Assembly (NCBI GenBank): GCA_963422395.1
Contig: OY729431.1
Span: forward strand, 2,016,001-2,080,000
DNA length: 64,000 nucleotides
DNA from: Vicinamibacteria bacterium
GTDB lineage: Bacteria > Acidobacteriota > Vicinamibacteria > Marinacidobacterales > Marinacidobacteraceae
Direction of reading: 5' to 3'
Positions 1 through 64,000 of the stretch are shown here, one piece after another; position 1 is the stretch's first letter, and every line of letters starts with the position of its first letter. The position numbers and the translations under genes are program-made. The notes under the pieces are model-generated. The model searched no databases. It had not been told where the DNA came from and saw nothing but the letters and a program-made list of their open reading frames with translations.

Positions 1-2
1 CT

Positions 3-1175
3 TGGGAGCATGTGGATGTGGGGCTGGCGGACGGTTTCCTGCTGCGTGAGTACCGGCGTTCGCTCCGAGGCCGGGCTTCGCCGCCCTGCGGCAAGCCGGT
101 CTCGATGCAGGTCCACCACACGAACGCCCGCGCCGCCCGTGCCGACGACCGCCGGCTGGTCTGCTACCACTGCGGGGTGGCCTGCGACCTCGCCGGGATG
201 CGGTCCGAGCGGATCGCCTTCCTCCAAGAGCTCGGGGCCGAAGCTCCACGGACGGCCCCGGCGGCGGAAGTTCGGCTGCCGGTCGTCGGCGCCGCGGCCC
301 CGCCTTCGTCGGGTTCCGGGGCGCGCCGCCGCCCCACTCCGCCGGCCCGGGCGCCCCAGGGGGATGCGGTCTGCTACCGCGCCCGCTTCGAGAAGTTCGG
401 TCCGATGGCGCTTCGGGGCCACGGGGAACTCCTTCGGGTCCTGCCTCGGGTGCTGCGCCGGGCGGGGTTGCCGCTCCGCTTCAGCGAAGGCTTCTCACCG
501 CGTCCGAAGCTCAGTTTCGGCCCCGCGCTGCCGCTCGGCATCCAGTCGCTGGCCGAATACTGCGAGTTCGTGCTGATCGGGAACGCCCCGCCGTCCGCAG
601 TGCTCGCGGCGCTCCGCCGAGCTTCCGAACCAGGGCTTCGGTTCACCGAACTCGTCCGGGTCGAACCGGGAGTGCCGCGGCTCTCGCGGTGGGCCTCCGC
701 ACTGCGCTACGCGGTGCTGCTCGCCGCAGACGCCGATCCGGTGGAGATCGAATCCCGCCTCTCGGCCTTCCGCGCAAGCGATTCCTGGCCCATCGTCCTG
801 ACCCGTCGGGTAAAACCGGGAGCCAGGCGGCGCAGCCCCGCTTCTCGCTCGGCGGCCCCGCGAGAACGAACCGTCGAGCAGGACCTCCACCGCTTCGTGG
901 ACGAGGTTCTCCTCGCACCCGCAGGGCCGGAAGCGGCGCTCTTCGGCTGCTCTGCCGAGCGTGCGACGCTGCGCTTTCGCACCGTGCTCCCCGGCGGCGG
1001 GCCGACGCCGCGCCCGGACGAGATCACCCACTCGCTGCTCGGCTTCGAGCCAGTGGCACCGGAGATCCTCCGCACCGCCTGCGAACCGGCCGACGCCGCC
1101 TCTGCGAGTTCTCCGGCGGGATCCCCCACCCCGCAACCCAGATGCTCAGCAGCGCCTGCCGCGGAATCGGGATGA
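3..1175 (+). CDS. C-terminal part of a TIGR03960-type B12-binding radical SAM protein fused to a TIGR03936 (DUF2344) radical SAM-linked domain; 5' truncated by the window
   Basis: Frame open from the window edge: WEHVDVG..FLLREY, CYHCGVAC, then the DUF2344-like stretch RRAGLPLRFSEGFSPRPKLSFGPALPLGIQSLAEY. Confidence 0.8.
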   Translation, partial: WEHVDVGLADGFLLREYRRSLRGRASPPCGKPVSMQVHHTNARAARADDRRLVCYHCGVACDLAGMRSERIAFLQELGAEAPRTAPAAEVRLPVVGAAAPPSSGSGARRRPTPPARAPQGDAVCYRARFEKFGPMALRGHGELLRVLPRVLRRAGLPLRFSEGFSPRPKLSFGPALPLGIQSLAEYCEFVLIGNAPPSAVLAALRRASEPGLRFTELVRVEPGVPRLSRWASALRYAVLLAADADPVEIESRLSAFRASDSWPIVLTRRVKPGARRRSPASRSAAPRERTVEQDLHRFVDEVLLAPAGPEAALFGCSAERATLRFRTVLPGGGPTPRPDEITHSLLGFEPVAPEILRTACEPADAASASSPAGSPTPQPRCSAAPAAESG

Positions 1176-2269
1176 GACGGGCACTCTCGGCCGGGCGCGA
1201 GGCGGTCGCGCTGCCGGGGGCGGAACGGTCCGGCGATCGAAGCCGCCCTCCCGACGCCTCCTTGCCACCCGGAAACTGCAGCGAGCTCGACAAGCTCGAG
1301 GGACCCCTCGGGGGGAGGGTTCGCCCGCCGCCGATCAGCGCTCGGAACTTCGGCGGAATCACGGTTCCCCACCCCTTTCCGTATCAGGGCAGCAAGCGGA
1401 GCATCGCCCGCCACATCCTTCCGCACTTCCCGCGATCCATCGGCAGTCTGATCGAACCCTTCTGCGGATCCGCGGCGCTCTCCATCGCCGCCGTGTCCCA
1501 CGGGCTTGCCGAGAGAGTCTGGCTGAACGATGTCAACGCGCCGCTCATCAGGCTATGGGGCGAGATCCTGGAAAACCCCGAGAGACTCGCTGCAGGCTAC
1601 GGAGCGCTGTGGAACGAGCAGCGCGCCGATCGCAAGCAGTTCTTCCTCCGGATCCGAAGGGAGTTCAACGAGACTCATGAAACGCATCATCTCCTCTACC
1701 TGCTGGCGCGCATCGTGAAAGGATCCATTCGTTACGGCCGGGACGGCCGCTTCAACCAGAGTCCGGACAACCGCCGGGCGGGAATGCGGCCGGCAACGAT
1801 GCGGCGGCAGATCCTGGGAGTCTCGAATCGTCTCTCCGGAAGAACGAGACTCACGGCTTCGGACTACCGGATGGTGGCGGCCCAGGCAGCGGCGGAGGAT
1901 CTGGTGTACCTGGATCCTCCGTACCAAGGCACTTCCTCTTCTCGCGACCAACGCTACTACAGTGGTGTCGGGTATGGAGAATTGGTGGGGACACTTCAGG
2001 AGATGAATGCCGCGGGGATTTCCTTCATCGTCAGTTACGACGGTCGAACCGGGAACAAGGATCACGGAAGATCCCTTCCGGAGGAGCTGTCGCTCACCAG
2101 GCTTCCCATTCGATCCGGGGTGTCGAGCCAGTCTGTTTTGTTGGGAAACGCTTCCGAGACGATCGAGTCTCTCTATCTTTCTCCCGCCCTCAGGTCCCGC
2201 CTCGACAGCGGAGAGGAGCGGGGACACCGCCGAAGGGGCGCGGCTCACGCCCACTCTTTGTTCGCATGA
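1172..2269 (+). CDS. Dam/D12-family N6-adenine DNA methyltransferase of a Type II R-M pair
   Basis: PYQGSKR, motif I LIEPFCGSAA, catalytic LVYLDPPY. ATG at 1172 overlaps the upstream stop (ATGA). The conserved domain begins only near 1360, so the start is uncertain. Confidence 0.88.
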   Translation: MRRALSAGREAVALPGAERSGDRSRPPDASLPPGNCSELDKLEGPLGGRVRPPPISARNFGGITVPHPFPYQGSKRSIARHILPHFPRSIGSLIEPFCGSAALSIAAVSHGLAERVWLNDVNAPLIRLWGEILENPERLAAGYGALWNEQRADRKQFFLRIRREFNETHETHHLLYLLARIVKGSIRYGRDGRFNQSPDNRRAGMRPATMRRQILGVSNRLSGRTRLTASDYRMVAAQAAAEDLVYLDPPYQGTSSSRDQRYYSGVGYGELVGTLQEMNAAGISFIVSYDGRTGNKDHGRSLPEELSLTRLPIRSGVSSQSVLLGNASETIESLYLSPALRSRLDSGEERGHRRRGAAHAHSLFA

Positions 2270-2994
2270 GCGAACGAAATCTTCCAGAAGCCTTCCGCAG
2301 GCTTCTGGAGGCAGTAGATGCCAAGAGGCCTCGAACGGTAATCCAGCATCTTCTGAAGCATGGGCAGATAACGACCGAAGACCTGCAGACCAGGTATGGA
2401 TACAACCATCCGCCGAGAGCGATCCGAGATGTGCGGGAGCTGGGAATCCCGATCGATACCTTCCGGGTGACCGGATCGGATGGCAGGAGTATTGCGGCGT
2501 ACAGATTTGGCGATCCGAAACAGGTGCGCGCAGCACTGATGGGACGCACCGCATTCGCTGCTGGCTTGAAAAACGAACTCCTGGAGAATCCCGGTACGCG
2601 CTGCAATATCTATCTCGAAGAATTTCCTGCTCAGGAGCTGCAGATCGATCATCGAATTCCCTTCGAGATCGCCGGCGATCACCCAGCATCCGCGGATCCC
2701 GACCGATACCTGCTCCTGTGCGCCTCGGCGAACCGGGCGAAGTCATGGAGCTGTGAGCACTGCACGAACTGGAAGCAGAAAGACCCGAAAATCTGCAAGT
2801 CCTGTTATTGGGCCTATCCAGAGGAATATACCCATGTCGCCATGCGCGAGATCCGCCGTCTCGACATTCTCTGGCGAGACGACGAAATCTCCGACTACGA
2901 AAATCTTCGGAAGGTTTCCTCGATAGCTCGACAGGAGATTCCGGAATATGTGAAGAGCGTGCTGCGGAAAATCTTTTCGGGAAAGGAGAGCTGA
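2266..2994 (+). CDS. HNH-type Type II restriction endonuclease, SphI-like
   Basis: N-terminal HTH-like YNHPPRAIRD, HNH core LQIDHRIPF...LCASANRAKSWSCEHC and CKSC. ATGA overlap with the MTase and visibly lower GC. The resemblance to R.SphI is from recall of that sequence. Confidence 0.78.
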   Translation: MSERNLPEAFRRLLEAVDAKRPRTVIQHLLKHGQITTEDLQTRYGYNHPPRAIRDVRELGIPIDTFRVTGSDGRSIAAYRFGDPKQVRAALMGRTAFAAGLKNELLENPGTRCNIYLEEFPAQELQIDHRIPFEIAGDHPASADPDRYLLLCASANRAKSWSCEHCTNWKQKDPKICKSCYWAYPEEYTHVAMREIRRLDILWRDDEISDYENLRKVSSIARQEIPEYVKSVLRKIFSGKES

Positions 2995-4829
2995 TGACCA
3001 GGATCGGGGCCGACGATCGGTTCGCTGTGAAGATGCAGGGTCTTGCCGTTGCCGCGATGGCGATCGCGGCCGCTGCCGGATCGGTGTGTGCCGCCAGTGC
3101 AATGGAGCGCGACGAGCCGCTTCACGCGCTTTTCGATGAATTCATGGAGTTCCGGCGCCGTGAGGAGCCTCGCTTCGCGGCCTCGATCGACGGAATCCCT
3201 CCGGAGAGCCTCGGCCGGGTGACCGAAGTGCATGTCGCGAACCGAACTGCCATGGTCCGGGAGTTCCGGGACCGACTCCTGGAGATTCCCCATGAGCGGC
3301 TCTCGGACGAAGACCGCGTGCACCGCGATGTGTTCGAGGTGGCGCTTTCCGAAAGGATCGGCGACGCCCGGTTCGGCGCCCACTTCCTCCCCATCAACGC
3401 CGATTCGGGCTTCCACATCGGAATGGCGCGGCTCCCGCATTCGATCCCCCTGCGCGCTGCAGCGGATTACGAGGCGTATATCGCCCTGCTCCTCGACATC
3501 CCGCGTTACTTCGATGAATACATCGCCCTGATGCGGCGGGGGATCGAACTGGGTATGACGGTCCCCGGCATCGTCCTCGAGGGATATGAGGGCACGATCA
3601 CCAGTCATGTGGTCGAGGACCCCGAAGCGAGCGTTTTCTTCGCGCCCTTCGATGCCTTCCCCGAGCGGATCGGCGAGGCAGATCGCGGGCGGCTCCGCTC
3701 CGCTGGCGCAGCAGCAGTGAGAGAAGGCCCGATATCCGCTTACCGATCCTTTCTCGACTTCTTCGAGAACGAATACCGCCCTGCGGCCCGAACTACGATC
3801 GCCGCGTCGGACCTGCCGGCAGGAGAAGAGTACTACGCATTCCTCATCGGTCGGTTCACCACTCTCGACCGGACAGCCGAGGAAATCCACCGAATCGGCC
3901 TCGAAGAAGTGGAGCGCATCCGCGGCGAGATGGATCAGGCGATGCGCGCCACCGGTTTTCGCGGGGAATGGGACGCCTTCCTGGAGTTCCTGCGTACCGA
4001 TCCCCGCTTCTATGTGGAGACTCCCGAAGAGCTGCTGCGAGAAGCGGCATGGATCGTGAAACGGATGGACGGTGCGCTGCCGCGCCTGTTCCGCCAGCTG
4101 CCCCGCCAGCCCTACACCGTGGAGCCGGTGCCGGACGCCATCGCGCCGAAGTACACCGGTGGTCGCTATGTGGGAGCCCCACTCGCCTCCACGCAGCCGG
4201 GTCGCTACTGGGTGAATACCTACCGGGTCGAAAGTCGTCCGCTCTATACCCTCGAAGCGCTCTCTCTCCACGAAGCGGTCCCCGGCCATCACTTGCAGAT
4301 CTCGCTCGCCAAAGAGCTCGAAATGCCTGCGTTTCGCCGGCACTTCGGGATCGGCGCATACAGCGAGGGCTGGGCGCTCTATTCGGAGCGGCTCGGCCTC
4401 GAGGCGGGCTTCTACGAAGATCCCTACCGCAATTTCGGCCGACTGACCTACGAGATGTGGCGTGCCTGCCGACTGGTGGTGGACACCGGAATGCACGCTC
4501 TCGGCTGGACCCGCCAGCAAGCCCTCGACTACCTCGCCGCAAACACCGCGCTCTCGCTCCACGAGATCACTACCGAGACCGACCGCTATATCGCTTGGCC
4601 GGGGCAAGCGCTCGGCTACAAGATGGGTGAGCTCAAGATCCGTGAAATGCGCGCACTCGCCGAGGCCGCGTTGGGGGAGGACTTCGACATCCGCGAGTTC
4701 CACCACCAGGTTCTCTCGAATGGTCCGGTGACTCTCCCGATCCTCGACCGCCTCCTCCGGACCTGGATCTCGGAGCGTTCCACTTCGGAAGCACCAGAGC
4801 CCCTCGGGGATGGAGATCGCGGTGACTAG
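2994..4829 (+). CDS. DUF885 family exported protein (metallopeptidase-like HExxxxH)
   Basis: AAGGAG RBS and TGATG overlap; signal-like Ala-rich N-terminus; LHEAVPGHHLQ, EGWALYSE, RACRLVVDTGMH, PGQALGYKMG. Confidence 0.92.
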   Translation: MTRIGADDRFAVKMQGLAVAAMAIAAAAGSVCAASAMERDEPLHALFDEFMEFRRREEPRFAASIDGIPPESLGRVTEVHVANRTAMVREFRDRLLEIPHERLSDEDRVHRDVFEVALSERIGDARFGAHFLPINADSGFHIGMARLPHSIPLRAAADYEAYIALLLDIPRYFDEYIALMRRGIELGMTVPGIVLEGYEGTITSHVVEDPEASVFFAPFDAFPERIGEADRGRLRSAGAAAVREGPISAYRSFLDFFENEYRPAARTTIAASDLPAGEEYYAFLIGRFTTLDRTAEEIHRIGLEEVERIRGEMDQAMRATGFRGEWDAFLEFLRTDPRFYVETPEELLREAAWIVKRMDGALPRLFRQLPRQPYTVEPVPDAIAPKYTGGRYVGAPLASTQPGRYWVNTYRVESRPLYTLEALSLHEAVPGHHLQISLAKELEMPAFRRHFGIGAYSEGWALYSERLGLEAGFYEDPYRNFGRLTYEMWRACRLVVDTGMHALGWTRQQALDYLAANTALSLHEITTETDRYIAWPGQALGYKMGELKIREMRALAEAALGEDFDIREFHHQVLSNGPVTLPILDRLLRTWISERSTSEAPEPLGDGDRGD

Positions 4830-4917
4830 AACCGGTCGGTTGCGCCGATACCGTACGACGATCTCGCTCGGGAGAGGCGCGTTTTCAGTTCGTGGAATCG
4901 GAACGGGAGCGATGGGG

Positions 4918-7900
4918 TCAGCGGTTTCCGGGGATCCTCCTTCCCGGCGTCCACGGGGCGCCCGCTGCTTCGAGGTCGGCTTCGAGCCGAGCCAGGTCTT
5001 CCTCGAGGAGTGAACGCAGCTCGATCCGGAGCGTCTCGAACTCTTCGCCAGCGATCCGCAGGCTCTCGCGCTGGGTATCGGTAGGCGTCTGCCGGGTGTC
5101 CCAGTGGCCGCCCGCGACCTGCGAAACCCGGCCGCGGATCGAGGGAGCGGCGGGGTGGTTGCGCGACCCTCGGGCGGGATCCCCGTTCAGACGCACTTCG
5201 AGCCCGGAGAGGGTTTCGAGGAGGCCGTCCAGGCGAGAGAAGACCGCCTCTGCGGCGCGGGGAGTGCGCTCGAGTGCTGCCCGCAAGTGGCGGAGACGTT
5301 CCCGTATGCGGCTGGCCTCGGCTCCGGCGCCCAGCACCTGCCGCAGCAGCGCGGCGGTTTCGGACTGAAACGCGGCGACTGCCGCCGGATCGGTTCCCTC
5401 GGGAAGGTTCGGCACCGGTTTCACCCGGAACCGCTGCGGTTCACCGAGATTTCGGACGCCGCTGCTGCTGACCGCGATCAGCTCCGCCTGGTACTCGCCC
5501 GGCGCCGCCAGCGGCCCCTGCGGAGGCCGCACCCACGGCGGAGTGAATCCGGGAGAGTCGAGACGCACCGGGTTCGGCGCCGGGCCACGCAGGTCCCAGG
5601 CGACCCGGTGGACGCCGTCCTCGGCGGGACCGGCGACCCGACGCACCGGCGCCCCGCGGTCGTCCCGGATCAGCAGGAAAACCGACGGGTCCGCTTCCAA
5701 CTCCTCCAGCCGCAGCGCGTCGAAGCCCGGAAACGGAATGTCCCGACCGGCTTCCCCGGCCTTCTTCTCGTCGGCGCGGCGCTTTTCGCGCGCCGTCTGG
5801 AGTTCCTCGCTGAGGTAGTAGGTGAACACCGCGCCGAACGGCGGGTTGGCAGCCGCATAGGCGGTGCTCCCCTGCGTCGGGCGTCCCGGAGCCTGCGCCG
5901 GCACGGACGGGATATACCACCACGCGTCGCGCGCCGGGAAGAGGGTGGATTCGCCGGAGCGGACCGCGGCGGCGAGGCTCCGGAGCGGGGCGTAGTCGTC
6001 CAGGATGAAGAAGCCGCGCCCGAAGGAAGCGCCGACGAGGTCGTCATCGCGGCGCTGCAGTTCCAGGTCGCGGAAAGCGATCGTCGGAGCGCCCGGCAGC
6101 CGGACCCAGTGTTCCCCGCGGTTCCACGACACATAGAGCCCGTTCTCGGCGGCCAGGAACAGGAGAGCCGGTTCCACATCGTCCTGTTCGATCGCCCAGA
6201 CGATCACCCCTTCGGGGAGGTCACCGCCGATCGACCGCCAGCTCGTTCCCCGGTCGCGGCTCTCGTAGAGATACGCGTCGAAATCGCCCATCTTGTGGTT
6301 GTCCGCCGCCACGAAGACGGTATCGGCGTCGTGCTGCGACGCCTCCACATCGTTGATGAAGGAAAGCGCCGGCAATCCGGGGAACGAGCCCACCGGCTCC
6401 CACGAACCGCCGCCGTCGCCGCTGCGGTGCACCAAGCCGTCGTCGCTGCCGGCATAGAGAACGCCGGCGGCGACCGGCGACTCGCTGATCGCGGTGAGGG
6501 TCGCATAGCGGGACATCGCTGCGGTGTCGTGGAGGTCGTCCACGCTCCACACCCGGTCGTAGAAGGGCAGCTCGTAGCGGTTGCGGCCGGTGGTCAGATC
6601 ACCGCTGGCCGCAGCCCACGACTGGCCCCGGTCCTCGCTCCGCCAGACTCGCTGGGATCCATACCAGAGGTGGTCGGGGTCATGCGGACTGAGAAGGAGA
6701 GGCGCGTCCCAGTTCCATCGCTCGGGCGGCTCTCCAGGCGCCGGCAGCGGCTGGAGGTGGAGCACTTCGCCGCTCCGGCGGTCGGCTCGCTGCAAGTTGC
6801 CCTGTTGGGTCATCAGATAGAGGATCTTCGGATCGCGCGGATCGATCTGGACACCGTAGCCGTCGGCCCCGAGAGGCACATACCAGTCCCGGTTTCGGAT
6901 CCCCTCCAGGTTCAGCGTGCGGGAAGGGCCATGCACCGTACCGAGATCCTGCGCCCCGCCGAGCAGGTCGTAGAAGGGCTCGGCATCGCTCAGTGCCACC
7001 TTGTAGAACTGGGAGATCGGCAGGTTCGGGAAGTGGCGCCAACTCGCACCCTCGTCGAAGGTCTCGTAGAGCCCGGCGTCGGTGCCCGCGAGCAGGTGGG
7101 CGTGGTCTTCGGGGTCGATCCAGAGCGCGTGGTTGTCGCTGTGCTTCTCGCGTCCGGTTCCGAGGGGGGAGAAGGTCCGGCCGCCGTCGCGGGTCACATG
7201 CAAGAAGACATCCATCTGGTACACGAGATCGGGATCCGTGGAGGACGCCTCGATCTCCTGGTAGTAGTGGGGGCCGGTCCCGCCGGAGAGGTAGGGACTC
7301 TGCCGCTCCCAGCTCTCGCCGAGGTCCAGGGAGCGGTAGAAGCCCCGCACTTCTTCTTCGGCTTCGATCGTCGCATAGAGCCGGCTAGGGTCCGCGGCGG
7401 TCACCGCGAGTCCGATCTTGCCCACCTGTCCCTCGGGAAGCCCGCGGGAGATCCGGCGGAAACTGCGGCCTCCGTCGGACGACTTGTAGATTCCGGAGCC
7501 GGGACCCCCGGCCAGGAACGACCAGACATGCCGGCGCCGCTGGTAGGTCGCCGCATAGACGGTGTCCGGGTCGCCGGGGGCGAACTCGAGATCCGTCGCC
7601 CCGGTGTCCGGCCCGGAATCGAGCACCAGGGTCCAGTGCGCTCCCCCGTCTTCGGTCCGGTACACCCCCCGCTCCCCGCCGCTGTTCCAGAGCGGACCCT
7701 CCGCCGCCACCAGCACGGTGTCTCCATCGCGCGGGTCCACCAGGATCTTTCCGATGTGCTGCGAGCCGGCGAGCCCCATCCGTTCCCACGAACCGCCGCC
7801 GTCCCGGCTCCGGTACACCCCGTCGCCCCAGCCGACATGCCGCCCGCTCACATTCTCGCCGGTGCCGAGCCAGACGACCTCCGGATTCGAGGGGTCGAGG

Positions 7901-8259
7901 GTGACCGCCCCGATGGAGTAGGAGGGGTACTCGTCGAAGACCGGCGTCCAGGTCGTTCCCGCGTTCTCCGTCTTCCAGAGCCCGCCGGAACCAACGGCCG
8001 CATACCAGGTGGACTGCCGCTCCGGGTGCACCGCGATGTCCGCGATGCGGCCTCCCATGAGGGCCGGGCCGATCCCGCGGAGCTCCAGTCCGGAGATCGC
8101 CTCCGCGACCGCCGCGGGGGCGGGTGTCCGGTCCTGATCTTCAGGCTGGCTCCCCGCTGGGCCTCCTGTCGGGATGCCCGATCGGCTCGCCGCCGGGCTC
8201 GCCGCCAGCGCCGCGGCCGCGAGCAGCAGGACGAACCCGATCTTCTTCGACGACTTCAT
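4918..8259 (-). CDS. Exported BNR/Asp-box repeat (VPS10/sortilin-like) glycosyl hydrolase-like protein
   Basis: Signal peptide MKSSKKIGFVLLLAAAALAA; RGIGPALMGGRIADI; many S/T-x-D-G-G-x-S/T-W Asp-boxes; C-terminal coiled coil. Confidence 0.88.
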   Translation of the reverse strand: MKSSKKIGFVLLLAAAALAASPAASRSGIPTGGPAGSQPEDQDRTPAPAAVAEAISGLELRGIGPALMGGRIADIAVHPERQSTWYAAVGSGGLWKTENAGTTWTPVFDEYPSYSIGAVTLDPSNPEVVWLGTGENVSGRHVGWGDGVYRSRDGGGSWERMGLAGSQHIGKILVDPRDGDTVLVAAEGPLWNSGGERGVYRTEDGGAHWTLVLDSGPDTGATDLEFAPGDPDTVYAATYQRRRHVWSFLAGGPGSGIYKSSDGGRSFRRISRGLPEGQVGKIGLAVTAADPSRLYATIEAEEEVRGFYRSLDLGESWERQSPYLSGGTGPHYYQEIEASSTDPDLVYQMDVFLHVTRDGGRTFSPLGTGREKHSDNHALWIDPEDHAHLLAGTDAGLYETFDEGASWRHFPNLPISQFYKVALSDAEPFYDLLGGAQDLGTVHGPSRTLNLEGIRNRDWYVPLGADGYGVQIDPRDPKILYLMTQQGNLQRADRRSGEVLHLQPLPAPGEPPERWNWDAPLLLSPHDPDHLWYGSQRVWRSEDRGQSWAAASGDLTTGRNRYELPFYDRVWSVDDLHDTAAMSRYATLTAISESPVAAGVLYAGSDDGLVHRSGDGGGSWEPVGSFPGLPALSFINDVEASQHDADTVFVAADNHKMGDFDAYLYESRDRGTSWRSIGGDLPEGVIVWAIEQDDVEPALLFLAAENGLYVSWNRGEHWVRLPGAPTIAFRDLELQRRDDDLVGASFGRGFFILDDYAPLRSLAAAVRSGESTLFPARDAWWYIPSVPAQAPGRPTQGSTAYAAANPPFGAVFTYYLSEELQTAREKRRADEKKAGEAGRDIPFPGFDALRLEELEADPSVFLLIRDDRGAPVRRVAGPAEDGVHRVAWDLRGPAPNPVRLDSPGFTPPWVRPPQGPLAAPGEYQAELIAVSSSGVRNLGEPQRFRVKPVPNLPEGTDPAAVAAFQSETAALLRQVLGAGAEASRIRERLRHLRAALERTPRAAEAVFSRLDGLLETLSGLEVRLNGDPARGSRNHPAAPSIRGRVSQVAGGHWDTRQTPTDTQRESLRIAGEEFETLRIELRSLLEEDLARLEADLEAAGAPWTPGRRIPGNR

Positions 8260-8424
8260 CGGTGAGACAGCGATTCTGCCGCCGGGCCGACGGCCCTCGA
8301 TGGTAGGGTATGGCATGAGATTCGCACTCCTCTTCCCCGGGGCCCGGCTTCCTGCCAGCGGCGGCGTCGTCCCCCCCGAGGAGGGGAATGCTAGATGCGA
8401 TCCTCGAAAGGAGATGTTCGATCC

Positions 8425-9273
8425 ATGACGCTGCCTCGCAGCGCCGCTTCTCGCCGGGCGATTCGGCGCTGGCCGGCACGCCGGACGCGGTTCGTCAGCC
8501 GGGGAGTGGTGCTGGCAGTGATCTCGCTGAGCTTCGGAGGGTTGCTCTGGATCCCCACGAGCTGGGCGGGATGGGCGGTGGACATCCTGGTGCGGAGCTG
8601 GTTGGCATTCATCGGAACGGTGATGGCCCACGAGGCGGTGCACGGTCTGCTCGGCGGCTCTCGGCGGACGAACGCGGTCTGGGGGCGGATCGCCCTCTTG
8701 CCCTGCCTCGTGCCCTACGCGAATTTCCGCGCGACCCACCTCCTCCACCATCGGCACACGAACGAGCCGGATCGAGATCCGGATCTGTTCCTCCAAGACG
8801 CCCGCCGCTGGCAGCTGCCGCTCCGGGCGCTCGCCATGCCCCATCAGTGGTTCTTCTGGCTCCGCCGCCGCGGGCGGCTGCCTGCCGGCCAGCTCGCCGA
8901 CCTCTCACTGAACTACCTCGGGATCGGCGTCTGTTACCTCGCGGTCGGTCTGGTGGTGGGGCCCCTGCGCCTCTTCGCCGGAGTGCTTCCCGTCTGTTTC
9001 CTCGTTTCGCTGCTGCTCTGGATCCCGTTCGCCCATCTCACCCATGAGGGATACGCCACCGGCGCCGCCGGAGCGCGCTCCCATGACTATTTCGGCCGCC
9101 TCGCATACTGGTTCTCCTTCGGACTCTCGATGCACCGGGAACACCATCTGCGGCCCCATCTCAGCTGGATCGAGCTGCGCCAGTTCGTGCGGCGCGATCC
9201 GCACCGCCGCCTGCTGCCCCGGCGGGACTTCTGGCGCGGAGCGCCCTCCCCAGCCGCCGGCCGCTCCCGCTGA
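8425..9273 (+). CDS. Membrane fatty acid desaturase/hydroxylase family protein
   Basis: Three His boxes HEAVH, HLLHH, HREHH with hydrophobic segments; AAGGAG RBS at about 8408-8413. Confidence 0.88.
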   Translation: MTLPRSAASRRAIRRWPARRTRFVSRGVVLAVISLSFGGLLWIPTSWAGWAVDILVRSWLAFIGTVMAHEAVHGLLGGSRRTNAVWGRIALLPCLVPYANFRATHLLHHRHTNEPDRDPDLFLQDARRWQLPLRALAMPHQWFFWLRRRGRLPAGQLADLSLNYLGIGVCYLAVGLVVGPLRLFAGVLPVCFLVSLLLWIPFAHLTHEGYATGAAGARSHDYFGRLAYWFSFGLSMHREHHLRPHLSWIELRQFVRRDPHRRLLPRRDFWRGAPSPAAGRSR

Positions 9274-9283
9274 GGGAACTCCC

Positions 9284-10612
9284 CTGACGGAGTCCTTGCG
9301 GCTCACCGCGCCGGATCTGGCGTGTCTCGTCGCGGACTCGCCGAAACACCCGCTGGACTATGCGCTGATACTCCACTTCGAGCGTTCGGAGCACCCGCCT
9401 TTTTCGCCCCTCGCCCTCGAGCGCGGGGCCGAGAGTGCCCGGCAGGCGTTTCCGGTCGCCGGGAGCGTTCTCGAAAGCGGACGCCTCTCGGCCCCGGTGT
9501 GGACCCCTGCCCCCGGCCACTGTGCGGCACCGACCGTCCGGATGACCTCCGAAGAGGATTCCACTCCCTTGATCGACGGCTTTCTCGCTCCCCGCTTCCG
9601 CCTCGAAGAGGAACCGCCGCTCCGCCAGCTCCTCGCCGCGGGAGGGGATCCTCCCCGGTGGAGCCTCGTGACCCGGATCCACCACGCGGCTTCGGACCTC
9701 ATCGGCGCGCTGTTGTTCATCCGCCGCCAACTGCGGGTGGCGCAGGGAGAGGAGGTTCCTCCAAAGGCGCCGCAGCGGAGCTCCCCGCTGCTCCAACTGC
9801 GGCCCGAGCGGCCGGCGCGAAATCCGGATTCGCGGCCCTCCACTCCGCTCGCTACCCGACCCGCGCCGCGTGGATCCGCGCGCCGCTTTCGAACCTTTAG
9901 GGTGCCCCGCCTGCCGTCCTCGGGGCCGCGCGGCGGTTTCCGCTGGAACGATGCCCTGCTCGCAGCAGCACTCGAGGCGCTCGCGTCCTGGAACGACAGC
10001 CAGGGGAGCGACAGCGGGGGGAACCCCAGTCGGAGGAATCACACTCCGGGCGCTTCGAAGTCGCGGATCGGACTCTGGGTGCCGATGAACATCCGCCGGG
10101 AGCGTTTCCACGGCTTCGGAAACGGCGCGTCCCGCCTCCGGATCCACCGCGAGCCTCTCCCTTCCGGATCCGCCCCATCCTTCGAGGCTCGCTGCCGCGC
10201 AGTCCGCCGGACGATAGACCAGAAAAAGCGGGCCGGCGAGTGGGCGCTTCCCGCCTGGACCCCGCCGGCGGCGCTCGCGCGCGCCGCGGCGCCGCTCCTC
10301 GCCCGCTGGCTGGACCGTCCCTGGGCCGACTACGGCACCGCGGGCTTCACCCATCTCGGGCGCTGGCCCGGAGATGAGGACCCGGTGTTCCGCGGACTCG
10401 AAGCCATCGAGGTCGTCGCCTGCCTGCATCGGCGCCACCCGCTCTACTTCGCGGGAATGTCCCATGCCGGGCGCACCTGGGTAACGATCACCTGGGACCC
10501 AGCACTCCTCGCGCCGCAGGAAATCGACACCATCGCCGCCTCCTTCACGAACGCCCTGTCCGAGCCCGCGACGGGCGGCGGAGCACCGCTCGGACCGCCG
10601 GCCAGCGAATGA
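9284..10612 (+). CDS. Stand-alone condensation-domain / CoA-dependent acyltransferase-fold protein
   Basis: HHxxxD motif RIHHAASDLIG at about 9680, preceded by FRLEEEPPLRQLL; NDALLAA and VPMNIRR in the C-terminal lobe. Start uncertain (CTG 9284 after GAGGGA, or TTG 9296). Confidence 0.7.
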   Translation: MTESLRLTAPDLACLVADSPKHPLDYALILHFERSEHPPFSPLALERGAESARQAFPVAGSVLESGRLSAPVWTPAPGHCAAPTVRMTSEEDSTPLIDGFLAPRFRLEEEPPLRQLLAAGGDPPRWSLVTRIHHAASDLIGALLFIRRQLRVAQGEEVPPKAPQRSSPLLQLRPERPARNPDSRPSTPLATRPAPRGSARRFRTFRVPRLPSSGPRGGFRWNDALLAAALEALASWNDSQGSDSGGNPSRRNHTPGASKSRIGLWVPMNIRRERFHGFGNGASRLRIHREPLPSGSAPSFEARCRAVRRTIDQKKRAGEWALPAWTPPAALARAAAPLLARWLDRPWADYGTAGFTHLGRWPGDEDPVFRGLEAIEVVACLHRRHPLYFAGMSHAGRTWVTITWDPALLAPQEIDTIAASFTNALSEPATGGGAPLGPPASE

Positions 10613-12165
10613 ACGGCGGGATCCGCGGCCGAGTCCACGACTTTCTCCGCAGCGCGATCGCGGCGGCGCTCCGGCTCGCGGGAATCGGCGCCGGCCTCCG
10701 TCTTCGTCTGCGGCTTCGGTTCCGGCATCGGACCGAGGCGCGGCTTCGACAGCGGTACCGGATCACCGCCGACACCCCGCTGACCCGAGACCTCCCCGCC
10801 CCCGCAGACGGGGCGCCCCTCGCCATCACTTCGGGGACAGCGGGGTCCCCCCGGCAGGTGGCCTACCCGCGAAACCGCCTGCGCGCAGTCCGCCGCACCT
10901 TCGAGGACGCCATGCTGCGCCTCATCGCGGCCCACCGAATCCGGCGTCCGAGCCTCTATGTCTTCGGCCCGCTGCGCCCCGACCGCTCGCTGACCCGGTT
11001 GTTGGTCGCCGAGCCCCGTCCGCCGCCGGGTTTCGTACTCCTCCAGGCGCCCTACCGCGCCCAGTCCGACCCGGCGATCCTTCGCCTCGCCGACGAGTAC
11101 GGCGACGCGGCGCTGCGGTTGCTGCTCCTCACCCTGTCGAATCCGGGGATCCTCTACGCCACCAACCCCTCGACCCTGAGCACTTTTTTCGACGAGCTGG
11201 ACGCCGACTGGGAACGTGCCTCGGCGCTCGCCCGAACCGTCAGCCGCAGCCCGCCGGCACTCGATCCCGCGGCGCTCCGTATCCTCCGGCGGCTCCGCTC
11301 CACCGGAGATTCCGGCCGGCTGGCCCGACTCGCCGCGAGCCCGGCGCCCCTGCCCATCACCGCCTGGGCCCCCGCCGCGGCCATCTGTGTCTGCTGGACC
11401 GGCGGGGCGGTCCGTCCCTTCCTGGATCGACTGGACCGGCGGCTTCCAGCTCCTCGCTTCTGCCGCATTCCCATGTTCTCGATGTCCACCGAGACCGTCG
11501 AGACGATTCCGGATTTCCGCGGCCCGGAGCCTGCCTTCCTTCCGTTCGCACCCGGAGTCCTCCATGAGTTCCTCGACCAGCAGGCGGCGAACCCGCGGCT
11601 CCTATCTTCAGGCGAGCTGCAGCCGGGCGGAATCTACGAAATGGTGGTGAGCCACCGCTTCGGACTCACGCGCTATGCGACCGGCGATCTTTTTCGGGTG
11701 GCGCGCCTCACCGCCTCCGGCCCGGACCTGCGCTTCGCGCGCCGGCGCCTTCTCGGTTGGTCCTTCACCGGGGAGAAGATCACCGCGCAACAGGTGGGCT
11801 CTGCCTTCGATGCTGTCGACGCGGCATGGCCCGGCCTGCGCACGGCATTCTGGCTGGCGCTTTTTCCGGAGGATCCCGGCGCACCGGCCAGACCCGGCTA
11901 CCGGCTGGCCGCCGTCGGCCGCGGGCCGGAGAGCGCCGGAGCCCAAGCGCTGCCCCCCGGTCTCGAAGGGCAGCTGGACGCACTGCTCTCGGAGCAGAAC
12001 CCGGAGTACCGGGCCAAACGGGAGAGCGGCCGGCTGGGCCCGATCCGCCTGGCACAGCCGAGCCTCGTCGAGTTCGTCCGCCGTGCCTCCGGAGAGCGCG
12101 CCGCCTCGCCGGACTCCCAGTTCAAGTTCCAGCCGTTCTATCCGCGCCAGTGGGAGGCGGAATGA
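10609..12165 (+). CDS. GH3-family acyl-adenylating (acyl-acid amido synthetase-like) protein
   Basis: ITSGTAG P-loop, SMSTE, YEMVVSHRFGLTRYATGD, FTGEKIT, QNPEYRAKRESGRLGP; ATGA overlap with the upstream gene. Confidence 0.8.
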   Translation: MNGGIRGRVHDFLRSAIAAALRLAGIGAGLRLRLRLRFRHRTEARLRQRYRITADTPLTRDLPAPADGAPLAITSGTAGSPRQVAYPRNRLRAVRRTFEDAMLRLIAAHRIRRPSLYVFGPLRPDRSLTRLLVAEPRPPPGFVLLQAPYRAQSDPAILRLADEYGDAALRLLLLTLSNPGILYATNPSTLSTFFDELDADWERASALARTVSRSPPALDPAALRILRRLRSTGDSGRLARLAASPAPLPITAWAPAAAICVCWTGGAVRPFLDRLDRRLPAPRFCRIPMFSMSTETVETIPDFRGPEPAFLPFAPGVLHEFLDQQAANPRLLSSGELQPGGIYEMVVSHRFGLTRYATGDLFRVARLTASGPDLRFARRRLLGWSFTGEKITAQQVGSAFDAVDAAWPGLRTAFWLALFPEDPGAPARPGYRLAAVGRGPESAGAQALPPGLEGQLDALLSEQNPEYRAKRESGRLGPIRLAQPSLVEFVRRASGERAASPDSQFKFQPFYPRQWEAE

Positions 12166-12784
12166 AGCGGAGCAGCTCCCCGAACGAAGGAAAGTCCCGA
12201 CCCAGGATCAGGCTCCGGCAGCCCGCCGCCAGCGCCGCCCGACCGTCGGTGTCCGGTCGGTTCCCGAGGTGGAGAAGAGCACCCGCAGGAATCCTCAGAT
12301 CGGCGGCCGCCTGCCGGAACACCCCGGCGTCCGGTTTCAGTACCCCGAGCGCTTCCGCAGCGTAGATCCGGTCGAAACACTCGCCGAGGCCGAGCGCGGC
12401 GATCCGGGGGGCGGACTCGAAGTCGGACACCGCGACCGCAATGCGTCCGGCCACCCGAAGGCCGTTCAGCAGCGCCCGCACTCCCGCCGCTGGGCCGATC
12501 CGCCGGATCGCCGGCAGCAGCAGGAGGGTTTCGCTCTCGAGGCGCCGGGCGATCCCGGATCGCCAGCCGGCAGGCAGCAACCCGCGGTCGGCCCTGAGCA
12601 GCTCGACTTCACGGCGAAACCGGCGGAGCCGGCGCAGCTCCCGGAGAGACTCCGCCGGATGTCCGGCGAGCGCGCACCGGAGGGACTCGGCCGCCACCGC
12701 GGCCGAGAGCGCCCGGTCGGAATAGAGCGTGCCGTCCACATCGAAGGAGACGGCCGTGATTCCGAGGAATGGATCCGGCGCCAT
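12122..12784 (-). CDS. HAD-superfamily hydrolase
   Basis: Motif I FDVDGTLY, VSD, LKPD, HLGNRPDTD. Confidence 0.85.
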   Translation of the reverse strand: MAPDPFLGITAVSFDVDGTLYSDRALSAAVAAESLRCALAGHPAESLRELRRLRRFRREVELLRADRGLLPAGWRSGIARRLESETLLLLPAIRRIGPAAGVRALLNGLRVAGRIAVAVSDFESAPRIAALGLGECFDRIYAAEALGVLKPDAGVFRQAAADLRIPAGALLHLGNRPDTDGRAALAAGCRSLILGRDFPSFGELLRFIPPPTGADRTAGT

Positions 12785-12794
12785 CCGGCGCAGG

Positions 12795-13901
12795 TCAGGG
12801 ATCGATCGAGAACTTTCGGATCATCCGCTGGCGGACCTCGGCGCCGTACACCGCGCCGTGAGCATCCACCGAGACCCCCTCGGGACCGCTGGTCACCGGT
12901 TCCTCGCCCGGCGCCACATCGGACACATCGTCCGGGAGATAGTGGGTCACGGTCCCATCGGCGGCGTTTCCGATGCGGATTCCGCGCCCGAATTCGGGGT
13001 TCGAGCGGGAGGTGGACTCCGAGTCGGCCACATAGATCGTGTCCTCGGCGCTGATGAAGATGCCGCTCGGCCGTCCGAATTGCAGCCACTCTTCGAGGAA
13101 GTTGCCCTCCTGGTCGAAGAGCTGGATCCGGTTGTTCCCCCGATCTCCCACGAAGAGCCGGCCCGAGGAGTCCATCGCCAGCGCGTGCGGATCGCGGAAT
13201 TGCCCGGTGCCGGTCCCGGTCTCGCCGAAACTGCCCAGGAACTCGCCCTCGGCGGAAAACCGGACGATCCGATTGTTGCCTTCGGAACCGTGTCCGTCCG
13301 CCACGAAGATGTTCCCGTTCGGCGCCACCAGCACATCGGAGGGGCCGTCGAACTGGCCGTCCGCGGCACCCGCGGCCCCGGCTTCGCCGAGCCGCAGCAG
13401 CACTTCTCCGTCGGGGCTGAACGCGATCACCTGATGACCGAGACCTTCCTGCCCCCGGGCGTCGGTGATCCAGACGTTCCCCTCATGGTCCACGAACATC
13501 CCGTGCGGCCAGGCGACGAGCCCGGCGCCGAAACTCCGCACTACCTCCCCCTCGGGGGTGAAGAGCACGATCATGTCCACTTCGGGCCGGTCGCCGCAGA
13601 AGTTCTGCCCGCAGCGTTCTGCAGTCCAGATGTTTCCGTCGGCGGCGGGAAATACCGCGCTGACCGAGCCCCAGGTGCGCTCTCCGGGCAGATCGCCCCA
13701 ATGCGCCTCGGCGCGGTACGGGTTCGGGAAATCATCATGCTCCGAGACCAGGGGTTCCCCCTGGGATTCCGTCTGGCCGGAGTCCGGCCCGGGCGGGGTA
13801 CCGCGTTCGCACCCGGCGAGGCCGAAAACGACAGCCGCGCAGACGATCCCGAGCCACGCCCCGATTCCAGTGCTCCTCCGAAGATTCTCGATACGACGCA
13901 T
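12795..13901 (-). CDS. NHL-repeat beta-propeller lipoprotein (peptidyl-alpha-hydroxyglycine amidating lyase-like family)
   Basis: GAAGGAG RBS; lipobox LAGC; repeats PHGMFVD, FDGPSDV, FRDPHALAMD, DRGNNRIQLFD. Confidence 0.85.
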   Translation of the reverse strand: MRRIENLRRSTGIGAWLGIVCAAVVFGLAGCERGTPPGPDSGQTESQGEPLVSEHDDFPNPYRAEAHWGDLPGERTWGSVSAVFPAADGNIWTAERCGQNFCGDRPEVDMIVLFTPEGEVVRSFGAGLVAWPHGMFVDHEGNVWITDARGQEGLGHQVIAFSPDGEVLLRLGEAGAAGAADGQFDGPSDVLVAPNGNIFVADGHGSEGNNRIVRFSAEGEFLGSFGETGTGTGQFRDPHALAMDSSGRLFVGDRGNNRIQLFDQEGNFLEEWLQFGRPSGIFISAEDTIYVADSESTSRSNPEFGRGIRIGNAADGTVTHYLPDDVSDVAPGEEPVTSGPEGVSVDAHGAVYGAEVRQRMIRKFSIDP

Positions 13902-13959
13902 GATGGTGCTCCTTCTTCCGCAGCCGGCGGAACTGCGGATTGTAAGGACCGTAGGCCGG

Positions 13960-14424
13960 CTACCGCCTCGAAACGGACAGCAGGAAGATGTACTCGGTCG
14001 GGAGGATCCGGGAAGCGCTGCCCGGAGGCGCGACTTCGAGTATCCGGATCTCGAAGCTCCGGTAGGTGGCGACCGCCTGCCCGTCAGGCGGAACCCGGAA
14101 CCCGGCGGATCCCTGGGATTCCGTGGTCTCGAGTTCGAGTTGCAGATCGAGATGTCCGGGAGCTTCGCAGGCAGACCCCGGGGGGCAGCGAGTGTCGAGA
14201 CCCACCGTCTGAACGCTCAAATAGAGAAAGTCGCTGCCGCCGGTGACCAGAGCCAGATTCCCGGCTCGAAGCGCGAAAGGTTCGCCGAGGGAGACCTGGA
14301 AGTCGGGCGCCGGAAACCCCGGCGTCGTACCGGAGTTGCAGCCGGACGCCGCGAACGCGGTCAGGAGCAGCGCGGCGGGAATCCACCGGCATCCGGAAGA
14401 ACCGACGGAACCGCAGGAAAACAT
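13960..14424 (-). CDS. Hypothetical lipoprotein
   Basis: Hydrophobic stretch ending ASGC, then DTRCPPGSAC. Start placed at ATG 14424, 7 nt after TAGAAT. Confidence 0.6.
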   Translation of the reverse strand: MFSCGSVGSSGCRWIPAALLLTAFAASGCNSGTTPGFPAPDFQVSLGEPFALRAGNLALVTGGSDFLYLSVQTVGLDTRCPPGSACEAPGHLDLQLELETTESQGSAGFRVPPDGQAVATYRSFEIRILEVAPPGSASRILPTEYIFLLSVSRR

Positions 14425-14477
14425 CGGAGACATTCTAGGGGTGCCGGCCGCGCGGCGGCTCTCGGAGTTCGGGCGAC

Positions 14478-15605
14478 TCAGAGTTCCAGCAGAAGAGCGG
14501 CCAGCAGCGCGGCGCGGCGCGGAAGATCGTCGAGACGCACCTGCTCGTGCCGCGCGTGGGCGCCGTCGCCGAGGGGCCCCAATCCATCGAGCACCGGGAC
14601 CCCCAGACCGGCGACGATGTTCCCGTCGGAACCACCGCCGGCAGCGCCCTCTCCGAGTTCCCAGTCGATTGCGGACGCCAGCCGGCGGGCCTGCTGGTAG
14701 AGCCGGACCACGCTCGCGCGGCGCGAAAGCGGCGGCCGGTTCACTCCCCCGCTCCAGGTGGCGCTCGCTTCCGGATGCGCCGGCTGAAGTTGCCGCAGCG
14801 CGGTGAGCAACCGCTCCCCTTCCACCGGATCGTCCATGCGGATGTCCACCTCGGCGGAAGCTTCCGCGGGAACGACATTCGTCCGGGACCCGCCCCGGAT
14901 CCTCCCTACATTCACCGTGATCCCGCGCTCGGGCGCTGAGAGCGCGCCGGCAGCCAGCACGATCCGCGACAGCTCGGCGATCGCGTTGATCCCCCGCTCC
15001 GGATCGAGCCCGGCGTGAGCGGCCCGCCCGCGGACCCGGACCCTCAGGACCCCGACGCCCCGGCGGGAGGTCTTGGCGCCGCCGCCGGGGAGCGAGGGTT
15101 CCATCACCAGACAGGCGGCGGCGCCGGCCGCCTCCTCTTCGATGAGGGCCCGGCTCGCGCCGCTTCCGGCTTCCTCGTCGGTGGTCCAGAGGATCGTCAC
15201 CGGACGCCGGGGCTCGAGACCCCGCCGATCGAGCGCCCAGAGCGCCCCGATGGTCTGGACCAGCCCCGCCTTCATGTCATAGACGCCAGGGCCGTACGCG
15301 GTCCGCTCCTGGACCCGCCAGGGAATCTCCGCGAGCGTTCCGAGCGGCCAGACGGTGTCCAGATGGCCAAGCAGCAGCAGAGGCGCCTCGCCCGCTCGGG
15401 CTCCGGGGATCCGGATACGCAGTTGGGGCCCGCGCTCCCCGCCCCCGGGGCAGGAACCGGCGACCCGGGAGACCGCCGCACCGCGCAGGAAGCCGGAAGC
15501 ATCCTCGGTGAGAGCGCGTGCCGCCTCGTCCCCCATCCGGGCGGTCGCCCGCTGGGATTCGGTGGGCGACTCGAGACGAACGAAGCGCCCCAGCATCTCC
15601 TCCAT
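14478..15605 (-). CDS. M20 family metallopeptidase (glutamate carboxypeptidase-like)
   Basis: GHLDTVW, GPGVYDMKAG, TDEEAGS, GRAAHAG, GGSDGN, GAHARHE; the true start may be slightly upstream. Confidence 0.9.
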   Translation of the reverse strand: MEEMLGRFVRLESPTESQRATARMGDEAARALTEDASGFLRGAAVSRVAGSCPGGGERGPQLRIRIPGARAGEAPLLLLGHLDTVWPLGTLAEIPWRVQERTAYGPGVYDMKAGLVQTIGALWALDRRGLEPRRPVTILWTTDEEAGSGASRALIEEEAAGAAACLVMEPSLPGGGAKTSRRGVGVLRVRVRGRAAHAGLDPERGINAIAELSRIVLAAGALSAPERGITVNVGRIRGGSRTNVVPAEASAEVDIRMDDPVEGERLLTALRQLQPAHPEASATWSGGVNRPPLSRRASVVRLYQQARRLASAIDWELGEGAAGGGSDGNIVAGLGVPVLDGLGPLGDGAHARHEQVRLDDLPRRAALLAALLLEL

Positions 15606-15669
15606 GCAGGGACCGCTCTCCGTCAGCCAGGAGAGCAGCCCCCGGATGCCGGTGGGCTCGCCGCCGCCG

Positions 15670-17388
15670 CTATTGGACGACTTGATTCCGGACCTCCTGC
15701 AACACCTCGAGGCGCTCGGCGAGCTGTGGATCCGGATTGCCGAGCTCCACTGCCTTCGCGTACTGCGCGGCCGCTTCGGCGATCCGCTCGTAGTCGGCGG
15801 GACTCGCCGGGCAGCCGACCTGGACCGCCTGCAGCCGCTCGCCGAAGGCTGCGTCCTTGAGGGTGCAGGGGCCGTACGCCACTTGGGCCGCGTGGGCCCA
15901 GGCGAGCATCCGGAGCGGCTCTCCCCAGTTCGTCATCGCCGCCGCAGACTCGGAGAACTGCGTCTCGGCGCCGGCGAAGTCGTTCGCTGCCATGTAGGCC
16001 TGACCGAGGGCGTAGCGGGCGACCGAAAGGTCGTTGGGGTCCCCGGTTTCGGGAAATGCGGGAATCGCCGGTTCGAGTATCGCCGCCACCTCTCCCATCT
16101 GCTGTGCGGAGAAGAGAGCGATGCCGTGCTCCACCTGATAGAGCGGGTTCTCCGGGTCGGCCGCCACCGCAGATTCGGCGGCAGCGAGCCCGCCGGCGAC
16201 ATCCTGGGCCTGCCGCAGCGCCTTGGCTTTCGCGTGGTACGCCATCCCGAGGCCGGCTTTCGCCGCCGCGGATTCCGGATCGGCCGCCGCCGCCGCCTCC
16301 ATTTCCGTCACTGCGTCGTCATGGGAACGCGCTTCGATGGCGAAATGGCCCAGCGCGACATGCGCCGCGGCACGCGCCGCCGGAGGAGAGTTCTCGAGGG
16401 TGGTGACCTTCTGGTAGTAGGTCGCCGCCTGACCGGCGTTCCCCTGCGCTGCGTACACCTGTGCGAAGGCGAGGTTCGCGGCCGGATCGTTCGCGTTCAC
16501 GGTGATGGCCATCGCCAGGTCGCCGTACGCCTCGGCCTGGTTCCCGAGGGCGTTGTTCGCCAGGCCGCGGATACCGTAGGCGCTGGTGAGCTGGTCGTTC
16601 AGCTCGAGCGCCGCGGTGGCCGCCTGCACCGCACCCTGGAAATCCTCGCGGGCGAAAAAGATCTCGGCGAGTCCGGCATGCGCCCGGGCGGTGTTCGGAT
16701 CGAGTTCGACGGCGCGCTGGAACGACGCCTCGGCGCCGTCCCAATCCTCGGCGGCGGCGGCCGCCTGGCCGAGGGTGGAGTGCGCGATCGCGCTGTCGGG
16801 CTCGAGTTCGAGAGCCTTGTGCGCCATGGCCGCAGCTTCGACGAACTGCCCCTGGCGAGCCAAACTCGCTCCGAGGCCCAGATAGGTGGATACCGGCGGA
16901 TTCGGGTGCAGCTCGATGACTTTCTGCCCGGCTTCGATGACCTTGAGATCGTTCTCGAGCATGGCGTAGGCATGCGCCATCTCGGTCCACGCTTCGAGGA
17001 TCTCGCCGGAGTCCTCGAGGCTGGAGACCGCCTGGGAATAGCTGTCGGCGACATTTTCCCACTCCTCGAAGTTTCGGTACACCCGGGCGAGTTCGAGCCG
17101 CACATCGTGGCGGTCCGGGTAGTCCTGGAGCACCCGCAGGAAGAGGCCTCCCGCCTGGCTCCAGGCCGCCTGCGCGGCCTCCGGGTCTCCGTCGCGCGCG
17201 GCTTTTTCGGCGTCTTCGAGGTGCTCCTCGGCGAGGTCGAGCGCCCGCGAGACTTCCCGGCGGGTCAGCGGTTCCTCTTCCTGGGAGAACGAAGACGAGA
17301 CCCCGAACGCGGCCGTGAGGCCGAAAACAGCCGGGAACGCGAGCCGGCACAGCGAACGGGACGAAAAGCGAGTCTTCGCTTGGAACAT
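15670..17388 (-). CDS. Exported tetratricopeptide-repeat protein
   Basis: GGAGG RBS; signal peptide; repeated TPR helices (ALELEPDSAIAHSTLG, AVELDPNTARAHAGLA). Confidence 0.88.
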   Translation of the reverse strand: MFQAKTRFSSRSLCRLAFPAVFGLTAAFGVSSSFSQEEEPLTRREVSRALDLAEEHLEDAEKAARDGDPEAAQAAWSQAGGLFLRVLQDYPDRHDVRLELARVYRNFEEWENVADSYSQAVSSLEDSGEILEAWTEMAHAYAMLENDLKVIEAGQKVIELHPNPPVSTYLGLGASLARQGQFVEAAAMAHKALELEPDSAIAHSTLGQAAAAAEDWDGAEASFQRAVELDPNTARAHAGLAEIFFAREDFQGAVQAATAALELNDQLTSAYGIRGLANNALGNQAEAYGDLAMAITVNANDPAANLAFAQVYAAQGNAGQAATYYQKVTTLENSPPAARAAAHVALGHFAIEARSHDDAVTEMEAAAAADPESAAAKAGLGMAYHAKAKALRQAQDVAGGLAAAESAVAADPENPLYQVEHGIALFSAQQMGEVAAILEPAIPAFPETGDPNDLSVARYALGQAYMAANDFAGAETQFSESAAAMTNWGEPLRMLAWAHAAQVAYGPCTLKDAAFGERLQAVQVGCPASPADYERIAEAAAQYAKAVELGNPDPQLAERLEVLQEVRNQVVQ

Positions 17389-17629
17389 GGAATCCTCCGG
17401 ATGCAAGAGCCTCAAGGGTCGCGGGAGCGGCAAAGCCGGCCCGCCGGATCGTATGGCAGCGGTCCGGCCCTTCAACCGGCCGCGAGCTTCCCGACGGAAC
17501 CGGGCCATCCTGCGACGCTCCCGCGCAGGTCTTCGGATCCTTCGCGGCCATGCGGAGATTCGCCGGAACCCTTCGTCGACCCCGGGAGGCGCCGGTCGTC
17601 TGCGCAGTTCGGTTCTATAGTGAGGCGCG

Positions 17630-20600
17630 ATGCCGATGCAGTTCCTGAAGAGCCCGCGGGCTGCGGTTCGGATCGCGGCTGCTCGACGGTTCCTGGGCCG
17701 GCTCGATCCGGGAGCGCCGTTCCTCGCCATCGGACAGCATCGCCATGCCGCCGATCGGCTCTGCCACGAGATCATCGAAACGCGGGAGCTCCGGAAAGGG
17801 GCTCTGCTGGGAGCTTTCCGCTACGGATTCGCCGCGCTCGCCGCGCGCCTCGCCGCACCCGAACTGGCGGCCCGGGGGATGGAGCCGCTCTCTCCCGCCG
17901 TCCGGTTGGCCTGCGTCGTCCGGGTGCTGCATCGCGCCCGGCGGGCCGGGACTCTGGGCAGGTTCGGGGAGGTGGCGCGGGGGCCGGGACTCGCGGCGCG
18001 GCTGGCGAGCACTTTCGACGAACTACGCCGCACCGGGATCTCCGCCCAGGGGACCGCCGACGCGGATCCCGATCTCGGCCGGCTCTACTCTCGCTATATC
18101 GAGACGCTCGACGGGTCGCGGCTGGCTGACCGCGCCGAGATCTTCGACGCCGCCCGGCGGAACCTCGAGGCGGGCGCCACCCCCTTCGCACGGAGGCCGG
18201 TGGGGCTTCCCGCAGTGTTCCTGGATGTCCCGCTCCACGACCGTTCGGCGAAGCGCTTCGCCGCCGCGCTGGCCGCCGCCTCCCCGGCGGTCCTGTTCAC
18301 GATCCCCACCGGGGACGACCTGACCGGCAAGACCGTGCTGGATTTCGGGGCTGCGCCGGACGCCGGCGGGGAAGTCGGCGGAACCGCGCCAGACGACGCC
18401 GTAGCGGCGGTGCAGCAGTGCCTGTTCGAGACTCGGCGTCCGGATCCACACCCAGACCCCTCGGTCGAACCATGCGGGCTCACCGTGATCTCCGCGCCGG
18501 GGAACGCCGCCGAGGCGCTTGCGGCGGCGCGCATCTTCCTGGCGGAAGCTTCCGGCGGGACCGCCTTCGATCGAATGGCGGTGCTGCTCCCGAATCCCGG
18601 CAGGCAAGCATCCGGGTTCCGGGAAGCGTTCCAAAGGGCTGGGATTCCGGCATTCTTCGAAGCCGGCGCCCGCCTCCCGCATCCGGCAGGCCGCGCATTC
18701 CTCGCGCTTCTCGACTGTGCCCGCGAAGATCTCTCCGCCGCCCGGTTCGCGGAGTACCTCTCGCTCGGGGAAACCCCAGGCGGAGGTGCCGACCACGGGA
18801 TGGCTCCGGGGGAAGCCACCGATCCCGAAGGGACCGGCCAGAAGGTCGACGACCCCTGGGCCACTGCCCCCCCGGGTGCCTCGGATAGGGAACGCGGGGA
18901 CGAAGAAGCGCCCCGCCGCTGGGAACGCCTCATCCGGGACGCCGAGGTGATCGGGGGCCTCGACCGTTGGAAGCGTCGGCTCGCGCGTTTCCGCGACCAG
19001 CTCCGGCGGGACGAAGAGGCGGAGGAAGATCCCGCGAGGCGGGAGCAGATCCGGCTCCGCCGGGAGGACATGCGCCGGCTGACGGAGACCGCGCTCCCGA
19101 TCCTGAACCTGCTCGATCGGCTGCCTGCTCCGCACGCCCGCTTCGGAGAATGGGCGGAGCACCTCGGAACATTGGCGCGCACCGCCCTCCTCCATCCGGA
19201 GGGAGTGATCGAGTGCCTGGACGAGACCGCACCGATGCGCGAAGTGGACGAAGTGACCCTCATCGAGATCCGGAGGAGCCTCGGGCGGCGCCTTTCCGAG
19301 GTGGTACCCCGCTCCCGCGGCAGCCGTTACGGCCAGGTGTGGGTCGGACCGATCGAGGCGGTGCGCGGGCTCGATTTCGAAATCGTGGCGGCGCCCGGGC
19401 TTTCGGAGCGAGCGTTCCCGCGCCCGATCCGTGAGGATCCCATGCTGCCCGACCGGCAGCGGCGCCTGCTGTCGCCGGAACTCCCGCTCCGGGAGGACTT
19501 CGTGGAGCGCGAGCGTCTCCGCCTGCGCCTGGTGGCGGGGGCGGCGACGCGCCGGCTCTTCCTCAGCTACTCCTCGCTCGATCTCGTCGAGGGGCGGCAG
19601 CAGGTCCCTTCCTATCACCTCGCCGAGGCATTCCGGGCGGGGCTCGGCCGGATCCCCACGCTGGGCGCTATCCGGAAGGCCGCCGGAGAGTCCAGCGGAG
19701 TCCTCCGCGGGCTCCGCGCCCCGAAGGATTCTTCGCTCGCCATCGATCGGCGCGAGTTCGACCTCTCGTGCGTCGCGAAGGCGCTCGGAACTCCCGAAAC
19801 TCCGGGACGCCCGGGGGCTGCTGCCTTTCTGGTCTCGAATCCCGCACTCGGCCGGGCGCTCCGCCAGGAGTACCTGCGGCAGTCCCGGAAGTGGCAGTCC
19901 ACCGATGGTTTTCTGTTCCCGAACCAGCCCGCGCTCGCCGCGCTCGCCGCCCACCGGCCGGCGAACCGGGCATACTCGGCGACCGGCCTCGAGTCCTTCG
20001 CCGCCTGCCCCTACCAGTTCTTTCTCAAGAACCTGATTCGGCTGCGGCCGACGGAACGGCCCGACGCGGTGGTGCAGCTCGATCCCTTGAGCCGCGGCTC
20101 GCTGCTGCACGAAGTGTTCTTCCATCTGGGGCAGCAGTTCCGGGCGCAGGGCCTCGCACCGCTCACCGAAGCGAGGCTCGATGAGGCGTACTCCGTCCTC
20201 GACGATGTGTTCCGGCAGGTGGAGGCGGAGCAGAAGGATCGGCTGGCGCCGGCAGTGGAGCGGATCTGGCGCGACCAGATGGACGGTCTGCTCGGCGACC
20301 TGCGCGGCTTCCTGGAACGGCTGGCCGGAACCGGCGTCGAAATCGTCGCGAACGAGTTCACCTTCGGGATGCCGGCGAGACAGCCCGCCGACCCGCGCAG
20401 CACGAGCGAGCCGGTGCTGCTACCGGGCGGGCTCCGCCTCCACGGCTCGATCGATGCGGTGGAGCGTCTTCCCGACGGAACGACCCGAATCACCGACTAC
20501 AAGACCGGCCGAGCTTCCACCGAGACCTGGCGCAACCGGAACGAGCGGATCCTCTTCGGCGGCAAGTCGATGCAGCCGCTCCTCTACGCGCTCGCCCAAG

Positions 20601-20920
20601 AGGCACTTTCCGGGGAGCCGGTCGCTTCGGGCCGCCTCTACTACTCCACCGTCCGCGGCGCTTACTTGCAGACGGAGGTGGACACCGGGAGCCCGGAATC
20701 GCGGCAGGTCTTCGAGAAGTTCCTCGCGGCCCTGGACCGCGCGGTCGCACACGGCCGGTTGCCCGCCCACCCCGATCCGGGACTTCGTTACCTCGTCTGC
20801 GACTCCTGCGACTACCTCCCGGTGTGCGGACCGCACCCGGCCGCCCACCACCGGACCAAAGCCGGGCCGGAGGTCGCCGCCGCGCTCCGCGAGGCCCGGG
20901 AGATCCGTCAGCTTCCTTGA
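17630..20920 (+). CDS. addB: AddB-like subunit: inactive helicase fold plus PD-(D/E)xK nuclease with Fe-S staple
   Basis: RGLDFEIVAAPGL..FP, YSATGLESFAACPYQF, GSLLH, GSIDAV, TDYKTG, QPLLY, CDSCDYLPVC; directly upstream of an addA-like gene. Confidence 0.8.
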   Translation: MPMQFLKSPRAAVRIAAARRFLGRLDPGAPFLAIGQHRHAADRLCHEIIETRELRKGALLGAFRYGFAALAARLAAPELAARGMEPLSPAVRLACVVRVLHRARRAGTLGRFGEVARGPGLAARLASTFDELRRTGISAQGTADADPDLGRLYSRYIETLDGSRLADRAEIFDAARRNLEAGATPFARRPVGLPAVFLDVPLHDRSAKRFAAALAAASPAVLFTIPTGDDLTGKTVLDFGAAPDAGGEVGGTAPDDAVAAVQQCLFETRRPDPHPDPSVEPCGLTVISAPGNAAEALAAARIFLAEASGGTAFDRMAVLLPNPGRQASGFREAFQRAGIPAFFEAGARLPHPAGRAFLALLDCAREDLSAARFAEYLSLGETPGGGADHGMAPGEATDPEGTGQKVDDPWATAPPGASDRERGDEEAPRRWERLIRDAEVIGGLDRWKRRLARFRDQLRRDEEAEEDPARREQIRLRREDMRRLTETALPILNLLDRLPAPHARFGEWAEHLGTLARTALLHPEGVIECLDETAPMREVDEVTLIEIRRSLGRRLSEVVPRSRGSRYGQVWVGPIEAVRGLDFEIVAAPGLSERAFPRPIREDPMLPDRQRRLLSPELPLREDFVERERLRLRLVAGAATRRLFLSYSSLDLVEGRQQVPSYHLAEAFRAGLGRIPTLGAIRKAAGESSGVLRGLRAPKDSSLAIDRREFDLSCVAKALGTPETPGRPGAAAFLVSNPALGRALRQEYLRQSRKWQSTDGFLFPNQPALAALAAHRPANRAYSATGLESFAACPYQFFLKNLIRLRPTERPDAVVQLDPLSRGSLLHEVFFHLGQQFRAQGLAPLTEARLDEAYSVLDDVFRQVEAEQKDRLAPAVERIWRDQMDGLLGDLRGFLERLAGTGVEIVANEFTFGMPARQPADPRSTSEPVLLPGGLRLHGSIDAVERLPDGTTRITDYKTGRASTETWRNRNERILFGGKSMQPLLYALAQEALSGEPVASGRLYYSTVRGAYLQTEVDTGSPESRQVFEKFLAALDRAVAHGRLPAHPDPGLRYLVCDSCDYLPVCGPHPAAHHRTKAGPEVAAALREAREIRQLP

Positions 20921-20941
20921 ACGCCCGTTGAAAGTCGAACG

Positions 20942-23900
20942 ATGACCTCGGTGGAGAGTCTGCCGGACGCCGCCGCGCGCGAGCGGATTCGCACCGACCA
21001 CGGCACCACGCTGATCGTGGAAGCCGCCGCCGGGACCGGGAAGACCACCGAGGTGGTCCGCCGGATCGTGGAGCTGATCGCAGTCGGACGGGCCGAGGTC
21101 CGCCAGATCGCGGCGATCACCTTCACCCAAAGGGCCGGAGGCGAGTTGCGTCTGCGGATTCGGCAGGGGATCGAAACCCGGATCGAAGCCGAGCGCGCAA
21201 GCGGGGGCGATCCGGCGGCGCGGGTGCAGCTCGAACAAGCGCTGGCACAGATCGAAGAAGCCTCCATCGGGACGATCCACACCTTCTGCGCGACGCTGCT
21301 CCGCGAACATCCGGTCGAGGCCGGAGTAGACCCCGATTTCGAGGTCCTGGCCGACCGGGATCGACGCATCTTCTTCGATCGGGTCTTCCAGCAGTTCGCG
21401 GTCGAGCAGCTCGCCTCCCCCGAGCCGGGAGTGGCGCGCCTGCTGCGCTGCAGCCGGAATCCGAAGGAAAGCCCTCTCGATCTGCTTCGGGAGGCGGGCT
21501 CCCGGCTCCTCGATCACCGGCACCTCGACGCTCCCTGGACACGAAAGCCTTGGAATCGGCAAGTAGAGATCGAGCGCCTTCTCGGTGAAGATCTGGAGAT
21601 CTCCAGGGACGACCCGCGCTCCGGCACGCCGAAGACGGGGACCGTTCCATCGCTCTCTTCCCTGGAAGCCCTCTACCGGAAGTTCCGGGATCCACCGGGT
21701 GCCAGAACCAACTGGCTCGTCGCTTCGATGGCGGAGGCGGCCGACCTGATGCGGGAGATACGGCTCCGCGAGGCCGCCGGAGTAGGGGATCCGGACTGGA
21801 CGGAGCAGGCGCTCGCGTCCTTGCGGATGAAACGCCACCGCGGCTTCGTTCCGACCGGCGCGCCAGCCGACCTCCGCGAGCAGCGGGACGCCTTCGGCGA
21901 TCGGCTCGATCACTTCCGGGAGCAGAGCCGAGCCGACCTCGCCGCGCTGCTCCGCGAAGACCTGCGGGGTCTGGTCGCTCTCTACGAAGAAAGGAAGCGG
22001 AAGGCCGGACTCCTCGATTTCGACGACCTGCTCCTCTTCGTCCGCGGCCTGCTGCGTGCGAACGCCGCGCTGCGCGCCGAACTGCGGGGCCGCTTCCGAC
22101 AGATCCTGGTGGACGAGTATCAGGACACCGATCCGCTCCAGACGGAAATCCTGCTGCTGCTCACCGCTCAGGACCCGCCGGGCGGCGACTGGACGGAGGC
22201 GGTTCCGATCCCCGGGCGTCTTTGCCTGGTCGGAGACCCCAAGCAGTCCATCTACCGCTTCCGGCGCGCCGATGTGCGTCACTACCTCGAAGTCAAAAAG
22301 CATCTCCTGCGCAGCGGCGGCGCCGAAGTCCGGCTCACCACGAACTTTCGCTCGGTGCCTGTTCTGTGCACCTTCGTCAACGAGGTCATGGAGCCGGTCT
22401 TCAGGCAGGCGGAGGGAGTGCGGCCGCTGGCGCGGCAGGTGGACTACTCCCGGCTCCAGCCGTTCCGGAGCCCGCTGCCCGGCAGCGCCCCCCTGGCACC
22501 GATTCCGCTCTCCTCCGAGTATCTCCGCAACCTCGAACAGGAGGAACCTGCCGCGGTGGCGAAGTTCGTCGAGCAGCTCCTGGAAAGCGGCTTCGAGGTG
22601 ACGGACCGTGAATCCGGCGCGGTGCGTCCGGTGGAGCCCAGTGACATCTGCATGCTCTTCCGCCGCTTCCGCTCCTATCGAAAACTCGTGCCGCAGCGCT
22701 ACGCGGAAGGACTCGTGGAGCGGGGGATTCCGCACGCCCTCGGCGCCGTCCGGAGTTACATCGGCAGCGCCGAGCTCGTGAGCCTGCGCGCCGCCCTCAC
22801 CGCGATCGAATTCCCCGACGACGAGCTGAGCGTCTATGCGGCACTGCGCGGCCCGCTGTTTTCGATCCCGGATCAGGACCTCTTCCTCTTCCGGGAGGGC
22901 CGCGGGGGGCGGCTCCGCCCTTCGGACGCCGCGCAGCTCGAACTCGGGGACGACGCGAGCGACGCGGACCGTGCGATCCGGGAAGCGCTGCGGTTCCTCT
23001 TTCGGCTGCACCGGCAGCGCAACCACCTGCCCATCGCGATCACCCTTCAGGCGCTCCTCAGCGAGAACCGCGCCGAGTCCGCCTTCGCCTTCTGGAAATC
23101 GCCCGATCAGGTGTTCTCGAATCTCCGCCGGCTCACCGAAGCCGCGCGCGCATTCGAAGCACGAGGCGGGTTGTCGTTCCGCGGCTTCGTGGAGCAGCTC
23201 GACGCCGAGGTCGAGAATCCAGGTTTCGGCCCCTCCCAGGCGATGGACGAGGATGTGAGCGGAGTGCGGATGATGACGATCCATTCCGCCAAGGGCCTCG
23301 AGTTTCCGGTCGTGATCCTCTGCGACGCGGCACACACCAGAAACGCGCGCGCCCAGCGGATCGTCCGGCCCGAGCGAAACCTCCACGCCTGCGATCTCGG
23401 CGACCGCCTGTTCCCCTGGGATCTGCTCGAAGGGGCGGACCGGGAGGAAGCCGAAGGACTCGCCGAAGAGGACCGGATGCTCTATGTGGCGATGACCAGG
23501 GCGCGCGACCTGCTCGCTGCACCGGTGTTCGATCTGCGGTTCGAGAACGACAGCATGCTCCGACCGGTCTCGCGCGGGTTGAGCCGTTTCCGCGAATCCA
23601 GCGAGCGGAACACCGATCCGACCGGCTGGTCTCGGCGGAGCGCAGCGAAGTGGGAGATCCTGAAAGCAGCCGGGAACGAAACGGCAGCGAAGGAGGGCGA
23701 ACAGGCCGAGAGGGGGTTCCTCGCCCGACGGCGACTGGCCCTCGAGACCGGGCGGATTCCCCGCCGCCGCACCACGAAGGCCGCCGTCTTCGTCGCGGAG
23801 ACAGCGAGCGAAGAGCATGACGCCGCCGCGGGGGAGCTCCACATTCTCTCCCGTGATCCGGACTGCCCGAGCGGCGCCGGGTTCGGGAACCTCGTCCGCC

Positions 23901-24424
23901 AGGTGCTCGACCGGGTGGACTTCAGCGCTCCCGCCGAAGCGGTGCAGCTCGAAGCCGAACGATCGGCCGGAGAACTCGATCTTCCGGGCGAGTTCGCCGC
24001 TTCGGCAGCAAAGACAGTGCTCGCCGCCCTTCGGCACCCCCTGATCGAGGCGGCGCGGGAGGCAGCGGTGTGCTACCGGGAGCTGCCCCTGCTGCACCTG
24101 GAGGAAGCGGCGCCCGGAGTGTTCGCGGGCCGGGCGGCGATCCCCACCGGCCCGTTCCTCGCCGTTTCGGCACTCGATGCGGACGGAGCGGATGGGGCGG
24201 GCGAAGGCGCCGCCGTCCTGGTCGAGGGGGTCGCCGACCTCGTTTTCCGCGCCGCGGCGGCCGAGCCCTGGACGGTGGTGGACATCCGGACCGACGGCTT
24301 CGGGCCCGAAGATCCAGTGACCCGAGAGACCGTGAAGTGCTGGCAACGACTGGTCGCTCTCTCCGCCCGCGCCGTCTCGCGCGCCACCGGCGACCCGGCG
24401 AAAGCGGCCCTGCTCCTCGTCTGA
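20942..24424 (+). CDS. addA: AddA-like UvrD superfamily-1 helicase with a degenerate C-terminal nuclease domain
   Basis: AAAGTGKT, TIHTFC, VDEYQDT, VGDPKQSIYRFRRAD, TNFRS, MTIHSAKGLEF, LYVAMTRARD. Confidence 0.88.
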   Translation: MTSVESLPDAAARERIRTDHGTTLIVEAAAGTGKTTEVVRRIVELIAVGRAEVRQIAAITFTQRAGGELRLRIRQGIETRIEAERASGGDPAARVQLEQALAQIEEASIGTIHTFCATLLREHPVEAGVDPDFEVLADRDRRIFFDRVFQQFAVEQLASPEPGVARLLRCSRNPKESPLDLLREAGSRLLDHRHLDAPWTRKPWNRQVEIERLLGEDLEISRDDPRSGTPKTGTVPSLSSLEALYRKFRDPPGARTNWLVASMAEAADLMREIRLREAAGVGDPDWTEQALASLRMKRHRGFVPTGAPADLREQRDAFGDRLDHFREQSRADLAALLREDLRGLVALYEERKRKAGLLDFDDLLLFVRGLLRANAALRAELRGRFRQILVDEYQDTDPLQTEILLLLTAQDPPGGDWTEAVPIPGRLCLVGDPKQSIYRFRRADVRHYLEVKKHLLRSGGAEVRLTTNFRSVPVLCTFVNEVMEPVFRQAEGVRPLARQVDYSRLQPFRSPLPGSAPLAPIPLSSEYLRNLEQEEPAAVAKFVEQLLESGFEVTDRESGAVRPVEPSDICMLFRRFRSYRKLVPQRYAEGLVERGIPHALGAVRSYIGSAELVSLRAALTAIEFPDDELSVYAALRGPLFSIPDQDLFLFREGRGGRLRPSDAAQLELGDDASDADRAIREALRFLFRLHRQRNHLPIAITLQALLSENRAESAFAFWKSPDQVFSNLRRLTEAARAFEARGGLSFRGFVEQLDAEVENPGFGPSQAMDEDVSGVRMMTIHSAKGLEFPVVILCDAAHTRNARAQRIVRPERNLHACDLGDRLFPWDLLEGADREEAEGLAEEDRMLYVAMTRARDLLAAPVFDLRFENDSMLRPVSRGLSRFRESSERNTDPTGWSRRSAAKWEILKAAGNETAAKEGEQAERGFLARRRLALETGRIPRRRTTKAAVFVAETASEEHDAAAGELHILSRDPDCPSGAGFGNLVRQVLDRVDFSAPAEAVQLEAERSAGELDLPGEFAASAAKTVLAALRHPLIEAAREAAVCYRELPLLHLEEAAPGVFAGRAAIPTGPFLAVSALDADGADGAGEGAAVLVEGVADLVFRAAAAEPWTVVDIRTDGFGPEDPVTRETVKCWQRLVALSARAVSRATGDPAKAALLLV

Positions 24425-24560
24425 CCACTCCGCACCCATCGACCGACAGGCTGCGGGTCCGCAGCCTGTTCGCACCTGCCGCTCCCCTGCATAGAATCTT
24501 CCTGCGGTCTGGTTCCGCCGCCGGGTCCGGTTCGGACACGCGGCGACCTGCCCGGGATCC

Positions 24561-24968
24561 ATGACGCCGCACCCTCGCATCCGCCGATGGCGTGGATTTC
24601 GCCGCGCCCTTTGGATCCTTCGTGCCGAGGTCGTCCGCGCCGTCGTGGAGAGGGTGCGCGACTTACGGGCCCGACCGAGCCGAGCGGCACCGGCACTCAT
24701 GATCCTGCTGACCGGCGCCGCGGCGGCATTCACCGGCTCCCAGGGGCTCGCAGCGCTGAACGAGCAGCGGAGCCAGCAAGAAACCCTTCGGGCAGAGGTG
24801 GAGCGGCTCGAGCAGGAAGCCGCCGATTTCCGGGACGAGATCGCCCTCTTGCGGCGCGACCCGGCGGCCCTCGAACTCCTGGCGAAGACCCGCCATCAGC
24901 TGGTGGAACCGGGGGAAATGGTCGTTCTGCTCCGCTTCCCGGAGCGCTACGGCCCCGAACGGCCTTAG
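24561..24968 (+). CDS. FtsB/DivIC septum formation initiator family protein
   Basis: One TM segment, a coiled coil, then LRRDPAALELLAKTRHQLVEPGE; start uncertain. Confidence 0.75.
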   Translation: MTPHPRIRRWRGFRRALWILRAEVVRAVVERVRDLRARPSRAAPALMILLTGAAAAFTGSQGLAALNEQRSQQETLRAEVERLEQEAADFRDEIALLRRDPAALELLAKTRHQLVEPGEMVVLLRFPERYGPERP

Positions 24969-25042
24969 CAGCCTGTGGATAAAGTGGCGCGAGCCCAAGA
25001 TCGGCGATGCCCAGTCCTCCCGGTGGGGCCCCGCGCGGCGGA

Positions 25043-25816
25043 CTACTCGATCCGGTAGCGCAACGAGAGCGGCTCGCCGGCGCGGTCCACCTTCAGTTCG
25101 ATTTCTCGCGCGGTCTGGAACCGCTGCACCAGCACCACCAGCGACTCCATGCCGCGCACCTCGCGGCCGTTCACCGCGAGCAGTACATCGCCGGGTGCGA
25201 GACCGGTTTCCGCCAGGACGGTGTCCTCTGGAAACGCGATCAGCTCCAGTCCGACCACTTCGTTCCCCTGAATCCGCGGGGCAACCACTGCAGTCTGGAG
25301 AATCCGCGGGAGTTCGGTCTGCAGCCGCAGCCGCACTTCATCCCGCGAGAAGAGCCTCTGGACCGAATCCCCGGAGGCTCCCGGAGCCAGCGTCGAGGGG
25401 GGCAGCGGCGGGTCGCTGCCTTCGGGGAGAGCTTCGGATACGGCGGGCTCGGCGGGAGGGAGGGAATCCGGAGGGACCACGGGCTCTACCCATTCTCGCG
25501 GAGGAGGCGGCAGCGCTGTTTCGGGGAAATGCAACCGGATCGCCTCCCCCTCCGGAGATTCGAGAAGCACCCGGTCCAGAAGGATTTCCATCACCGTGAA
25601 TCCGTGATGGGCCTCGCCGGGGCGCAACGCCCGCGGACGGCCGGTCCCGAACTGCAACAGCGCGATCCCGCCGCCTTCCTGATGGACCAGGCCGTGGAGT
25701 CGAATCTCCGGCGCCTCGACCGGTTGCGCCCGCGTGCCGCCCGAGGCCCCCGAAAGGATGGGCAGCCCGGCGGCGGCCGCGAGTACCGGAACGAAGAGCT
25801 TCGAAGAAAACGACAT
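25043..25816 (-). CDS. GspC-like (type II secretion protein C) protein with C-terminal PDZ domain
   Basis: Signal/TM segment; HR-domain-like IRLHGLV..GIALLQ..LRPGE..ILLDRVLL; Pro-rich linker; PDZ GLAPGDVLLAVNG. Confidence 0.65.
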   Translation of the reverse strand: MSFSSKLFVPVLAAAAGLPILSGASGGTRAQPVEAPEIRLHGLVHQEGGGIALLQFGTGRPRALRPGEAHHGFTVMEILLDRVLLESPEGEAIRLHFPETALPPPPREWVEPVVPPDSLPPAEPAVSEALPEGSDPPLPPSTLAPGASGDSVQRLFSRDEVRLRLQTELPRILQTAVVAPRIQGNEVVGLELIAFPEDTVLAETGLAPGDVLLAVNGREVRGMESLVVLVQRFQTAREIELKVDRAGEPLSLRYRIE

Positions 25817-26056
25817 CCAGGCCCGGTGGGAGACGGAGCAGCCCCGGGAGTGTACGGGGCGCGGCGGTCTCCAGACCGCGGCCAGCGCGATATGCTTCCG
25901 GCGAGCACTCGAGTGTCGGCCTGCGGGCTCGCGGGCCGCTACTCGACCGGCGCTTCCGACTCGCGTCACGGCGTCCGGGCCGTTCCAGGCGGGGCCTTGC
26001 CTGGCGGATCCGGCCGGGCCGCCGCCTGAGCCGTATCGGGATCGTTTTCGTGCTCG

Positions 26057-28354
26057 GTGTCGGCGCGCCAGATCGCGCCCGGCGGGATCAGACCCGGCCT
26101 TCGAGGCCGGGCCGGACCCTCCCGGCAGCGGTCGGACCGCGGGTATCGAGTTCGAGTGCCGCGGCGCGGCGCCTTCGCCTCGCCCGCCCACAACGCCAAC
26201 GGAACACCGCCTGCGGGTCCGGCCCCCACCAGGGCCGGCGCCCCGCTGCTGTTCCCTAGAACGCCCGCGATCGAAGACATCCTTTCTCGAACCCCCCCGG
26301 GGTCGCCCGCATCCGAACCGAGTTCGGAGATCCGGTCCAGCACGGATTCCCATTCGCTCAGCACGGGTATCGGCCGCGGTCTGCGCACACTCGCTCGTTC
26401 CTGGCCGGGGAGGATTCTGCTGGCGGTGGGGGGGGTATGGGCGCTTTCCTGGACGGGCGCCCTTCCGACAGCCTGGACGGGGGATGCCGGACTGGTGTTC
26501 GGGCTCACCCTCGCTGCGGTCTTGCTCTACTTCGGCCGCGATCTGCTGCGCTGGCTGCTCTATCCCGTTCGGCGCAAGCTGACCATCTCCTACCTGTTCA
26601 TCGGGCTGCTGCCCGTCCTGCTGCTGACCCTCTTCTTCCTGCTCGCCTTCTATGTGGCGCTCGGCCAGTTCAGCTCCTATGCCCTCCAGGCGAACCTCAG
26701 CGCCCGGGGCGCAGCCCTGGCAGGAAGCGCCCGGCAGATCCTGATCGAGATCCCCGACGGAGCCGACGACCGGGAGACCGGGGCGGCCCTCGCGCGGGCG
26801 GCCGCCGGAATCAGTGATCTCGCTCCCGGGGCGGTGGCGTGGCGCCTCGAGCGGGACGACCGCCGGATCACCCGCTTCGCGGCTTCGGCGGCGAACGGCC
26901 CGATCTCGCCGACAGACCCGATTCCCGAATGGGCCGCCTCTCCCTATGAAGGCGTGGTCCTGATGAGGGGCGGAGAGTGGTTCGGCGCCATGGTTCCGGA
27001 CGACGAAGGCCGCCGCCTCGCCGCCGTGCTGGCGCCCCTGGAGCCGCTCCTGCTTTCGAGCACCCGCGAAGAGGACCTGAACCTCCGGAGTACCTGGACC
27101 CTTTCCCTCGAAGACAGAGACGGGGAACCGTCGGCGCCTCGGATCACGGCGGGTGCCGACGACGGCCGACTCTCCATCCCCTGGATCGACAGCCTGCTGC
27201 TCGAAGCAGACCCGTGGCATCCCGGGCTCCAGGGCGGACGAGTGATCGTCTCTTTCGGCTTCGCGCCGATCCACCTGATCCAGGGGACGACCAGCAGCTT
27301 GGCGGAACCGCTCGCAATCAACGATCCGGCGCTCGGCAGCAGCCTGCTCCTGCTCCTCGGCGGGCTGGGCATGGTCTTCATCCTGCTCGAGGGCGCCGCC
27401 CTCTCCATCGGAATCCGGCTGGCCCGCTCCATCACCCGGTCGGTGGAGACCCTGAGCCGCGGCACAGAGCGGGTGCGCAGCGGGAACTTCGGCCATCAGG
27501 TCCGGGTAGCGTCGAGGGACCAACTCGGGGAGCTCGCCAGTTCCTTCAACATCATGACCGCCAAGATCGCGGACGACATGGGGCGCTTGCGCCGGGCGGC
27601 GGTCCTCGAACAGGAGATGGAGACCGCCCGAGCTTCCCAGGCACGCCTCCTGCCTCCGGAAGGTTCGGTGTCGGTCCCGGGCTTCCTGGTGTCCGCCGTT
27701 TGCCGCCCCGCAGCGCAGGTGGGAGGCGACTACTACGACCTGCTCCCGCTCGGACCCCGGCGCCTCGGCGTGGTGATCGCCGATGTCGCGGGAACCGGCA
27801 CCCGCGCGGCGTTCTACATGGCGGAGCTGAAGGGACTCATCCTCGCGCTGAGCCGAACCTACGAGTCTCCACGAAGAGTGCTCACCGAAGCGAACCGGGT
27901 CCTCCACGACACCCTCGACTCGCGCACCTTCATCACCATCACCTACGCGGTCTTCGACTCCGAGGCCCGCCTCGTGACTTTTGCGCGTGCCGGGCACAGC
28001 CCTCTTCTCCACCTGAGTCGGGAAGACGGTTCGTGGCCCCGTTCCGAGGCACTGGCCCCCGCAGGGCTCGGACTCGCGCTGGATCCGGGCCCCCTGTTCG
28101 AATCCATTCTCGAGGAGTGCTCCCTGCCACTCCACCCAGGAGAAATATGGCTCTTGTTCACCGACGGCGTCTCGGAAGCGATGAACGCAGAATCGGAAAT
28201 GTTCGGCGAGGAGCGGCTCATGCGGCTCCTCGAAGAGAACGCCGCGCTCCCGCCGGCGGAATTGCAGCGAACCCTCGAGGACGCCGTCTTGCAGTTCACC
28301 GGCGCGGAGGCCCACGCCGACGATCTGACGATGGTCCTCGTCCGGGTGGACTGA
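26057..28354 (+). CDS. Membrane HAMP + SpoIIE/PP2C (RsbU-like) serine phosphatase
   Basis: TM helices; HAMP ARSITRSVETL..DQLGELASSFNIM; VGGDYYD, IADVAGTG, RAGH, FTDGVSEA, DDLTMV. The true start is probably downstream of 26057. Confidence 0.88.
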   Translation: MSARQIAPGGIRPGLRGRAGPSRQRSDRGYRVRVPRRGAFASPAHNANGTPPAGPAPTRAGAPLLFPRTPAIEDILSRTPPGSPASEPSSEIRSSTDSHSLSTGIGRGLRTLARSWPGRILLAVGGVWALSWTGALPTAWTGDAGLVFGLTLAAVLLYFGRDLLRWLLYPVRRKLTISYLFIGLLPVLLLTLFFLLAFYVALGQFSSYALQANLSARGAALAGSARQILIEIPDGADDRETGAALARAAAGISDLAPGAVAWRLERDDRRITRFAASAANGPISPTDPIPEWAASPYEGVVLMRGGEWFGAMVPDDEGRRLAAVLAPLEPLLLSSTREEDLNLRSTWTLSLEDRDGEPSAPRITAGADDGRLSIPWIDSLLLEADPWHPGLQGGRVIVSFGFAPIHLIQGTTSSLAEPLAINDPALGSSLLLLLGGLGMVFILLEGAALSIGIRLARSITRSVETLSRGTERVRSGNFGHQVRVASRDQLGELASSFNIMTAKIADDMGRLRRAAVLEQEMETARASQARLLPPEGSVSVPGFLVSAVCRPAAQVGGDYYDLLPLGPRRLGVVIADVAGTGTRAAFYMAELKGLILALSRTYESPRRVLTEANRVLHDTLDSRTFITITYAVFDSEARLVTFARAGHSPLLHLSREDGSWPRSEALAPAGLGLALDPGPLFESILEECSLPLHPGEIWLLFTDGVSEAMNAESEMFGEERLMRLLEENAALPPAELQRTLEDAVLQFTGAEAHADDLTMVLVRVD

Positions 28355-28355
28355 G

Positions 28356-30002
28356 ATGAGCCGGTCCAGGCAAAGGCGCCGCTCCGTTCCGCTGGCGGTC
28401 CACCGACCGGCGGCGGAATTCGCACGCGCCCTCGGCTATCGTTTCCGCAAGGTGCGCCGGCTCGAGGAGGCGCTCACCCACGGTTCCTACCGCAACGACC
28501 ACGATGTCGCCGACTACGAACGGCTCGAGTTCCTCGGCGATGCGGCGCTCGGTCTCGTCGTCACCGAAGCCATGCATTTCCAGCGGCCCGGCTGGCCGGC
28601 GAACCGGCGGCAGGACACCAAGTCGGAAGTGGTCAGCAACCAATCGCTCGCCGGCGCGGCGCGCTCCCTCTCCCTCGAAGAGGGAATCCGCGTGGGGCGC
28701 GGCCGCAGCGCCGGCGAGGCGGTCCGCTCCTCGGACCGGATCCTGGCCAATGTGTTCGAGGCAGTACTGGGCGCTGCGTACCTCGACGGAGGAATCCCGG
28801 CTGCACGCGGCATCGTGGGAACAGCGTTCCGCAGAGAATTCGCAAAGCTGGGCCTTCGGCCGCCGGCGGGGGCCGAGGGATGGTGGCGCCGCTCCTTCGT
28901 CCGGCTCTCCACGCTTCCCCGCCTGCTCGTGCGGGCGATGCGTCGGCTGCTCTTTTCGAGGAGCTCGCGGGAACGGTCGCTTCGCTACACCTTCGCCAGC
29001 CCGCCGCTGCTCCGCGCCGCCCTCGACGGCACTCCGGAGACGCCCCGGCGCTCGAGCGGCTCTCGTCGCGGTGGAAGGCGGCGCGGCGGAAGATCGCGGG
29101 GCGGTGCCCCCCGCCGGGGAAGACCCCCGGCTCACCGGACCGGAGCGCCGGGACAACAGGCGCTTCGTTTTCTCGGGCGCGATGCCATGCATCTCGTGGT
29201 CGCCGACGCCCTGCACCGCGATTTCCCCGACTGGGACGAGGGACGGCTGACCCTCGCCCGGATGCGCCTCCAAGAACGCGAATTCACCACCCGCATGTGC
29301 CGGCACTGGTCCCTCGAAGGCGAAACCGCCGCTGCCGAAGCCGAAGCGATCGTGGGCGCGCTCTATCTCGACGGCCGGCTGCCGGCGGTCCGGCGTGCCC
29401 TCGGCCAGCCGTTCCGCGAGGCGCTCGAGGACCTGCGGAATCCGGACCTCGAACTCCTGGACCCCAAGACCCTGCTCCAGAACCGGCTCGCGCAGTCCGG
29501 CCGCGAAGCCCCCCGCTACGAGATCCGCAAGCCGGGAGAGGGCGCGCGCCAGAGCGGGGAGATCGCGGTCACACTGCGCCTCGAAAACGGCATCGAGACG
29601 ATCGGTCGCGGGCGTGGACTGAAAGAGGCGGAGAAGGACGCCGCCGGGCGCGCGCTCGACCGCTTGGACGGCGGGGCCGGTCCGGAACCCGCCCGGGAGC
29701 GGAGATCCGGTGCTCAGCCGGCAGCCCAGCCGGTCCCCGGGCGGGCGGACGGCTCTTCCAGGCCCGCGGCGGGGACAGCCGGTCGCCCCGACAACCCGAA
29801 GGGCGCGCTACAGGAGGCGCTGGTGAAACAGGAGGGACGCCTCCCGGTGTACCGGCTCATCGCGGAAAGCGGGCCGGACCACGAAAAGAACTATGTGGTG
29901 GAGGTGCTCTCCGGGCAACGGCGCCTCGGCACCGGTTCCGGACGCAACAAGCGGACGGCGGAGGCCGAAGCGGCAGCGGCGGCGCTGGAGTCCGGAATCT
30001 GA
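28356..30002 (+). CDS. rnc: Ribonuclease III family protein with two RNase III domains and two dsRNA-binding domains
   Basis: ALTHGS..YERLEFLGDA..FEAVLGAAYLDGG; second degenerate domain QALRFLGRD..DEGRLT..EAIVGALYLDG; dsRBD1 DPKTLLQ..KEAEKDAA; dsRBD2 NPKGALQE..GPDHEK..KRTAEAEAA. Confidence 0.85.
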   Translation: MSRSRQRRRSVPLAVHRPAAEFARALGYRFRKVRRLEEALTHGSYRNDHDVADYERLEFLGDAALGLVVTEAMHFQRPGWPANRRQDTKSEVVSNQSLAGAARSLSLEEGIRVGRGRSAGEAVRSSDRILANVFEAVLGAAYLDGGIPAARGIVGTAFRREFAKLGLRPPAGAEGWWRRSFVRLSTLPRLLVRAMRRLLFSRSSRERSLRYTFASPPLLRAALDGTPETPRRSSGSRRGGRRRGGRSRGGAPRRGRPPAHRTGAPGQQALRFLGRDAMHLVVADALHRDFPDWDEGRLTLARMRLQEREFTTRMCRHWSLEGETAAAEAEAIVGALYLDGRLPAVRRALGQPFREALEDLRNPDLELLDPKTLLQNRLAQSGREAPRYEIRKPGEGARQSGEIAVTLRLENGIETIGRGRGLKEAEKDAAGRALDRLDGGAGPEPARERRSGAQPAAQPVPGRADGSSRPAAGTAGRPDNPKGALQEALVKQEGRLPVYRLIAESGPDHEKNYVVEVLSGQRRLGTGSGRNKRTAEAEAAAAALESGI

Positions 30003-30087
30003 TGCCTTCCGGATCCGCCCCTATACTCCCGCTGCAACCCGGTACCGGCGGCGGCCGGGAGCCTGCCCCTCGGGAACACGAAGCGAA

Positions 30088-31299
30088 GTGAAGGAGCGCC
30101 TCAACTTCGATCTGAGCGAAGAACATCGGGCCACCGAGGCGCTGGTCCGGGAGTTCGGCGCCCGCGAAGCCGCGCCGCACATCCGGGAGAACGATGCGGC
30201 GAGAGTCTTCGACCGCAATCTCTTGAAGGGCATGGCCGATCGCGGCATCCTGGGCATATCCGTTCCCGAGCGGTACGGGGGTGCGGGGCTCGATTACATC
30301 TCGCTCGGCCTGGCCTGCGAGGAACTGGAGTTCGTGGACACCTCGCTGCGCGTGATCCTGTCGGTCCACGCCGGATTGAACTCGCTGTCCCTGCTCGCCT
30401 GGGGCAGCGAAGAGCAGAAAGAGCGCTACCTGAGGCCCCAGGCCGAAGGGCGGGCGATCGCGACCTACGGCCTCACCGAACCCGACGCCGGGAGTGACGC
30501 CGTGGGCATCCGTGCCACCGCCCGCCGCGACGGCGGGGACTACCTCCTCTCGGGGGAGAAACACTGGATCTCCCTGGCCGAGATCGCCGACAACTTCCTC
30601 GTGATCGCCTGGACCGACCCCGGCAAGAGAGCTCGCCGCGACCACTCGGGGCTATCGGCGTTCGTCGTGGAACGGTCGTTCGACGGCTTCGAATCCGGCA
30701 ACATGACCCACAAGTGGGGAATCCGCGCCGGCAACACCGGCTGGTTCCGCATGCACGATGTCCGGGTGCCGGCGGCGAACCGGCTCGGCGAAGAAGGGGA
30801 GGGTTTCAAGATCGCCATGTTCGCCCTGGACCAAGGGCGCTATACCGTCGCCGCCGGTGCCGCCGGGCTGATCCGCGCCTGCCGGGATCAGAGCGTCCGC
30901 TGGGCCCGCTCCCGCACCACTTTCGGCCAGGAAATCGGCGAGCATCAGCTGGTGAAGCAGATGATCGCGGGCATGGAACGCGACTACGAGATTTCGCGCC
31001 TCCTCTGGCTTCGCGCCGGAGAGCTCAAGAACCGGGGCCGCAGGAACACCCGCGAAACCTCTCTCGCCAAGTGGGTTTCCACGGTGGCTTCCGAACGGGC
31101 CGCGTCGGACGCGATCCAGATCCACGGCTGCTACGGGTATTCGGACGAGTACCCGGTGGGACGCTTCTGGAGGAATTCGAAGGGCGCGGTGATCTACGAA
31201 GGGACGAGGGAGATCCACACCCTGATGCAGGCGGACTACGCGCTCGGTTATCGGCAGGACCGGCCGACGCGGGTTTCGCTGCCGACCGCCTGCGGCTGA
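30088..31299 (+). CDS. Acyl-CoA dehydrogenase family protein
   Basis: [51 protein letters not shown]; GTG start at 30088. Confidence 0.93.
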
Positions 31300-31336
31300 A
31301 ACCCGGGACCGGTTCCACAGGATGCCGTAGCCGCCG

Positions 31337-32308
31337 ATGTCGCCCGAGAATCGCCTCCGCTCCGTCGCCCCCCACTTCATCCGCACCGTCGAGGAGGCGG
31401 CGATCGCCTGCGCGCGGACCATCGGGCAGGGTGACCGCCATCGCTCGGACGCGGTCGCAGTGGCCGCGATGCGCCGCGTCCTCGACACCGCGCCGGTCCG
31501 GGGCCGGGTGGTGATCGGCGAAGGCGAGCGGGACGAAGCGCCGATGCTCTGGAGTGGCGAGGATTTCGGCAGCGGCGGCGGCGACTCACCGGCGGTGGAC
31601 ATCGCGGTGGACCCGCTCGAGGGCACGAATCTCTGTGCGACCGGCGGGCCCGGCGCCATCGCGGTGCTCGCCGCTTCGGAACGCGGCGGACTGCTCACCG
31701 CCCCCGACCTCTACATGGACAAGATCATGGTCGGCGCCGGGCCGCGCGAACTGCTGGGGACCGAAATCCGGCTCGATCACCCTCCGGAACGGAATCTCGA
31801 AACGGTCGCGGAAGCCGAAGGGCTCCCCATCGACGAGATCACCGTAGTGATCCTCGACCGGCCGCGGCACGCCGAGCTGATCGCCGGAGCCCGTCGCGCC
31901 GGGGCCCGGGTTCGGCTCATCGGGGACGGAGACCTGTCGGCGGGGGTAGCGTGCGCGACCGCCGGAAACGGCGTCCACGCGGTCATGGGATCGGGGGGCG
32001 CCCCGGAAGGAGTGATCGCTGCCGCTGCGCTTCGCTGTCTCGGCGGCGGCATGCTCGGAAAGCTCGTCGTACAAAAGGACAGCGAACGGGAGCGGCTGCG
32101 CGAAACCGGCGTCCTGGATCCGGACCGGGTGCTCCGCGCCGAAGAGCTGGCTCCTGGGGAACAGCTGCTCTTCTGCGCCGCTGGAGTGACCGACGGAAGC
32201 CTGGTCCGCGGCATCCGCTTCGGGCCTTCGGGCATCGAGACCAGCACCATGGTGCTCTCGAATTCCCCGCCCGAGGTTTGCCGAATCCATCGGCAGCGCC
32301 CCGGCTGA
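31337..32308 (+). CDS. glpX: Class II fructose-1,6-bisphosphatase
   Basis: [45 protein letters not shown]. Confidence 0.95.
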
Positions 32309-32421
32309 TGTCCATGGCCCCGGCGTCCGGCGGATTCGATTGCAGGCATCCTATCTCCTCCATTACCCTCTCGCCGGAAGTTCCCCGAGACGGGAGCGAC
32401 TGGCGCGTCAGGTAGCAGCCC

Positions 32422-32838
32422 GTGGAGACGGAACCTTCTCTGCTCGAAGCGCTCACGGCCGCTTTCGTGGACGACGGGCCCGAGCGCACCTACTACTACG
32501 ACCGCGACACCTCGCGCATGGTGAGCGTGGCCGAAGACCACGACGACCCTTCGAATCAGGAGATCGTCTGGCAGCTCGAGTCGGACACTCGGGATCGTTT
32601 CGTGCCCGTGCCGAAACCGCGGCTCGAAGACACTCTCGAGGAACAGGACGCGTTCGTCGAATCGCTCCCCGCGGGAGCACTGCGGAATCGCCTCGAGGCT
32701 CTCCTCGAAGAGGACCCGGACGGCAGCAAGCTGGCACAGCTGGTCACCCGCGATCGGGAGATTCGCCCGGTCTGGCGCAGATTCCGCGCCGGGCGGGCAC
32801 GCGCCCAGGCCTCGGCGTTCCTCGCCCAACTCGGATGA
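32422..32838 (+). CDS. UPF0158 family protein
   Basis: YYYDRDT, RFVPVP, FVESL..LRNRL, W..FR pattern. Confidence 0.7.
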   Translation: METEPSLLEALTAAFVDDGPERTYYYDRDTSRMVSVAEDHDDPSNQEIVWQLESDTRDRFVPVPKPRLEDTLEEQDAFVESLPAGALRNRLEALLEEDPDGSKLAQLVTRDREIRPVWRRFRAGRARAQASAFLAQLG

Positions 32839-32905
32839 CCCGGTTCTAGCAGTCTGCGCCGCATGGCATAGGGCTTGCTTCGTTTCGGCTGAAGGGAGTC
32901 CTCCA

Positions 32906-35191
32906 ATGCAGCACGCAGCGAGAACGAAGAACGGGAGCCACTGGCGGCAGAGCGCCGCATTCGTGGCGTTGGCGCTCGGCCTGCCGGCCGGCGCGGCGGC
33001 GCAGGGAGTCGAGCAGACCGCGCGCTCCTACGCCTACGGGAACCTCAGCCATGTCGAAGGCGATGTCTGGCATCAGCGCGCCGACGATTTCGGCGCTCAC
33101 GAGGCCGAGACGAACAGCCCGTTCCTGCCGGGCGACCGCATCTGGACGCGCGAACCGGGCCTGGTCGAGATCCGTCTCGCGGGACGGATCACGGCCTGGA
33201 TAGAAGAAGGAACGAAGCTCGACTATGTCGAGGGGGACAACCCGCATCGGTTCGGCTTCTGGACCGGCAGCCTCGTCGTGGCCGTGGACGGCGACTCCGA
33301 GATCGTGGTCGAAACCCCCGGCGGGACGCTGTCTCCGCAGGGCCGGGGCGAGTATCGGGCCGACCTGCTCAAGGACGGCCGCACGGTGCAGTTCGTCGTC
33401 CACGACGGGATCGCCACCGTGTCCACCGAATGGGGATCGGTGCTGGTCGGGGCCGGACAGCGCACCCTGGGCAGCGAAGGCACCGCTCCGGCGCCGGTGG
33501 AGGAATACCGAGGGCATGACGATTTCTCCGACGATTTCATGGCCTGGATCGAATCCCGGCAGGAATGGCGCGACCGCGCGGCACACACCCCCGCAGACGA
33601 CCTGCCTCAGGAAGTGCGCGAACATGCGCGCGACCTGCACGGGCACGGCCGCTGGCATCAGAATAGTCATCTCGGCTGGGTCTGGTATCCGACGGTTTCT
33701 GCTGGCTGGGCACCGTACCGGCTCGGGCGCTGGGCGCACACGCCGTTCGGCTATACCTGGATCTCGTACGACACTTGGGGCTGGGCGCCATTCCATTACG
33801 GGAGCTGGGGGCACGGCCCCTTCGGCTGGTACTGGATCCCGGGGTCCCTCTGGTCGCCGGGCTGGGTTTCCTGGTCCTATGGGCCGAGCTGGGTCGGCTG
33901 GGCACCGCTCGGCTACTACGGGCGGCCGGTGTACGACTTCTGGGGCTACGACGAGGACTACGCCTTGGGGAATCCCGGGCACGGGCTCCGTCGAGGACAG
34001 GTCCTCGGGAAGGCCGTCCGCCGCGGCTCTGCCATCAACCGGCAGGCCTGGAGCTTCACGGAACGGAGCGCGATCGGACGGCCCGCTTCCCGAAACCGGC
34101 TGGCCGCCTCCTCGCTGCGCAATGTCGAAGCGGCACGCGTGCTCTCCCGGGGAGCGACCCTCGACCGCAATCTGCAGCAACGCGCGGTGGGGTCCACCGG
34201 AATGATTCGTTCTGCCAAGGCAACCTCTCGCCGTCTCGCCAACTCACGGAACGCTGTGGCTGGGGGAGCGGCAGCGGCCGGACGAAGCACGACCCGCGCC
34301 CAGCGCGTGGCGGTGCCGTCGCGGGCTATCCGGGCCCGATCGAACCGGATGAACCGGACGAATCGCGAATCCGAAAGAGGCTCCACGGCCTTGGCAGAGA
34401 AAACGGTCCGCAGGGGGGCGGCCCAGAGTGGAACTGCCCAGAACCGCACGGGGCGCGCCGACGGAGGAGCCGGGGCCGCCGTGCGCCGGGGCGCTGTTCC
34501 CCGGCGACCGGGCGCCCGACCGGCAGCTCGATCGGAGCGGAGCCGGCCGCCGCGGCCGAGAGCGGCGGGATCGGGCACGCGACGGCCGTCTTCGGTGCGG
34601 CCCAGCAGCGGCTCCTCCCGCAGTCGGCCCAGCGGCAGCTCCTCCCGCAGCCGACCCAGCGGCAGCGCCTCCAGAAGCCGACCCAGCAGCGGCGCCTCCA
34701 GAAGCCGACCCAGCAGCGGCGCCTCCAGAAGCCGACCCAGCAGCGGCGCCTCCAGAAGCCGGCCCAGCAGCACCTCCAGAAGCCGGCCCAGCAGCACCTC
34801 CAGAAGCCGACCCAGCAGCGCCTCCAGAAGCCGGCCCAGCAGCACCTCCAGAAGCCGGCCCAGCAGCACCCCCAGAAGCCGACCCAGCAGCGCCCCCAGA
34901 AGCCGGCCCAGCAGCACCTCCAGAAGCCGGCCCAGCAGCACCTCCAGAAGCCGGCCCAGCAGCACCTCCAGAAGCCGGCCCAGCAGCACCCCCAGAAGCC
35001 GGCCCAGCAGCACCCCCGGAAGCCGGCCCAGCAGCACCCCCGGAAGCCGGCCCAGCAGCACCTCCAGAAGCCGGCCCAGCAGCACCCCCAGAAGCCGGTC
35101 CAGCAGCGGCAGCCGATCCAGTGCCGGGAGCCGCTCCAGCGGCAACTCTGGCAGTCGGTCCAGCAGCACCCGGCGCCGTCGTCCGAACTAG
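32906..35191 (+). CDS. Exported FecR-like + DUF6600 domain protein with a long Ser/Arg-rich repeat tail
   Basis: Signal peptide; NSPFLPGDRIWT, VETPGG, GEYRAD; Trp-rich GWAPYRLGRW..WGWAPFHYGSW..WIPG; C-terminal (PSSTSRSR)n. Confidence 0.8.
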   Translation: MQHAARTKNGSHWRQSAAFVALALGLPAGAAAQGVEQTARSYAYGNLSHVEGDVWHQRADDFGAHEAETNSPFLPGDRIWTREPGLVEIRLAGRITAWIEEGTKLDYVEGDNPHRFGFWTGSLVVAVDGDSEIVVETPGGTLSPQGRGEYRADLLKDGRTVQFVVHDGIATVSTEWGSVLVGAGQRTLGSEGTAPAPVEEYRGHDDFSDDFMAWIESRQEWRDRAAHTPADDLPQEVREHARDLHGHGRWHQNSHLGWVWYPTVSAGWAPYRLGRWAHTPFGYTWISYDTWGWAPFHYGSWGHGPFGWYWIPGSLWSPGWVSWSYGPSWVGWAPLGYYGRPVYDFWGYDEDYALGNPGHGLRRGQVLGKAVRRGSAINRQAWSFTERSAIGRPASRNRLAASSLRNVEAARVLSRGATLDRNLQQRAVGSTGMIRSAKATSRRLANSRNAVAGGAAAAGRSTTRAQRVAVPSRAIRARSNRMNRTNRESERGSTALAEKTVRRGAAQSGTAQNRTGRADGGAGAAVRRGAVPRRPGARPAARSERSRPPRPRAAGSGTRRPSSVRPSSGSSRSRPSGSSSRSRPSGSASRSRPSSGASRSRPSSGASRSRPSSGASRSRPSSTSRSRPSSTSRSRPSSASRSRPSSTSRSRPSSTPRSRPSSAPRSRPSSTSRSRPSSTSRSRPSSTSRSRPSSTPRSRPSSTPGSRPSSTPGSRPSSTSRSRPSSTPRSRSSSGSRSSAGSRSSGNSGSRSSSTRRRRPN
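34601..35098 (+). repeat. Coding tandem repeat: 6 x 27-bp units followed by 14 x 24-bp units
   Basis: 27-bp consensus CCCAGCAGCGGCGCCTCCAGAAGCCGA (34601-34762), then 24-bp consensus CCCAGCAGCACCTCCAGAAGCCGG (34763-35098); no spacers. Confidence 0.95.
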
Positions 35192-35201
35192 CCGACTCCC
35201 C

Positions 35202-35231
35202 GCCGCCGGCCCAACCGGGCTGGCGGCTCTC
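35202..35231 (+). terminator. Possible intrinsic terminator hairpin
   Basis: GCCGCCGGCCC-AACC-GGGCTGGCGGC 11-bp stem just after the stop at 35191; the U-tract is weak (TCTC). Confidence 0.4.
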
Positions 35232-35326
35232 GCCTGTACGCCGCAGGCGGAATCGGAGAACATCGGCTCCGGCTCGAAAACCCCAAGAAAATCCGGAGGA
35301 AAACTCCAGGCGAGCCCAACACGACA

Positions 35327-35373
35327 ACACAACATGTTGTGCCGGGCTCGTCTTACAGATCTATATGTTGTGC
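35327..35373 (+). promoter_or_regulatory. Tandem NrdR boxes upstream of nrdJ
   Basis: ACACAACATGTTGTGC (35327-35342, containing the perfect palindrome CACAACATGTTGTG) and GATCTATATGTTGTGC (35358-35373), 31 bp apart; both fit the acaCwAtATaTwGtg consensus. Confidence 0.88.
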
Positions 35374-35397
35374 CGAAGCCTGCTGTCCTGTTACGAT
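35368..35397 (+). promoter_or_regulatory. Sigma70-type promoter for nrdJ
   Basis: TTGTGC (35368-35373), 18-bp spacer, extended -10 TGnTACGAT (TACGAT 35392-35397); the -35 lies inside NrdR box 2. Confidence 0.6.
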
Positions 35398-35663
35398 TCT
35401 GGGCTTCAAGTGCGTCAGCATCCGGCCCCCGACATCCTCTCTCGTGGCAGTTGCCTTCCATGCACTTCGCGGGGTACGGGTCGCACCTGAGTGCAGAGGT
35501 GGAAAGCAGTCGGGAAGCGGGAAAAGCTGCATGACGCTTCAGGCGCCCACTGAGAGTGCAAGGACTCGGCAATACCCTCCACGCGGGTTCCCGATGCAGA
35601 AGGCCATGTTCGGAGAGCCTCCCTGAGGACAGATCCTGCGGGACTACTCAGAAACAAAAGAAA

Positions 35664-38450
35664 ATGACACCACTCATGATGCAAGTTGCCGTGGAACCGA
35701 AGGGTTTGAAAACCGGGACCGGATCCCCAAAGCAGAACGGGCACCCCCGGGGGCTCATATTCGCCCGCCGCTTCACGGAGCCCGGAGTTCCCCCTTGTGA
35801 CCAGGTGGACTGGGAGACCCGCGACGCGGAGATCACCGATGAGCACGGCGCCACGATCTTCGCCCAGCAGGGGGTGGATTTCCCGAAATCATGGTCCATC
35901 ACGGCCACCACCATCGTCGCGTCGAAGTACTTCCACGGATCCATCGAAAAAGGCGAGCGCGAGTCGAGCGTCCGGCAGCTGGTCGGACGCGTGGCGCGTC
36001 AGCTCACCGAATGGGGCATCGAGGACGGCTACTTCGCCGACCGAAACGCGGCAGACACCTTCCGCGACGAGCTCACCTTCCTGCTCGTCAACCAGCACGC
36101 GGCGTTCAACTCGCCGGTGTGGTTCAACTGCGGTATCGAAGCGCGCCCCCAATGCTCCGCCTGTTTCATCAACTCGGTCGAGGACACGATGGACTCCATC
36201 CTGACGCTCGCCAAGACCGAGGGGATGCTCTTCAAGTGGGGTTCGGGCACCGGGACGAACCTCTCCGGCATCCGCAGCTCGCGCGAAAAGCTGTCCGGCG
36301 GCGGCATGGCGTCCGGGCCCGTCTCCTTCATGAAGGGTTACGACTCCTTCGCCGGAGTGATCCGCAGCGGCGGAAAGACCCGCCGCGCCGCCAAGATGGT
36401 GATCCTGGATGTGGATCACCCTGACATCCTCGACTTCATCGACTGCAAGTCGCGCGAGGAACAGAAGGCCCGAACCCTCATCGAGGCCGGCTACGACAGT
36501 TCGCTGAACGGCGAGGCCTACGAGTCCATCCAGTATCAGAACGCGAACCACAGCGTCCGGGTCACCGACGATTTCATGCGTGCGGTGGAGAACGACGGTG
36601 AGTGGAGCACCCGGGCGGTGACCACCGGAGAAACGATGGACACGCTCCGCGCCCGGGACATCTTCCGCCGGATCGCGGAGTCGGCCCATCGCTGCGGCGA
36701 TCCGGGCATGCAGTTCGACGACACCATCAATCGCTGGCACACCTCGAAGAACACCGCCCGGATCAACGCCTCGAACCCGTGTTCCGAGTACATGTATCTC
36801 GACGACAGCGCCTGCAACCTGGCGTCGCTGAACCTGATGAAATTCCTCGACGAGGAAGGGGAATTCGACACCTCCGCCTTCGAGCACGCCGTGGATGTGG
36901 TGCTGACCGGCATGGAGATCATCGTCGGGAACGCCAGCTACCCCACCACCAGGATCGAACGCAACTCGCACGACTTCCGCCCCCTCGGGCTCGGCTTCGC
37001 CAATCTCGGGGCGCTGCTGATGCGGCGCGGCGTCCCCTACGACAGCGACCAGGGGCGCGCCATCGCCGGCTCGATCACCTCGCTGATGACGGGACGCGCC
37101 TACGCCCAGTCGGCGCGCATCGCCGAGACCGCCGGCCCGTTCCAGGGCTATGCCGAGAACGAGCGCCCGTTTCTCGAGGTGATGCGGATGCATCAGGAGG
37201 CCGCCGCCCGCATCGCTCCCGCAGGTGTTCCGGCTCCTCTCCACGACCGCAGCCGCGGGGTGTGGGCCGAAGCGCTCGCCCTCGGCCAGCAGCACGGCTT
37301 CCGCAACGGCCAGGTCTCGGCCCTCGCCCCCACCGGAACCATCGGCCTGATGATGGATTGCGACACCACCGGAGTGGAACCCGATCTGTCGCTGATCAAG
37401 CACAAGAAGCTGACCGGCGGCGGGGTCCTCCGGATCGTCAACCAGACCGTGGGCGCCGCCCTCCGCCGTCTCGGCTACGACGAGGCGGCGGTGCAGCGGA
37501 TCCAGGACTTCGTGGACGAACACGGCCGCATCGAAGGAGCGCCCGGCCTCCGGGACGAGCACCTCGCCGTGTTCGACTGCGCTCTAGAACCGCAGGGCGG
37601 AGGCCGCTCGATCCACTACATGGGTCATGTGAAGATGATGCAGACGGTGCAGCCCTTCCTTTCGGGAGCCATCTCCAAGACCGTGAACCTGCCCGAGGAG
37701 AGCACCGTCGAAGACTTCGAGAAGACCTATACCGCCGCCTGGAAACTGGGTCTCAAAGCAGTGGCCATCTATCGGGACGGAAGCAAGCTCGCCCAACCCC
37801 TGAACCGCGGCGGGCACGCCAGAGTGGAACCCTCGGCGGAGAAGGAGCACCTTCCCGCCGAGCGCGACGCGATCATCCACAAGTTCGAAATCGCCGGACA
37901 CAAGGGCTACCTCACGGTCGGCCTCCGCCCGGACGGATCGCCGTGCGAAATCTTCCTCCGAATGGCCAAGGAGGGCTCGTTCGTTTCCGGTTTGATGGAC
38001 GCCTTCGCCCGAGCGGTCTCCTACAACTTGCAGTACGGAGTGCCGCTCGAGGTCCTGGTGGACAAGTTCTCCCACACCCGTTTCGAACCCTCGGGTTTCA
38101 CCGGGAATCCGAACATCCCTCACGCGGACTCGATCACCGATTACATCTTCCGCTGGCTGAGCCACCGCTTTCTCGGAAAATCCGGCGAGGGGAGCTCTTC
38201 CGCCGAAGCAGGAGCCCCTTCCGACGGAGGCGAAGCTCCCATTTCGCCGCGCTTCCCGCCTGCCTCCGGCGGTGCTGCGAACGGCCTCGCCCCAACGCAG
38301 CCCTTCGGGCCTCGCCGACTTCGGGCGGTGCTGAAACCGCCCCAGGTCTTCGCCGGCGGACCGCCCTGCTCCACTTGCGGAGCACTGATGGTCCCGAGCG
38401 GCACCTGTTTCAAGTGCCTCAACTGCGGCACTACCTCGGGCTGCTCCTGA
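35664..38450 (+). CDS. nrdJ: Class II (adenosylcobalamin-dependent) ribonucleotide reductase with TSCPD domain and C-terminal zinc ribbon
   Basis: FNSPVWFN, QCSACFI, RSGGKTRRAAKM, SNPCSEY, APTGTIG, GAISKTVN, YRDGSK, CSTCG..CFKCLNCG; start at 35664 or 35676. Confidence 0.95.
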   Translation: MTPLMMQVAVEPKGLKTGTGSPKQNGHPRGLIFARRFTEPGVPPCDQVDWETRDAEITDEHGATIFAQQGVDFPKSWSITATTIVASKYFHGSIEKGERESSVRQLVGRVARQLTEWGIEDGYFADRNAADTFRDELTFLLVNQHAAFNSPVWFNCGIEARPQCSACFINSVEDTMDSILTLAKTEGMLFKWGSGTGTNLSGIRSSREKLSGGGMASGPVSFMKGYDSFAGVIRSGGKTRRAAKMVILDVDHPDILDFIDCKSREEQKARTLIEAGYDSSLNGEAYESIQYQNANHSVRVTDDFMRAVENDGEWSTRAVTTGETMDTLRARDIFRRIAESAHRCGDPGMQFDDTINRWHTSKNTARINASNPCSEYMYLDDSACNLASLNLMKFLDEEGEFDTSAFEHAVDVVLTGMEIIVGNASYPTTRIERNSHDFRPLGLGFANLGALLMRRGVPYDSDQGRAIAGSITSLMTGRAYAQSARIAETAGPFQGYAENERPFLEVMRMHQEAAARIAPAGVPAPLHDRSRGVWAEALALGQQHGFRNGQVSALAPTGTIGLMMDCDTTGVEPDLSLIKHKKLTGGGVLRIVNQTVGAALRRLGYDEAAVQRIQDFVDEHGRIEGAPGLRDEHLAVFDCALEPQGGGRSIHYMGHVKMMQTVQPFLSGAISKTVNLPEESTVEDFEKTYTAAWKLGLKAVAIYRDGSKLAQPLNRGGHARVEPSAEKEHLPAERDAIIHKFEIAGHKGYLTVGLRPDGSPCEIFLRMAKEGSFVSGLMDAFARAVSYNLQYGVPLEVLVDKFSHTRFEPSGFTGNPNIPHADSITDYIFRWLSHRFLGKSGEGSSSAEAGAPSDGGEAPISPRFPPASGGAANGLAPTQPFGPRRLRAVLKPPQVFAGGPPCSTCGALMVPSGTCFKCLNCGTTSGCS

Positions 38451-38460
38451 GCAGGGCGCG

Positions 38461-39770
38461 CTACCCCGATTCCGCCAGAGTCCCCACGGCGAGGCCGGGA
38501 GGCTCTTCGGCCACCGAGGTGATCCGGACGGGTCGGATTCGGTTCTCGAGCGGTTCGGCGGAAACCACTCCCACCCGCAAGTAGGAATCGGTCAGGCCGG
38601 TCCACCGTCCGCAGCGGTCCTGCTGCTCGAACAGCACCTCGACCGTCCGTCCGAGATGGCGGCGGGCGAATTCCGCGCGCCGTCCATCCGAGAGCGCTCG
38701 CAGCGTCCGGCTGCGCTCGGCGATCACTTCGGGGGCGAGATGCGCGGAAAGGCTGGCCGCCCGGGTTCCGGCCCGGGACGAGTAGCTGAACACATGGTAG
38801 TACGCGAAGGGCATGGCTTCGAGGACGGCGCAGGTGCGCCGGAAGGCGTCCTCGGTCTCCCCCGGAAAGCCGACGATCACATCGGTTCCGAGTCCCAGGT
38901 CCGGAACCCGGGCAACCGTCCGATCCACGAACTCCCGGTATTCACGCGCGGTGTAGCGCCTTCCCATCCGTTCGAGGACCGCGTCGTCGCCGCTCTGGAT
39001 CGGAAGATGCAGATAGCGGCACAGCCCTCCTTCTCCGCCGCCGCCCATCCGCTCGACCAGCCGCTCCTCGACCGTGGTGGGTTCGATCGAGGTGATCCGG
39101 ATCCGCCGCACACCGGGAATACCTTCGAGAGCGAGTACGGCATCGGCCAGCGTGCGGCCGCCGCTCTGATACCGCCCGATGTTGACTCCGGTGAGCACGA
39201 GTTCCCGATAGCCGGCGTCCGCGAGCTCGCGCGCCTCTCGCAAGAGATCGTCGAAACGCCGGCTCCGCTCCCGGCCCCGCGTGTAGGGAATGATGCAGAA
39301 CGAACAGAAGAAATCGCAGCCGTCCTGGACCTTCAGGTTCGCGCGCGTCGCGTCGTAACGACCGGTCGCGGGAACCTCGAACTCGATCCTAGAAATCCGG
39401 GCCGAGTGCAGGACCACGGGCTCGGGCAGCTTGCGGGGGCGGTCGAGATAGTCGGGGAAGGTGTCCTTGAACTCCGTTCCACGATCATGTCCACCCCGGG
39501 GATCTCCGAAAGCGCATCCAGCCCCGACTGGGCGTAGCAGCCGGCTACCACCACGAACGCCTCCGGCGAATGGCGAAGCGCCCGTCGGACCGTGTTCCGG
39601 CAGTGCGCCTCGGCGCGGTGGGTCACCGAGCAGGTGTTGATGACCGCGACATCGGTCGGCTGCCCCCAGTCTACGATCGTGTAGCCTTTGCCGGCGAACT
39701 GGCCCGCCCAGTTCGCCGACTCCGTGTGGTTGAGGCGACAGCCCAACGAGGTGAACGATGCCCGTGGCAC
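38461..39770 (-). pseudogene. mtaB: tRNA ms2t6A methylthiotransferase MtaB, split by a 1-nt frameshift near 39480 (pseudogene or sequencing error)
   Basis: N-terminal UPF0004 part (SLGCRLNHTES, INTCSVT, VAGCYAQ) is in one frame. The radical SAM part (LKVQDGCDFFCSFCIIPYTRGRERSR, DVIVGFPGET, YSSRAGT) and the TRAM part are in another. Confidence 0.85.
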
Positions 39771-39884
39771 GCGCGGGAGTTTAATCAGCCGCCGGGCGGC
39801 GGGAACTGAGCGAAACCGCGCGGAGCCCTCGAAAGTTCTGGAGCTCGCTCCATCGCAGCCGCCGGCTGCGGCACGGTAGCCGTC

Positions 39885-41672
39885 ATGGGGACTCTCGGTC
39901 TCGCCGCGGTGGCGCTGGTCCCGATCGCCGTCGTGGCGCTGTTCCTGGTGGGGCTGCGCTGGCCGGCGTCGCGGGCCATGCCCCTCAGCTGGGTCGCCGC
40001 TGCCGCTCTCGCCTGGGCGGTATGGGGCGTCTCCGCCACCCGGATCGCCGCGGCCTCGATCAACGGCCTGGTCGTCGCCGCGACCCTGCTCTACATCATC
40101 TTCGGAGCCCTGCTCCTCCTGCACACCCTGCAAGAGAGCGGAGCGATCGCGGTGATCCGCCGGGGCTTCGTCGGTATCACTCCCGACCGCCGCATCCAGG
40201 TGATCCTGATCGCCTGGCTCTTCGGCTCCTTCATCGAAGGGTCCGCCGGGTTCGGGACCCCGGCGGCGGTCACCGTTCCGCTCCTGGTGGGCCTCGGGTT
40301 CCCGCCGCTTTCGGCGGTGGTCGCCGGGATGCTCATCCAGAGCACCCCGGTTTCTTTCGGCGCCGCCGGCACCCCGATCCTGGTCGGGGTCTCGACCGGA
40401 CTCTCGGGTTCTCCCGAGGTCGCCGCCTACGCGGCCTCCCTCGGCTTCACCGAATGGACCGAGTTCCTGGCTTTCCTCGGATTTCGGGTCGCGATCCTGC
40501 ACACCGCCGCAGGGACCCTCGTCCCCCTCCTGGTGGTGGCCACCATGACCCGTTTCTTCGGGGCACGGCGCAGCTTCGCCGAAGGCCTCGCGGTCTGGCG
40601 GTTCGCCCTCTTCGCAGCCGTCGCGATGACGGCTCCCTACCTGCTGACCGCGTGGCTCCTCGGCCCCGAGTTCCCGGCACTGATCGGCGGGATCGCCGGT
40701 CTCGGCATCGTGGTCTTCGCCGCCCGCCGGGGCCTCTTCGTTCCCCCCGCGGACCAGCGATTCGATTTCCCGCCGCGCTCCGGCTGGGAGCCGGACTGGG
40801 CTGCGGACCGGGCGGGCGGACTCTCCGAAGCGGAGGCTCCGCGCCGGATCCCGACGGTCTCCGCGTGGGCCCCCTATGCGGTGGTCGGCGGGCTGCTGGT
40901 CCTCACTCGGCTCCCTTCCCTACCGTTCAAGGATGCGCTGGCCGGATTCGTGATCCGCTGGCCCGACATCCTCGGAAGCGGCATCACCGCGAGCGCCGCG
41001 CCGTTCTTCCTGCCCGGCACGGTCTTCATCGCTGCCTCGCTGTTCGCCGCAGTGCTCCACCGGATGGGCCGCGGACAGATCCAGCGCGCCTTCTCCTCGT
41101 CGCTCCGCAGCACCAGCCTCGCCTCGGTAGCGCTGGTCTTCACCGTACCCATGGTGCAGGTGTTCCTGAACACGGGCGCGGGAGGCGCCGGGCTCCCTTC
41201 GATGCCGATCGCCCTCGCTGAGGGTGCGGCGCAGCTCGCCGGCTCGGCGTGGCCGTTCTTCGCCCCCTTCATCGGCGGTCTCGGAGCGTTCGTCGCCGGC
41301 AGCAACACGGTGAGCAACATGATGTTCTCGCTGTTCCAGTTCGGCGTCGGCGAGCGGCTCAGCGTGGACCCCGGCTGGATCGTGGCGCTCCAAGCAGTCG
41401 GCGGAGCCGCGGGCAACATGATCTGCGTCCACAATGTGGTCGCTGCCTCCGCGGTGGTCGGACTGATCGGCAGGGAGGGCGCGGTGATTCGGCGCACCCT
41501 GGTTCCCTTCGTTTATTACGCGCTGCTCCCGGGCGCGCTGGGCTATGCGATCCTGTGGTCCGGAACCCTCGGCCCGGTGAATGCGGGGACCCTCGCCGCC
41601 GCCGCGATCGCCGCCCTCGCCACCCTCTGGATCCTCCGCGGCAGCCGGAAGGCGGCTCGGCGAACGGCTTAG
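39885..41672 (+). CDS. L-lactate permease (LctP family)
   Basis: [55 protein letters not shown]. Confidence 0.92.
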
Positions 41673-41682
41673 AATCCGTCTC

Positions 41683-41985
41683 GTGAACCCGGAGCTGATC
41701 GCTATCCTCGGTGTCGGAGTCAGCCTCGCCGCGATCGTCGTCAGCGGCCAACGCTCCCTGCGCACCGAGCTTCGCAGCGGACTCGCCGAAGCCTCCGCCG
41801 AACGGCGTGCGATCCGCACCGAGCTTCGCAGCGGACTCGCCGAAGCCTCCGCCGAACGGCGCGCGATCCGCACCGACCTCCACGCGCTCGCCGAGCGGGT
41901 GGCCCGCCTCGAAGGGGCCTTCCCGTTCCTCGCCGCCCGACTCCCGGCGCCCGCGGCGCAGCCGGACGGCGACCTGACCGCATAG
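41683..41985 (+). CDS. Small protein with N-terminal TM helix and repeat coiled coil
   Basis: GTG start; ELIAILGVGVSLAAIVV; duplicated RTELRSGLAEASAERRAI; ERVARLEG. Confidence 0.7.
   Translation: MNPELIAILGVGVSLAAIVVSGQRSLRTELRSGLAEASAERRAIRTELRSGLAEASAERRAIRTDLHALAERVARLEGAFPFLAARLPAPAAQPDGDLTA
41761..41876 (+). repeat. 54-bp tandem duplication (2 copies plus a partial)
   Basis: 41761-41814 and 41815-41868 differ at one base; CGCACCGA begins a third unit. Confidence 0.95.
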
Positions 41986-42058
41986 GCAGACTGCATAGCG
42001 CCTCTCGCCGCCGGCTGACATCGATCCGCCCGAGGAGGGCGAAATCAAGGGCGAAAAG

Positions 42059-44227
42059 TCAGGAAGGAGGAAGCAGCGAGACCCCGTCCATCGCTTCGGG
42101 AACGGGCACTCCGAGGAGATCGAGGACGGTCGGGGCGATATCGCGGAGCGCCGCCGGCCCCCGCAGCGGGAGATTCGAGAGGAGGACCCCGGCGGTTTCC
42201 TCCATGGAGCAGTGATCTCCGCTCCAGTTGTCGAGGTTGTCGGTGATCGACTCTCCCACGATGCCGCCGAGAGTGCTCTGCCAGCCGATCCGGTAGCCGG
42301 GTTCGAGGCCGAGGATCAGGTCGGGCGCTTCCCCAACGAAGGGCCCCTCGTAGATATCCTCGCGCCGGTGGACCGAGCGGACCACCCGCGCTCCGGTCTC
42401 TGGATCGCGGAAGGCCAGCAGGTCCGCGGCGAGCTCTTCGGCGAGACGGACCCGCTCCTCCCCGGCTGCGACGATCCCCTGGGGCTCCCGACCACGCTGG
42501 TTCAGATAGATCCCGGAGAGGCCGAGGGCGAATGCCCTCGAGCGACTCCAGTCCACCCCGGGAAAGAAGAGCGATTCCGGATCGAAGAGATCTTCGAGCC
42601 GGCGGCGGTCCGCATTCCCCACCGCCCGCAGGTAGCCGTTCTCGGCGAGCCAGGTATTCACCTGGAACTGTTTGCGGAACGAATGGAATCCGTGATCGGA
42701 GACCACCAGGAATCGGGTGTCGGGCGGCGCTGCCGCGACCGCGGCCCCTACGATGCGGTCCAGGTCGCGGTAAGCCTCGGCGATCCCCCCGCCGTAGCGC
42801 GCAGCGAGTGCCGGATCGTGGTTCGGGTGCTCCGGATCGGCGAAGCGGTAGAGCATGTGCTGGATGCGGTCGGGGAAGAGGAAGACCGACACCAGCAGGC
42901 GCCAGGAGTCCTCGGAAAGCGCCTCCAGCAGCAGCCGTTCGTTCGATTCCCGGGCGAACCGGACATCTTCGAGGAAGGCGTCGAAGTCCACCGCCTCGTC
43001 GCGCAGCGGGTTCGTGATGATCTTCCAGCCGATGGTCTCGTAGGGTCCGACGCGCGCCGCGAGTTCGCCGGCGAAACCCCGGGGCCAGGACAGCTCCACC
43101 AGGAAAGGCAGCCGTTCGGGGTCGAAGTTCACCGGCTCCATGTACACCGAAACATTGGGATCGAGCGAGAGCACGCGGAACCGCACCAGTCCGGAGAGCC
43201 CGAGGAGCGGGTTCAGCGGGAACCGCACCGGGACGAAGTCCGACCATTCTCCGTCTCCGACCTCGATCTCGGTTCCGGGCACCCCGATGGCGAGCCGGTT
43301 CCCGGCCCGGCGGAAGACGATGGGAATCTCCACTTCCGGCTGCTCCGCTCCAGAGGCGGCCTCGGTGAAGTTTCGCGGCCCGCGGATCACACTTTCGGCC
43401 CGTTCGCTTCCGGCGGCTCCCTCGAAGCGGAGGGGGTAGCGGGTCCCTCCGGTCTCGGTGGACTCCTCCTCGATCAGGTCGGAGGTGTACACCGACCAGA
43501 GGCCGAACGACTTGCGGGCGTCCGGAACCCCGAATCCGGCGAGGATGCGAGCTCCGGGCGACTCCTCGACCGGAAACTCCATCGGTGCCTGGAGAGCGAT
43601 GGTGGGAACCCCCGCCCCCCCGGCGATCTTCCAGAACGATTCCCCGGCCCGCGCGCGGACCGCCTGCGGCACCGCTGGCGGAATCCAGCTGGCGATCACG
43701 CCGAGGCCTCCCCCGGCGATTCCGGCGGCGACCGCCGGGACGGCCCACCGCAGCCAGCGGCGGGTGGTGAACCGGCGTACCGAAAAGCCGCCGGCTGCCG
43801 CGGCAGCGAGCGCGAGCAGCGAGACGAGCCCGATCCGGGCCGCCCCTCCCGGAAGCGCGCGTGATCCTTCGCGGACGAGCGCGATGCGCGGGACATAGGA
43901 ATCGGGGCGCTTTTCCAGAAAGTCGAAGATTCGGGTCCGGCCCGGATTCTTCCCGGTGGCGAAGGTGGCCCAAGCGACCGGAGACTCCGAAGGCTTCGTG
44001 GTTTCGAGCGGCGCGAGGGTCCCTCGCGCCGCCAGCCGGGCCAACTGCGGCAGTTCCCCGGCCTCGATCATCGCGGCGATGGTGTCCGGATCGGCGCCGT
44101 CGAACCCGAGCACCACCAGCCGCTCCGCCGCCTCCTTTTCCTGCTCGCCGCGCGCTACGCCGACCGATCCGGCCCCAAGCGCGAGGCCGGCGAGCAACAC
44201 GACCCGTACCGGAAGGGAGAAGGACAT
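42059..44227 (-). CDS. Alkaline phosphatase superfamily (nucleotide pyrophosphatase/phosphodiesterase-like) protein
   Basis: VLGFDGAD, PSESPVAWATFATGKNPG, PDRIQH, VSDHGF, WSGDH, DIAPTVL; signal peptide. Confidence 0.85.
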   Translation of the reverse strand: MSFSLPVRVVLLAGLALGAGSVGVARGEQEKEAAERLVVLGFDGADPDTIAAMIEAGELPQLARLAARGTLAPLETTKPSESPVAWATFATGKNPGRTRIFDFLEKRPDSYVPRIALVREGSRALPGGAARIGLVSLLALAAAAAGGFSVRRFTTRRWLRWAVPAVAAGIAGGGLGVIASWIPPAVPQAVRARAGESFWKIAGGAGVPTIALQAPMEFPVEESPGARILAGFGVPDARKSFGLWSVYTSDLIEEESTETGGTRYPLRFEGAAGSERAESVIRGPRNFTEAASGAEQPEVEIPIVFRRAGNRLAIGVPGTEIEVGDGEWSDFVPVRFPLNPLLGLSGLVRFRVLSLDPNVSVYMEPVNFDPERLPFLVELSWPRGFAGELAARVGPYETIGWKIITNPLRDEAVDFDAFLEDVRFARESNERLLLEALSEDSWRLLVSVFLFPDRIQHMLYRFADPEHPNHDPALAARYGGGIAEAYRDLDRIVGAAVAAAPPDTRFLVVSDHGFHSFRKQFQVNTWLAENGYLRAVGNADRRRLEDLFDPESLFFPGVDWSRSRAFALGLSGIYLNQRGREPQGIVAAGEERVRLAEELAADLLAFRDPETGARVVRSVHRREDIYEGPFVGEAPDLILGLEPGYRIGWQSTLGGIVGESITDNLDNWSGDHCSMEETAGVLLSNLPLRGPAALRDIAPTVLDLLGVPVPEAMDGVSLLPPS

Positions 44228-44274
44228 AAGGCGCGCGCAGAGTACCGCGCCTTCGGTCGGGTAGCATTGGGCCG

Positions 44275-45657
44275 GTGATGCCGAAAGCACTTCGGAAACG
44301 ATTTCCGCCGCCCTCGCTCGTTCTCCCGCTGCTCCTCGTCGGGCTCCCGGCTTCGGCGCAGGAGCCGGCGCCCGCGCCGGAGTTCGAGATCCTTCCCGAG
44401 TTCCAGGCCGAGCTCGCGGAGATCAGCGCAGATCCCCGGGTCGCCGCCGCGCTCGACGAGGTGCTCGCCTTGGAGGACGAGAACGAGCGCCTGCTGATCG
44501 AGCTGACCGAGATTCCGGCTCCCCCCTTCATGGAGGAGGCCCGCGCCGCCCGCTACGCCGAGCTGGTCGGCGAAGCCGGACTCGATGCCGAAATCGACGA
44601 AATCGGGAATGTCATCGCCCGGCGCGCGGGGCGCAGCGGAGCCCGCACGGTGGCGGTGGTGGCGCACCTGGACACGGTGTTCCCCGAGGGGACCGATGTG
44701 ACGGTCCGGCGAGACGGCGACAAGCTGATGGCTCCCGGAATCGCGGACGACACCCGCGGCCTGGTCACTCTGCTGACGATCATCCGGCTGCTCGACCGGC
44801 ACCGACTCGAAACCGCCGACGATGTGCTGTTCGTCGGCTCGGTCGGCGAAGAGGGGATCGGGGACCTGCGGGGGGTGAAGCATCTCTTTCGCGACGGGGG
44901 CCCGGAGATCCACGCCTTCATCGCCATCGACGGCACCAGCAACACCCGGGTGTTGAACCACGCCATCGGCTCCCACCGCTACCGGGTGCGCTTCCTCGGT
45001 CCCGGCGGGCACTCCTGGGGAGCTTTCGGCCTCGGCAATCCGGCCCACGCGATGGCGCGGGCGATCGCGCTCTTCGACGACCGCGCCGGTGAATATGTGA
45101 CCTCCGGCGCCAAGACCACCTACAACATCGGGAGGATCGGCGGCGGAACCTCGATCAACTCGATCCCTTTCGAGAACTGGATGGAGGTGGACATGCGCTC
45201 GATGGAGCCGGCGCGGCTCGAGGAGATCGATGCGATCTTCCAGGAAGCGATGGCGGAGGCGCTGGCGGAACAGAACGACCTGCGCCGCGACGGCGAGGAG
45301 TTGACGGTAGAGATCGAGAAGATCGGAGACCGCCCGTCGGGCAAGGTGGCCGTTGCGACCCCGCTCATCCAGCGGGCGCTCGCCGCCACCCGCGCAGTCG
45401 GCGCCGAGCCCGAACTGAGCATGGGCTCCACCGACTCCAATGTACCCATCGCCCGCGGCATTCCGGCGACCACCATCGGCAGCGGGGGCGAAGGCTTCGG
45501 CGCCCATTCGCTCCACGAGTGGTGGGCGAACCGGGACGGACACCTGGGGATCCAGAAGGCGCTGCTGCTGGTGCTGGCCGAGGCCGGATTCCCGACCGGA
45601 TCCGAACCCGGATTCGAGGCCCGGCCCGAAGCGGGCAGCGAGACCGAAAGGCGCTGA
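44275..45657 (+). CDS. Exported M20/M25/M40 family metallohydrolase
   Basis: Signal peptide; AHLDTVFP, PGIADDTRG, VGEEGIGDLRG, GGHSWGAFG, STDSN, AHSLHEW. Confidence 0.9.
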   Translation: MMPKALRKRFPPPSLVLPLLLVGLPASAQEPAPAPEFEILPEFQAELAEISADPRVAAALDEVLALEDENERLLIELTEIPAPPFMEEARAARYAELVGEAGLDAEIDEIGNVIARRAGRSGARTVAVVAHLDTVFPEGTDVTVRRDGDKLMAPGIADDTRGLVTLLTIIRLLDRHRLETADDVLFVGSVGEEGIGDLRGVKHLFRDGGPEIHAFIAIDGTSNTRVLNHAIGSHRYRVRFLGPGGHSWGAFGLGNPAHAMARAIALFDDRAGEYVTSGAKTTYNIGRIGGGTSINSIPFENWMEVDMRSMEPARLEEIDAIFQEAMAEALAEQNDLRRDGEELTVEIEKIGDRPSGKVAVATPLIQRALAATRAVGAEPELSMGSTDSNVPIARGIPATTIGSGGEGFGAHSLHEWWANRDGHLGIQKALLLVLAEAGFPTGSEPGFEARPEAGSETERR

Positions 45658-45679
45658 TCCCCCTCCCCTCCCCAGAAAA

Positions 45680-45985
45680 GTGTCCGTCTGCGAGTTCGAT
45701 TTCCGTCTGCCCGTCGGGGCCGAAAGGCTCCTCCGCGCCTTGCAGCGCGACTTCGCCCGCTTCGGCGGCACGATCAGCGGAACGGAAAACCCCGGCGGCG
45801 GGGGCGAGTTCTCCCTGCCGACTCCCCTCGGAACCTTTACCGGGACCTACCGCGTCGAGGAGAGCCCGGCCGCGGAAGGCTGCGCGGTGCGGATCGAGCT
45901 CGCCGACAAGCCGATGTTCCTGCCCTGTTCCGCGATCGGGGACCACCTCGCCCGCCGTCTCCAAAAAGCCGCCGCCTCTTCCTGA
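45680..45985 (+). CDS. Hypothetical protein
   Basis: GTG-start ORF filling the gap between two genes; GEFSLPTPLG..GTYRV..IELADKPMFLPCSAI looks like a real small alpha/beta protein. Confidence 0.55.
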   Translation: MSVCEFDFRLPVGAERLLRALQRDFARFGGTISGTENPGGGGEFSLPTPLGTFTGTYRVEESPAAEGCAVRIELADKPMFLPCSAIGDHLARRLQKAAASS

Positions 45986-45995
45986 ACCCTTCCGG

Positions 45996-48149
45996 ATGGC
46001 CGGAACCACGGAAGCCCTCTCGCGGGTCCGCATCGACGCGCTGCTCCGAGACGCCGGCTGGAACCCGACCGACGGGATGAGCATCCACCACGAGGAAAGG
46101 CTTCCGGACGGCTCGTTCGCCGACTATGTGCTCGCCGACCACTTGGGTCGGCCGCTGGCGATCGTCGAGGCCAAGCGGGCGAGCATCGATCCCATCGCCG
46201 CGCAGGACCAGGGGATCCACTACGCGAAACAGCTGGGAGTCCCCTTCGTCTTCCTGTCGAATGGCGAGGAGATCCGATTCCTGGACCGGGAGACCGACGC
46301 GCACGCCCGAAGAGTGGCCACCTTCTTTTCGCAGGACGACCTTGAACGGCGGCGCGCCGCGCGGACCTACCGCCGGCGACTCTCCGATATTCCGATCGAC
46401 CGGAAGATCGTGGACCGCGACTACCAGATCGAATGCATCGAGGCGCTCTCCGCCGAAGTCTCGCGCGGAAAGCGCCGGCTGCTGGTCGAGATGGCGACCG
46501 GAACCGGCAAGACCCGCACCGCCGCCGCCTTCATCGGGCGCCTCTTCGAGGCGGGCATCGTCACCCGGGTTCTGTTCCTGGTGGACCGGATCGCGCTCGC
46601 CCGGCAGGCCGAAGACGCCTTCACCGATCACCTCTGCGACTATCCCTGCCGGGTGCTGCGGCCCGGCCGCGGCTTCGACCGCGCGGCGCGGATCACCGTC
46701 GCCACCCTGCAGACGATGCTCACCGAGCACCGCGAACTGTCGTCCGGTTTCTACGATCTGGTGATCACCGACGAATGCCACCGCTCGATCTACGGCGAGT
46801 GGAGCGGAACGCTCCGCCATTTCGACGCGATCCAGATGGGGCTGACCGCGACCCCCCTGGTCGGGCCCGAAGTCGCTCCCGAGACGGAGAGCGCCGATCC
46901 CGAGGACGCCCGCTTCGTGCGCGACACGCTGCGCTTCTTCGAGCTCGATCGGCCCACCTTTCGCTACCAGCTCGATCGAGCGATCCGCGAGGGCTACCTC
47001 GCCCCCTACCGCATCTACCGGGCGCTCACCTTCAAGACCGCCGCGCGGGACGGGTTCCAAGTGCGGCGCGGCGAGCTCGACTGGTCGGCGATGGACGAGG
47101 GGACGCGCCACGAACTCGAGGAGCTTTTCGGAGATTCCGACGCCATCCGGGTGGACCCGCAGTCGCTGGAGCGGAAGTTCACGATCCCGGAACGAAATCG
47201 CGCCCTGGTACGCGAGTTCCGCCGGGTGCTCGAAGCAGGCTATGCGGACCGGGAGGGGCAGCAGCGGTTCGCTCATCCCGGCAAGACCATCGTGTTCGCA
47301 GTGACGAAACGCCATGCGGAGGCGCTCGCCACGATGTTCGACGAGCACTTCGCGGACGAAAAGCCCCAGCCAGCAATCCGCTATGCCGATTTCGTGGTCA
47401 GCGATGTCGGGGGCGGCCCCGCCCCCGATGCGAGCACGATCATCGAGCGCTTCAAGAACGAGGACTATCCGAAGATCCTGGTCAGCGTGAACATGCTGGA
47501 CACCGGTTTCGATTGCCCCGAAGTGGTGAACCTGGTGATGGCGCGGTTCACCAAGAGCGGCATCCTCTACCGGCAGATGCGGGGCCGGGGGACGCGCCTC
47601 GCGCCGCACATCGGAAAGACCGGCTTCACGATCTTCGATTTCGCCGGGGTGAGCGAATTCCACGGCGACGACGAAAGCGGCAGCGCCGGGGACAGCGTCC
47701 GCGAACCGGGGCGGCCCTACCAGCCGGCGTCGGGACGGATGCTGCTGACCCTCGAGGTGGACGATCTGATCGACCCGGCGACCCGCGACTGGCTGACGCT
47801 CGACGAGAACGGTCGCATCGTGCGCACCCAGGCGCACCAGGTGCGGGCGGGCGAGCTCGCCATGCACTTCGAAGCCTGGTGCGGGGAGCACCGCCTGAAC
47901 GCCGAACAGTCCCGCTGGACCCGCCTCATCGGCAGCCGAATCCAGGCCGACGCGACGCGCCTCGAAACCTTTTCGGACTACGACCTCGACGCCCATCCCT
48001 TCACCGGAATCGGCGGTTACGACGAGGCGGTGCGCGTCTTCGGCGGACCGGAAACGCTCGCCGCGCTGCTCGCCGAGCTCAACGAAGCGGTCTTCGGCAG
48101 CGGCGGCCGGAAGAGCTCGCCGGACCCCGAGCCACCCGCCGGCGACTGA
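45996..48149 (+). CDS. hsdR: Type I restriction enzyme R subunit (EcoAI/EcoEI-like)
   Basis: Nuclease ADYVL..IVEAKR; MATGTGKT, DECHRS, GLTATP, MLDTGFD, QMRGRGTR. Confidence 0.92.
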   Translation: MAGTTEALSRVRIDALLRDAGWNPTDGMSIHHEERLPDGSFADYVLADHLGRPLAIVEAKRASIDPIAAQDQGIHYAKQLGVPFVFLSNGEEIRFLDRETDAHARRVATFFSQDDLERRRAARTYRRRLSDIPIDRKIVDRDYQIECIEALSAEVSRGKRRLLVEMATGTGKTRTAAAFIGRLFEAGIVTRVLFLVDRIALARQAEDAFTDHLCDYPCRVLRPGRGFDRAARITVATLQTMLTEHRELSSGFYDLVITDECHRSIYGEWSGTLRHFDAIQMGLTATPLVGPEVAPETESADPEDARFVRDTLRFFELDRPTFRYQLDRAIREGYLAPYRIYRALTFKTAARDGFQVRRGELDWSAMDEGTRHELEELFGDSDAIRVDPQSLERKFTIPERNRALVREFRRVLEAGYADREGQQRFAHPGKTIVFAVTKRHAEALATMFDEHFADEKPQPAIRYADFVVSDVGGGPAPDASTIIERFKNEDYPKILVSVNMLDTGFDCPEVVNLVMARFTKSGILYRQMRGRGTRLAPHIGKTGFTIFDFAGVSEFHGDDESGSAGDSVREPGRPYQPASGRMLLTLEVDDLIDPATRDWLTLDENGRIVRTQAHQVRAGELAMHFEAWCGEHRLNAEQSRWTRLIGSRIQADATRLETFSDYDLDAHPFTGIGGYDEAVRVFGGPETLAALLAELNEAVFGSGGRKSSPDPEPPAGD

Positions 48150-48161
48150 CGAATCTTCGAG

Positions 48162-49811
48162 ATGGCGCTGCCTCCCGAGCTGCGCCGCGGCCTCGATCGC
48201 ATCCGCGACCATCTCTACGGGGGCGGCTATCCGAACCCGGCCCAAAACGCCGAACAGCTCAGCTTCCTGATCTTCTTCTCCATGTACGAGGCGGCGGACG
48301 CCGCCCGGATCCGCGGCGCCCGGCGGCCGGGAGCCCCGCCCTACCGGAGCGTCTTCGAGGGCGAATGGCCACTGCGGAACCCGAGGAACGCCCTGAGCAA
48401 CACCCCGAGAAGCACTCGGACTCCCGGCGACCGGACGGTCCCTCGGGCCTCGCTCCGCTGGTCCTCCTGGGCGAAGGCGCTGAACGGCGAGCGGCTGGTC
48501 TCCTGGGTGCGCGAGGAGGTCTTTCCCTTCTACGCGGGGATCGCCACCGAAGGGATCACCGACTTCATGGACGGCGCCCGCCTGGTGATCGACGAGCCGG
48601 CGGTGCTCGCCTCGGTGATCTCGCGGGTGGGCGATCTCCAGCTCGAGCAGGTGGATGCCGACACCAAGGGCGACTTCTTCGAACATGTGTTGCGCCAGAT
48701 CCGGCAGGCCGGCGAGCTCGGGCAGTTCCGCACTCCACGCCACCTGATCCGCGCCGTGGTGCGCCTCGTGGACCCGCGCCTCGGCGAGACGGTGTACGAC
48801 CCCGCCGCCGGCACCGCCGGTTTCCTGGTCGGCGCCTACGACCACATCCGGCTCGCCAACTCCTCGTCACACGGCGTCCACGAGATCGAGGCGGAAGGCA
48901 AGACGGTTCGCCGTGGCCTCGGCGACCGGCTCGGCGCAGACGCCGCGCGGCAGCTGGAGCGGGCGACTCTCTTCGGCAACGATGTGGATCCGCAGATGGT
49001 GCGGCTCGCCACCATGAACCTGACGCTCCGTGGCCTGGACCGGGTGCGGGTCTCGCGCCGGGACGCGCTGACCCGCTCGCTCGACCGGGCGGCGAAAGCG
49101 GAGCTCGGCCTGCCGGCGGTGGGTTTCGATGTCATCCTCGCCAACCCGCCCTTTTCGGGCCGGCTGGACCGCGACCGCATCGTCGAGGAGGTGAGAGTCG
49201 GCAGGACGGCGCAGACCGAACTCCTGTTCCTGCGATACATGCTGCATCAGCTGAAACCGGGCGGGCGCGCGGGCGTGGTGGTCCCCGAAGGGGTGCTCTT
49301 CGGCGGCAGCAGAGCGCACCGGGAGCTGCGGCGACAGTTGATCGAGAACAATCGCGTCGAGGCGGTGCTGTCGCTTCCCGGCGGGGTGTTCCAACCCTAT
49401 TCCGGCGTGAAGACCTCGGTGTTGGTCTTCCGCAAGGGCGGCAACACCGATCGAGTGCTCTTCCTGTTCGCCGAGAACGACGGCTTCAAGCTCGACGCGA
49501 ACCACGACCGGCCCATCGCCGAGGACGACCTGCCCGGCCTGATCGAGGTCTTCCGGGACCGGGAGGCGCGCTGGCGGGAGTGGCGCGAGCACGACCGGGA
49601 GGCGGAATGGACCGCGAACTGGTGGTTCGCCGAGGCGGACGCCATCCGCGCCGCCGACTGGAACCTGAGCGCCGGCCGCCACCGCCCACCGAACCGCACC
49701 CGAATCGAACACCGCGACCCGCTCACGATCCTCGAAGAGCTGCGTGGTATCGAAAGCGAAATCCTGCAGGAGCTCGACGTGCTGTCGGATGCGGTGGAGA
49801 AGGCGCTATGA
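48162..49811 (+). CDS. hsdM: Type I R-M methyltransferase subunit
   Basis: GQFRTPRH, YDPAAGTAGFL, ILANPPF, VVPEGVLF. Confidence 0.95.
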   Translation: MALPPELRRGLDRIRDHLYGGGYPNPAQNAEQLSFLIFFSMYEAADAARIRGARRPGAPPYRSVFEGEWPLRNPRNALSNTPRSTRTPGDRTVPRASLRWSSWAKALNGERLVSWVREEVFPFYAGIATEGITDFMDGARLVIDEPAVLASVISRVGDLQLEQVDADTKGDFFEHVLRQIRQAGELGQFRTPRHLIRAVVRLVDPRLGETVYDPAAGTAGFLVGAYDHIRLANSSSHGVHEIEAEGKTVRRGLGDRLGADAARQLERATLFGNDVDPQMVRLATMNLTLRGLDRVRVSRRDALTRSLDRAAKAELGLPAVGFDVILANPPFSGRLDRDRIVEEVRVGRTAQTELLFLRYMLHQLKPGGRAGVVVPEGVLFGGSRAHRELRRQLIENNRVEAVLSLPGGVFQPYSGVKTSVLVFRKGGNTDRVLFLFAENDGFKLDANHDRPIAEDDLPGLIEVFRDREARWREWREHDREAEWTANWWFAEADAIRAADWNLSAGRHRPPNRTRIEHRDPLTILEELRGIESEILQELDVLSDAVEKAL

Positions 49812-50980
49812 GAGCACGCACTGCACCGCTCGGCCAACTGTGCGAGATGGATCGGCGCGGACTTCGACCGGACGACTCCCTCGCTGCCGATCTTCCCTTC
49901 GTGGGAGTGGAGAATGTAGCGGCAGGGACCGGCGTGCTGAACTTGGATACCGCATCGCGTGTCGGCGTTCAGAAGAGCACTTCGTTTCAGTTTGATGAGC
50001 GTCATGTCCTCTACGGAAAACTTCGTCCTTACCTGAACAAGGTTGCCGCTCCCGGATTCGTCGGCAGATGCTCGACCGAGCTGATCCCGCTCCTGCCCGG
50101 CGACGAGATGGACCGAGATTTCCTCGCGTATCTCCTTCGGCGCAAGGAGACCGCCGCGTTTGCGATGGCGTCGGCGACGGGGACACGAATGCCCCGTGCG
50201 GATATGAAGGCGCTGCTGTCCATGCCGGTTCCTTTCCCTTCACTCGAGGAGCAGCGGCGCATCGTCGCCGTTCTGAACCAGGCGGCGAAGATCGAACGCC
50301 TGCGCACCCGCGCTGCCGAGCGCTTGCGGGAATTCCTCCCCGCCCTCTTCCTCGAGATGTTCGGCGACCCGATCCGAAACCCCCGGAAGTGGAAGGTCGC
50401 CCCGCTCGGCTCCGTCTGCACCCTGGTGCAGTACGGAACGAGCAAAAAGGCCGATGTGGGTATGGAAGGCACCCCCATCTTACGAATGGGAAATGTGACC
50501 CATGACGGCTATATCCACTGCGCCGACATGAAACATGTCGACTTGTCGAGTGCCGAAAAGGAAAAATATTCGCTTTCTACCGGCGACATCCTGTTCAATC
50601 GAACGAACAGCAGGGAGCTCGTCGGCAAGACCGGACTGTGGGATGGCCGCTTCGAGGCAGTCGCAGCCTCCTACTTCATCCGGCTACGCATGAACATGAA
50701 GATCGTTCGTCCCAGCTATATATGGGCCTTCATGAACAACCGCGCCATGAAAATGCTTCTATATCGGCTTGCCCGTGGTGCCATTGGACAAGCCAACATC
50801 AACAGCAGCGAGCTCAAGTTGCTCACTGTGCTCCTCCCCCCACTCGCCATCCAAGCGCAGTTCGAGCGATTGCTCATCAGAACACGCAAGGTAGCTAACG
50901 CTTTCGATTCTTCTCAGGAAACCGCTGCGGCGCTCAGCGCCTCGCTGATGGATCGTCTGCTGGAAGAGCTGCCTGACTGA
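49808..50980 (+). CDS. hsdS: Type I R-M specificity subunit
   Basis: ATGA overlap with hsdM; TRD1 (LYGKLRPYLNKV), PSLEEQRRIV, FLEMFGDP..W, TRD2 (GDILFNRTNS), PPLAIQAQF. Confidence 0.93.
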   Translation: MRARTAPLGQLCEMDRRGLRPDDSLAADLPFVGVENVAAGTGVLNLDTASRVGVQKSTSFQFDERHVLYGKLRPYLNKVAAPGFVGRCSTELIPLLPGDEMDRDFLAYLLRRKETAAFAMASATGTRMPRADMKALLSMPVPFPSLEEQRRIVAVLNQAAKIERLRTRAAERLREFLPALFLEMFGDPIRNPRKWKVAPLGSVCTLVQYGTSKKADVGMEGTPILRMGNVTHDGYIHCADMKHVDLSSAEKEKYSLSTGDILFNRTNSRELVGKTGLWDGRFEAVAASYFIRLRMNMKIVRPSYIWAFMNNRAMKMLLYRLARGAIGQANINSSELKLLTVLLPPLAIQAQFERLLIRTRKVANAFDSSQETAAALSASLMDRLLEELPD

Positions 50981-51170
50981 TTCCGACCGTCCATCCTCCA
51001 TCGGCGAAGGACGATCCGCGTCGAATTCGTCGAATTCGTCGCCCACAGGGGGCGCCTCTTCAAGAAAAGACTCTCAGTCAGGGCGCTCCGCGGTCGACTC
51101 CCCGGGACCGAAATCCGCCCCGGCGACGGTGCGCTCTGGGGAGCGCTCTCTCGCACGGTACAGGCGCGGA

Positions 51171-52097
51171 TCAGCGGCGGGCGACCGGGTTCTCGAGGAC
51201 CCCCACCGTCTCCACTTCGACGGAGACCATGTCGCCCTCGTTCATCGCCTGGGTGGTGCCGGGGGTGCCGGTGAAGATGAGATCGCCGGGCATCAGCGTC
51301 ACATAGCGGCTCACATAGCTGACGATTTCGCTGGTGTCGAAGATGAGATCACTGGTGCGCTGCTGCTGGACGATCTCGCCGTTCAGGCGGGTGGTGAGTT
51401 CGAGGTCGTCGTAGTCCACTCCCCGCGAGATCACCGGGCCGAGGGGTCCGTAAGTATCGGACGCCTTCGCCCGGAACCACTGCAGATCGGCGCTCTGCCA
51501 GTCGCGCTCGCTGACATCGTTGCCGGCGGTCACCCCGAAGATGTAGTCCTGCGCCTCGGCGGCCGGAACATCCCGCGCCTCCTCGCCGATCACGATCACC
51601 AGTTCGCCCTCGTAGTGGACATTCCCGGCGTCTTCGGTCATCTCAATGGCGTCGCCCGGCCCGACGATGCTGGTCGGCAGCTTGGCGAAGACTCCCGGAT
51701 AGGGTGCCGGCTCGCGGTCGCCGAGGTGCGAGGCGTAGTTGAGCCCGATGGCGATCACCTTGAGAGCGGATCCACCGCCGGGCTCTGCCGGGGCGAGGAG
51801 ATGCGCCTCGGCGCGGGGAACGAATCGTCCGGTCGGCGCCCCGCCGGCCCAAGGGGCGGCGTGGAGTTCCACCACCGAGTCGCCTTCGATCCTCCCCCAG
51901 GCCGCCTCGCCGGAGGCGTCCGCGAAGCGGACATAGGCGCCGGCGGGCTGCTCGGCGACCGCTACCGCCGCCGGCTCCTCGGCGGGCGCTTCCGGTGCCG
52001 GAGCGCTGCAGCCGAGGACCAGCGGGAGGAACGCCACGAACAGCACGGTGGAACGGGAAGATCGAATCGAGAATCGGAACAGGGAGAATCTGAACAA
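51171..52097 (-). CDS. Fumarylacetoacetate hydrolase family protein with lipoprotein signal
   Basis: GAGGAGG RBS before TTG 52097; lipobox VLGC; IGLNYASH, HYEGEL, NDVSERDWQ, TLMPGDLIFTGTPG. Confidence 0.9.
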   Translation of the reverse strand: MFRFSLFRFSIRSSRSTVLFVAFLPLVLGCSAPAPEAPAEEPAAVAVAEQPAGAYVRFADASGEAAWGRIEGDSVVELHAAPWAGGAPTGRFVPRAEAHLLAPAEPGGGSALKVIAIGLNYASHLGDREPAPYPGVFAKLPTSIVGPGDAIEMTEDAGNVHYEGELVIVIGEEARDVPAAEAQDYIFGVTAGNDVSERDWQSADLQWFRAKASDTYGPLGPVISRGVDYDDLELTTRLNGEIVQQQRTSDLIFDTSEIVSYVSRYVTLMPGDLIFTGTPGTTQAMNEGDMVSVEVETVGVLENPVARR

Positions 52098-52306
52098 GGG
52101 GGCTGCCTCCTCGCGGCCGAGCCTATCAGCCCGAATTCGATCCCGCAGCTCGACGCGGCGAGTCGACACAGCAGGTCGAAGGAATCCAGCAGGCGGGCCG
52201 CTGGGCACCGCCGGTCGCTCCCTTGCGGGGCCAGCATGGCCCCGCGAACACGCCGGATGACTCGTCCACAGGCTGCTAGATTTCCCGCCACCACCGAGAG
52301 GCAGCC

Positions 52307-52552
52307 ATGCCCTACTCCCTCGATACCGCAGCCGCCGCCGAGCGCATCACCGCCGCCGGGGCCGATCCTGCCCTCGCCCGCGCCATCGTCACCGAACTCG
52401 CACTCACCGACGAAAGCAGCGCCTCGAAGGCCGACCTCGACGCCCTCGAAGCCCGGCTCACCGCCGCGATCAGCGCCTCCGAGCGCCGGGGCATCCTCGC
52501 CGCCCTCGCCATCGCCGGGCTCCTCTTCGCCGCCCTCCGCCTCTTCGCGTAG
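52307..52552 (+). CDS. Small DUF1640/CCDC90-like coiled-coil protein with C-terminal TM helix
   Basis: GAGAGG RBS; LDTAAAAERITAAG..A.AIV..ASKADL..LEARL, hydrophobic C-terminus. Confidence 0.65.
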   Translation: MPYSLDTAAAAERITAAGADPALARAIVTELALTDESSASKADLDALEARLTAAISASERRGILAALAIAGLLFAALRLFA

Positions 52553-52555
52553 CCG

Positions 52556-52969
52556 CTATCCCGGAGGGTCGGGCTCGCGGCAGCGGCGGCGGCGGTTCCG
52601 GGCCACGATTTCGTAGGCCAGCAGCTCGGCGAGCAGGAGGGGCGGGAAGGCGTAGGCCAGCACCGCCAGGGCGCGGGCGGGCACCCCCCGCATCCCCCGA
52701 GGGGCACAGTCCAGCATTAATCGGTTCACCGCGAACGCACCTCCGTGGATTCGGCCGCGGCGGTCGCGGAAGCGCAGCCGCCGCTCACAGGCGAACCGGC
52801 TGATCCCGATGCCCGCGAGTTCCCGGTCCGAGAGCTCCTGATAGGCGGAGAACCGAACCTCCCTGCCCTCCGTGAATCGTGCGGCGGCCGCCGCCAGGCG
52901 GGAGCAGAGGCCGCAGCCGCCGTCGTAGATGAGGAGGGGAGCGGTTCCGGAGCGGCGGGGCGGGTTCAG
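52556..52969 (-). CDS. DCC1-like (DUF393) thiol-disulfide oxidoreductase family protein
   Basis: LIYDGGCGLC (DxxCxxC), GAFAV, YEIVARNR; probable CTG start overlapping the upstream TGA. Confidence 0.78.
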   Translation of the reverse strand: MNPPRRSGTAPLLIYDGGCGLCSRLAAAAARFTEGREVRFSAYQELSDRELAGIGISRFACERRLRFRDRRGRIHGGAFAVNRLMLDCAPRGMRGVPARALAVLAYAFPPLLLAELLAYEIVARNRRRRCREPDPPG

Positions 52970-53244
52970 CTGAGGTCGAGCCGGGGCAGATCGCGGCCGC
53001 TGCCGTTGAAGCGGTTGTTCGGGTGGCGGCGGAGGAGCCACACCCGGAAGAGCCCGAACCCGAGCCCGACGATCACCGTCCCGAGCACCAGCGCCCCGGC
53101 GAGGGCGAACGACTCGAGGATGAGGGACAGGATCCCCCGCGGGGGTTCGGGATCGGAGAGCGTGAAGTACTCGACCGCCGGCGGCTGCAGCAGCAGGATC
53201 GCCCAAGGCAGGACCGCGGCGAAGAGCCGGGACGGGAAGGACAT
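52966..53244 (-). CDS. Small hypothetical membrane protein
   Basis: MSFPSRLFAAVLPWAILLL and a second hydrophobic helix FALAGALVLGTVIVGLGFGLF. Confidence 0.6.
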   Translation of the reverse strand: MSFPSRLFAAVLPWAILLLQPPAVEYFTLSDPEPPRGILSLILESFALAGALVLGTVIVGLGFGLFRVWLLRRHPNNRFNGSGRDLPRLDLS

Positions 53245-53387
53245 TCTCGAAGTTCGCGCAGCGGGTCGAAGCTCGCGCATGGGCCGGATCCCGCGGGGTC
53301 GTTCAGATCCCGCAGGGCGGGGCCGACCCGCAGCCCCAGGGCGCCGGACCGATGCCGGATTGTAGTGGGGGCGGCGCCGCCGGGGCG

Positions 53388-54170
53388 CTACCCGCCTTTC
53401 GCGACCTCCGACAGCGAGCGCTCCAGCGCCCGCTCGATGCGGGCGGTGAGCGGGCCGGTATCGAAGCGAAAGGCGCGGGACACCTCGTCGCGAATCCCGG
53501 GAGCGTCCCCGGCATCGAACCAGATCGGGGGCTGCTCGTCGGCGAGCGCGAAGAAACTCAGCATCAGGTGAGCGACGCGGAAATTGGCGTTCACGAAGGG
53601 AGAGATATCGAGGAAACGGGCGAAGAACAACGCGGCGCGCGGCGCGGTCTCGAGGTCGCGCCCGCTCTGACCAGAGATCCAGGTGAGCAGTTCGCCCAGC
53701 CGGAGCGGGATCGTCTGGGGAGGCGACAGGCCCGCGCCCGAGAACTGGGGCTCGATCTGGGAAGCGCGGAACGAAGAGGGGCCCGCCTCCCCGGTGGCGA
53801 TCGCGTGGATCTCGCCGAGTAGCGGCGCGGTGGGATCCCGCCCGTCCGCTTCGCTCGATCCCGCCGCCTGTTCGAGGCGGCGGAGCGCGGCGAGAGGCGC
53901 TCTGAAAGCGGGCGCGGCGGCGAGGTTTCCTTCGCGTCCCGCCCGGATTTCCGCCTCGGAAGCCGCAGAGTCGGGGAGCTGCCCGGTGAGTTGTAGTGTC
54001 GCGCGCGCCGCTTCGATCGAAAGCGTCCGGCAACGCTCGCTAAAGCGCGCCCGCCCCAGGCGGCGGACGATCCTCTCCCGGCGCGCCCGCAGTTCCGGCC
54101 CCGGACCGGCGGCAGTCGGCGCGTCGGGCAAGGAGCCGCCGCCCGGGTGGAGCGGCAGCGCCTCGGCCAT
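53388..54170 (-). CDS. Fic/Doc-fold protein with degenerate active-site motif
   Basis: [37 protein letters not shown] aligning to HPFxDGNGR. Confidence 0.65.
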
Positions 54171-54177
54171 CGGGGAA

Positions 54178-54275
54178 ATCCTACTGCCCGGCATCGGCCA
54201 GCGAGCGGGAGCAACGGATGCCGGAAGGAAAGGCCGGCGAGAAAGGAACGAAGGGGCAGCCCAGCAGCCTACAAT
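54178..54275. promoter_or_regulatory. Divergent pair of -10 elements, each 7 nt before a start codon (probable leaderless promoters)
   Basis: Minus-strand TAGGAT (54178-54183), N7, ATG 54170; plus-strand TACAAT (54270-54275), N7, GTG 54283. Confidence 0.6.
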
Positions 54276-54282
54276 CGGATCG

Positions 54283-55074
54283 GTGCTGGCCCGGCGGATC
54301 ATCCCCTGCCTCGATGTGAAGGACGGCCGGGTGGTCAAGGGAGTGCGGTTCGAGAACCTGAAGGATGCGGGCGACCCGGTGGAGTGGGCTTCGGCCTACG
54401 ACGCCGGAGAGGCCGACGAACTCTGCCTGCTGGACATCACCGCGACCTGGGAGGCGCGCGGGACGGCGCTCGGGACGGTGGCGCGGGTTGCGGAGACGCT
54501 GGCCATCCCCTTCACCGTCGGCGGCGGCGTCCGTTCGGTGGCCGACATGGACAACCTGCTCCGGGCGGGCGCGGACAAGGTCTCGATGAACAGCGCCGCG
54601 GTCGAAAGGCCCCGACTCCTCGCCGAAGCCAGCAGACAGTTCGGTTCCCAATGCGTCGTCCTCGCAGTGGATGCCCGGCGGAATCGGAACCGGGAGTTCG
54701 AAGTGGTGGTCGCCGGAGGCAGGACCCCGACGGGAGTCGGCGCCCTCGATTGGATCCGCCGCGGCGAGGAGCTCGGCGCCGGAGAGATCCTCTGGACCAG
54801 CATGGACCGCGACGGGACCGGGAACGGCTACGACCTCGAACAGCTCTGCAGGGCGGCGGAGGCGGTGTCGGTCCCGATCATCGCCTCGGGAGGCGCCGGC
54901 CGGCTCTCGCACCTCGCGGAACTGTTCGAGCGCACCGAGGCGAGCGCGGCGCTCGCCGCCTCCATCTTCCACCGGCGCCTCCATACCCTCGCCGAGGCGA
55001 AGCGCTACCTCGCCGGCCGCGGCATCCCGGTCCGCCCGCCGGAGGCCGATTGTTTCGGGCCCGGAGCAGCATGA
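54283..55074 (+). CDS. hisF: Imidazole glycerol phosphate synthase cyclase subunit
   Basis: [44 protein letters not shown]. Confidence 0.96.
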
Positions 55075-55748
55075 TCGAGGGAATCCGCTGGACCGACGAC
55101 GGCCTGGTTCCGGCGATCGTCCAGGATGCGGCGAGCGGCCGGGTGCTCATGCTGGGCTGGATGAACGAAGAAGCCCTTTCACGGACCACCGCGACCGGCC
55201 GCGTGCATTTCTTCTCCCGCCGCCGGGGGACCCTCTGGCGCAAGGGAGAAACCTCCGGCAACGAACTGCTGCTGCGCTCGATCACCGCCGATTGCGACGG
55301 CGACGCCCTGCTGGTCGAAGCCGATCCCCGCGGACCGACCTGCCACACCGGACAGGTCTCCTGCTTCTTCCGCCCACTGGCCAGCGAGCCGCCAGAGCCC
55401 GGCGGGCCGGAGTTCGAGGCGGCAATCGATCGGAAATCGGACGGGGCATCGGATCTGGGATCGGTGCTTCGGGCGCTGGCTGGGATCGTGGGCGAGCGGG
55501 CCGCCCAGCGCCCCGAGGGCTCCTACACCGCGAGGCTGCTGGACGCCGGCACCCAGCGGATCGCCCAGAAGGTCGGCGAGGAGGGCGTCGAAGTCGCGCT
55601 CGCGGCCGCCGCCGGAACGGACGCCGAAGTGGTGCGCGAGACGGCGGATCTCCTCTACCACCTCCTGGTGCTCTTCGAGGACCGGAACCTCGGGACCGAC
55701 CGGATCGCCGGCGAACTGTCCCGCCGTTTCCCCGCCGCGCGGCGTTGA
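55071..55748 (+). CDS. hisIE: Bifunctional phosphoribosyl-AMP cyclohydrolase / phosphoribosyl-ATP pyrophosphatase
   Basis: [26 protein letters not shown]; [22 protein letters not shown]. Confidence 0.95.
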
Positions 55749-55762
55749 AGCCGAACGGACTG

Positions 55763-56590
55763 CTAGCAGCCTGCGCCGGCGAGGGCCTGCCGCGCCTCCC
55801 GAAGGGAGAAGCGCTTTTCGTAGAGCGCGCGGCCCAGGATCACTCCGAAAAGCCGCGGCGCGCCCGGAGCGGCCGAGCCGGAATCGGCAGTACCGGTAGC
55901 GGCTGAACCCGATCTGACCGAACCCGCCGCGCCGAGTGCCGCGAGGTGCGCCAGCGTTCCGACGCCTCCGGCAAGGATCGTCGGCAGCCCCGAGGCGGCT
56001 GCCACCCGCAGCGCGCCCTCCGGGTCCGGTCCTGCCATCGTCCCGTCGCGCTCCACTCGGGTATAGAGGAGCGCGGCCGCGCCGCGCTCGCCCCAGTGCC
56101 GGGCGGCGGCTTCGGGATCGGTTTCCGCGGTTCCGGCGGCGTCCAGCGGCCGCTCCACCCAGCCGCGCGTCAGCAGGCGCCCGCCCCGCACATCGAGAGC
56201 CACCGCTACTCCTTCGGGGTCGCGCCGGATCGCTTCCTCCACCACTTCCGGGGTTTCCACGGCGGCGGTCCCGAACACCACCCGAGCGGCCCCGGCCTCG
56301 CGGAGTTCCGCGCCGGCCGCCGCGGTCCGCACCCCGCCGGCCACCTGGACCCGAAGCGCGGAGTCGGAGACGATCCGCCGCACCGCCTCCCGGTTCCCCG
56401 CATCTCCGAATGCCGCGTCGAGGTCCACGACATGGAGCCAACGCGCGCCGGCAGCCGCGAATTCCGCCGCTGCCCGCAGCGGATCATCGCCGTACACCGT
56501 CTCTCGCTCCCTGATCCCCCGGAACAGCCGGACCACGCGGCCGCCCGAGAGATCGATCGCCGGAATCGGTTCGATCCGGGGGGCGGGCAT
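55763..56590 (-). CDS. hisA: ProFAR isomerase
   Basis: IPAIDLSGGRVVRL, LHVVDLDAA, RDGTMAGPD, GRALYE. Confidence 0.93.
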   Translation of the reverse strand: MPAPRIEPIPAIDLSGGRVVRLFRGIRERETVYGDDPLRAAAEFAAAGARWLHVVDLDAAFGDAGNREAVRRIVSDSALRVQVAGGVRTAAAGAELREAGAARVVFGTAAVETPEVVEEAIRRDPEGVAVALDVRGGRLLTRGWVERPLDAAGTAETDPEAAARHWGERGAAALLYTRVERDGTMAGPDPEGALRVAAASGLPTILAGGVGTLAHLAALGAAGSVRSGSAATGTADSGSAAPGAPRLFGVILGRALYEKRFSLREARQALAGAGC

Positions 56591-57216
56591 CAGGAGAGGG
56601 CGAGGAAATTCCGCAGCACCGCCGCACCCAGCCGGCCGCTCTTTTCCGGATGGAACTGGATGCCCAGGATCCGCCCCTCGCCGGCTGCGGAAGCGAAGCG
56701 GACTCCGTACTCGGTCGAAGCGAAGCGCTGCCCCGGCGCGGACGGATCGGCATGGAAGGAGTGCAGGAAGTAGGCGTACGCGCCTTCGGGGATGCCGTGC
56801 AGCAGCGGGACGGGACGGATGTCCTCCAACTGGTTCCAGCCGATGTGGGGCACTCGCGGCGGCTCGTCGAAGCGGCGCACCTCGCCGGACAGGAGGCCGA
56901 GTCCGTCAACCTCCGGCGCTTCGTCGCTTCCCCGAAAGAGCATCTGCAGGCCGACGCAGATCCCGAGCAGCCAGGCTCCGGAGGCGAGCCCCCGGCGGAG
57001 CGGCGCCTCGAGTCCGCGTCCGCGCAGGGCGCGCATCGCTTCGCCGAAGTGCCCGTCGCCCGGCAGCACCAGCCGCCGCCCCGCCGCGATCTCTTCCGGA
57101 GCGGAGGTCCGGAGCACCCGCGCTCCCTGTCTCGCGAACGCCCGCACCACGCTTCCCAGATTTCCGGCGCCGTGGTCCACCACCACGACTTCGGGATCCG
57201 TTCCCCGGCGCCTCAC
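56590..57216 (-). CDS. hisH: Imidazole glycerol phosphate synthase glutaminase subunit
   Basis: GNLGSV, LGICVGLQ, PHIGWN, YFLHS, QFHPEKS. Confidence 0.95.
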   Translation of the reverse strand: MRRRGTDPEVVVVDHGAGNLGSVVRAFARQGARVLRTSAPEEIAAGRRLVLPGDGHFGEAMRALRGRGLEAPLRRGLASGAWLLGICVGLQMLFRGSDEAPEVDGLGLLSGEVRRFDEPPRVPHIGWNQLEDIRPVPLLHGIPEGAYAYFLHSFHADPSAPGQRFASTEYGVRFASAAGEGRILGIQFHPEKSGRLGAAVLRNFLALS

Positions 57217-57845
57217 CGGGAGAGTGTTCCCTTCGTCGAGGGAACCTCGCTGCCGAGGACCTCTTTCGCTTCGGCGAGCGCGCGGGCGAAGGCCTTGAAG
57301 ACGGTTTCGGCGAGGTGGTGGCTGTTCCGCCCGACCAGGCCGTCCACATGGACGGTGATCCGGCCGCGGTCGGTGAGGGCGCGGAAGAAGTCCTCGAAGA
57401 GCTCGGTCGGCACTTCCCCGACCCGCGCGGCGGGAAACGCGACCCGCCAGGCCAGGAACGGCCGTCCACAGAGATCCACCACCACCCGCGAAAGCGCCTC
57501 GTCGAGCGGGACATGGGCCGAGCCGAAGCGGCGGACGCCGGACAGATCGCCGAGAGCCTCGGCGAGGCAGCCCCCGAGGGTCAGCCCGACATCCTCCATG
57601 GTGTGGTGGGGGTCCACCTGGAGATCTCCCTCCGCCTCCACGGTGAGGGAAATCCCGGCGTGCCGGGCCAGTGTCTCCAGCATGTGATCGAAGAACCCGA
57701 TCCCGGTTGCGATCTCGGCGGCGGGGGTTTCCGGGTCGAGGTGGAGCGCGATCCGAACCCGGGTCTCGCGGGTCTCGCGCACTGCGGACGCCGACCGGCC
57801 GGCCGGGACATCCGGCGGGTGCTCCGGAGTGGGTTCGGGACTCAT
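57213..57845 (-). CDS. hisB: Imidazoleglycerol-phosphate dehydratase
   Basis: RETRET, TGIGFFDHML, DPHHTMED, NSHHLAETVFKAFARAL, PSTKG. Confidence 0.95.
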   Translation of the reverse strand: MSPEPTPEHPPDVPAGRSASAVRETRETRVRIALHLDPETPAAEIATGIGFFDHMLETLARHAGISLTVEAEGDLQVDPHHTMEDVGLTLGGCLAEALGDLSGVRRFGSAHVPLDEALSRVVVDLCGRPFLAWRVAFPAARVGEVPTELFEDFFRALTDRGRITVHVDGLVGRNSHHLAETVFKAFARALAEAKEVLGSEVPSTKGTLSR

Positions 57846-58969
57846 GCCACCGGCGATTCCGGAATTTCGGGGGCCCGAGCCTCCGAGGGCAGCAGGGGCG
57901 CGGCCAGCGAATCCGCCAGTGCTTCGAGAAAGATCAGGTTCTCCTCCGGAGTTCCCACCGTGACCCGGAGGGTGCGGCGTAGCTGCGGGTGCCGCGAGAA
58001 ATCGCGGACCGCCACCCCGCGGGCGAGGAGCCGCCGGGCCAGCAGCGGGCTGTCGAGAGGAGTTCGGAACAGCAGGAAGTTGGCCTCGGAAGGCCAGACC
58101 GCGACTCCGGACAGCGCTCCGAGCCGGGCGGCGAGCGCGTCCCGCTCCCTTGCGATCCGGCCCGCGAGTTCGAGCAGCGCGCTTCGCTCCCCCATGACCG
58201 CAACCGCTGCCCGACAGCTGTACACCCCGACGGGGAAGGGCGGCTGCGCGCGGCGGATGGCGCGGATCGCCTCGGGAGCGCCCAGCAGATAGCCGAGGCG
58301 CGCGCCGGCCATCGCCATCGCCTTCGAGAAGGTGCGCAGCAGGAGGATGTTGCCGAACTCGTCGAGCAGCGGCCGGGCGTTCTCGGAGCGGAACTCGTGG
58401 TACGCCTCGTCCACCAGCAGAAACCCGGGGACGGCCTCGGCGGCCTCCCGGAGTGCGTCCAGCGAGAGCCCCTGCCCGGTCGGATTGTGCGGGGTGGTCA
58501 GAAAGACGAGCGACGGCCGCTCGCGGGCGATCCGCTGCTGGAAGGCGGGGAGGTCGTACTCCAGCTCCTCGCCGAGCGCCACCGGGTGCGCCGCACCGCC
58601 GGCCAGCCGCACCGCCCACGGGTACATCGAAAAACCGGGAGACGGGTAGAGGGCGCACCGCCCCGCGCCGGTGGTCGCGAGCGCAGCGAGCGCCAGCATG
58701 TCGTCTCCGCCATTCCCGAACGCCACCCCCTCGGGATCCCAACCCGAGAGCCCGGCGAGCGCCTCCCGAACCGCCGGGTAGCCGCGGTCCGGGTAGGGGC
58801 GCGGATCAGCAGCGGCCGTCGCTTCGGCCAGCTTCGCCCCGAGCCCCTGCGGAAGCGGCCAGCGGCTCTCGTTCCAGTCCAGATGCAGGGGAACCTCGGG
58901 GCGCGATCCGACATCGGGGGCGAGGCCTCGAACTTCGGGGCGGACCGCGTCCAGCGGAACGGGTTTCAT
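57842..58969 (-). CDS. hisC: Histidinol-phosphate aminotransferase
   Basis: LDWNE, GNGGDD, PHNPTG, VDEAYHEF, RTFSKAMAMAGARLGY, LRVTVG. Confidence 0.93.
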   Translation of the reverse strand: MKPVPLDAVRPEVRGLAPDVGSRPEVPLHLDWNESRWPLPQGLGAKLAEATAAADPRPYPDRGYPAVREALAGLSGWDPEGVAFGNGGDDMLALAALATTGAGRCALYPSPGFSMYPWAVRLAGGAAHPVALGEELEYDLPAFQQRIARERPSLVFLTTPHNPTGQGLSLDALREAAEAVPGFLLVDEAYHEFRSENARPLLDEFGNILLLRTFSKAMAMAGARLGYLLGAPEAIRAIRRAQPPFPVGVYSCRAAVAVMGERSALLELAGRIARERDALAARLGALSGVAVWPSEANFLLFRTPLDSPLLARRLLARGVAVRDFSRHPQLRRTLRVTVGTPEENLIFLEALADSLAAPLLPSEARAPEIPESPVA

Positions 58970-59048
58970 CGGCTTGCTGCCTCCAGAACGATCCCGGCGC
59001 CCGAAAGGGGTACTCCCGGCGATGCGTGGACAGAAGGTGATGCGGGCA

Positions 59049-60464
59049 TCAGGATTCGCCGCGCCCGCGGAGCGGGCCGGGATGGTAGCCAACCGCCGCC
59101 GGCGGGTCGCCGCCGCAGGGTTCGCCGCCGGGCGCCCCTTCCTCGAAGCGGATGCCGATGGAACGGGCGTGGGCCTCGAAACCCTCGATCCGGGCGAAGC
59201 GCTCGAAATCCGCCCGCTGCGTTTCCAGCGCCCGCCGCCCGTAGCGGAGCACGGTCTGCCGCTTCAGAAAGTCCCCGACGGAGAGCGGCGAAGCGAAGCG
59301 GGCGGCGCCGCCGGTCGGCAGGACATGGTTCGGCCCGGCGCCGTAGTCGCTGGCCGCCGTCGGCGAATGTCCGCCGAGCAGGAGGGCGCCGGCGCTCGGC
59401 AGGCGATCGGCGAGCGCTTCGGGGTCCGAAGTCATCACCTCGAGGTGTTCGGGGGCCAGTTCCTCGGCGAGGGCGACGGCCTGGTTCAGATCGGACACCA
59501 GGACCACCGCGCCGCGGCGGGCGAGGGCCCGGGCGATGCTCGCTTCGTTCCGCTGCCCGGCCGCCTGCCGCACGAGTTCGTCGATCGTCTCCTCGGCGAC
59601 TCTGCGGGAAGTGGTGATCAGGATGGCCCGCTCCTCTCCCGAGCCGTGCTCGGCCTGAGCGAGCAGGTCGGCGGCGATCCAGGGCGGCCGGGCGCCGCTG
59701 TCGGCCACCACCACCACTTCGGAGGGGCCGGCGAAAGCGTCGGTGCCGACGACCGCGCTCAGCTGCCGCTTGGCCTCGGCGACATACGCATTGCCGGGTC
59801 CGACGACCTTCTCCACCGGACGGACGCTGGCGGTGCCCCAGCCGAGCGCGGCGATCGCCTGGGCCCCGCCGATCCGGTACACCTCCCGAACCCCGGCGGT
59901 CTCGACCGCCGCCGCCAGCACCGGGCTGCGCTCGACCGCTCCGGGCGGAGTCGCCAGCGCGATCCGCGAAACTCCAGCCACCCGCGCCGGAACGGTGTTC
60001 ATCAGCACCGTGGAGGGATAGACCGCCTCCCCGCCCGGCACATAGACCCCGGCGGCGGCGATCGGCAGCACCCTCCATTCGAGGCGTGCCCCATCCCCCG
60101 ATTCCATGCGGAACGACGCTTCGCGCTGGCGCTCGTGGAAGGCGGCGATCCGGTCGCGGGTCCGGCGCAGAAGCGCTCGATCCTCGGAGCTCGCCCGCGA
60201 CGCGAACCGCGAAAGCTCCTCCGGGGAGATCCGGAGCGAATCGGCGTCGAGGTCGAAGGAATCGAACTCCCGGCCGAGTTCGACGAGCGCCCGGTCCCCG
60301 TCCTGGCGCACCCGCTCCAGGATGGCGGCGGTCGCCTCGGCCAGCCGGCGACCGGCACCGCCGGCGCGCTCTGCTCTCCGGCGGGGATCGGCCCGGAAGG
60401 CTGCGGCACCCTCGAAGAGGGGAACTCCGAAGCGGCGGGGCTCCCCGGAGGCGCCGCCGCTCAC
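59049..60464 (-). CDS. hisD: Histidinol dehydrogenase
   Basis: YVPGG..YPSTVLM, GGAQAIAAL, GPGNAYV, AGPSE, QAEH, PEHLE, GPNHVLPT. Confidence 0.96.
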   Translation of the reverse strand: MSGGASGEPRRFGVPLFEGAAAFRADPRRRAERAGGAGRRLAEATAAILERVRQDGDRALVELGREFDSFDLDADSLRISPEELSRFASRASSEDRALLRRTRDRIAAFHERQREASFRMESGDGARLEWRVLPIAAAGVYVPGGEAVYPSTVLMNTVPARVAGVSRIALATPPGAVERSPVLAAAVETAGVREVYRIGGAQAIAALGWGTASVRPVEKVVGPGNAYVAEAKRQLSAVVGTDAFAGPSEVVVVADSGARPPWIAADLLAQAEHGSGEERAILITTSRRVAEETIDELVRQAAGQRNEASIARALARRGAVVLVSDLNQAVALAEELAPEHLEVMTSDPEALADRLPSAGALLLGGHSPTAASDYGAGPNHVLPTGGAARFASPLSVGDFLKRQTVLRYGRRALETQRADFERFARIEGFEAHARSIGIRFEEGAPGGEPCGGDPPAAVGYHPGPLRGRGES

Positions 60465-61093
60465 GAACCCCCCGCCGCTACCGCCTCTTCGAGGCGGCGG
60501 AGCACCGGCTGCAGCACCGTGCTCCGGAGGCGGAAAGCGGCCCGGTTCACCACCACCCGCGCGCTGCTCTCGAAGAGCGTCTCCTCCTCGACGAGGTCGT
60601 TGTCCCGCAGGGTGGCGCCGGTCTCGACGAGATCCACGATGGCGTCGGCGAGGTCCAGGACCGGAGCGAGTTCGATCGCTCCCGAAAGGCGGATCAACTC
60701 GACCGGAACCCCGCGAGCGCCGAAATACCGCGCCGCCACCTTCGGGTATTTGGTGGCGATCCGGAAGGGCGGATCCGGCAGCTTCCGGCCTTCGGGGCGG
60801 GCGAGGATCATCCGACAGCGGCCGACCCCCAGATCGAGCGGCTCGTAGATGTGCGCGGGCTGCTCCTCCAAAACATCGCGGCCGACGACGCCGAGTTCCG
60901 CCACCCCATGCTCCACATAGATCGGAACGTCCCAGTCCTTGGCGAAGATCGCCTCCACTCCGTCCCCGAGAAGGCGAAGACGGCGGTCGGAAGCCCCCTC
61001 ACGGGGCAGCGGCCAGCCCGCCCGCCGGAGCAGAGCAGAGACCGCACGCAGCAGCCGCCCGGTGGGGAAGGCAGCGACCAGCGGGACATCCAT
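60461..61093 (-). CDS. hisG: ATP phosphoribosyltransferase, short form
   Basis: PTGRL, DVPIYVEHG, IATKYP, GAIELAP, IVDLVETGATLRDN; 210 aa with no C-terminal regulatory domain. Confidence 0.95.
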   Translation of the reverse strand: MDVPLVAAFPTGRLLRAVSALLRRAGWPLPREGASDRRLRLLGDGVEAIFAKDWDVPIYVEHGVAELGVVGRDVLEEQPAHIYEPLDLGVGRCRMILARPEGRKLPDPPFRIATKYPKVAARYFGARGVPVELIRLSGAIELAPVLDLADAIVDLVETGATLRDNDLVEEETLFESSARVVVNRAAFRLRSTVLQPVLRRLEEAVAAGGS

Positions 61094-61149
61094 CGGACGA
61101 GAGCCCCGGAATCCTAGGAGTCCGTGGATGAAGTGGCGCGAATCCCAGC

Positions 61150-62313
61150 TCAGGCGGAGCCGGTATGGCCCCGCGAATACGCCGGATCACTTCGGGAACA
61201 GGCTGCCCGACTCTCGGGTTCGAATCGGAGGGGGGCCCCGCGGGCGCGGGCGGAACGGGCCGCCCGGAACCGTTCGGCGAGGCCGGCGGCAGTCGTCGGA
61301 CCAAGGCCAGGCCGAATCGTTTGCGCGGCGCTGCGGTCGGGGTCCGCAGGGGTATCGAGGATGGCGGCCATCCGGTCCACCGAGAGCGAGAACCCGACGG
61401 CCGGGCGGGCATCGCCGAAGTTCGCCAGCAGATCGTCGTAGCGGCCGCCCCCACCGATCTCGCGGCCGGCGCCGGGAGCGTGGATCTCGAAAATGAGCCC
61501 GGTGTAGTAGTCGAAGCCGCGGAGTTCGGCGAGATCGAAACGAACCCGGCCGCCGAGACCCAGAGTGTCCAGCACTCCCGATATCTCCCGGAGCCGGACG
61601 ACCGCTTCGCGGGCCCGCTCCGGCAGCGCCCCGCGCCCCGCCGCTTCGAGGACCTCCGGTCCGCCGGTGTGATCGAGCGCCCGGAGCAGCGGCGGCGCCG
61701 CCGCTTCGAGCGCCGAGCCGATCCGGGCTCGATCCCGCCGCCAGAGCCCGCGAAGCGCCCCGGCGCGCCGTTCGGCTCGGTCGGCAGCTCCCGAGAGCGC
61801 CTCGTCGAGGAGCCCCAGCGGAAATCCGGCGTGTCCGAGGGTGAACCCGAAGCCGCTCACTTCGAGGCGTTCCAGCGTTTCGAACGCCACCATCAGGATC
61901 TCCAGATCGGCGGCCAGGCCGGCGGCGAAGTGCTCCAAACCGACCTCTCGGAACGCGGAGGGGCCGAGGCCGCGGCCCGGACGGCGCACCACCTCGCCGC
62001 GGTAGAACAGCCGGCGGACCTCGGGCGGCAGCCGGGTCGCCGCCGCCCGCGCCGCGAGAGCGGTGAAGTCGGCGCGCAAGGCCAGCAGCTCCCCTCCCTC
62101 GGTGAACCGGTAGCTGGACCGCTCCGACCAGCGTCCACCGCCGCGTGTGAAGACCTCCGCGTGGTCGAAGAGCGGCAGCAGGATCTCCTGGTAACTCCAG
62201 CCGCCGAACACCTCGGCGGCGGTCTGCTCCACGAAACGCCGGCGGCGCGCGGCAGGCCCCACATGGGTGACCGCCCCGGAGGGAGCGCGGAGGAGGGAAT
62301 CGGCTCCGACCAC
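61150..62313 (-). CDS. hisZ: ATP phosphoribosyltransferase regulatory subunit (HisRS paralog)
   Basis: LALRADFT, RLFYRGEV, EVGLE, RGFDYYTGLIF, GGGRYD, PAVGFS; directly upstream of short hisG. Confidence 0.9.
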   Translation of the reverse strand: MVGADSLLRAPSGAVTHVGPAARRRRFVEQTAAEVFGGWSYQEILLPLFDHAEVFTRGGGRWSERSSYRFTEGGELLALRADFTALAARAAATRLPPEVRRLFYRGEVVRRPGRGLGPSAFREVGLEHFAAGLAADLEILMVAFETLERLEVSGFGFTLGHAGFPLGLLDEALSGAADRAERRAGALRGLWRRDRARIGSALEAAAPPLLRALDHTGGPEVLEAAGRGALPERAREAVVRLREISGVLDTLGLGGRVRFDLAELRGFDYYTGLIFEIHAPGAGREIGGGGRYDDLLANFGDARPAVGFSLSVDRMAAILDTPADPDRSAAQTIRPGLGPTTAAGLAERFRAARSARARGAPLRFEPESRAACSRSDPAYSRGHTGSA

Positions 62314-62320
62314 CGCCCGC

Positions 62321-63394
62321 TCAGTTCCCGATGTAACGGGAGAAGAGGGTCCGCGCCTCCGACGGATCGCCGCTGCCGTGCACGATGGTGCGCCCATCGG
62401 GAAAGACGACCAGCCGGCGCCCGCCGACTTCGAATTGCAGGTGGTGCCGGGTGATCCGCAGGGAATCGCGCACTTCGGGAAGGCCGCCGAGACGGTCGCC
62501 GAGCTTCCCGAGCAGACGGGAACCTTCCGTCCCGGCCGCCCTCTCGGGGCCCGCCGCTCCGTAACCCGCCGCCGGGCGGATCTGCACCGCGTCCCGGCCG
62601 CACAGGGTCAGGATCGATCCCCCGTCCTCTCCGGCGAGGAACGGGAATTCTCCCCGCCCGCAGGCGGGACACTCCGGATCCGGCCCGCCGATCTCCATCC
62701 GGTACGCGGTGCGCTCCCAGACATCGAGATGCCAGATTCCATCCTGGATGTCCCCGGCACGCCCCGCGAGCAGCTTGAGGGCCTCGGCCACCGCGTAGGC
62801 GGAGACCGCCTGAACCGCCGGTGCGATCACCCCGGCGGTGTCGCAGGTCGGCGACGCTCCGGGCGGCGGGATTTCGGGAACCACGCAGCGGAGGCACCCG
62901 GTGCGCCCGGGGACCACCGTGAAGGTCATCCCGTAGCTGCCCACGCAGGCGGCGTAGATCCAGGGGATTCCGGACGAGACCGCGGCGTCGTTGATCAGGT
63001 AGCGGGTCTCGAAGTTGTCGGTGGCGTCCACCACCAACTCCACGCCCTCCATGACGCCGCGAACATTTCCGGCGTGCAGGTCGAGGGCGAGCGGTTCCAG
63101 CTCCACTTCGGCGTTGACCGCCGCGAGCCGGCGGCGCGCGCCCTCCGCCTTGGGGACGCCTTCCCGCGCCGCCGACTCGTCGTAGAGGCACTGCCGCTGC
63201 AGGTTCGAGGTCTCGACGGTGTCCCGATCCACGAACCGCACCTTCCCGACTCCGGCGCGCACGAGCATGTCCAGCGAGGCGGCGCCGAGCGCTCCGGCGC
63301 CCACCACCAGGACCCGGCTCTGCCCGAGCCGGCGCTGGCCGTCTTCGCCGATCCCGGAAAAGAGCGTCTGGCGGGAGTAGCGGCCTTCGGGCAC
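62321..63394 (-). CDS. ThiF/MoeB family adenylyltransferase
   Basis: RYSRQ, VGAGALG, DRDTVETSNLQRQ, DATDNF, CLRC, CPAC, LCGRDAVQI; start at GTG 63394 (ATG near 63448 is an alternative). Confidence 0.9.
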   Translation of the reverse strand: MPEGRYSRQTLFSGIGEDGQRRLGQSRVLVVGAGALGAASLDMLVRAGVGKVRFVDRDTVETSNLQRQCLYDESAAREGVPKAEGARRRLAAVNAEVELEPLALDLHAGNVRGVMEGVELVVDATDNFETRYLINDAAVSSGIPWIYAACVGSYGMTFTVVPGRTGCLRCVVPEIPPPGASPTCDTAGVIAPAVQAVSAYAVAEALKLLAGRAGDIQDGIWHLDVWERTAYRMEIGGPDPECPACGRGEFPFLAGEDGGSILTLCGRDAVQIRPAAGYGAAGPERAAGTEGSRLLGKLGDRLGGLPEVRDSLRITRHHLQFEVGGRRLVVFPDGRTIVHGSGDPSEARTLFSRYIGN

Positions 63395-63539
63395 GGCGAA
63401 GAGTTTAGGGGCGGCCGGCGAGGGCTCGGCTCCCAGGGAAGCGGCCATTCCCCGAACCTCCGGGCGGGGCGAAGGGTAGGATTTCACCGATCCTGCCTCT
63501 TCCCCCTTCCTCCGCCCGATCCACCCGCCCGATTCGACC

Positions 63540-64000
63540 TTGAAAGCCGAGAGCTTCCGGGCGGCGCTCGCCCTGCCGATCCTGCTGCTGGGGGCGGCTT
63601 CGGCGACGCCCGCCCAGCCCGCCGTCTTCCCGCTCGCCGAACTCCGGCCGGGGATGACCGGCGAGGGGCGCACGGTGTTCTCCGGCAACGAGATCGAGAC
63701 CTTCGGAGTGGAGATCGTCGGGGTTCTCGAAGGGGCGATGCCGGGCCGGAACATCGTGCTCGCCAACCTCTCCGGCGGTCCGCTCGCCCACACCGGAGTC
63801 CTGCAGGGCATGAGCGGCAGCCCGGTCTATGTGGACGGACGGCTGCTCGGTGCGGTCGCGTACGCATTCCCGTTCGCCAAGGATCCGATCTGCGGAATCA
63901 CTCCGTTCGAGGAGATGGTGCGGTTTACCGAGGAAGCCGCTCCGCCGCCGCCCTCCAGAGCTTCGCCGGCGCTCCATTTTTCTCCCGCAGGACTCCCCTC
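63540..64000 (+). CDS. SpoIVB peptidase S55 domain protein, exported; 3' truncated by the window
   Basis: Read by hand: TTG start, signal peptide, PLAELRPGMTGEGRTVFSG, GVLQGMSGSPVYVDGRLLGAVAY, GITPFEEM. Confidence 0.88.
   Translation, partial: MKAESFRAALALPILLLGAASATPAQPAVFPLAELRPGMTGEGRTVFSGNEIETFGVEIVGVLEGAMPGRNIVLANLSGGPLAHTGVLQGMSGSPVYVDGRLLGAVAYAFPFAKDPICGITPFEEMVRFTEEAAPPPPSRASPALHFSPAGLP

Follow-up and report, generated by a model that had tools for sequence, protein, structure and literature searches.

To our knowledge, bacterial GH3 enzymes have been tied to membrane-lipid synthesis only since 2025, and a single one has been characterised. It belongs to OlsH/OlsI(/OlsG), the GH3-dependent ornithine-lipid pathway of Singulisphaera acidiphila (J Biol Chem 2025, PMC12493201; reviewed in PMC12971839). 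According to the accessible text of the original paper, the GH3-like OlsH forms N-acyl-ornithine from a free fatty acid with ATP and Mg2+, without CoA or ACP, Ser115 in its motif 1 is essential, and the second chain is attached by a separate O-acyltransferase (PMC12493201). In the same text OlsH favours non-hydroxylated fatty acids (PMC12493201), and a post-amidation hydroxylase is therefore a logical need. This characterised precedent had been overlooked in an earlier note on the DNA analysed here, a window of 64,000 nt from a Vicinamibacteria bacterium (GCA_963422395.1 OY729431.1:2016001-2080000, about 2016-2080 kb of the genome).

OlsH/OlsI is the nearest known system to the DES-MID-GH3 cassette in this window, and the partner enzymes are different. 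In both, a bacterial GH3-family enzyme is encoded in a small operon together with a separate acyltransferase, in genomes without OlsB/OlsF, and the three GH3 nucleotide motifs are retained, including the motif-1 serine (S75 here, which corresponds to Ser115 in the available OlsH description). By analogy, the amide step at this locus may likewise proceed without CoA or a carrier protein. Where OlsI is an alpha/beta-hydrolase, the acyltransferase of this cassette has an HHxxxD motif and a condensation fold; neither the operon nor the genes conserved around it include an alpha/beta-hydrolase. The OlsG methyltransferase is absent. Here the invariant partner is an oxygenase of the membrane His-box type, and the unit also has a linked HAD phosphatase. 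The accessible parts of PMC12493201 and PMC12971839 describe neither a desaturase nor a condensation-type partner for the OlsH system, the single mention in the latter being unrelated.

Gene layout and junctions

The three genes are co-oriented on the plus strand, as the earlier note had reported. DES (8425-9273, with its stop codon at 9271-9273 and an alternative ATG at 8395) is followed by MID (9296-10612) and GH3 (10609-12165). Upstream of DES, a sortilin/BNR gene starts at about 8259 on the minus strand, and the gene calls thus delimit a divergent intergenic region at 8260-8424; since no sigma-70-like match was found in it, this region can only be presumed to hold the promoter. The 10-nt gap previously claimed between DES and MID depends on a CTG start at 9284 and did not hold. 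The TTG at 9296 is a standard start that fits the N-termini of homologues (MRLTAPDLACL in locus L018), and with the MID start moved there the gap is 22 nt. The reported ATGA overlap of MID and GH3 is real, the GH3 ATG overlapping the MID stop at 10609-12.

While the grouping of DES, MID and GH3 stood, a fourth linked member had been missed. HAD (12122-12784, minus strand) is convergent with GH3, overlaps 44 nt of its 3' end and encodes a 220-aa HAD-IA phosphatase-type hydrolase, an accessory member of the cassette. Its score against Pfam Hydrolase (47.1 bits, cut-off 26.4) and motifs I-IV (DxDxT, S/T, K, DD) place it in subfamily IA, and no equivalog cut-off was reached. The motifs DxDGT, SD, K and GDRxDTD are invariant, and residues D15, D17, G18, T19, S120, D121, K150, D175 and D180 are invariant or nearly so. 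HAD lies convergent downstream of GH3 in 46/73 loci and is co-directional in a variant, DES-GH3-HAD, that has no MID. It is single-copy and located at the GH3 locus in 5/5 positive genomes; in 5/5 genomes whose locus lacks HAD, it was not found elsewhere in the genome either.

Families, folds and catalytic motifs

The encoded proteins could be assigned to families and folds, and their catalytic motifs are intact. DES (282 aa) is a di-iron membrane enzyme that belongs to the family of fatty-acid desaturases and hydroxylases. Its match to Pfam FA_desaturase (PF00487; E 6.9e-26, 92 bits, cut-off 29.7), its His boxes HEAVH (8629-8643), HLLHH (8737-8751) and HREHH (9133-9147) and its hydrophobic segments (residues 23-46 and 160-206) agree with its first description as a three-His-box membrane desaturase. 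Eleven histidines are invariant in 18 orthologues, comprising those of the three boxes (H69/73, H105/108/109 and H237/240/241) as well as H140, H207 and H220. DES and its orthologues stand as a group of their own, without a match to any curated equivalog; identity with CrtR or CrtW was rejected at NCBIfam scores of 46.5 bits (cut-off 475) and 37.2 bits (cut-off 350), respectively. Membrane His-box enzymes act on lipophilic substrates, typically lipids, and those of DEGS are N-acyl sphingoid bases. Like OlsE, DEGS-type and other His-box lipid enzymes, DES is a membrane di-iron protein, and by analogy we propose that it may modify an amide-linked lipid after its synthesis. OlsE, which hydroxylates the ornithine head group according to the available text of the review (PMC12971839), is a member of the FA_hydroxylase superfamily and not of PF00487, in which DES falls.

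MID is a 438-aa soluble, free-standing condensation-fold acyltransferase; no membrane segments were found in MID or in GH3. The HHAASD motif described earlier is located at 9680-9697, and its catalytic residues H129, H130 and D134 do not vary among 20 homologues (consensus HHAAADGLSA), in which NDxLL and GFGNG are also kept. No Pfam family was reached at cut-off (WS_DGAT_cat, 16.5 bits against 23.6; Condensation, without match), nor was any TIGRFAM cut-off (TIGR02946, 16.5 bits against 309.95). A profile search against solved structures gave WS/DGAT 6chj as the best match (8.6e-5), and NRPS C domains matched at 1e-4. A CAT-like acyltransferase fold had been set beforehand as a test of the middle protein. 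The AF2 model (pLDDT 85, pTM 0.89) has the two-lobe, V-shaped C-domain fold of condensation/CAT type, and Foldseek returned 316 PDB matches at E<=0.001, led by AzeD (8s6l; E 1.6e-20, TM 0.69) and followed by NRPS C/Cy/X domains, with WS/DGAT at rank 42. MID thus shares with WS/DGAT, PapA5, SgcC5 and AzeD the two-lobe fold, the HHxxxD(G) motif, an NDxLL-type second motif and the stand-alone form. It differs from them in being paired with GH3 and not with a carrier protein or an enzyme of the acyl-CoA pool. MID relatives constitute a small family of their own, with 132 cluster representatives at E<=1e-30, and no MID-GH3 fusion occurs among the best 150 of them.

GH3, of 518 aa, is predicted from its sequence and model to be a divergent GH3-family adenylating acid-amine ligase. 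All three motifs named for it at the outset are present: TSGTAG at 10828-10845, YATGD at 11674-11688 and GEK, within TGEK, at 11767-11778. Compared with the reference motifs in the accessible text of PMC12493201 (SSGTSxGxxK-like, YxSSE-like and GLYRYxxGD-like), all three nucleotide-binding motifs of the family are found. Within the clade, TSGTxGxPK, PM[YF]SMSTE and GLRRYxTGD show no or almost no variation across 20 sequences, as do T74-S75-G76, PMFSMSTE 288-295 and GLTRYATGD 352-360 of the window protein. The central domain (GH3_M, PF23571) was matched at E 4e-10 (40.1 bits, cut-off 23.6), and the C-terminal domain (PF23572) at 17.4 bits, under its cut-off. The N-terminal domain PF03321 gave no match at E<=1 in the window protein; two clade relatives reach it (L087, 32.8 bits; L089, 32.7 bits). 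In this respect GH3 is more divergent than OlsH, and its motif 1 lies 40 residues nearer the N-terminus. The N-terminus, earlier described as short, is fairly so called, with motif 1 at residue 74; the available text of PMC12493201 places it at 114 in OlsH and at 100 in JAR1.

The AF2 model of GH3 (pLDDT 82) predicts a two-domain GH3/ANL fold across the whole length. Plant GH3 structures fill the Foldseek PDB matches listed to rank 29 (E 2.6e-18 to 7e-10, 455-537 aligned columns), with PaaK next at 3.8e-9. The modelled fold resembles JAR1/GH3.11, GH3.5, GH3.6 and GH3.12 over the whole length at TM 0.6-0.69, and the profile match to JAR1 (1.4e-11) covers the C-terminal half, with the same nucleotide motifs. 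The C-terminal domain and the hinge motif are kept as in amide-forming GH3s. Identity to the plant enzymes is only about 15%, however, and GH3 is bacterial, operon-encoded and shorter at the N-terminus, where it carries a conserved helical pair of 50 residues. Plant GH3s join IAA, JA or benzoates to amino acids; their substrates are hormones and not lipids.

Recurrence, distribution and genome context

Co-occurrence of the three genes, also named beforehand as a test, was assessed in 80 GH3-anchored loci, with denominators restricted to loci with room for the neighbour. MID adjoins GH3 in 71/72 loci, and DES lies upstream in 66/70 and elsewhere in the locus in three more. The loci come from metagenome-assembled genomes (MAGs) labelled Marinacidobacterium/Vicinamibacteria, Bryobacterales, Terriglobia and Pyrinomonadaceae/Blastocatellia, that is, several Acidobacteriota lineages, as well as from MAGs labelled Gemmatimonadota and one Latescibacterota MAG. 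A distant metagenome branch of MID has DES-MID-GH3 in one locus (L087) and MID-GH3 in another (L088). The same order is seen again in dozens of distant genomes, which places the arrangement far outside what chance would give. MID is not universal: one acidobacterial family (f45) has DES-GH3-HAD without it. Across lineages, the unit has no conserved companion among transporters, regulators or other tailoring genes.

Among 401 Acidobacteriota genomes, clade GH3 was found in 6, DES orthologues in 7 and MID in 4. These profiles are nested, GH3 being present in 4/4 MID genomes and 6/7 DES genomes. In the GH3 tree, one phylum label is nested within another. Our results show that DES-MID-GH3 is a rare, tightly coupled and conserved unit found in soil and marine bacteria that are mostly uncultured; among its carriers no cultured one was identified. 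The 2026 review, which counts as OlsH homologues proteins with at least 30% identity and at least 70% coverage, names Acanthopleuribacterales as the sole Acidobacteriota order in its accessible text (PMC12971839), and the lineage labels of the cassette loci match no order in the list as available there. The tree in PMC12493201, as far as its text is accessible, has an 'Acidobacteria' clade with a Pyrinomonadaceae protein.

The window holds no carrier protein or A-domain, in agreement with the earlier note: PP-binding matches in the genome lie only at about 88 and 923 kb and AMP-binding matches at about 51, 89, 446, 730 and 1509 kb, all outside 2016-2080 kb. The OlsB/OlsF-type domain PF13444 is absent from this genome and was found in 0/7 GH3-clade genomes, compared with 100/401 overall; given that related genomes do not count as independent, the signal is weak.

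Possible products and their significance

We give an even chance to the view that the cassette is a small operon built around GH3 for making a lipid amide independently of a carrier protein; its product would probably be an undescribed fatty-acyl amino-acid-type lipid. A carrier-independent N-acyl amide or modified lipid was also the earlier proposal, which is partly supported by the present data. In the scheme that we infer, including substrates, step order, acyl donor, HAD role and product, GH3 would use ATP to convert a free carboxylic acid, a fatty acid being the most likely one, to its adenylate and then acylate an amino acid or amino alcohol at its amino group, yielding an N-acyl amide comparable to the N-acyl-ornithine of OlsH. 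DES would then hydroxylate or desaturate this amide on the acyl chain or the head group, and the HHxxxD centre of MID may O-acylate a free hydroxyl from an acyl-CoA or acyl-ACP donor, giving a two-chain, acyloxyacyl-type amino lipid. HAD probably strips a phosphate from a head-group precursor or an intermediate.

MID is absent from the f45 variant, and HAD was not found in the 5/5 genomes mentioned above. Neither can thus be indispensable to the core chemistry, and a scheme with all four steps does not hold generally. Some observations speak against the lipid amide. GH3 is more divergent than OlsH, the usual donors of condensation-fold enzymes are carrier-protein thioesters, and GH3 enzymes conjugate small aromatic or alicyclic acids too. 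The rarity of the unit (6/401 genomes) is as compatible with an accessory metabolite as with a membrane lipid.

An unlikely alternative is that the product is a small metabolite and not a membrane component, for example a signal, a conjugate resembling a hormone or an amide resembling a siderophore. GH3 would then join an amino acid to a small aromatic or alicyclic acid, in the manner of plant GH3s, and DES and MID would tailor the product. The closest solved GH3 relatives all act on small acids, the best structural matches of MID are enzymes of secondary metabolism, and both the rare, patchy occurrence and the nesting of phylum labels are typical of accessory metabolism. However, the invariant partner is an integral-membrane His-box enzyme, of a class that typically acts on lipids, no transporter, regulator or further tailoring gene accompanies the unit, and the sole characterised bacterial GH3-like enzyme takes fatty acids, according to the accessible text of PMC12493201.

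It is rather improbable that GH3 is only a fatty acyl-AMP ligase from whose acyl-adenylate MID esterifies a neutral lipid independently of CoA, with DES supplying a hydroxyl or double bond; such a product would be a wax ester, an estolide or of acylglycerol type. The translational coupling of MID and GH3, which are almost never apart, the WS/DGAT structure as the best sequence match of MID and the lack of a carrier protein in the window would fit this route, as would HAD, since HAD-IA enzymes include sugar-phosphate and glycerol-phosphate phosphatases. In the DES-GH3-HAD variant, however, there is no MID and GH3 must therefore release its product unaided; its C-terminal domain and hinge motif resemble those of amide-forming GH3s, and the absence of MID-GH3 fusions among the best 150 MID relatives also argues against this route.

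Modification of a carotenoid is very unlikely. It would require DES to act as a ring ketolase or hydroxylase of CrtW/CrtR type, MID to esterify the carotenoid hydroxyl and GH3 to amidate a carotenoic acid. DES is as short as CrtR and CrtW and most similar to them within NCBIfam (2.5e-12 and 2e-9), and the genome has one SQS_PSY gene. The DES scores nevertheless lie far under both equivalog cut-offs, the SQS_PSY gene is about 1.5 Mb from the cassette, no CrtI family match reached cut-off in the genome, and no locus has a conserved carotenoid gene nearby. Although long spurious ORFs are common at the G+C content of this genome (about 70%), chance neighbours or mis-called ORFs without a common function are refuted by family matches, confident folds and a gene order with overlaps kept in dozens of distant genomes, the distant DES-MID-GH3 branch included.

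Returning to the lipid amide, we tentatively suggest, as an idea that is itself unlikely, that the cassette represents a third enzyme logic for two-chain amino lipids, in which GH3 forms the amide from a non-hydroxylated free fatty acid, DES introduces the hydroxyl once the amide is complete and MID esterifies the second chain to it. If so, a new class of lipids would result, whose acyloxy position or head group is without parallel in ornithine lipids and whose source might be a phosphorylated amino acid or amino alcohol that HAD unmasks. The scheme would also hint at the source of the hydroxy-acyl chain in GH3-type pathways, left open by the OlsH work.

The cassette is a second bacterial GH3 system, with different partners and kept as a unit across several phyla, that standard biosynthetic-cluster rules probably leave unflagged. 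Enzymes that use ATP, a free fatty acid and an amine would be attractive for N-acyl amino-acid surfactants. If the lipid-amide reading is true, the cassette would open a new way of making N-acyl amides or amino lipids free of phosphorus, without CoA or a carrier protein. It would also assign a function to the free-standing condensation-fold enzymes of a small orphan family and offer a candidate answer to the origin of the hydroxyl that bears the second acyl chain.

The three genes and their products

The three genes claimed in the earlier note, which code for an FA_desaturase-type protein (DES), a condensation-fold acyltransferase (MID) and a divergent GH3-family ligase (GH3), were recovered by gene calling at the place it named, all in the same orientation, in a window with a G+C content of ∼70%. 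DES (8425-9273, forward strand; alternative start ATG at 8395) matches Pfam FA_desaturase with 92 bits (E 6.9e-26; cut-off 29.7) and contains hydrophobic segments as well as the three predicted histidine boxes, HEAVH, HLLHH and HREHH. Across 18 orthologues, the mean column identity is 63% and eleven histidines are invariant. All clusters that the ESM Atlas gave for DES were generic "fatty acid desaturase" ones.

The start of MID (forward strand) was placed at TTG 9296, since the N-termini of its homologues correspond to this position (MRLTAPDLACL in the related locus L018). A GGAG sits 3 nt upstream of this codon, a short spacing that makes its support for the start weak. The 10-nt gap between DES and MID reported previously implies the in-frame, non-standard CTG 9284 as start codon and was therefore not retained. 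The MID stop and the GH3 ATG do overlap as ATGA (10609-10612), and PP-binding and AMP-binding domains were both absent within the window, in line with the earlier statement that it holds no carrier protein or A-domain. A scan for promoters and terminators gave no signal exceeding the shuffled expectation, and NCBIfam assigned no name to DES, MID or GH3.

The structural model of MID (pLDDT 85, pTM 0.89) supports the proposed condensation/CAT-type fold: its Foldseek match to AzeD (8s6l; E 1.6e-20, TM 0.69) is followed by NRPS C, Cy and X domains, with WS/DGAT at rank 42. Among solved structures, the MID profile matched WS/DGAT 6chj (8.6e-5) and NRPS PCP-C didomains (1.1e-4). The HHAAxDG motif is kept in 20 MID homologues, where H129, H130 and D134 are invariant and NDxLL and GFGNGxSRIR are also conserved. 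Searching 1.84 billion cluster representatives with the profile yielded 2746 matches at E<=0.001, of which 458 reach <=1e-10 and 132 reach <=1e-30. Full-length proteins among the best 150 relatives are ∼360-460 aa long, and none has a length of ∼950 aa, as a MID-GH3 fusion should have; these 150 also include two proteins of NRPS size (6179 and 5528 aa, ∼1e-26 to 1e-28). No relative was found in the viral contigs searched with the same profile.

GH3 (10609-12165, forward strand) is recognized in Pfam by GH3_M (4e-10); GH3_C scores under its threshold, and no match to the N-terminal GH3 domain was obtained. When a profile of 20 GH3 relatives (A1) was used, all solved-structure matches were plant GH3 proteins, with JAR1 found at 1.4e-11 over the C-terminal 200 residues. 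In Foldseek, the matches listed for the AlphaFold2 model (pLDDT 82) down to rank 29 were likewise all plant GH3 crystal structures, aligned over 455-537 columns (best E 2.6e-18 and TM 0.6-0.69 among the matches listed), PaaK being next at 3.8e-9. The nucleotide motifs T74-S75-G76, PMFSMSTE and GLTRYATGD are invariant or nearly so in the alignment of relatives, and an N-terminal 50-residue helix pair is conserved and clade-specific. The complex prediction for GH3 and MID scored 0.00, a value uninformative on binding in either direction. The genome to which the window belongs (93.8% complete) contains a single GH3.

The 3' end of GH3 is overlapped by 44 nt by a convergent gene for a HAD-IA hydrolase (HAD, 12122-12784, reverse strand), whose orthologues show a mean identity of 50% and no variation in the motifs DxDGT, SD, K and GDRxDTD.

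Gene order across lineages

A scan of genome contigs with A1 identified 141 relatives, and synteny was counted in the best 80 of the 141 loci. As expected for the operon proposed in the earlier note, 71 of the 72 loci with room have a co-oriented MID directly upstream of GH3, and 66 of 70 have a co-oriented DES upstream. The sole locus without an adjoining MID, L032, also lacks DES, and its genome carries MID elsewhere; DES is displaced in three further loci, being inverted downstream in two from Gemmatimonadota and located farther upstream in L078. Of the 73 loci that have room for it, 46 carry HAD in convergent orientation downstream of GH3 (within 400 nt in 27 of the 46), and HAD follows GH3 co-directionally in L076. 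The loci are labelled Marinacidobacterium/Vicinamibacteria, Bryobacterales, Terriglobia, Pyrinomonadaceae/Blastocatellia and Gemmatimonadota, together with one Latescibacterota MAG, and GH3 identity falls to 40% among them. All-against-all clustering of their ORFs gave GH3, MID, DES and HAD as the only cross-lineage families, the remaining neighbours being lineage-specific and uninformative.

A distant MID branch (∼215 bits against the MID profile), represented by A6, a three-sequence alignment used for the metagenome search, has a DES-MID-GH3 array in L087, a metagenome contig of 56% G+C, and a MID-GH3 array in L088. Chance adjacency of DES, MID and GH3 is rejected by the recurring order in the 80 loci and by these distant arrays.

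The GH3 tree (FastTree, 79 rows) omitted L053 and L072 of the 80 loci, as their gene is cut by a contig end. The GH3 of the window falls within an 18-row clade of MAGs labelled Marinacidobacterium/Vicinamibacteria (support 100), and the Latescibacterota row is nested in Pyrinomonadaceae (support 89), which points to gene transfer or, alternatively, to a binning error.

Several other features of these loci were recorded. In L087, a penicillin-amidase-family gene (1479-3542, E 6e-101) is located just 5' of the cassette in the same orientation, separated from DES by a small opposite-strand gene; this family includes N-acyl-homoserine-lactone acylases, and the association may be a coincidence, as it was seen in a single locus. 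One Terriglobia MAG holds two DES-MID-GH3-HAD copies with differing GH3 proteins, one on a 6.47-Mb contig and the other on a 28.6-kb contig labelled chromosome_1 (L020 and L028). Divergent from the cassette in the window is a gene for a large secreted sortilin/BNR-repeat protein of 1113 aa (4921-8259, reverse strand), which is found at the same position, with 78-84% identity, in Marinacidobacterium/Vicinamibacteria-type loci only. Elsewhere in the window, an AddB-like PD-(D/E)XK nuclease (1096 aa) and a UvrD/AddA-like helicase (1160 aa), encoded in this order at 17630-24424 (forward strand), are an ordinary repair pair, and an unusually long RNase III of 548 aa (28356-29999, forward strand) shows two matched dsrm stretches and has its RNase III domain at the N-terminus and a dsRBD at 481-545, with ∼300 residues in between.

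Rarity and variant operons in Acidobacteriota

Among 401 evenly sampled Acidobacteriota genomes, a GH3 of this clade (over 500 bits) was present in six (G000, G041, G084, G190, G369 and G385), DES orthologues in seven (the same six and G057), and MID in four (G000, G190, G369 and G385). Two of these genomes, G041 and G084 (L089 and L090), represent a low-G+C acidobacterial family (43-47%) with a co-directional, overlapping DES-GH3-HAD operon without MID, next to which lies a divergent gene for a GntR regulator. G057 (L091), from the same family, has GntR and DES only. The HAD profile gave exactly one match per genome, at the GH3 locus, in five of five positive genomes, and no match at E<=1e-15 in five of five genomes whose GH3 locus is without HAD; the gene is missing from a Pyrinomonadaceae subclade and the Gemmatimonadota genome examined.

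Two loci look decayed: G393 (L092) has only a 183-aa C-terminal GH3 fragment left, adjoining an intact convergent HAD, and MID of G190 is in two pieces through either a frameshift or an assembly error. The OlsB/OlsF domain PF13444 was detected neither in the genome of the window nor in any of the 7 GH3-clade genomes, vs 100 of 401 overall; this evidence is weak, given the lack of independence among related genomes.

A possible amide-lipid pathway

In Singulisphaera acidiphila, the GH3-like OlsH forms N-acyl-ornithine from a free fatty acid with ATP and Mg2+, prefers non-hydroxylated fatty acids and depends on the motif-1 residue Ser115, and the second chain is added by OlsI, an alpha/beta-hydrolase, according to the accessible text of PMC12493201. 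The tree in that text has an "Acidobacteria" clade and includes accession MBC7916061.1; neither "desaturase" nor "condensation" appears in this text. The accessible part of a 2026 review (PMC12971839) names Acanthopleuribacterales as the only Acidobacteriota order among holders of OlsH homologues. No description of the DES, MID and GH3 combination was found in the openly accessible literature searched. Canonical GH3 genes (PF03321 81-237 bits) also occur in five Acidobacteriota loci (L082-L086, from G040, G277, G346, G134 and G399), with a Hydrolase_4 alpha/beta-hydrolase in the same locus in two of the five and enolase-superfamily MR_MLE genes in three; such loci, which differ from the DES-MID-GH3 cassette, are candidates for systems of an OlsH/OlsI-like or N-acyl-amino-acid type.

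Protein families, folds, motifs and gene linkage were observed; which substrates and donors the cassette uses, in what order its steps run and what it makes are inferred as follows. GH3 would couple an amine with a free fatty acid, DES would hydroxylate or desaturate the resulting amide lipid in the membrane, MID would O-acylate a hydroxyl with a thioester as donor, and HAD would remove a phosphate from a head-group precursor or an intermediate. This four-step scheme is our best reading, with roughly even chances of being correct. That the cassette instead makes a small non-lipid conjugate appears unlikely, and an ester lipid formed independently of CoA, for which GH3 would serve MID only as an adenylase, appears rather improbable. 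Carotenoid tailoring is very improbable: the genome does contain one SQS_PSY gene, but this lies ∼1.5 Mb from the cassette, no CrtI match exceeds its cut-off, and DES scores far under the NCBIfam CrtR and CrtW cut-offs.

The absence of MID from the low-G+C family and of HAD from some carriers argues against the four-step amide-lipid scheme as a general one. From the same variants it follows that DES and GH3 are the constant core of the cassette, and that MID and HAD are accessories, frequent and strictly linked.

Follow-up and report, generated by a model that had tools for sequence, protein, structure and literature searches.

The locus and the 548-residue protein

The window analysed here is a stretch of 64,000 nucleotides from contig OY729431.1 of a Vicinamibacteria bacterium. 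It contains an ORF at 28356..30002 on the forward strand that encodes a protein of 548 amino acids and is free of internal stops, in agreement with the initial annotation, and whose start abuts the stop of a phosphatase gene. The features are, in window coordinates:

26057..28354, + strand: gene for a HAMP + SpoIIE (PP2C-type) phosphatase, putative start (PF07228 141.8 bits, PF00672 43.9 bits)
28356..30002, + strand: whole gene (P0001), tandem RNase III of 548 amino acids (ORF; TIGR02191)
28407..28859, + strand: RIIID-a, residues 18–168, catalytically competent by sequence (PF14622)
28860..28961, + strand: a–b linker, residues 169–202, with two helices (176–185 and 187–198) in the AF2 model
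28962..29447, + strand: RIIID-b, residues 203–364, degenerate nuclease domain (PF00636)
29040..29141, + strand: Arg/Gly-rich disordered insert in RIIID-b, residues 229–262 (pLDDT < 50)
29451..29675, + strand: dsRBD1, residues 366–440, diverged (PF00035 27.3 bits)
29676..29786, + strand: disordered linker between dsRBD1 and dsRBD2, residues 441–477 (pLDDT 33–34)
29787..29999, + strand: dsRBD2, residues 478–548, canonical and well conserved (PF00035 58.2 bits)

The protein matches TIGR02191 with 233.8 bits, above the cut-off of 166.25, a score that is summed over three separate pieces corresponding to profile positions 2–143, 34–219 and 150–217. The second of these pieces covers RIIID-b and dsRBD1. 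Pfam and NCBIfam profile searches return the chain order RIIID-a, RIIID-b, dsRBD1, dsRBD2, and they agree with the description of the protein as one intact RIIID and one degenerate RIIID followed by two C-terminal dsRBDs. The motifs quoted for these domains (ERLEFLGD, QALRFLGR, ILANVFEA, FPDWDEGRLT and EAIVGALYLDG) are all in place. At E values up to 1, Pfam returns RNase III and dsRBD families alone: a PAZ, platform, helicase or other N-terminal module is absent, and a zinc-finger or PUF match was not found.

The whole gene is spanned by single 9.7 kb contigs in two sequencing runs, X1 and X4, both from study P1. The X1 contig is near-identical to the gene of the genome, and this run may be the source of the assembly. 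The X4 contig differs from the gene by four letters and by an in-frame 12-nucleotide insertion behind 29714, in the linker 441–477, so that the differences inside the gene are all in-frame; a 3-nucleotide deletion at 30046 lies downstream of the stop of the tandem gene. In runs X5 and X6, which belong to two further studies, the gene is covered in pieces only. One low-depth X5 contig leaves out 29001–29325 (depth 2, side 20), which we regard as noise.

An intact and a degenerate half

RIIID-a is recognized by PF14622 with 92.8 bits over residues 36–156. Its signature ERLEFLGD (residues 55–62, nucleotides 28518–28541) holds E55, E58 and D62, while ILANVFEA holds N132 and E135. Among 70 homologues, E55 and E58 are found in 69 rows (one gap) and D62, N132 and E135 in all 70, and F59 is likewise retained. 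The closest single-domain structures are the nuclease domains of bacterial RNase III (Z about 20, rmsd 1.8–2.1 Å), and the dN/dS value of the domain is 0.06 (13 genomes of one genus). In Aquifex RNase III, E40, D44, D107 and E110 bind two Mg ions (PMC3867540). The corresponding set of bacterial metal-binding acids (E41, D45, D114 and E117 in E. coli numbering) is present in domain a, with N132 in place of D114. Asn132 stands where the E. coli and Aquifex enzymes have an aspartate (D114/D107), and we considered whether it marks domain a as dead. This was rejected: the only rnc of the sister families, an ordinary one, also has Asn at this position, and so do 25 of 132 canonical representatives (Asp in 90, other residues in 17). 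The positions of E58, D62 and E135 are invariant among these 132. The earlier description of domain a as intact therefore holds for the acids E55, E58, D62 and E135 and is amended only at Asn132, a common and harmless variant.

At the other end of the chain, the PF00035 match of dsRBD2 extends over residues 481–545 and includes the GPDH and NKRTAE motifs. Its dN/dS value is 0.04–0.05 in the same 13 genomes, and a dsRBD profile made from the sister families scores dsRBD2 at 51.4 bits versus 9.7 bits for dsRBD1.

RIIID-b is matched by PF00636 with 36.5 bits (cut-off 27) over about residues 268–323, corresponding to profile positions 1–56 of 102 only. In its signature QALRFLGR (residues 268–275, nucleotides 29157–29180) Arg271 and Arg275 fall at the alignment positions where canonical enzymes have the Glu and Asp of the signature. 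The initial annotation had pointed out arginine at both catalytic acid positions, and this is an invariant feature: R271 and R275, together with E330, are conserved in 70/70 full-length homologues. The D114-equivalent position 327 is Ala here and A, G, P or S among homologues, and with R271, R275 and A327 three of the four metal-binding positions are replaced. The E117-equivalent E330 is retained and an invariant D276 adjoins R275, so that some residual metal binding by RIIID-b is conceivable. The alignments further show that the RBM4 loop is deleted, that the 'DEG' motif is kept (E295 and G296) and that the FLG interface motif and the long helix are kept under strong constraint. Outside the insert, the domain has pLDDT values of 88–97 in the AF2 model. 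For the 13 genomes, dN/dS is 0.12 for the RIIID-b core, 0.16–0.17 for dsRBD1 and 0.3–0.67 for the linkers. RIIID-b is maintained by purifying selection.

The Arg/Gly-rich insert of RIIID-b is found in 70/70 homologues. Taken over the wider residues 226–265, it has a median length of 39 residues (range 15–70) with an Arg + Lys fraction of 0.30 and a Gly fraction of 0.20; its dN/dS value is 0.52 (13 genomes). dsRBD1 (PF00035 cut-off 23, about residues 369–436) follows RIIID-b directly, joined to it by a 'DPKTLLQ' junction that resembles the canonical one. The linker between a and b has blocks of pLDDT 68–92, a length of 31–39 residues in the 70 homologues and a dN/dS value of 0.29, while the linker 441–477 varies between 18 and 136 residues with a dN/dS value of 0.67. 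Both dsRBDs are C-terminal, as was annotated, and this part of the description stands; the layout itself is better read as nesting, a-[b-dsRBD1]-dsRBD2, with a conserved pair on the outside and a degenerate one within it.

Predicted pairing of the two RIIIDs and relation to known enzymes

The AF2 model of the 548-residue protein (mean pLDDT 80.3, pTM 0.66) superposes onto Drosha (PDB chain 5b16_A) with Z 27.2 and an rmsd of 4.6 Å over 308 residues, corresponding to model residues 12–366 and including both RIIIDs. The match to Dicer in the dicing state (7yyn_A) has Z 26.7 and an rmsd of 4.6 Å over 355 residues (model residues 6–441) and extends to dsRBD1. The best chain with a single RIIID reaches Z 20.5 over 143 residues. 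When a and b are modelled as separate chains, an ipSAE of 0.88 is obtained (best of three controls 0.00; the ipSAE mark used is reached by 58/80 solved complexes and 2/110 mismatched pairs), although these values and those of the AF2 model may be high because the predictors have learned the solved structures of RNase III dimers, Dicer and Drosha. The runs of the a:b complex have at least 70% of their contacts in common, and the partner has a pLDDT of at least 75. Two predictors, through the Drosha/Dicer superposition and the ipSAE of 0.88, thus support the intramolecular a:b pseudo-dimer that had been proposed. With Z 26–27 over 308–355 residues in the superpositions, RIIID-a and RIIID-b are predicted to form a Drosha/Dicer-like intramolecular pair.

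The glutamate of the 'EG' motif is present in 128/132 canonical representatives. It is lost in a (A82) and invariant in b (E295, followed by G296). In the predicted interface, residues 293–296 of b contact chain a, while residues 82 and 85–86 of a contact chain b. The helices run antiparallel, with a59 contacting b283–298 and a70 contacting b273, from which we infer that b 293–296 are near a 55–59 and that a 82–86 are near b 265–269. In solved RNase III structures, E64/E65 of the partner subunit lie beside the active site. Together with the complementary degeneration of the two domains, these proximities suggest that the retained acids would cluster around one centre and the lost ones around the other. 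The complementary 'EG' pattern is absent from four other tandem proteins examined.

In reviews, bacterial RNase III is a homodimer whose chains have one RIIID each, and tandem RIIIDs are regarded as eukaryotic, as in Drosha, Dicer and RNC1 (PMC3867540). We found no description of bacterial tandem-RIIID enzymes in the full-text literature searched, in which subscription journals are thinly covered. Compared with the bacterial class-1 enzyme Rnc (TIGR02191), the tandem gene occupies the same locus behind HAMP–SpoIIE, and its RIIID-a and dsRBD2 have canonical sequences; the two-metal chemistry and the cellular tasks are presumably alike. However, Rnc is a homodimer of chains of about 230–260 residues with one RIIID and one dsRBD each, whereas here two RIIIDs and two dsRBDs are joined in one chain of 548 residues that, judged from its residues, is left with a single catalytic centre. 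Mini-III, which consists of a RIIID without a dsRBD, differs from it by the two dsRBDs.

As in Drosha and Dicer, which provide the best structural matches (5b16_A and 7yyn_A), the two RIIIDs of the chain are predicted to pack against each other, and a dsRBD comes after RIIID-b; in the model it overlies that of Dicer in the dicing state. The likeness to a tandem pseudo-dimer comes from prediction. In contrast to those enzymes, in which both RIIIDs are active (PMC3867540), the second RIIID is dead here, and the tandem protein has a second dsRBD and no PAZ, helicase or platform: the Drosha and Dicer residues outside the RIIID–dsRBD parts have no counterpart in the model. Plant chloroplast RNC1 also has tandem RIIIDs, which are catalytically silent and would be expected to associate with each other and form a fold that binds dsRNA (PMC3867540); whereas both RNC1 domains are silent, domain a keeps all of the essential residues and belongs to the only RNase III of the cell.

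[quoted passage not shown] The pairing of a competent with a non-catalytic RIIID is common to both systems, here on the grounds of residue identity and predicted contacts. The editosome partners are separate polypeptides of a large complex; they carry zinc fingers and PUF/RAM motifs and lack dsRBDs, whereas here the two halves are in one bacterial chain with two dsRBDs. An RNase III heterodimer in which one subunit is dead nicks dsRNA, and engineered E. coli heterodimers of this type have one live and one dead site, a state like that predicted for the tandem protein (both from PMC3867540). Those are laboratory point mutants of two chains, whereas the present case is natural, fused and extensively remodelled.

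Distribution, origin and proposed mode of action

A second RNase III-like gene was not found in the 2.9 Mb genome, in which PF14622 and PF00035 match nowhere else; the search for a separate canonical rnc leaves the tandem gene as the sole RNase III-like gene. By tblastn, 14 of the 15 canonical rnc loci examined, from sister families and from elsewhere in the phylum, have the HAMP–SpoIIE gene as a neighbour of rnc. The tandem form is present in 28/28 genomes of one GTDB family, several of them single-contig, and in 0/27 genomes of the rest of the order (two sister families, 0/8 and 0/19), while an ordinary single rnc is found in 15/16 genomes of the sister families. With a common locus and only one copy, the gene behaves as the orthologue of the rnc of its relatives. 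Throughout the family, the tandem gene has taken the place of rnc at the ancestral locus, and it is not an oddity of one genome. A search for domain b in 400 other genomes of the phylum gives six weak matches; three were inspected and are ordinary single-RIIID genes, and the other three are open frames of 286–329 amino acids.

In a tree computed without eukaryotic sequences, a (support 99), b (100, stem 1.75) and the canonical domains (99) form separate clades whose mutual order the tree does not give, and the duplication within the lineage is therefore deduced from synteny and distribution. The tandem form most likely arose independently of Drosha and Dicer, since only one bacterial family has it, among close relatives that are canonical.

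The reading that we favour, and consider rather probable as a whole, is that bacterial rnc was expanded in place in the common ancestor of a single acidobacterial family and now encodes an RNase III pseudo-dimer in one chain, whose sole catalytic centre cuts one strand each time the enzyme binds. RIIID-a and dsRBD2 on the outside form the canonical part and retain the catalytic residues; RIIID-b and dsRBD1 on the inside would be a degenerate copy in which metal binding (with Arg in place of both signature acids and Ala or Gly in place of the third acid) would be gone, as is RBM4. Within one chain, a is predicted to pack on b through antiparallel signature helices, as do the subunits of bacterial RNase III or the RIIIDs of Drosha and Dicer. 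This would create one dsRNA-binding valley with a single two-metal centre, located in a, so that one strand would be hydrolysed per binding event. The dead second site and the published heterodimer work suggest that the enzyme probably nicks in this manner. The Arg-lined dead site of b, the Arg/Gly-rich loop and dsRBD1 would keep the uncut strand in place and set the orientation of the substrate, and double cuts would require a second binding in the opposite orientation. One active site need not leave a nick, as two successive bindings could produce staggered double cuts.

As the only RNase III of the cell, the enzyme presumably handles the usual processing of pre-rRNA and mRNA. The rrn operon has the standard layout 16S-tRNA-tRNA-23S-5S. 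For the pre-rRNA stems, the energies of the flanking duplexes are not clearly above those of shuffled sequences (16S, −109.5 versus −100.5 ± 7.6; 23S, −93.9 versus −77.0 ± 6.0). A stricter version, that of a monomeric strand-selective dsRNA nickase in which the Arg-lined half of b, the basic loop and dsRBD1 fix the orientation such that one defined strand is cut, is a tentative proposal that we would not expect to hold. If true, it would entail asymmetric pre-rRNA and mRNA processing in this acidobacterial family and a convergent bacterial re-run of the transition from homodimeric RNase III to the Drosha/Dicer intramolecular dimer.

Other arrangements have to be weighed against a single-site pseudo-dimer. 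The protein might dimerize through domain a (a:a, perhaps with b:b, or as a domain-swapped a:b′ dimer), giving two sites and ordinary double cuts, with b and dsRBD1 as an added RNA-binding or regulatory module. Canonical RIIIDs indeed homodimerize through the helix that is kept in a (ERLEFLGD, F59), and a domain-swapped dimer is compatible with identical a:b contacts. Nevertheless, both predictors put b on the dimer surface of a with high confidence, which would block a:a, and the loss in a of a glutamate that is nearly universal in canonical enzymes and invariant in b fits a:b pairing, as does the strongly constrained interface helix with its FLG motif in b. We therefore regard dimerization through a as unlikely.

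Slightly less probable still is that the a:b pair forms with an ordinary outcome, the single site cutting both strands by two opposite bindings in what is a neutral or stabilizing fusion of the dimer. The pseudo-symmetry of dsRNA and the usual layout of the rrn operon speak for it, as does the position of the enzyme in rnc's own locus, where as a replacement it must cover the tasks of rnc. Neutrality, however, is not expected to yield Arg at both metal positions in 70/70 homologues, a deleted RBM4 and a conserved basic loop, all in one half only. Moreover, all six degenerate RIIIDs examined in tandem proteins have Arg, Lys or His at one or more essential acid positions, which suggests selection for binding without cutting. 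That the long ORF is an artefact, whether an assembly chimera or a fusion of adjacent genes by sequencing error, is refuted and has a negligible probability: the frame is uninterrupted in every genome of the family, the tandem architecture is seen in 70 full-length protein clusters, the whole-gene contigs of two runs have only in-frame differences inside the gene, and selection acts at the codon level.

What is new is a whole bacterial family in which the only rnc is replaced by a fused live/dead form. The transition from homodimer to pseudo-dimer is thus possible in bacteria, and the family offers a tractable model for asymmetry after internal duplication, with complementary residue loss around one centre and basic residues in place of metal ligands. 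Should its product be a nick and not a double cut, the enzyme could be used as it stands as a single-chain nickase for dsRNA, and the question would arise how rRNA matures with one cut per binding.

Among 18 long bacterial RNase III matches that were scanned for the tandem form, 16 from outside the family were rejected, as each has only one RIIID, accompanied by extensions or foreign domains, and the two tandem proteins are family members with a third dsRBD. From the best 150 of 1.84 billion representatives, the ten with at least three matched stretches or an unusual length were scanned. Seven contain two RIIIDs and one (P0125) contains three, while P0131 and P0235 have a single RIIID and two dsRBDs. 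The prokaryote-like tandem-RIIID proteins P0122, P0183, P0147 and P0204/P0267 have one intact and one degenerate RIIID per chain, the latter with an essential acid replaced by a basic residue. They differ from the 548-residue protein in domain order and number of dsRBDs and are mostly singletons on short contigs. In a Bryobacterales MAG, P0204 follows a separate canonical rnc and is thus an extra paralogue there and not a replacement. The 'acid to base' dead domains of P0122, P0183, P0147, P0204 and P0125 hint at a repeatable evolutionary solution.

Selection on both an intact and a degenerate nuclease domain

The frame at window 28356-30002 (+) is a genuine ORF encoding the 548-residue protein P0001, and its translation agrees with the initial annotation in all motifs and coordinates. 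The anticipated two Ribonuclease_3 and two dsrm stretches are found by a Pfam scan. TIGR02191, the NCBIfam RNase III equivalog, matches P0001 with 233.8 bits in three pieces (profile 2-143, 34-219 and 150-217), so that the order is RIIID-a, a contiguous unit of RIIID-b and dsRBD1, and dsRBD2.

Domains of P0001: Pfam match; score against the sister-family profile; dN/dS
RIIID-a: residues 36-156, PF14622, 92.8 bits (pieces scanned separately); 80.9 bits; 0.06
RIIID-b: residues about 268-323, PF00636, 36.5 bits (cut-off 27), first half of the profile only; about 21 bits in two fragments; 0.12 (core)
dsRBD1: PF00035, 27.3 bits over the entire profile (genome-wide scan); 9.7 bits; 0.16
dsRBD2: residues 481-545, 58 bits; 51.4 bits; 0.05
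Linkers and insert: dN/dS 0.29-0.67

A search of 5.8 billion proteins gave 73 family matches, some of them labelled as hypothetical proteins of 'Acidobacteria bacterium' MAGs. The fragments P0068, P0072 and P0073 were left out, leaving 70 full-length homologues with 47-65% identity. In domain a, Glu55 and Glu58 are found in 69 of these (one gap) and Asp62, Asn132 and Glu135 in all 70. The positions of Glu58, Asp62 and Glu135 are invariant in 132 canonical representatives, i.e. ordinary single-RIIID-dsRBD enzymes, where the Asn132 position is Asp in 90, Asn in 25 and another residue in 17; Asn also occurs here in the only rnc of the sister families. With the acids kept and Asn132 common in canonical enzymes, domain a passes as catalytically competent on all available sequence criteria.

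Domain b carries Arg271 and Arg275 at the two signature acids in 70/70 homologues, which extends the initial reading of this motif to the whole set. Its third acid position is Ala, Gly, Pro or Ser, and Glu330 is the sole acid retained. In alignments it lacks about 20 residues matching a loop of canonical enzymes known as RNA-binding motif 4, the role of which is described in PMC3074117. All 70 homologues have a disordered basic insert with a median length of 39 residues, of which Arg and Lys make up 30% and Gly 20%. Judged from the profile scores, the outer RIIID-a and dsRBD2 are the conserved 'protomer' and the inner RIIID-b and dsRBD1 the degenerate one. The dN/dS values, obtained from 13 genomes of one genus with 76-78 pairs per region, are low for the RIIID-b core and dsRBD1, a clear sign that purifying selection acts on the dead half.

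The N-terminus (window 28356-28406) is a conserved poly-Arg tail with the consensus M-x-RRRRRR. In 62 homologues, Arg and Lys account for a median of 47% of the first 15-17 residues, and the tail is a third basic element of P0001, probably a disordered one. A third dsRBD is seen in the family members P0054, P0056 and G008, the latter from another genus. These forms have 657-674 residues and three dsrm matches in Pfam, with four TIGR02191 pieces in G008.

Sole copy and distribution within the order

The genome is a single contig of 2,908,270 bases. Searched as a whole with TIGR02191, PF14622 and PF00035 it gives no match outside the P0001 gene, and the check for a separate canonical rnc thus finds none. 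Forty related genomes were compared, 24 from the same GTDB family (Marinacidobacteraceae; six further genera) and 16 from two sister families. In 24/24 family genomes a multi-piece TIGR02191 match in one open frame is the only hit (four pieces in G008, three in the others). Of the 16 sister-family genomes, 15 have a single full-length match of the ordinary kind, with open frames 254-453 residues long; the one without a match is 73% complete. The unpublished sister-family genome G033 (locus L011) is one row in the counts, the canonical profile and the tree, and no conclusion depends on it. Across 55 genomes of the order, a search with domain b hits 28/28 in the family (own genome included) and 0/8 and 0/19 in the sister families. 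Extended to another 400 genomes from the phylum, the search returned just six weak matches, of which three were inspected and proved to be ordinary genes with a single RIIID.

An artefactual origin of P0001 is rejected by its presence in 28/28 family genomes, the 70 full-length homologues and the read support sought by the initial annotation: the gene is covered from end to end by 9.7 kb contigs in two runs from the same study. The contig from run X4 is a strain variant in which 12 nt are inserted in frame at window 29714, within the disordered linker (441-477), and 3 nt are missing at 30046, just past the stop codon; the reading frame is kept. The contig of the other run may be the source of the genome itself.

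Genomes of the tandem-rnc family measure 2.7-4.9 Mb versus mostly 4.4-10.2 Mb in the sister families (one, 84% complete, has 2.8 Mb), and given this gap the family seems to have reduced genomes.

Predicted packing of the two nuclease domains

An AF2 model of P0001 was built from a 51-row alignment (mean pLDDT 80.3, pTM 0.66). All four domains, RIIIDs and dsRBDs alike, are modelled with confidence, and the insert and the linker at 441-477 come out as disordered. The best Foldseek matches are Drosha and Dicer chains. With a second structural aligner, residues 12-366 superpose on Drosha (5b16_A; Z 27.2, r.m.s.d. 4.6 Å, 308 residues) and residues 6-441 on dicing-state Dicer (7yyn_A; Z 26.7, r.m.s.d. 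4.6 Å, 355 residues), while the best single nuclease domain reaches Z 20.5 over 143 residues. Both RIIIDs and dsRBD1 are therefore placed as in the eukaryotic pseudo-dimers. When residues 12-200 (a) and 201-366 (b) are modelled as separate chains, the ipSAE is 0.88 (best of three controls 0.00), a mark reached by 58/80 solved complexes and 2/110 mismatched pairs. At least 70% of contacts are shared between runs, with a partner pLDDT of at least 75, and signature helices in an antiparallel arrangement account for the contacts listed (a59-60/b283-287, a67/b276-280 and a70/b273). Since RNase III dimers have been solved, the score may be owed to those known structures and speaks for likeness rather than binding. 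Together with the superpositions, it supports the intramolecular interface that the initial annotation had anticipated.

The Glu of an 'EG' pair downstream of the signature helix, present in 128/132 canonical enzymes, is absent from domain a (Ala82) and invariant in domain b (Glu295, Gly296). In solved structures, this Glu of the partner (Glu64 in the Aquifex structure of 2001) reportedly sits next to the active site. In the predicted interface b 293-296 contact chain a, and a 82 and 85-86 contact chain b. Antiparallel helix packing would bring b 293-296 near a 55-59 and a 82-86 near b 265-269, pairs absent from the contact list. On that reading, every acid around the centre of a would be kept, including the one supplied by b, and those around the centre of b would all be gone except Glu330, including the one supplied by a. 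A dimer of two P0001 chains through domain a would have this Glu at neither site. The pattern provides an independent, sequence-based argument for a:b pairing.

In the proposed mechanism, a and b would form an intramolecular dimer with dsRBD1 docked as in Dicer, and a single two-metal centre would cut one strand per binding. The review PMC3867540 describes nicking of dsRNA by RNase III heterodimers, the logic also proposed for the trypanosome KREN/KREPB pairs (PMC3867540, PMC9508840). The uncut strand is probably held by dsRBD1 together with the two Arg and the basic loop, and dsRBD2, on a tether of roughly 37 residues, would serve the active half. This functional reading of P0001 rests on prediction.

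P0001 resembles Drosha and Dicer in predicted geometry, and KREN/KREPB pairs and engineered heterodimers in site count, but is a member of neither group. By descent it is a bacterial rnc, but one that departs from the rule of one RIIID and a homodimer. Among the full texts searched, which cover few of the subscription journals, none describes bacterial tandem-RIIID enzymes. A whole bacterial family relying on a single-chain, half-dead RNase III would come as a surprise to specialists.

Other tandem proteins and the gene neighbourhood

Among 1.84 billion representatives there are 17,133 RNase III relatives, of which only five, two full-length and three fragmentary, belong to the family of P0001. 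Ten high-ranking ones, chosen for additional matched stretches or an atypical length, were scanned, and eight contain more than one RIIID.

Scanned proteins with several RIIIDs
P0122, P0183: active RIIID, dead RIIID, then one dsRBD
P0147, P0204: dead RIIID, then active RIIID
P0120: plain rnc-rnc fusion, both domains intact
P0125: three RIIID copies
P0178, P0123: both RIIIDs intact

Most are singletons on short contigs. None of the eight has the a-[b-dsRBD1]-dsRBD2 order or replaces rnc, and the four further tandem proteins examined lack the complementary 'EG' pattern. In 6/6 degenerate RIIIDs examined, Arg, Lys or His stands in for at least one essential acid. P0204 comes from a Bryobacterales MAG, straight after a separate canonical rnc. 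At locus L035 (2914-5238; Bryobacterales MAG), a canonical rnc (259-residue frame) is directly followed by a 499-residue paralogue. The latter comprises a dead RIIID, where Ala and Arg replace the signature acids and Arg the E117 equivalent, a dsRBD-like stretch that has degenerated and a second, intact RIIID. The two genes together line up three RIIIDs, an arrangement that seems to have arisen independently within the phylum.

Other genes noted in the window
26057-28354 (+): HAMP and SpoIIE-type (PP2C) phosphatase gene, directly upstream, its stop abutting the rnc start
32906-35191 (+): 761-residue DUF6600/FecR-like protein

In the family of P0001 the phosphatase gene directly precedes rnc, and by tblastn it adjoins canonical rnc in 14 of 15 loci (L004-L018) from sister and other families of the phylum, with alignments of at least 320 residues in 12 of them. 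This shared neighbour identifies the tandem gene as the resident rnc, enlarged in place. A functional link between phosphatase and RNase III is possible. In the metagenomic protein P0080 (690 residues), HAMP, SpoIIE, RIIID and dsRBD are all in one frame.

The genome has one 16S rRNA match and a standard 16S-tRNA-tRNA-23S-5S operon at G000:C1:297426-302809 (627-6010 of the 10-kb locus L034), where flank pairing is not clearly above shuffles. At the end of the DUF6600/FecR-like protein, a long series of almost identical units rich in Ser, Arg and Pro (SRSRPSS...) looks like a tandem-repeat tail.
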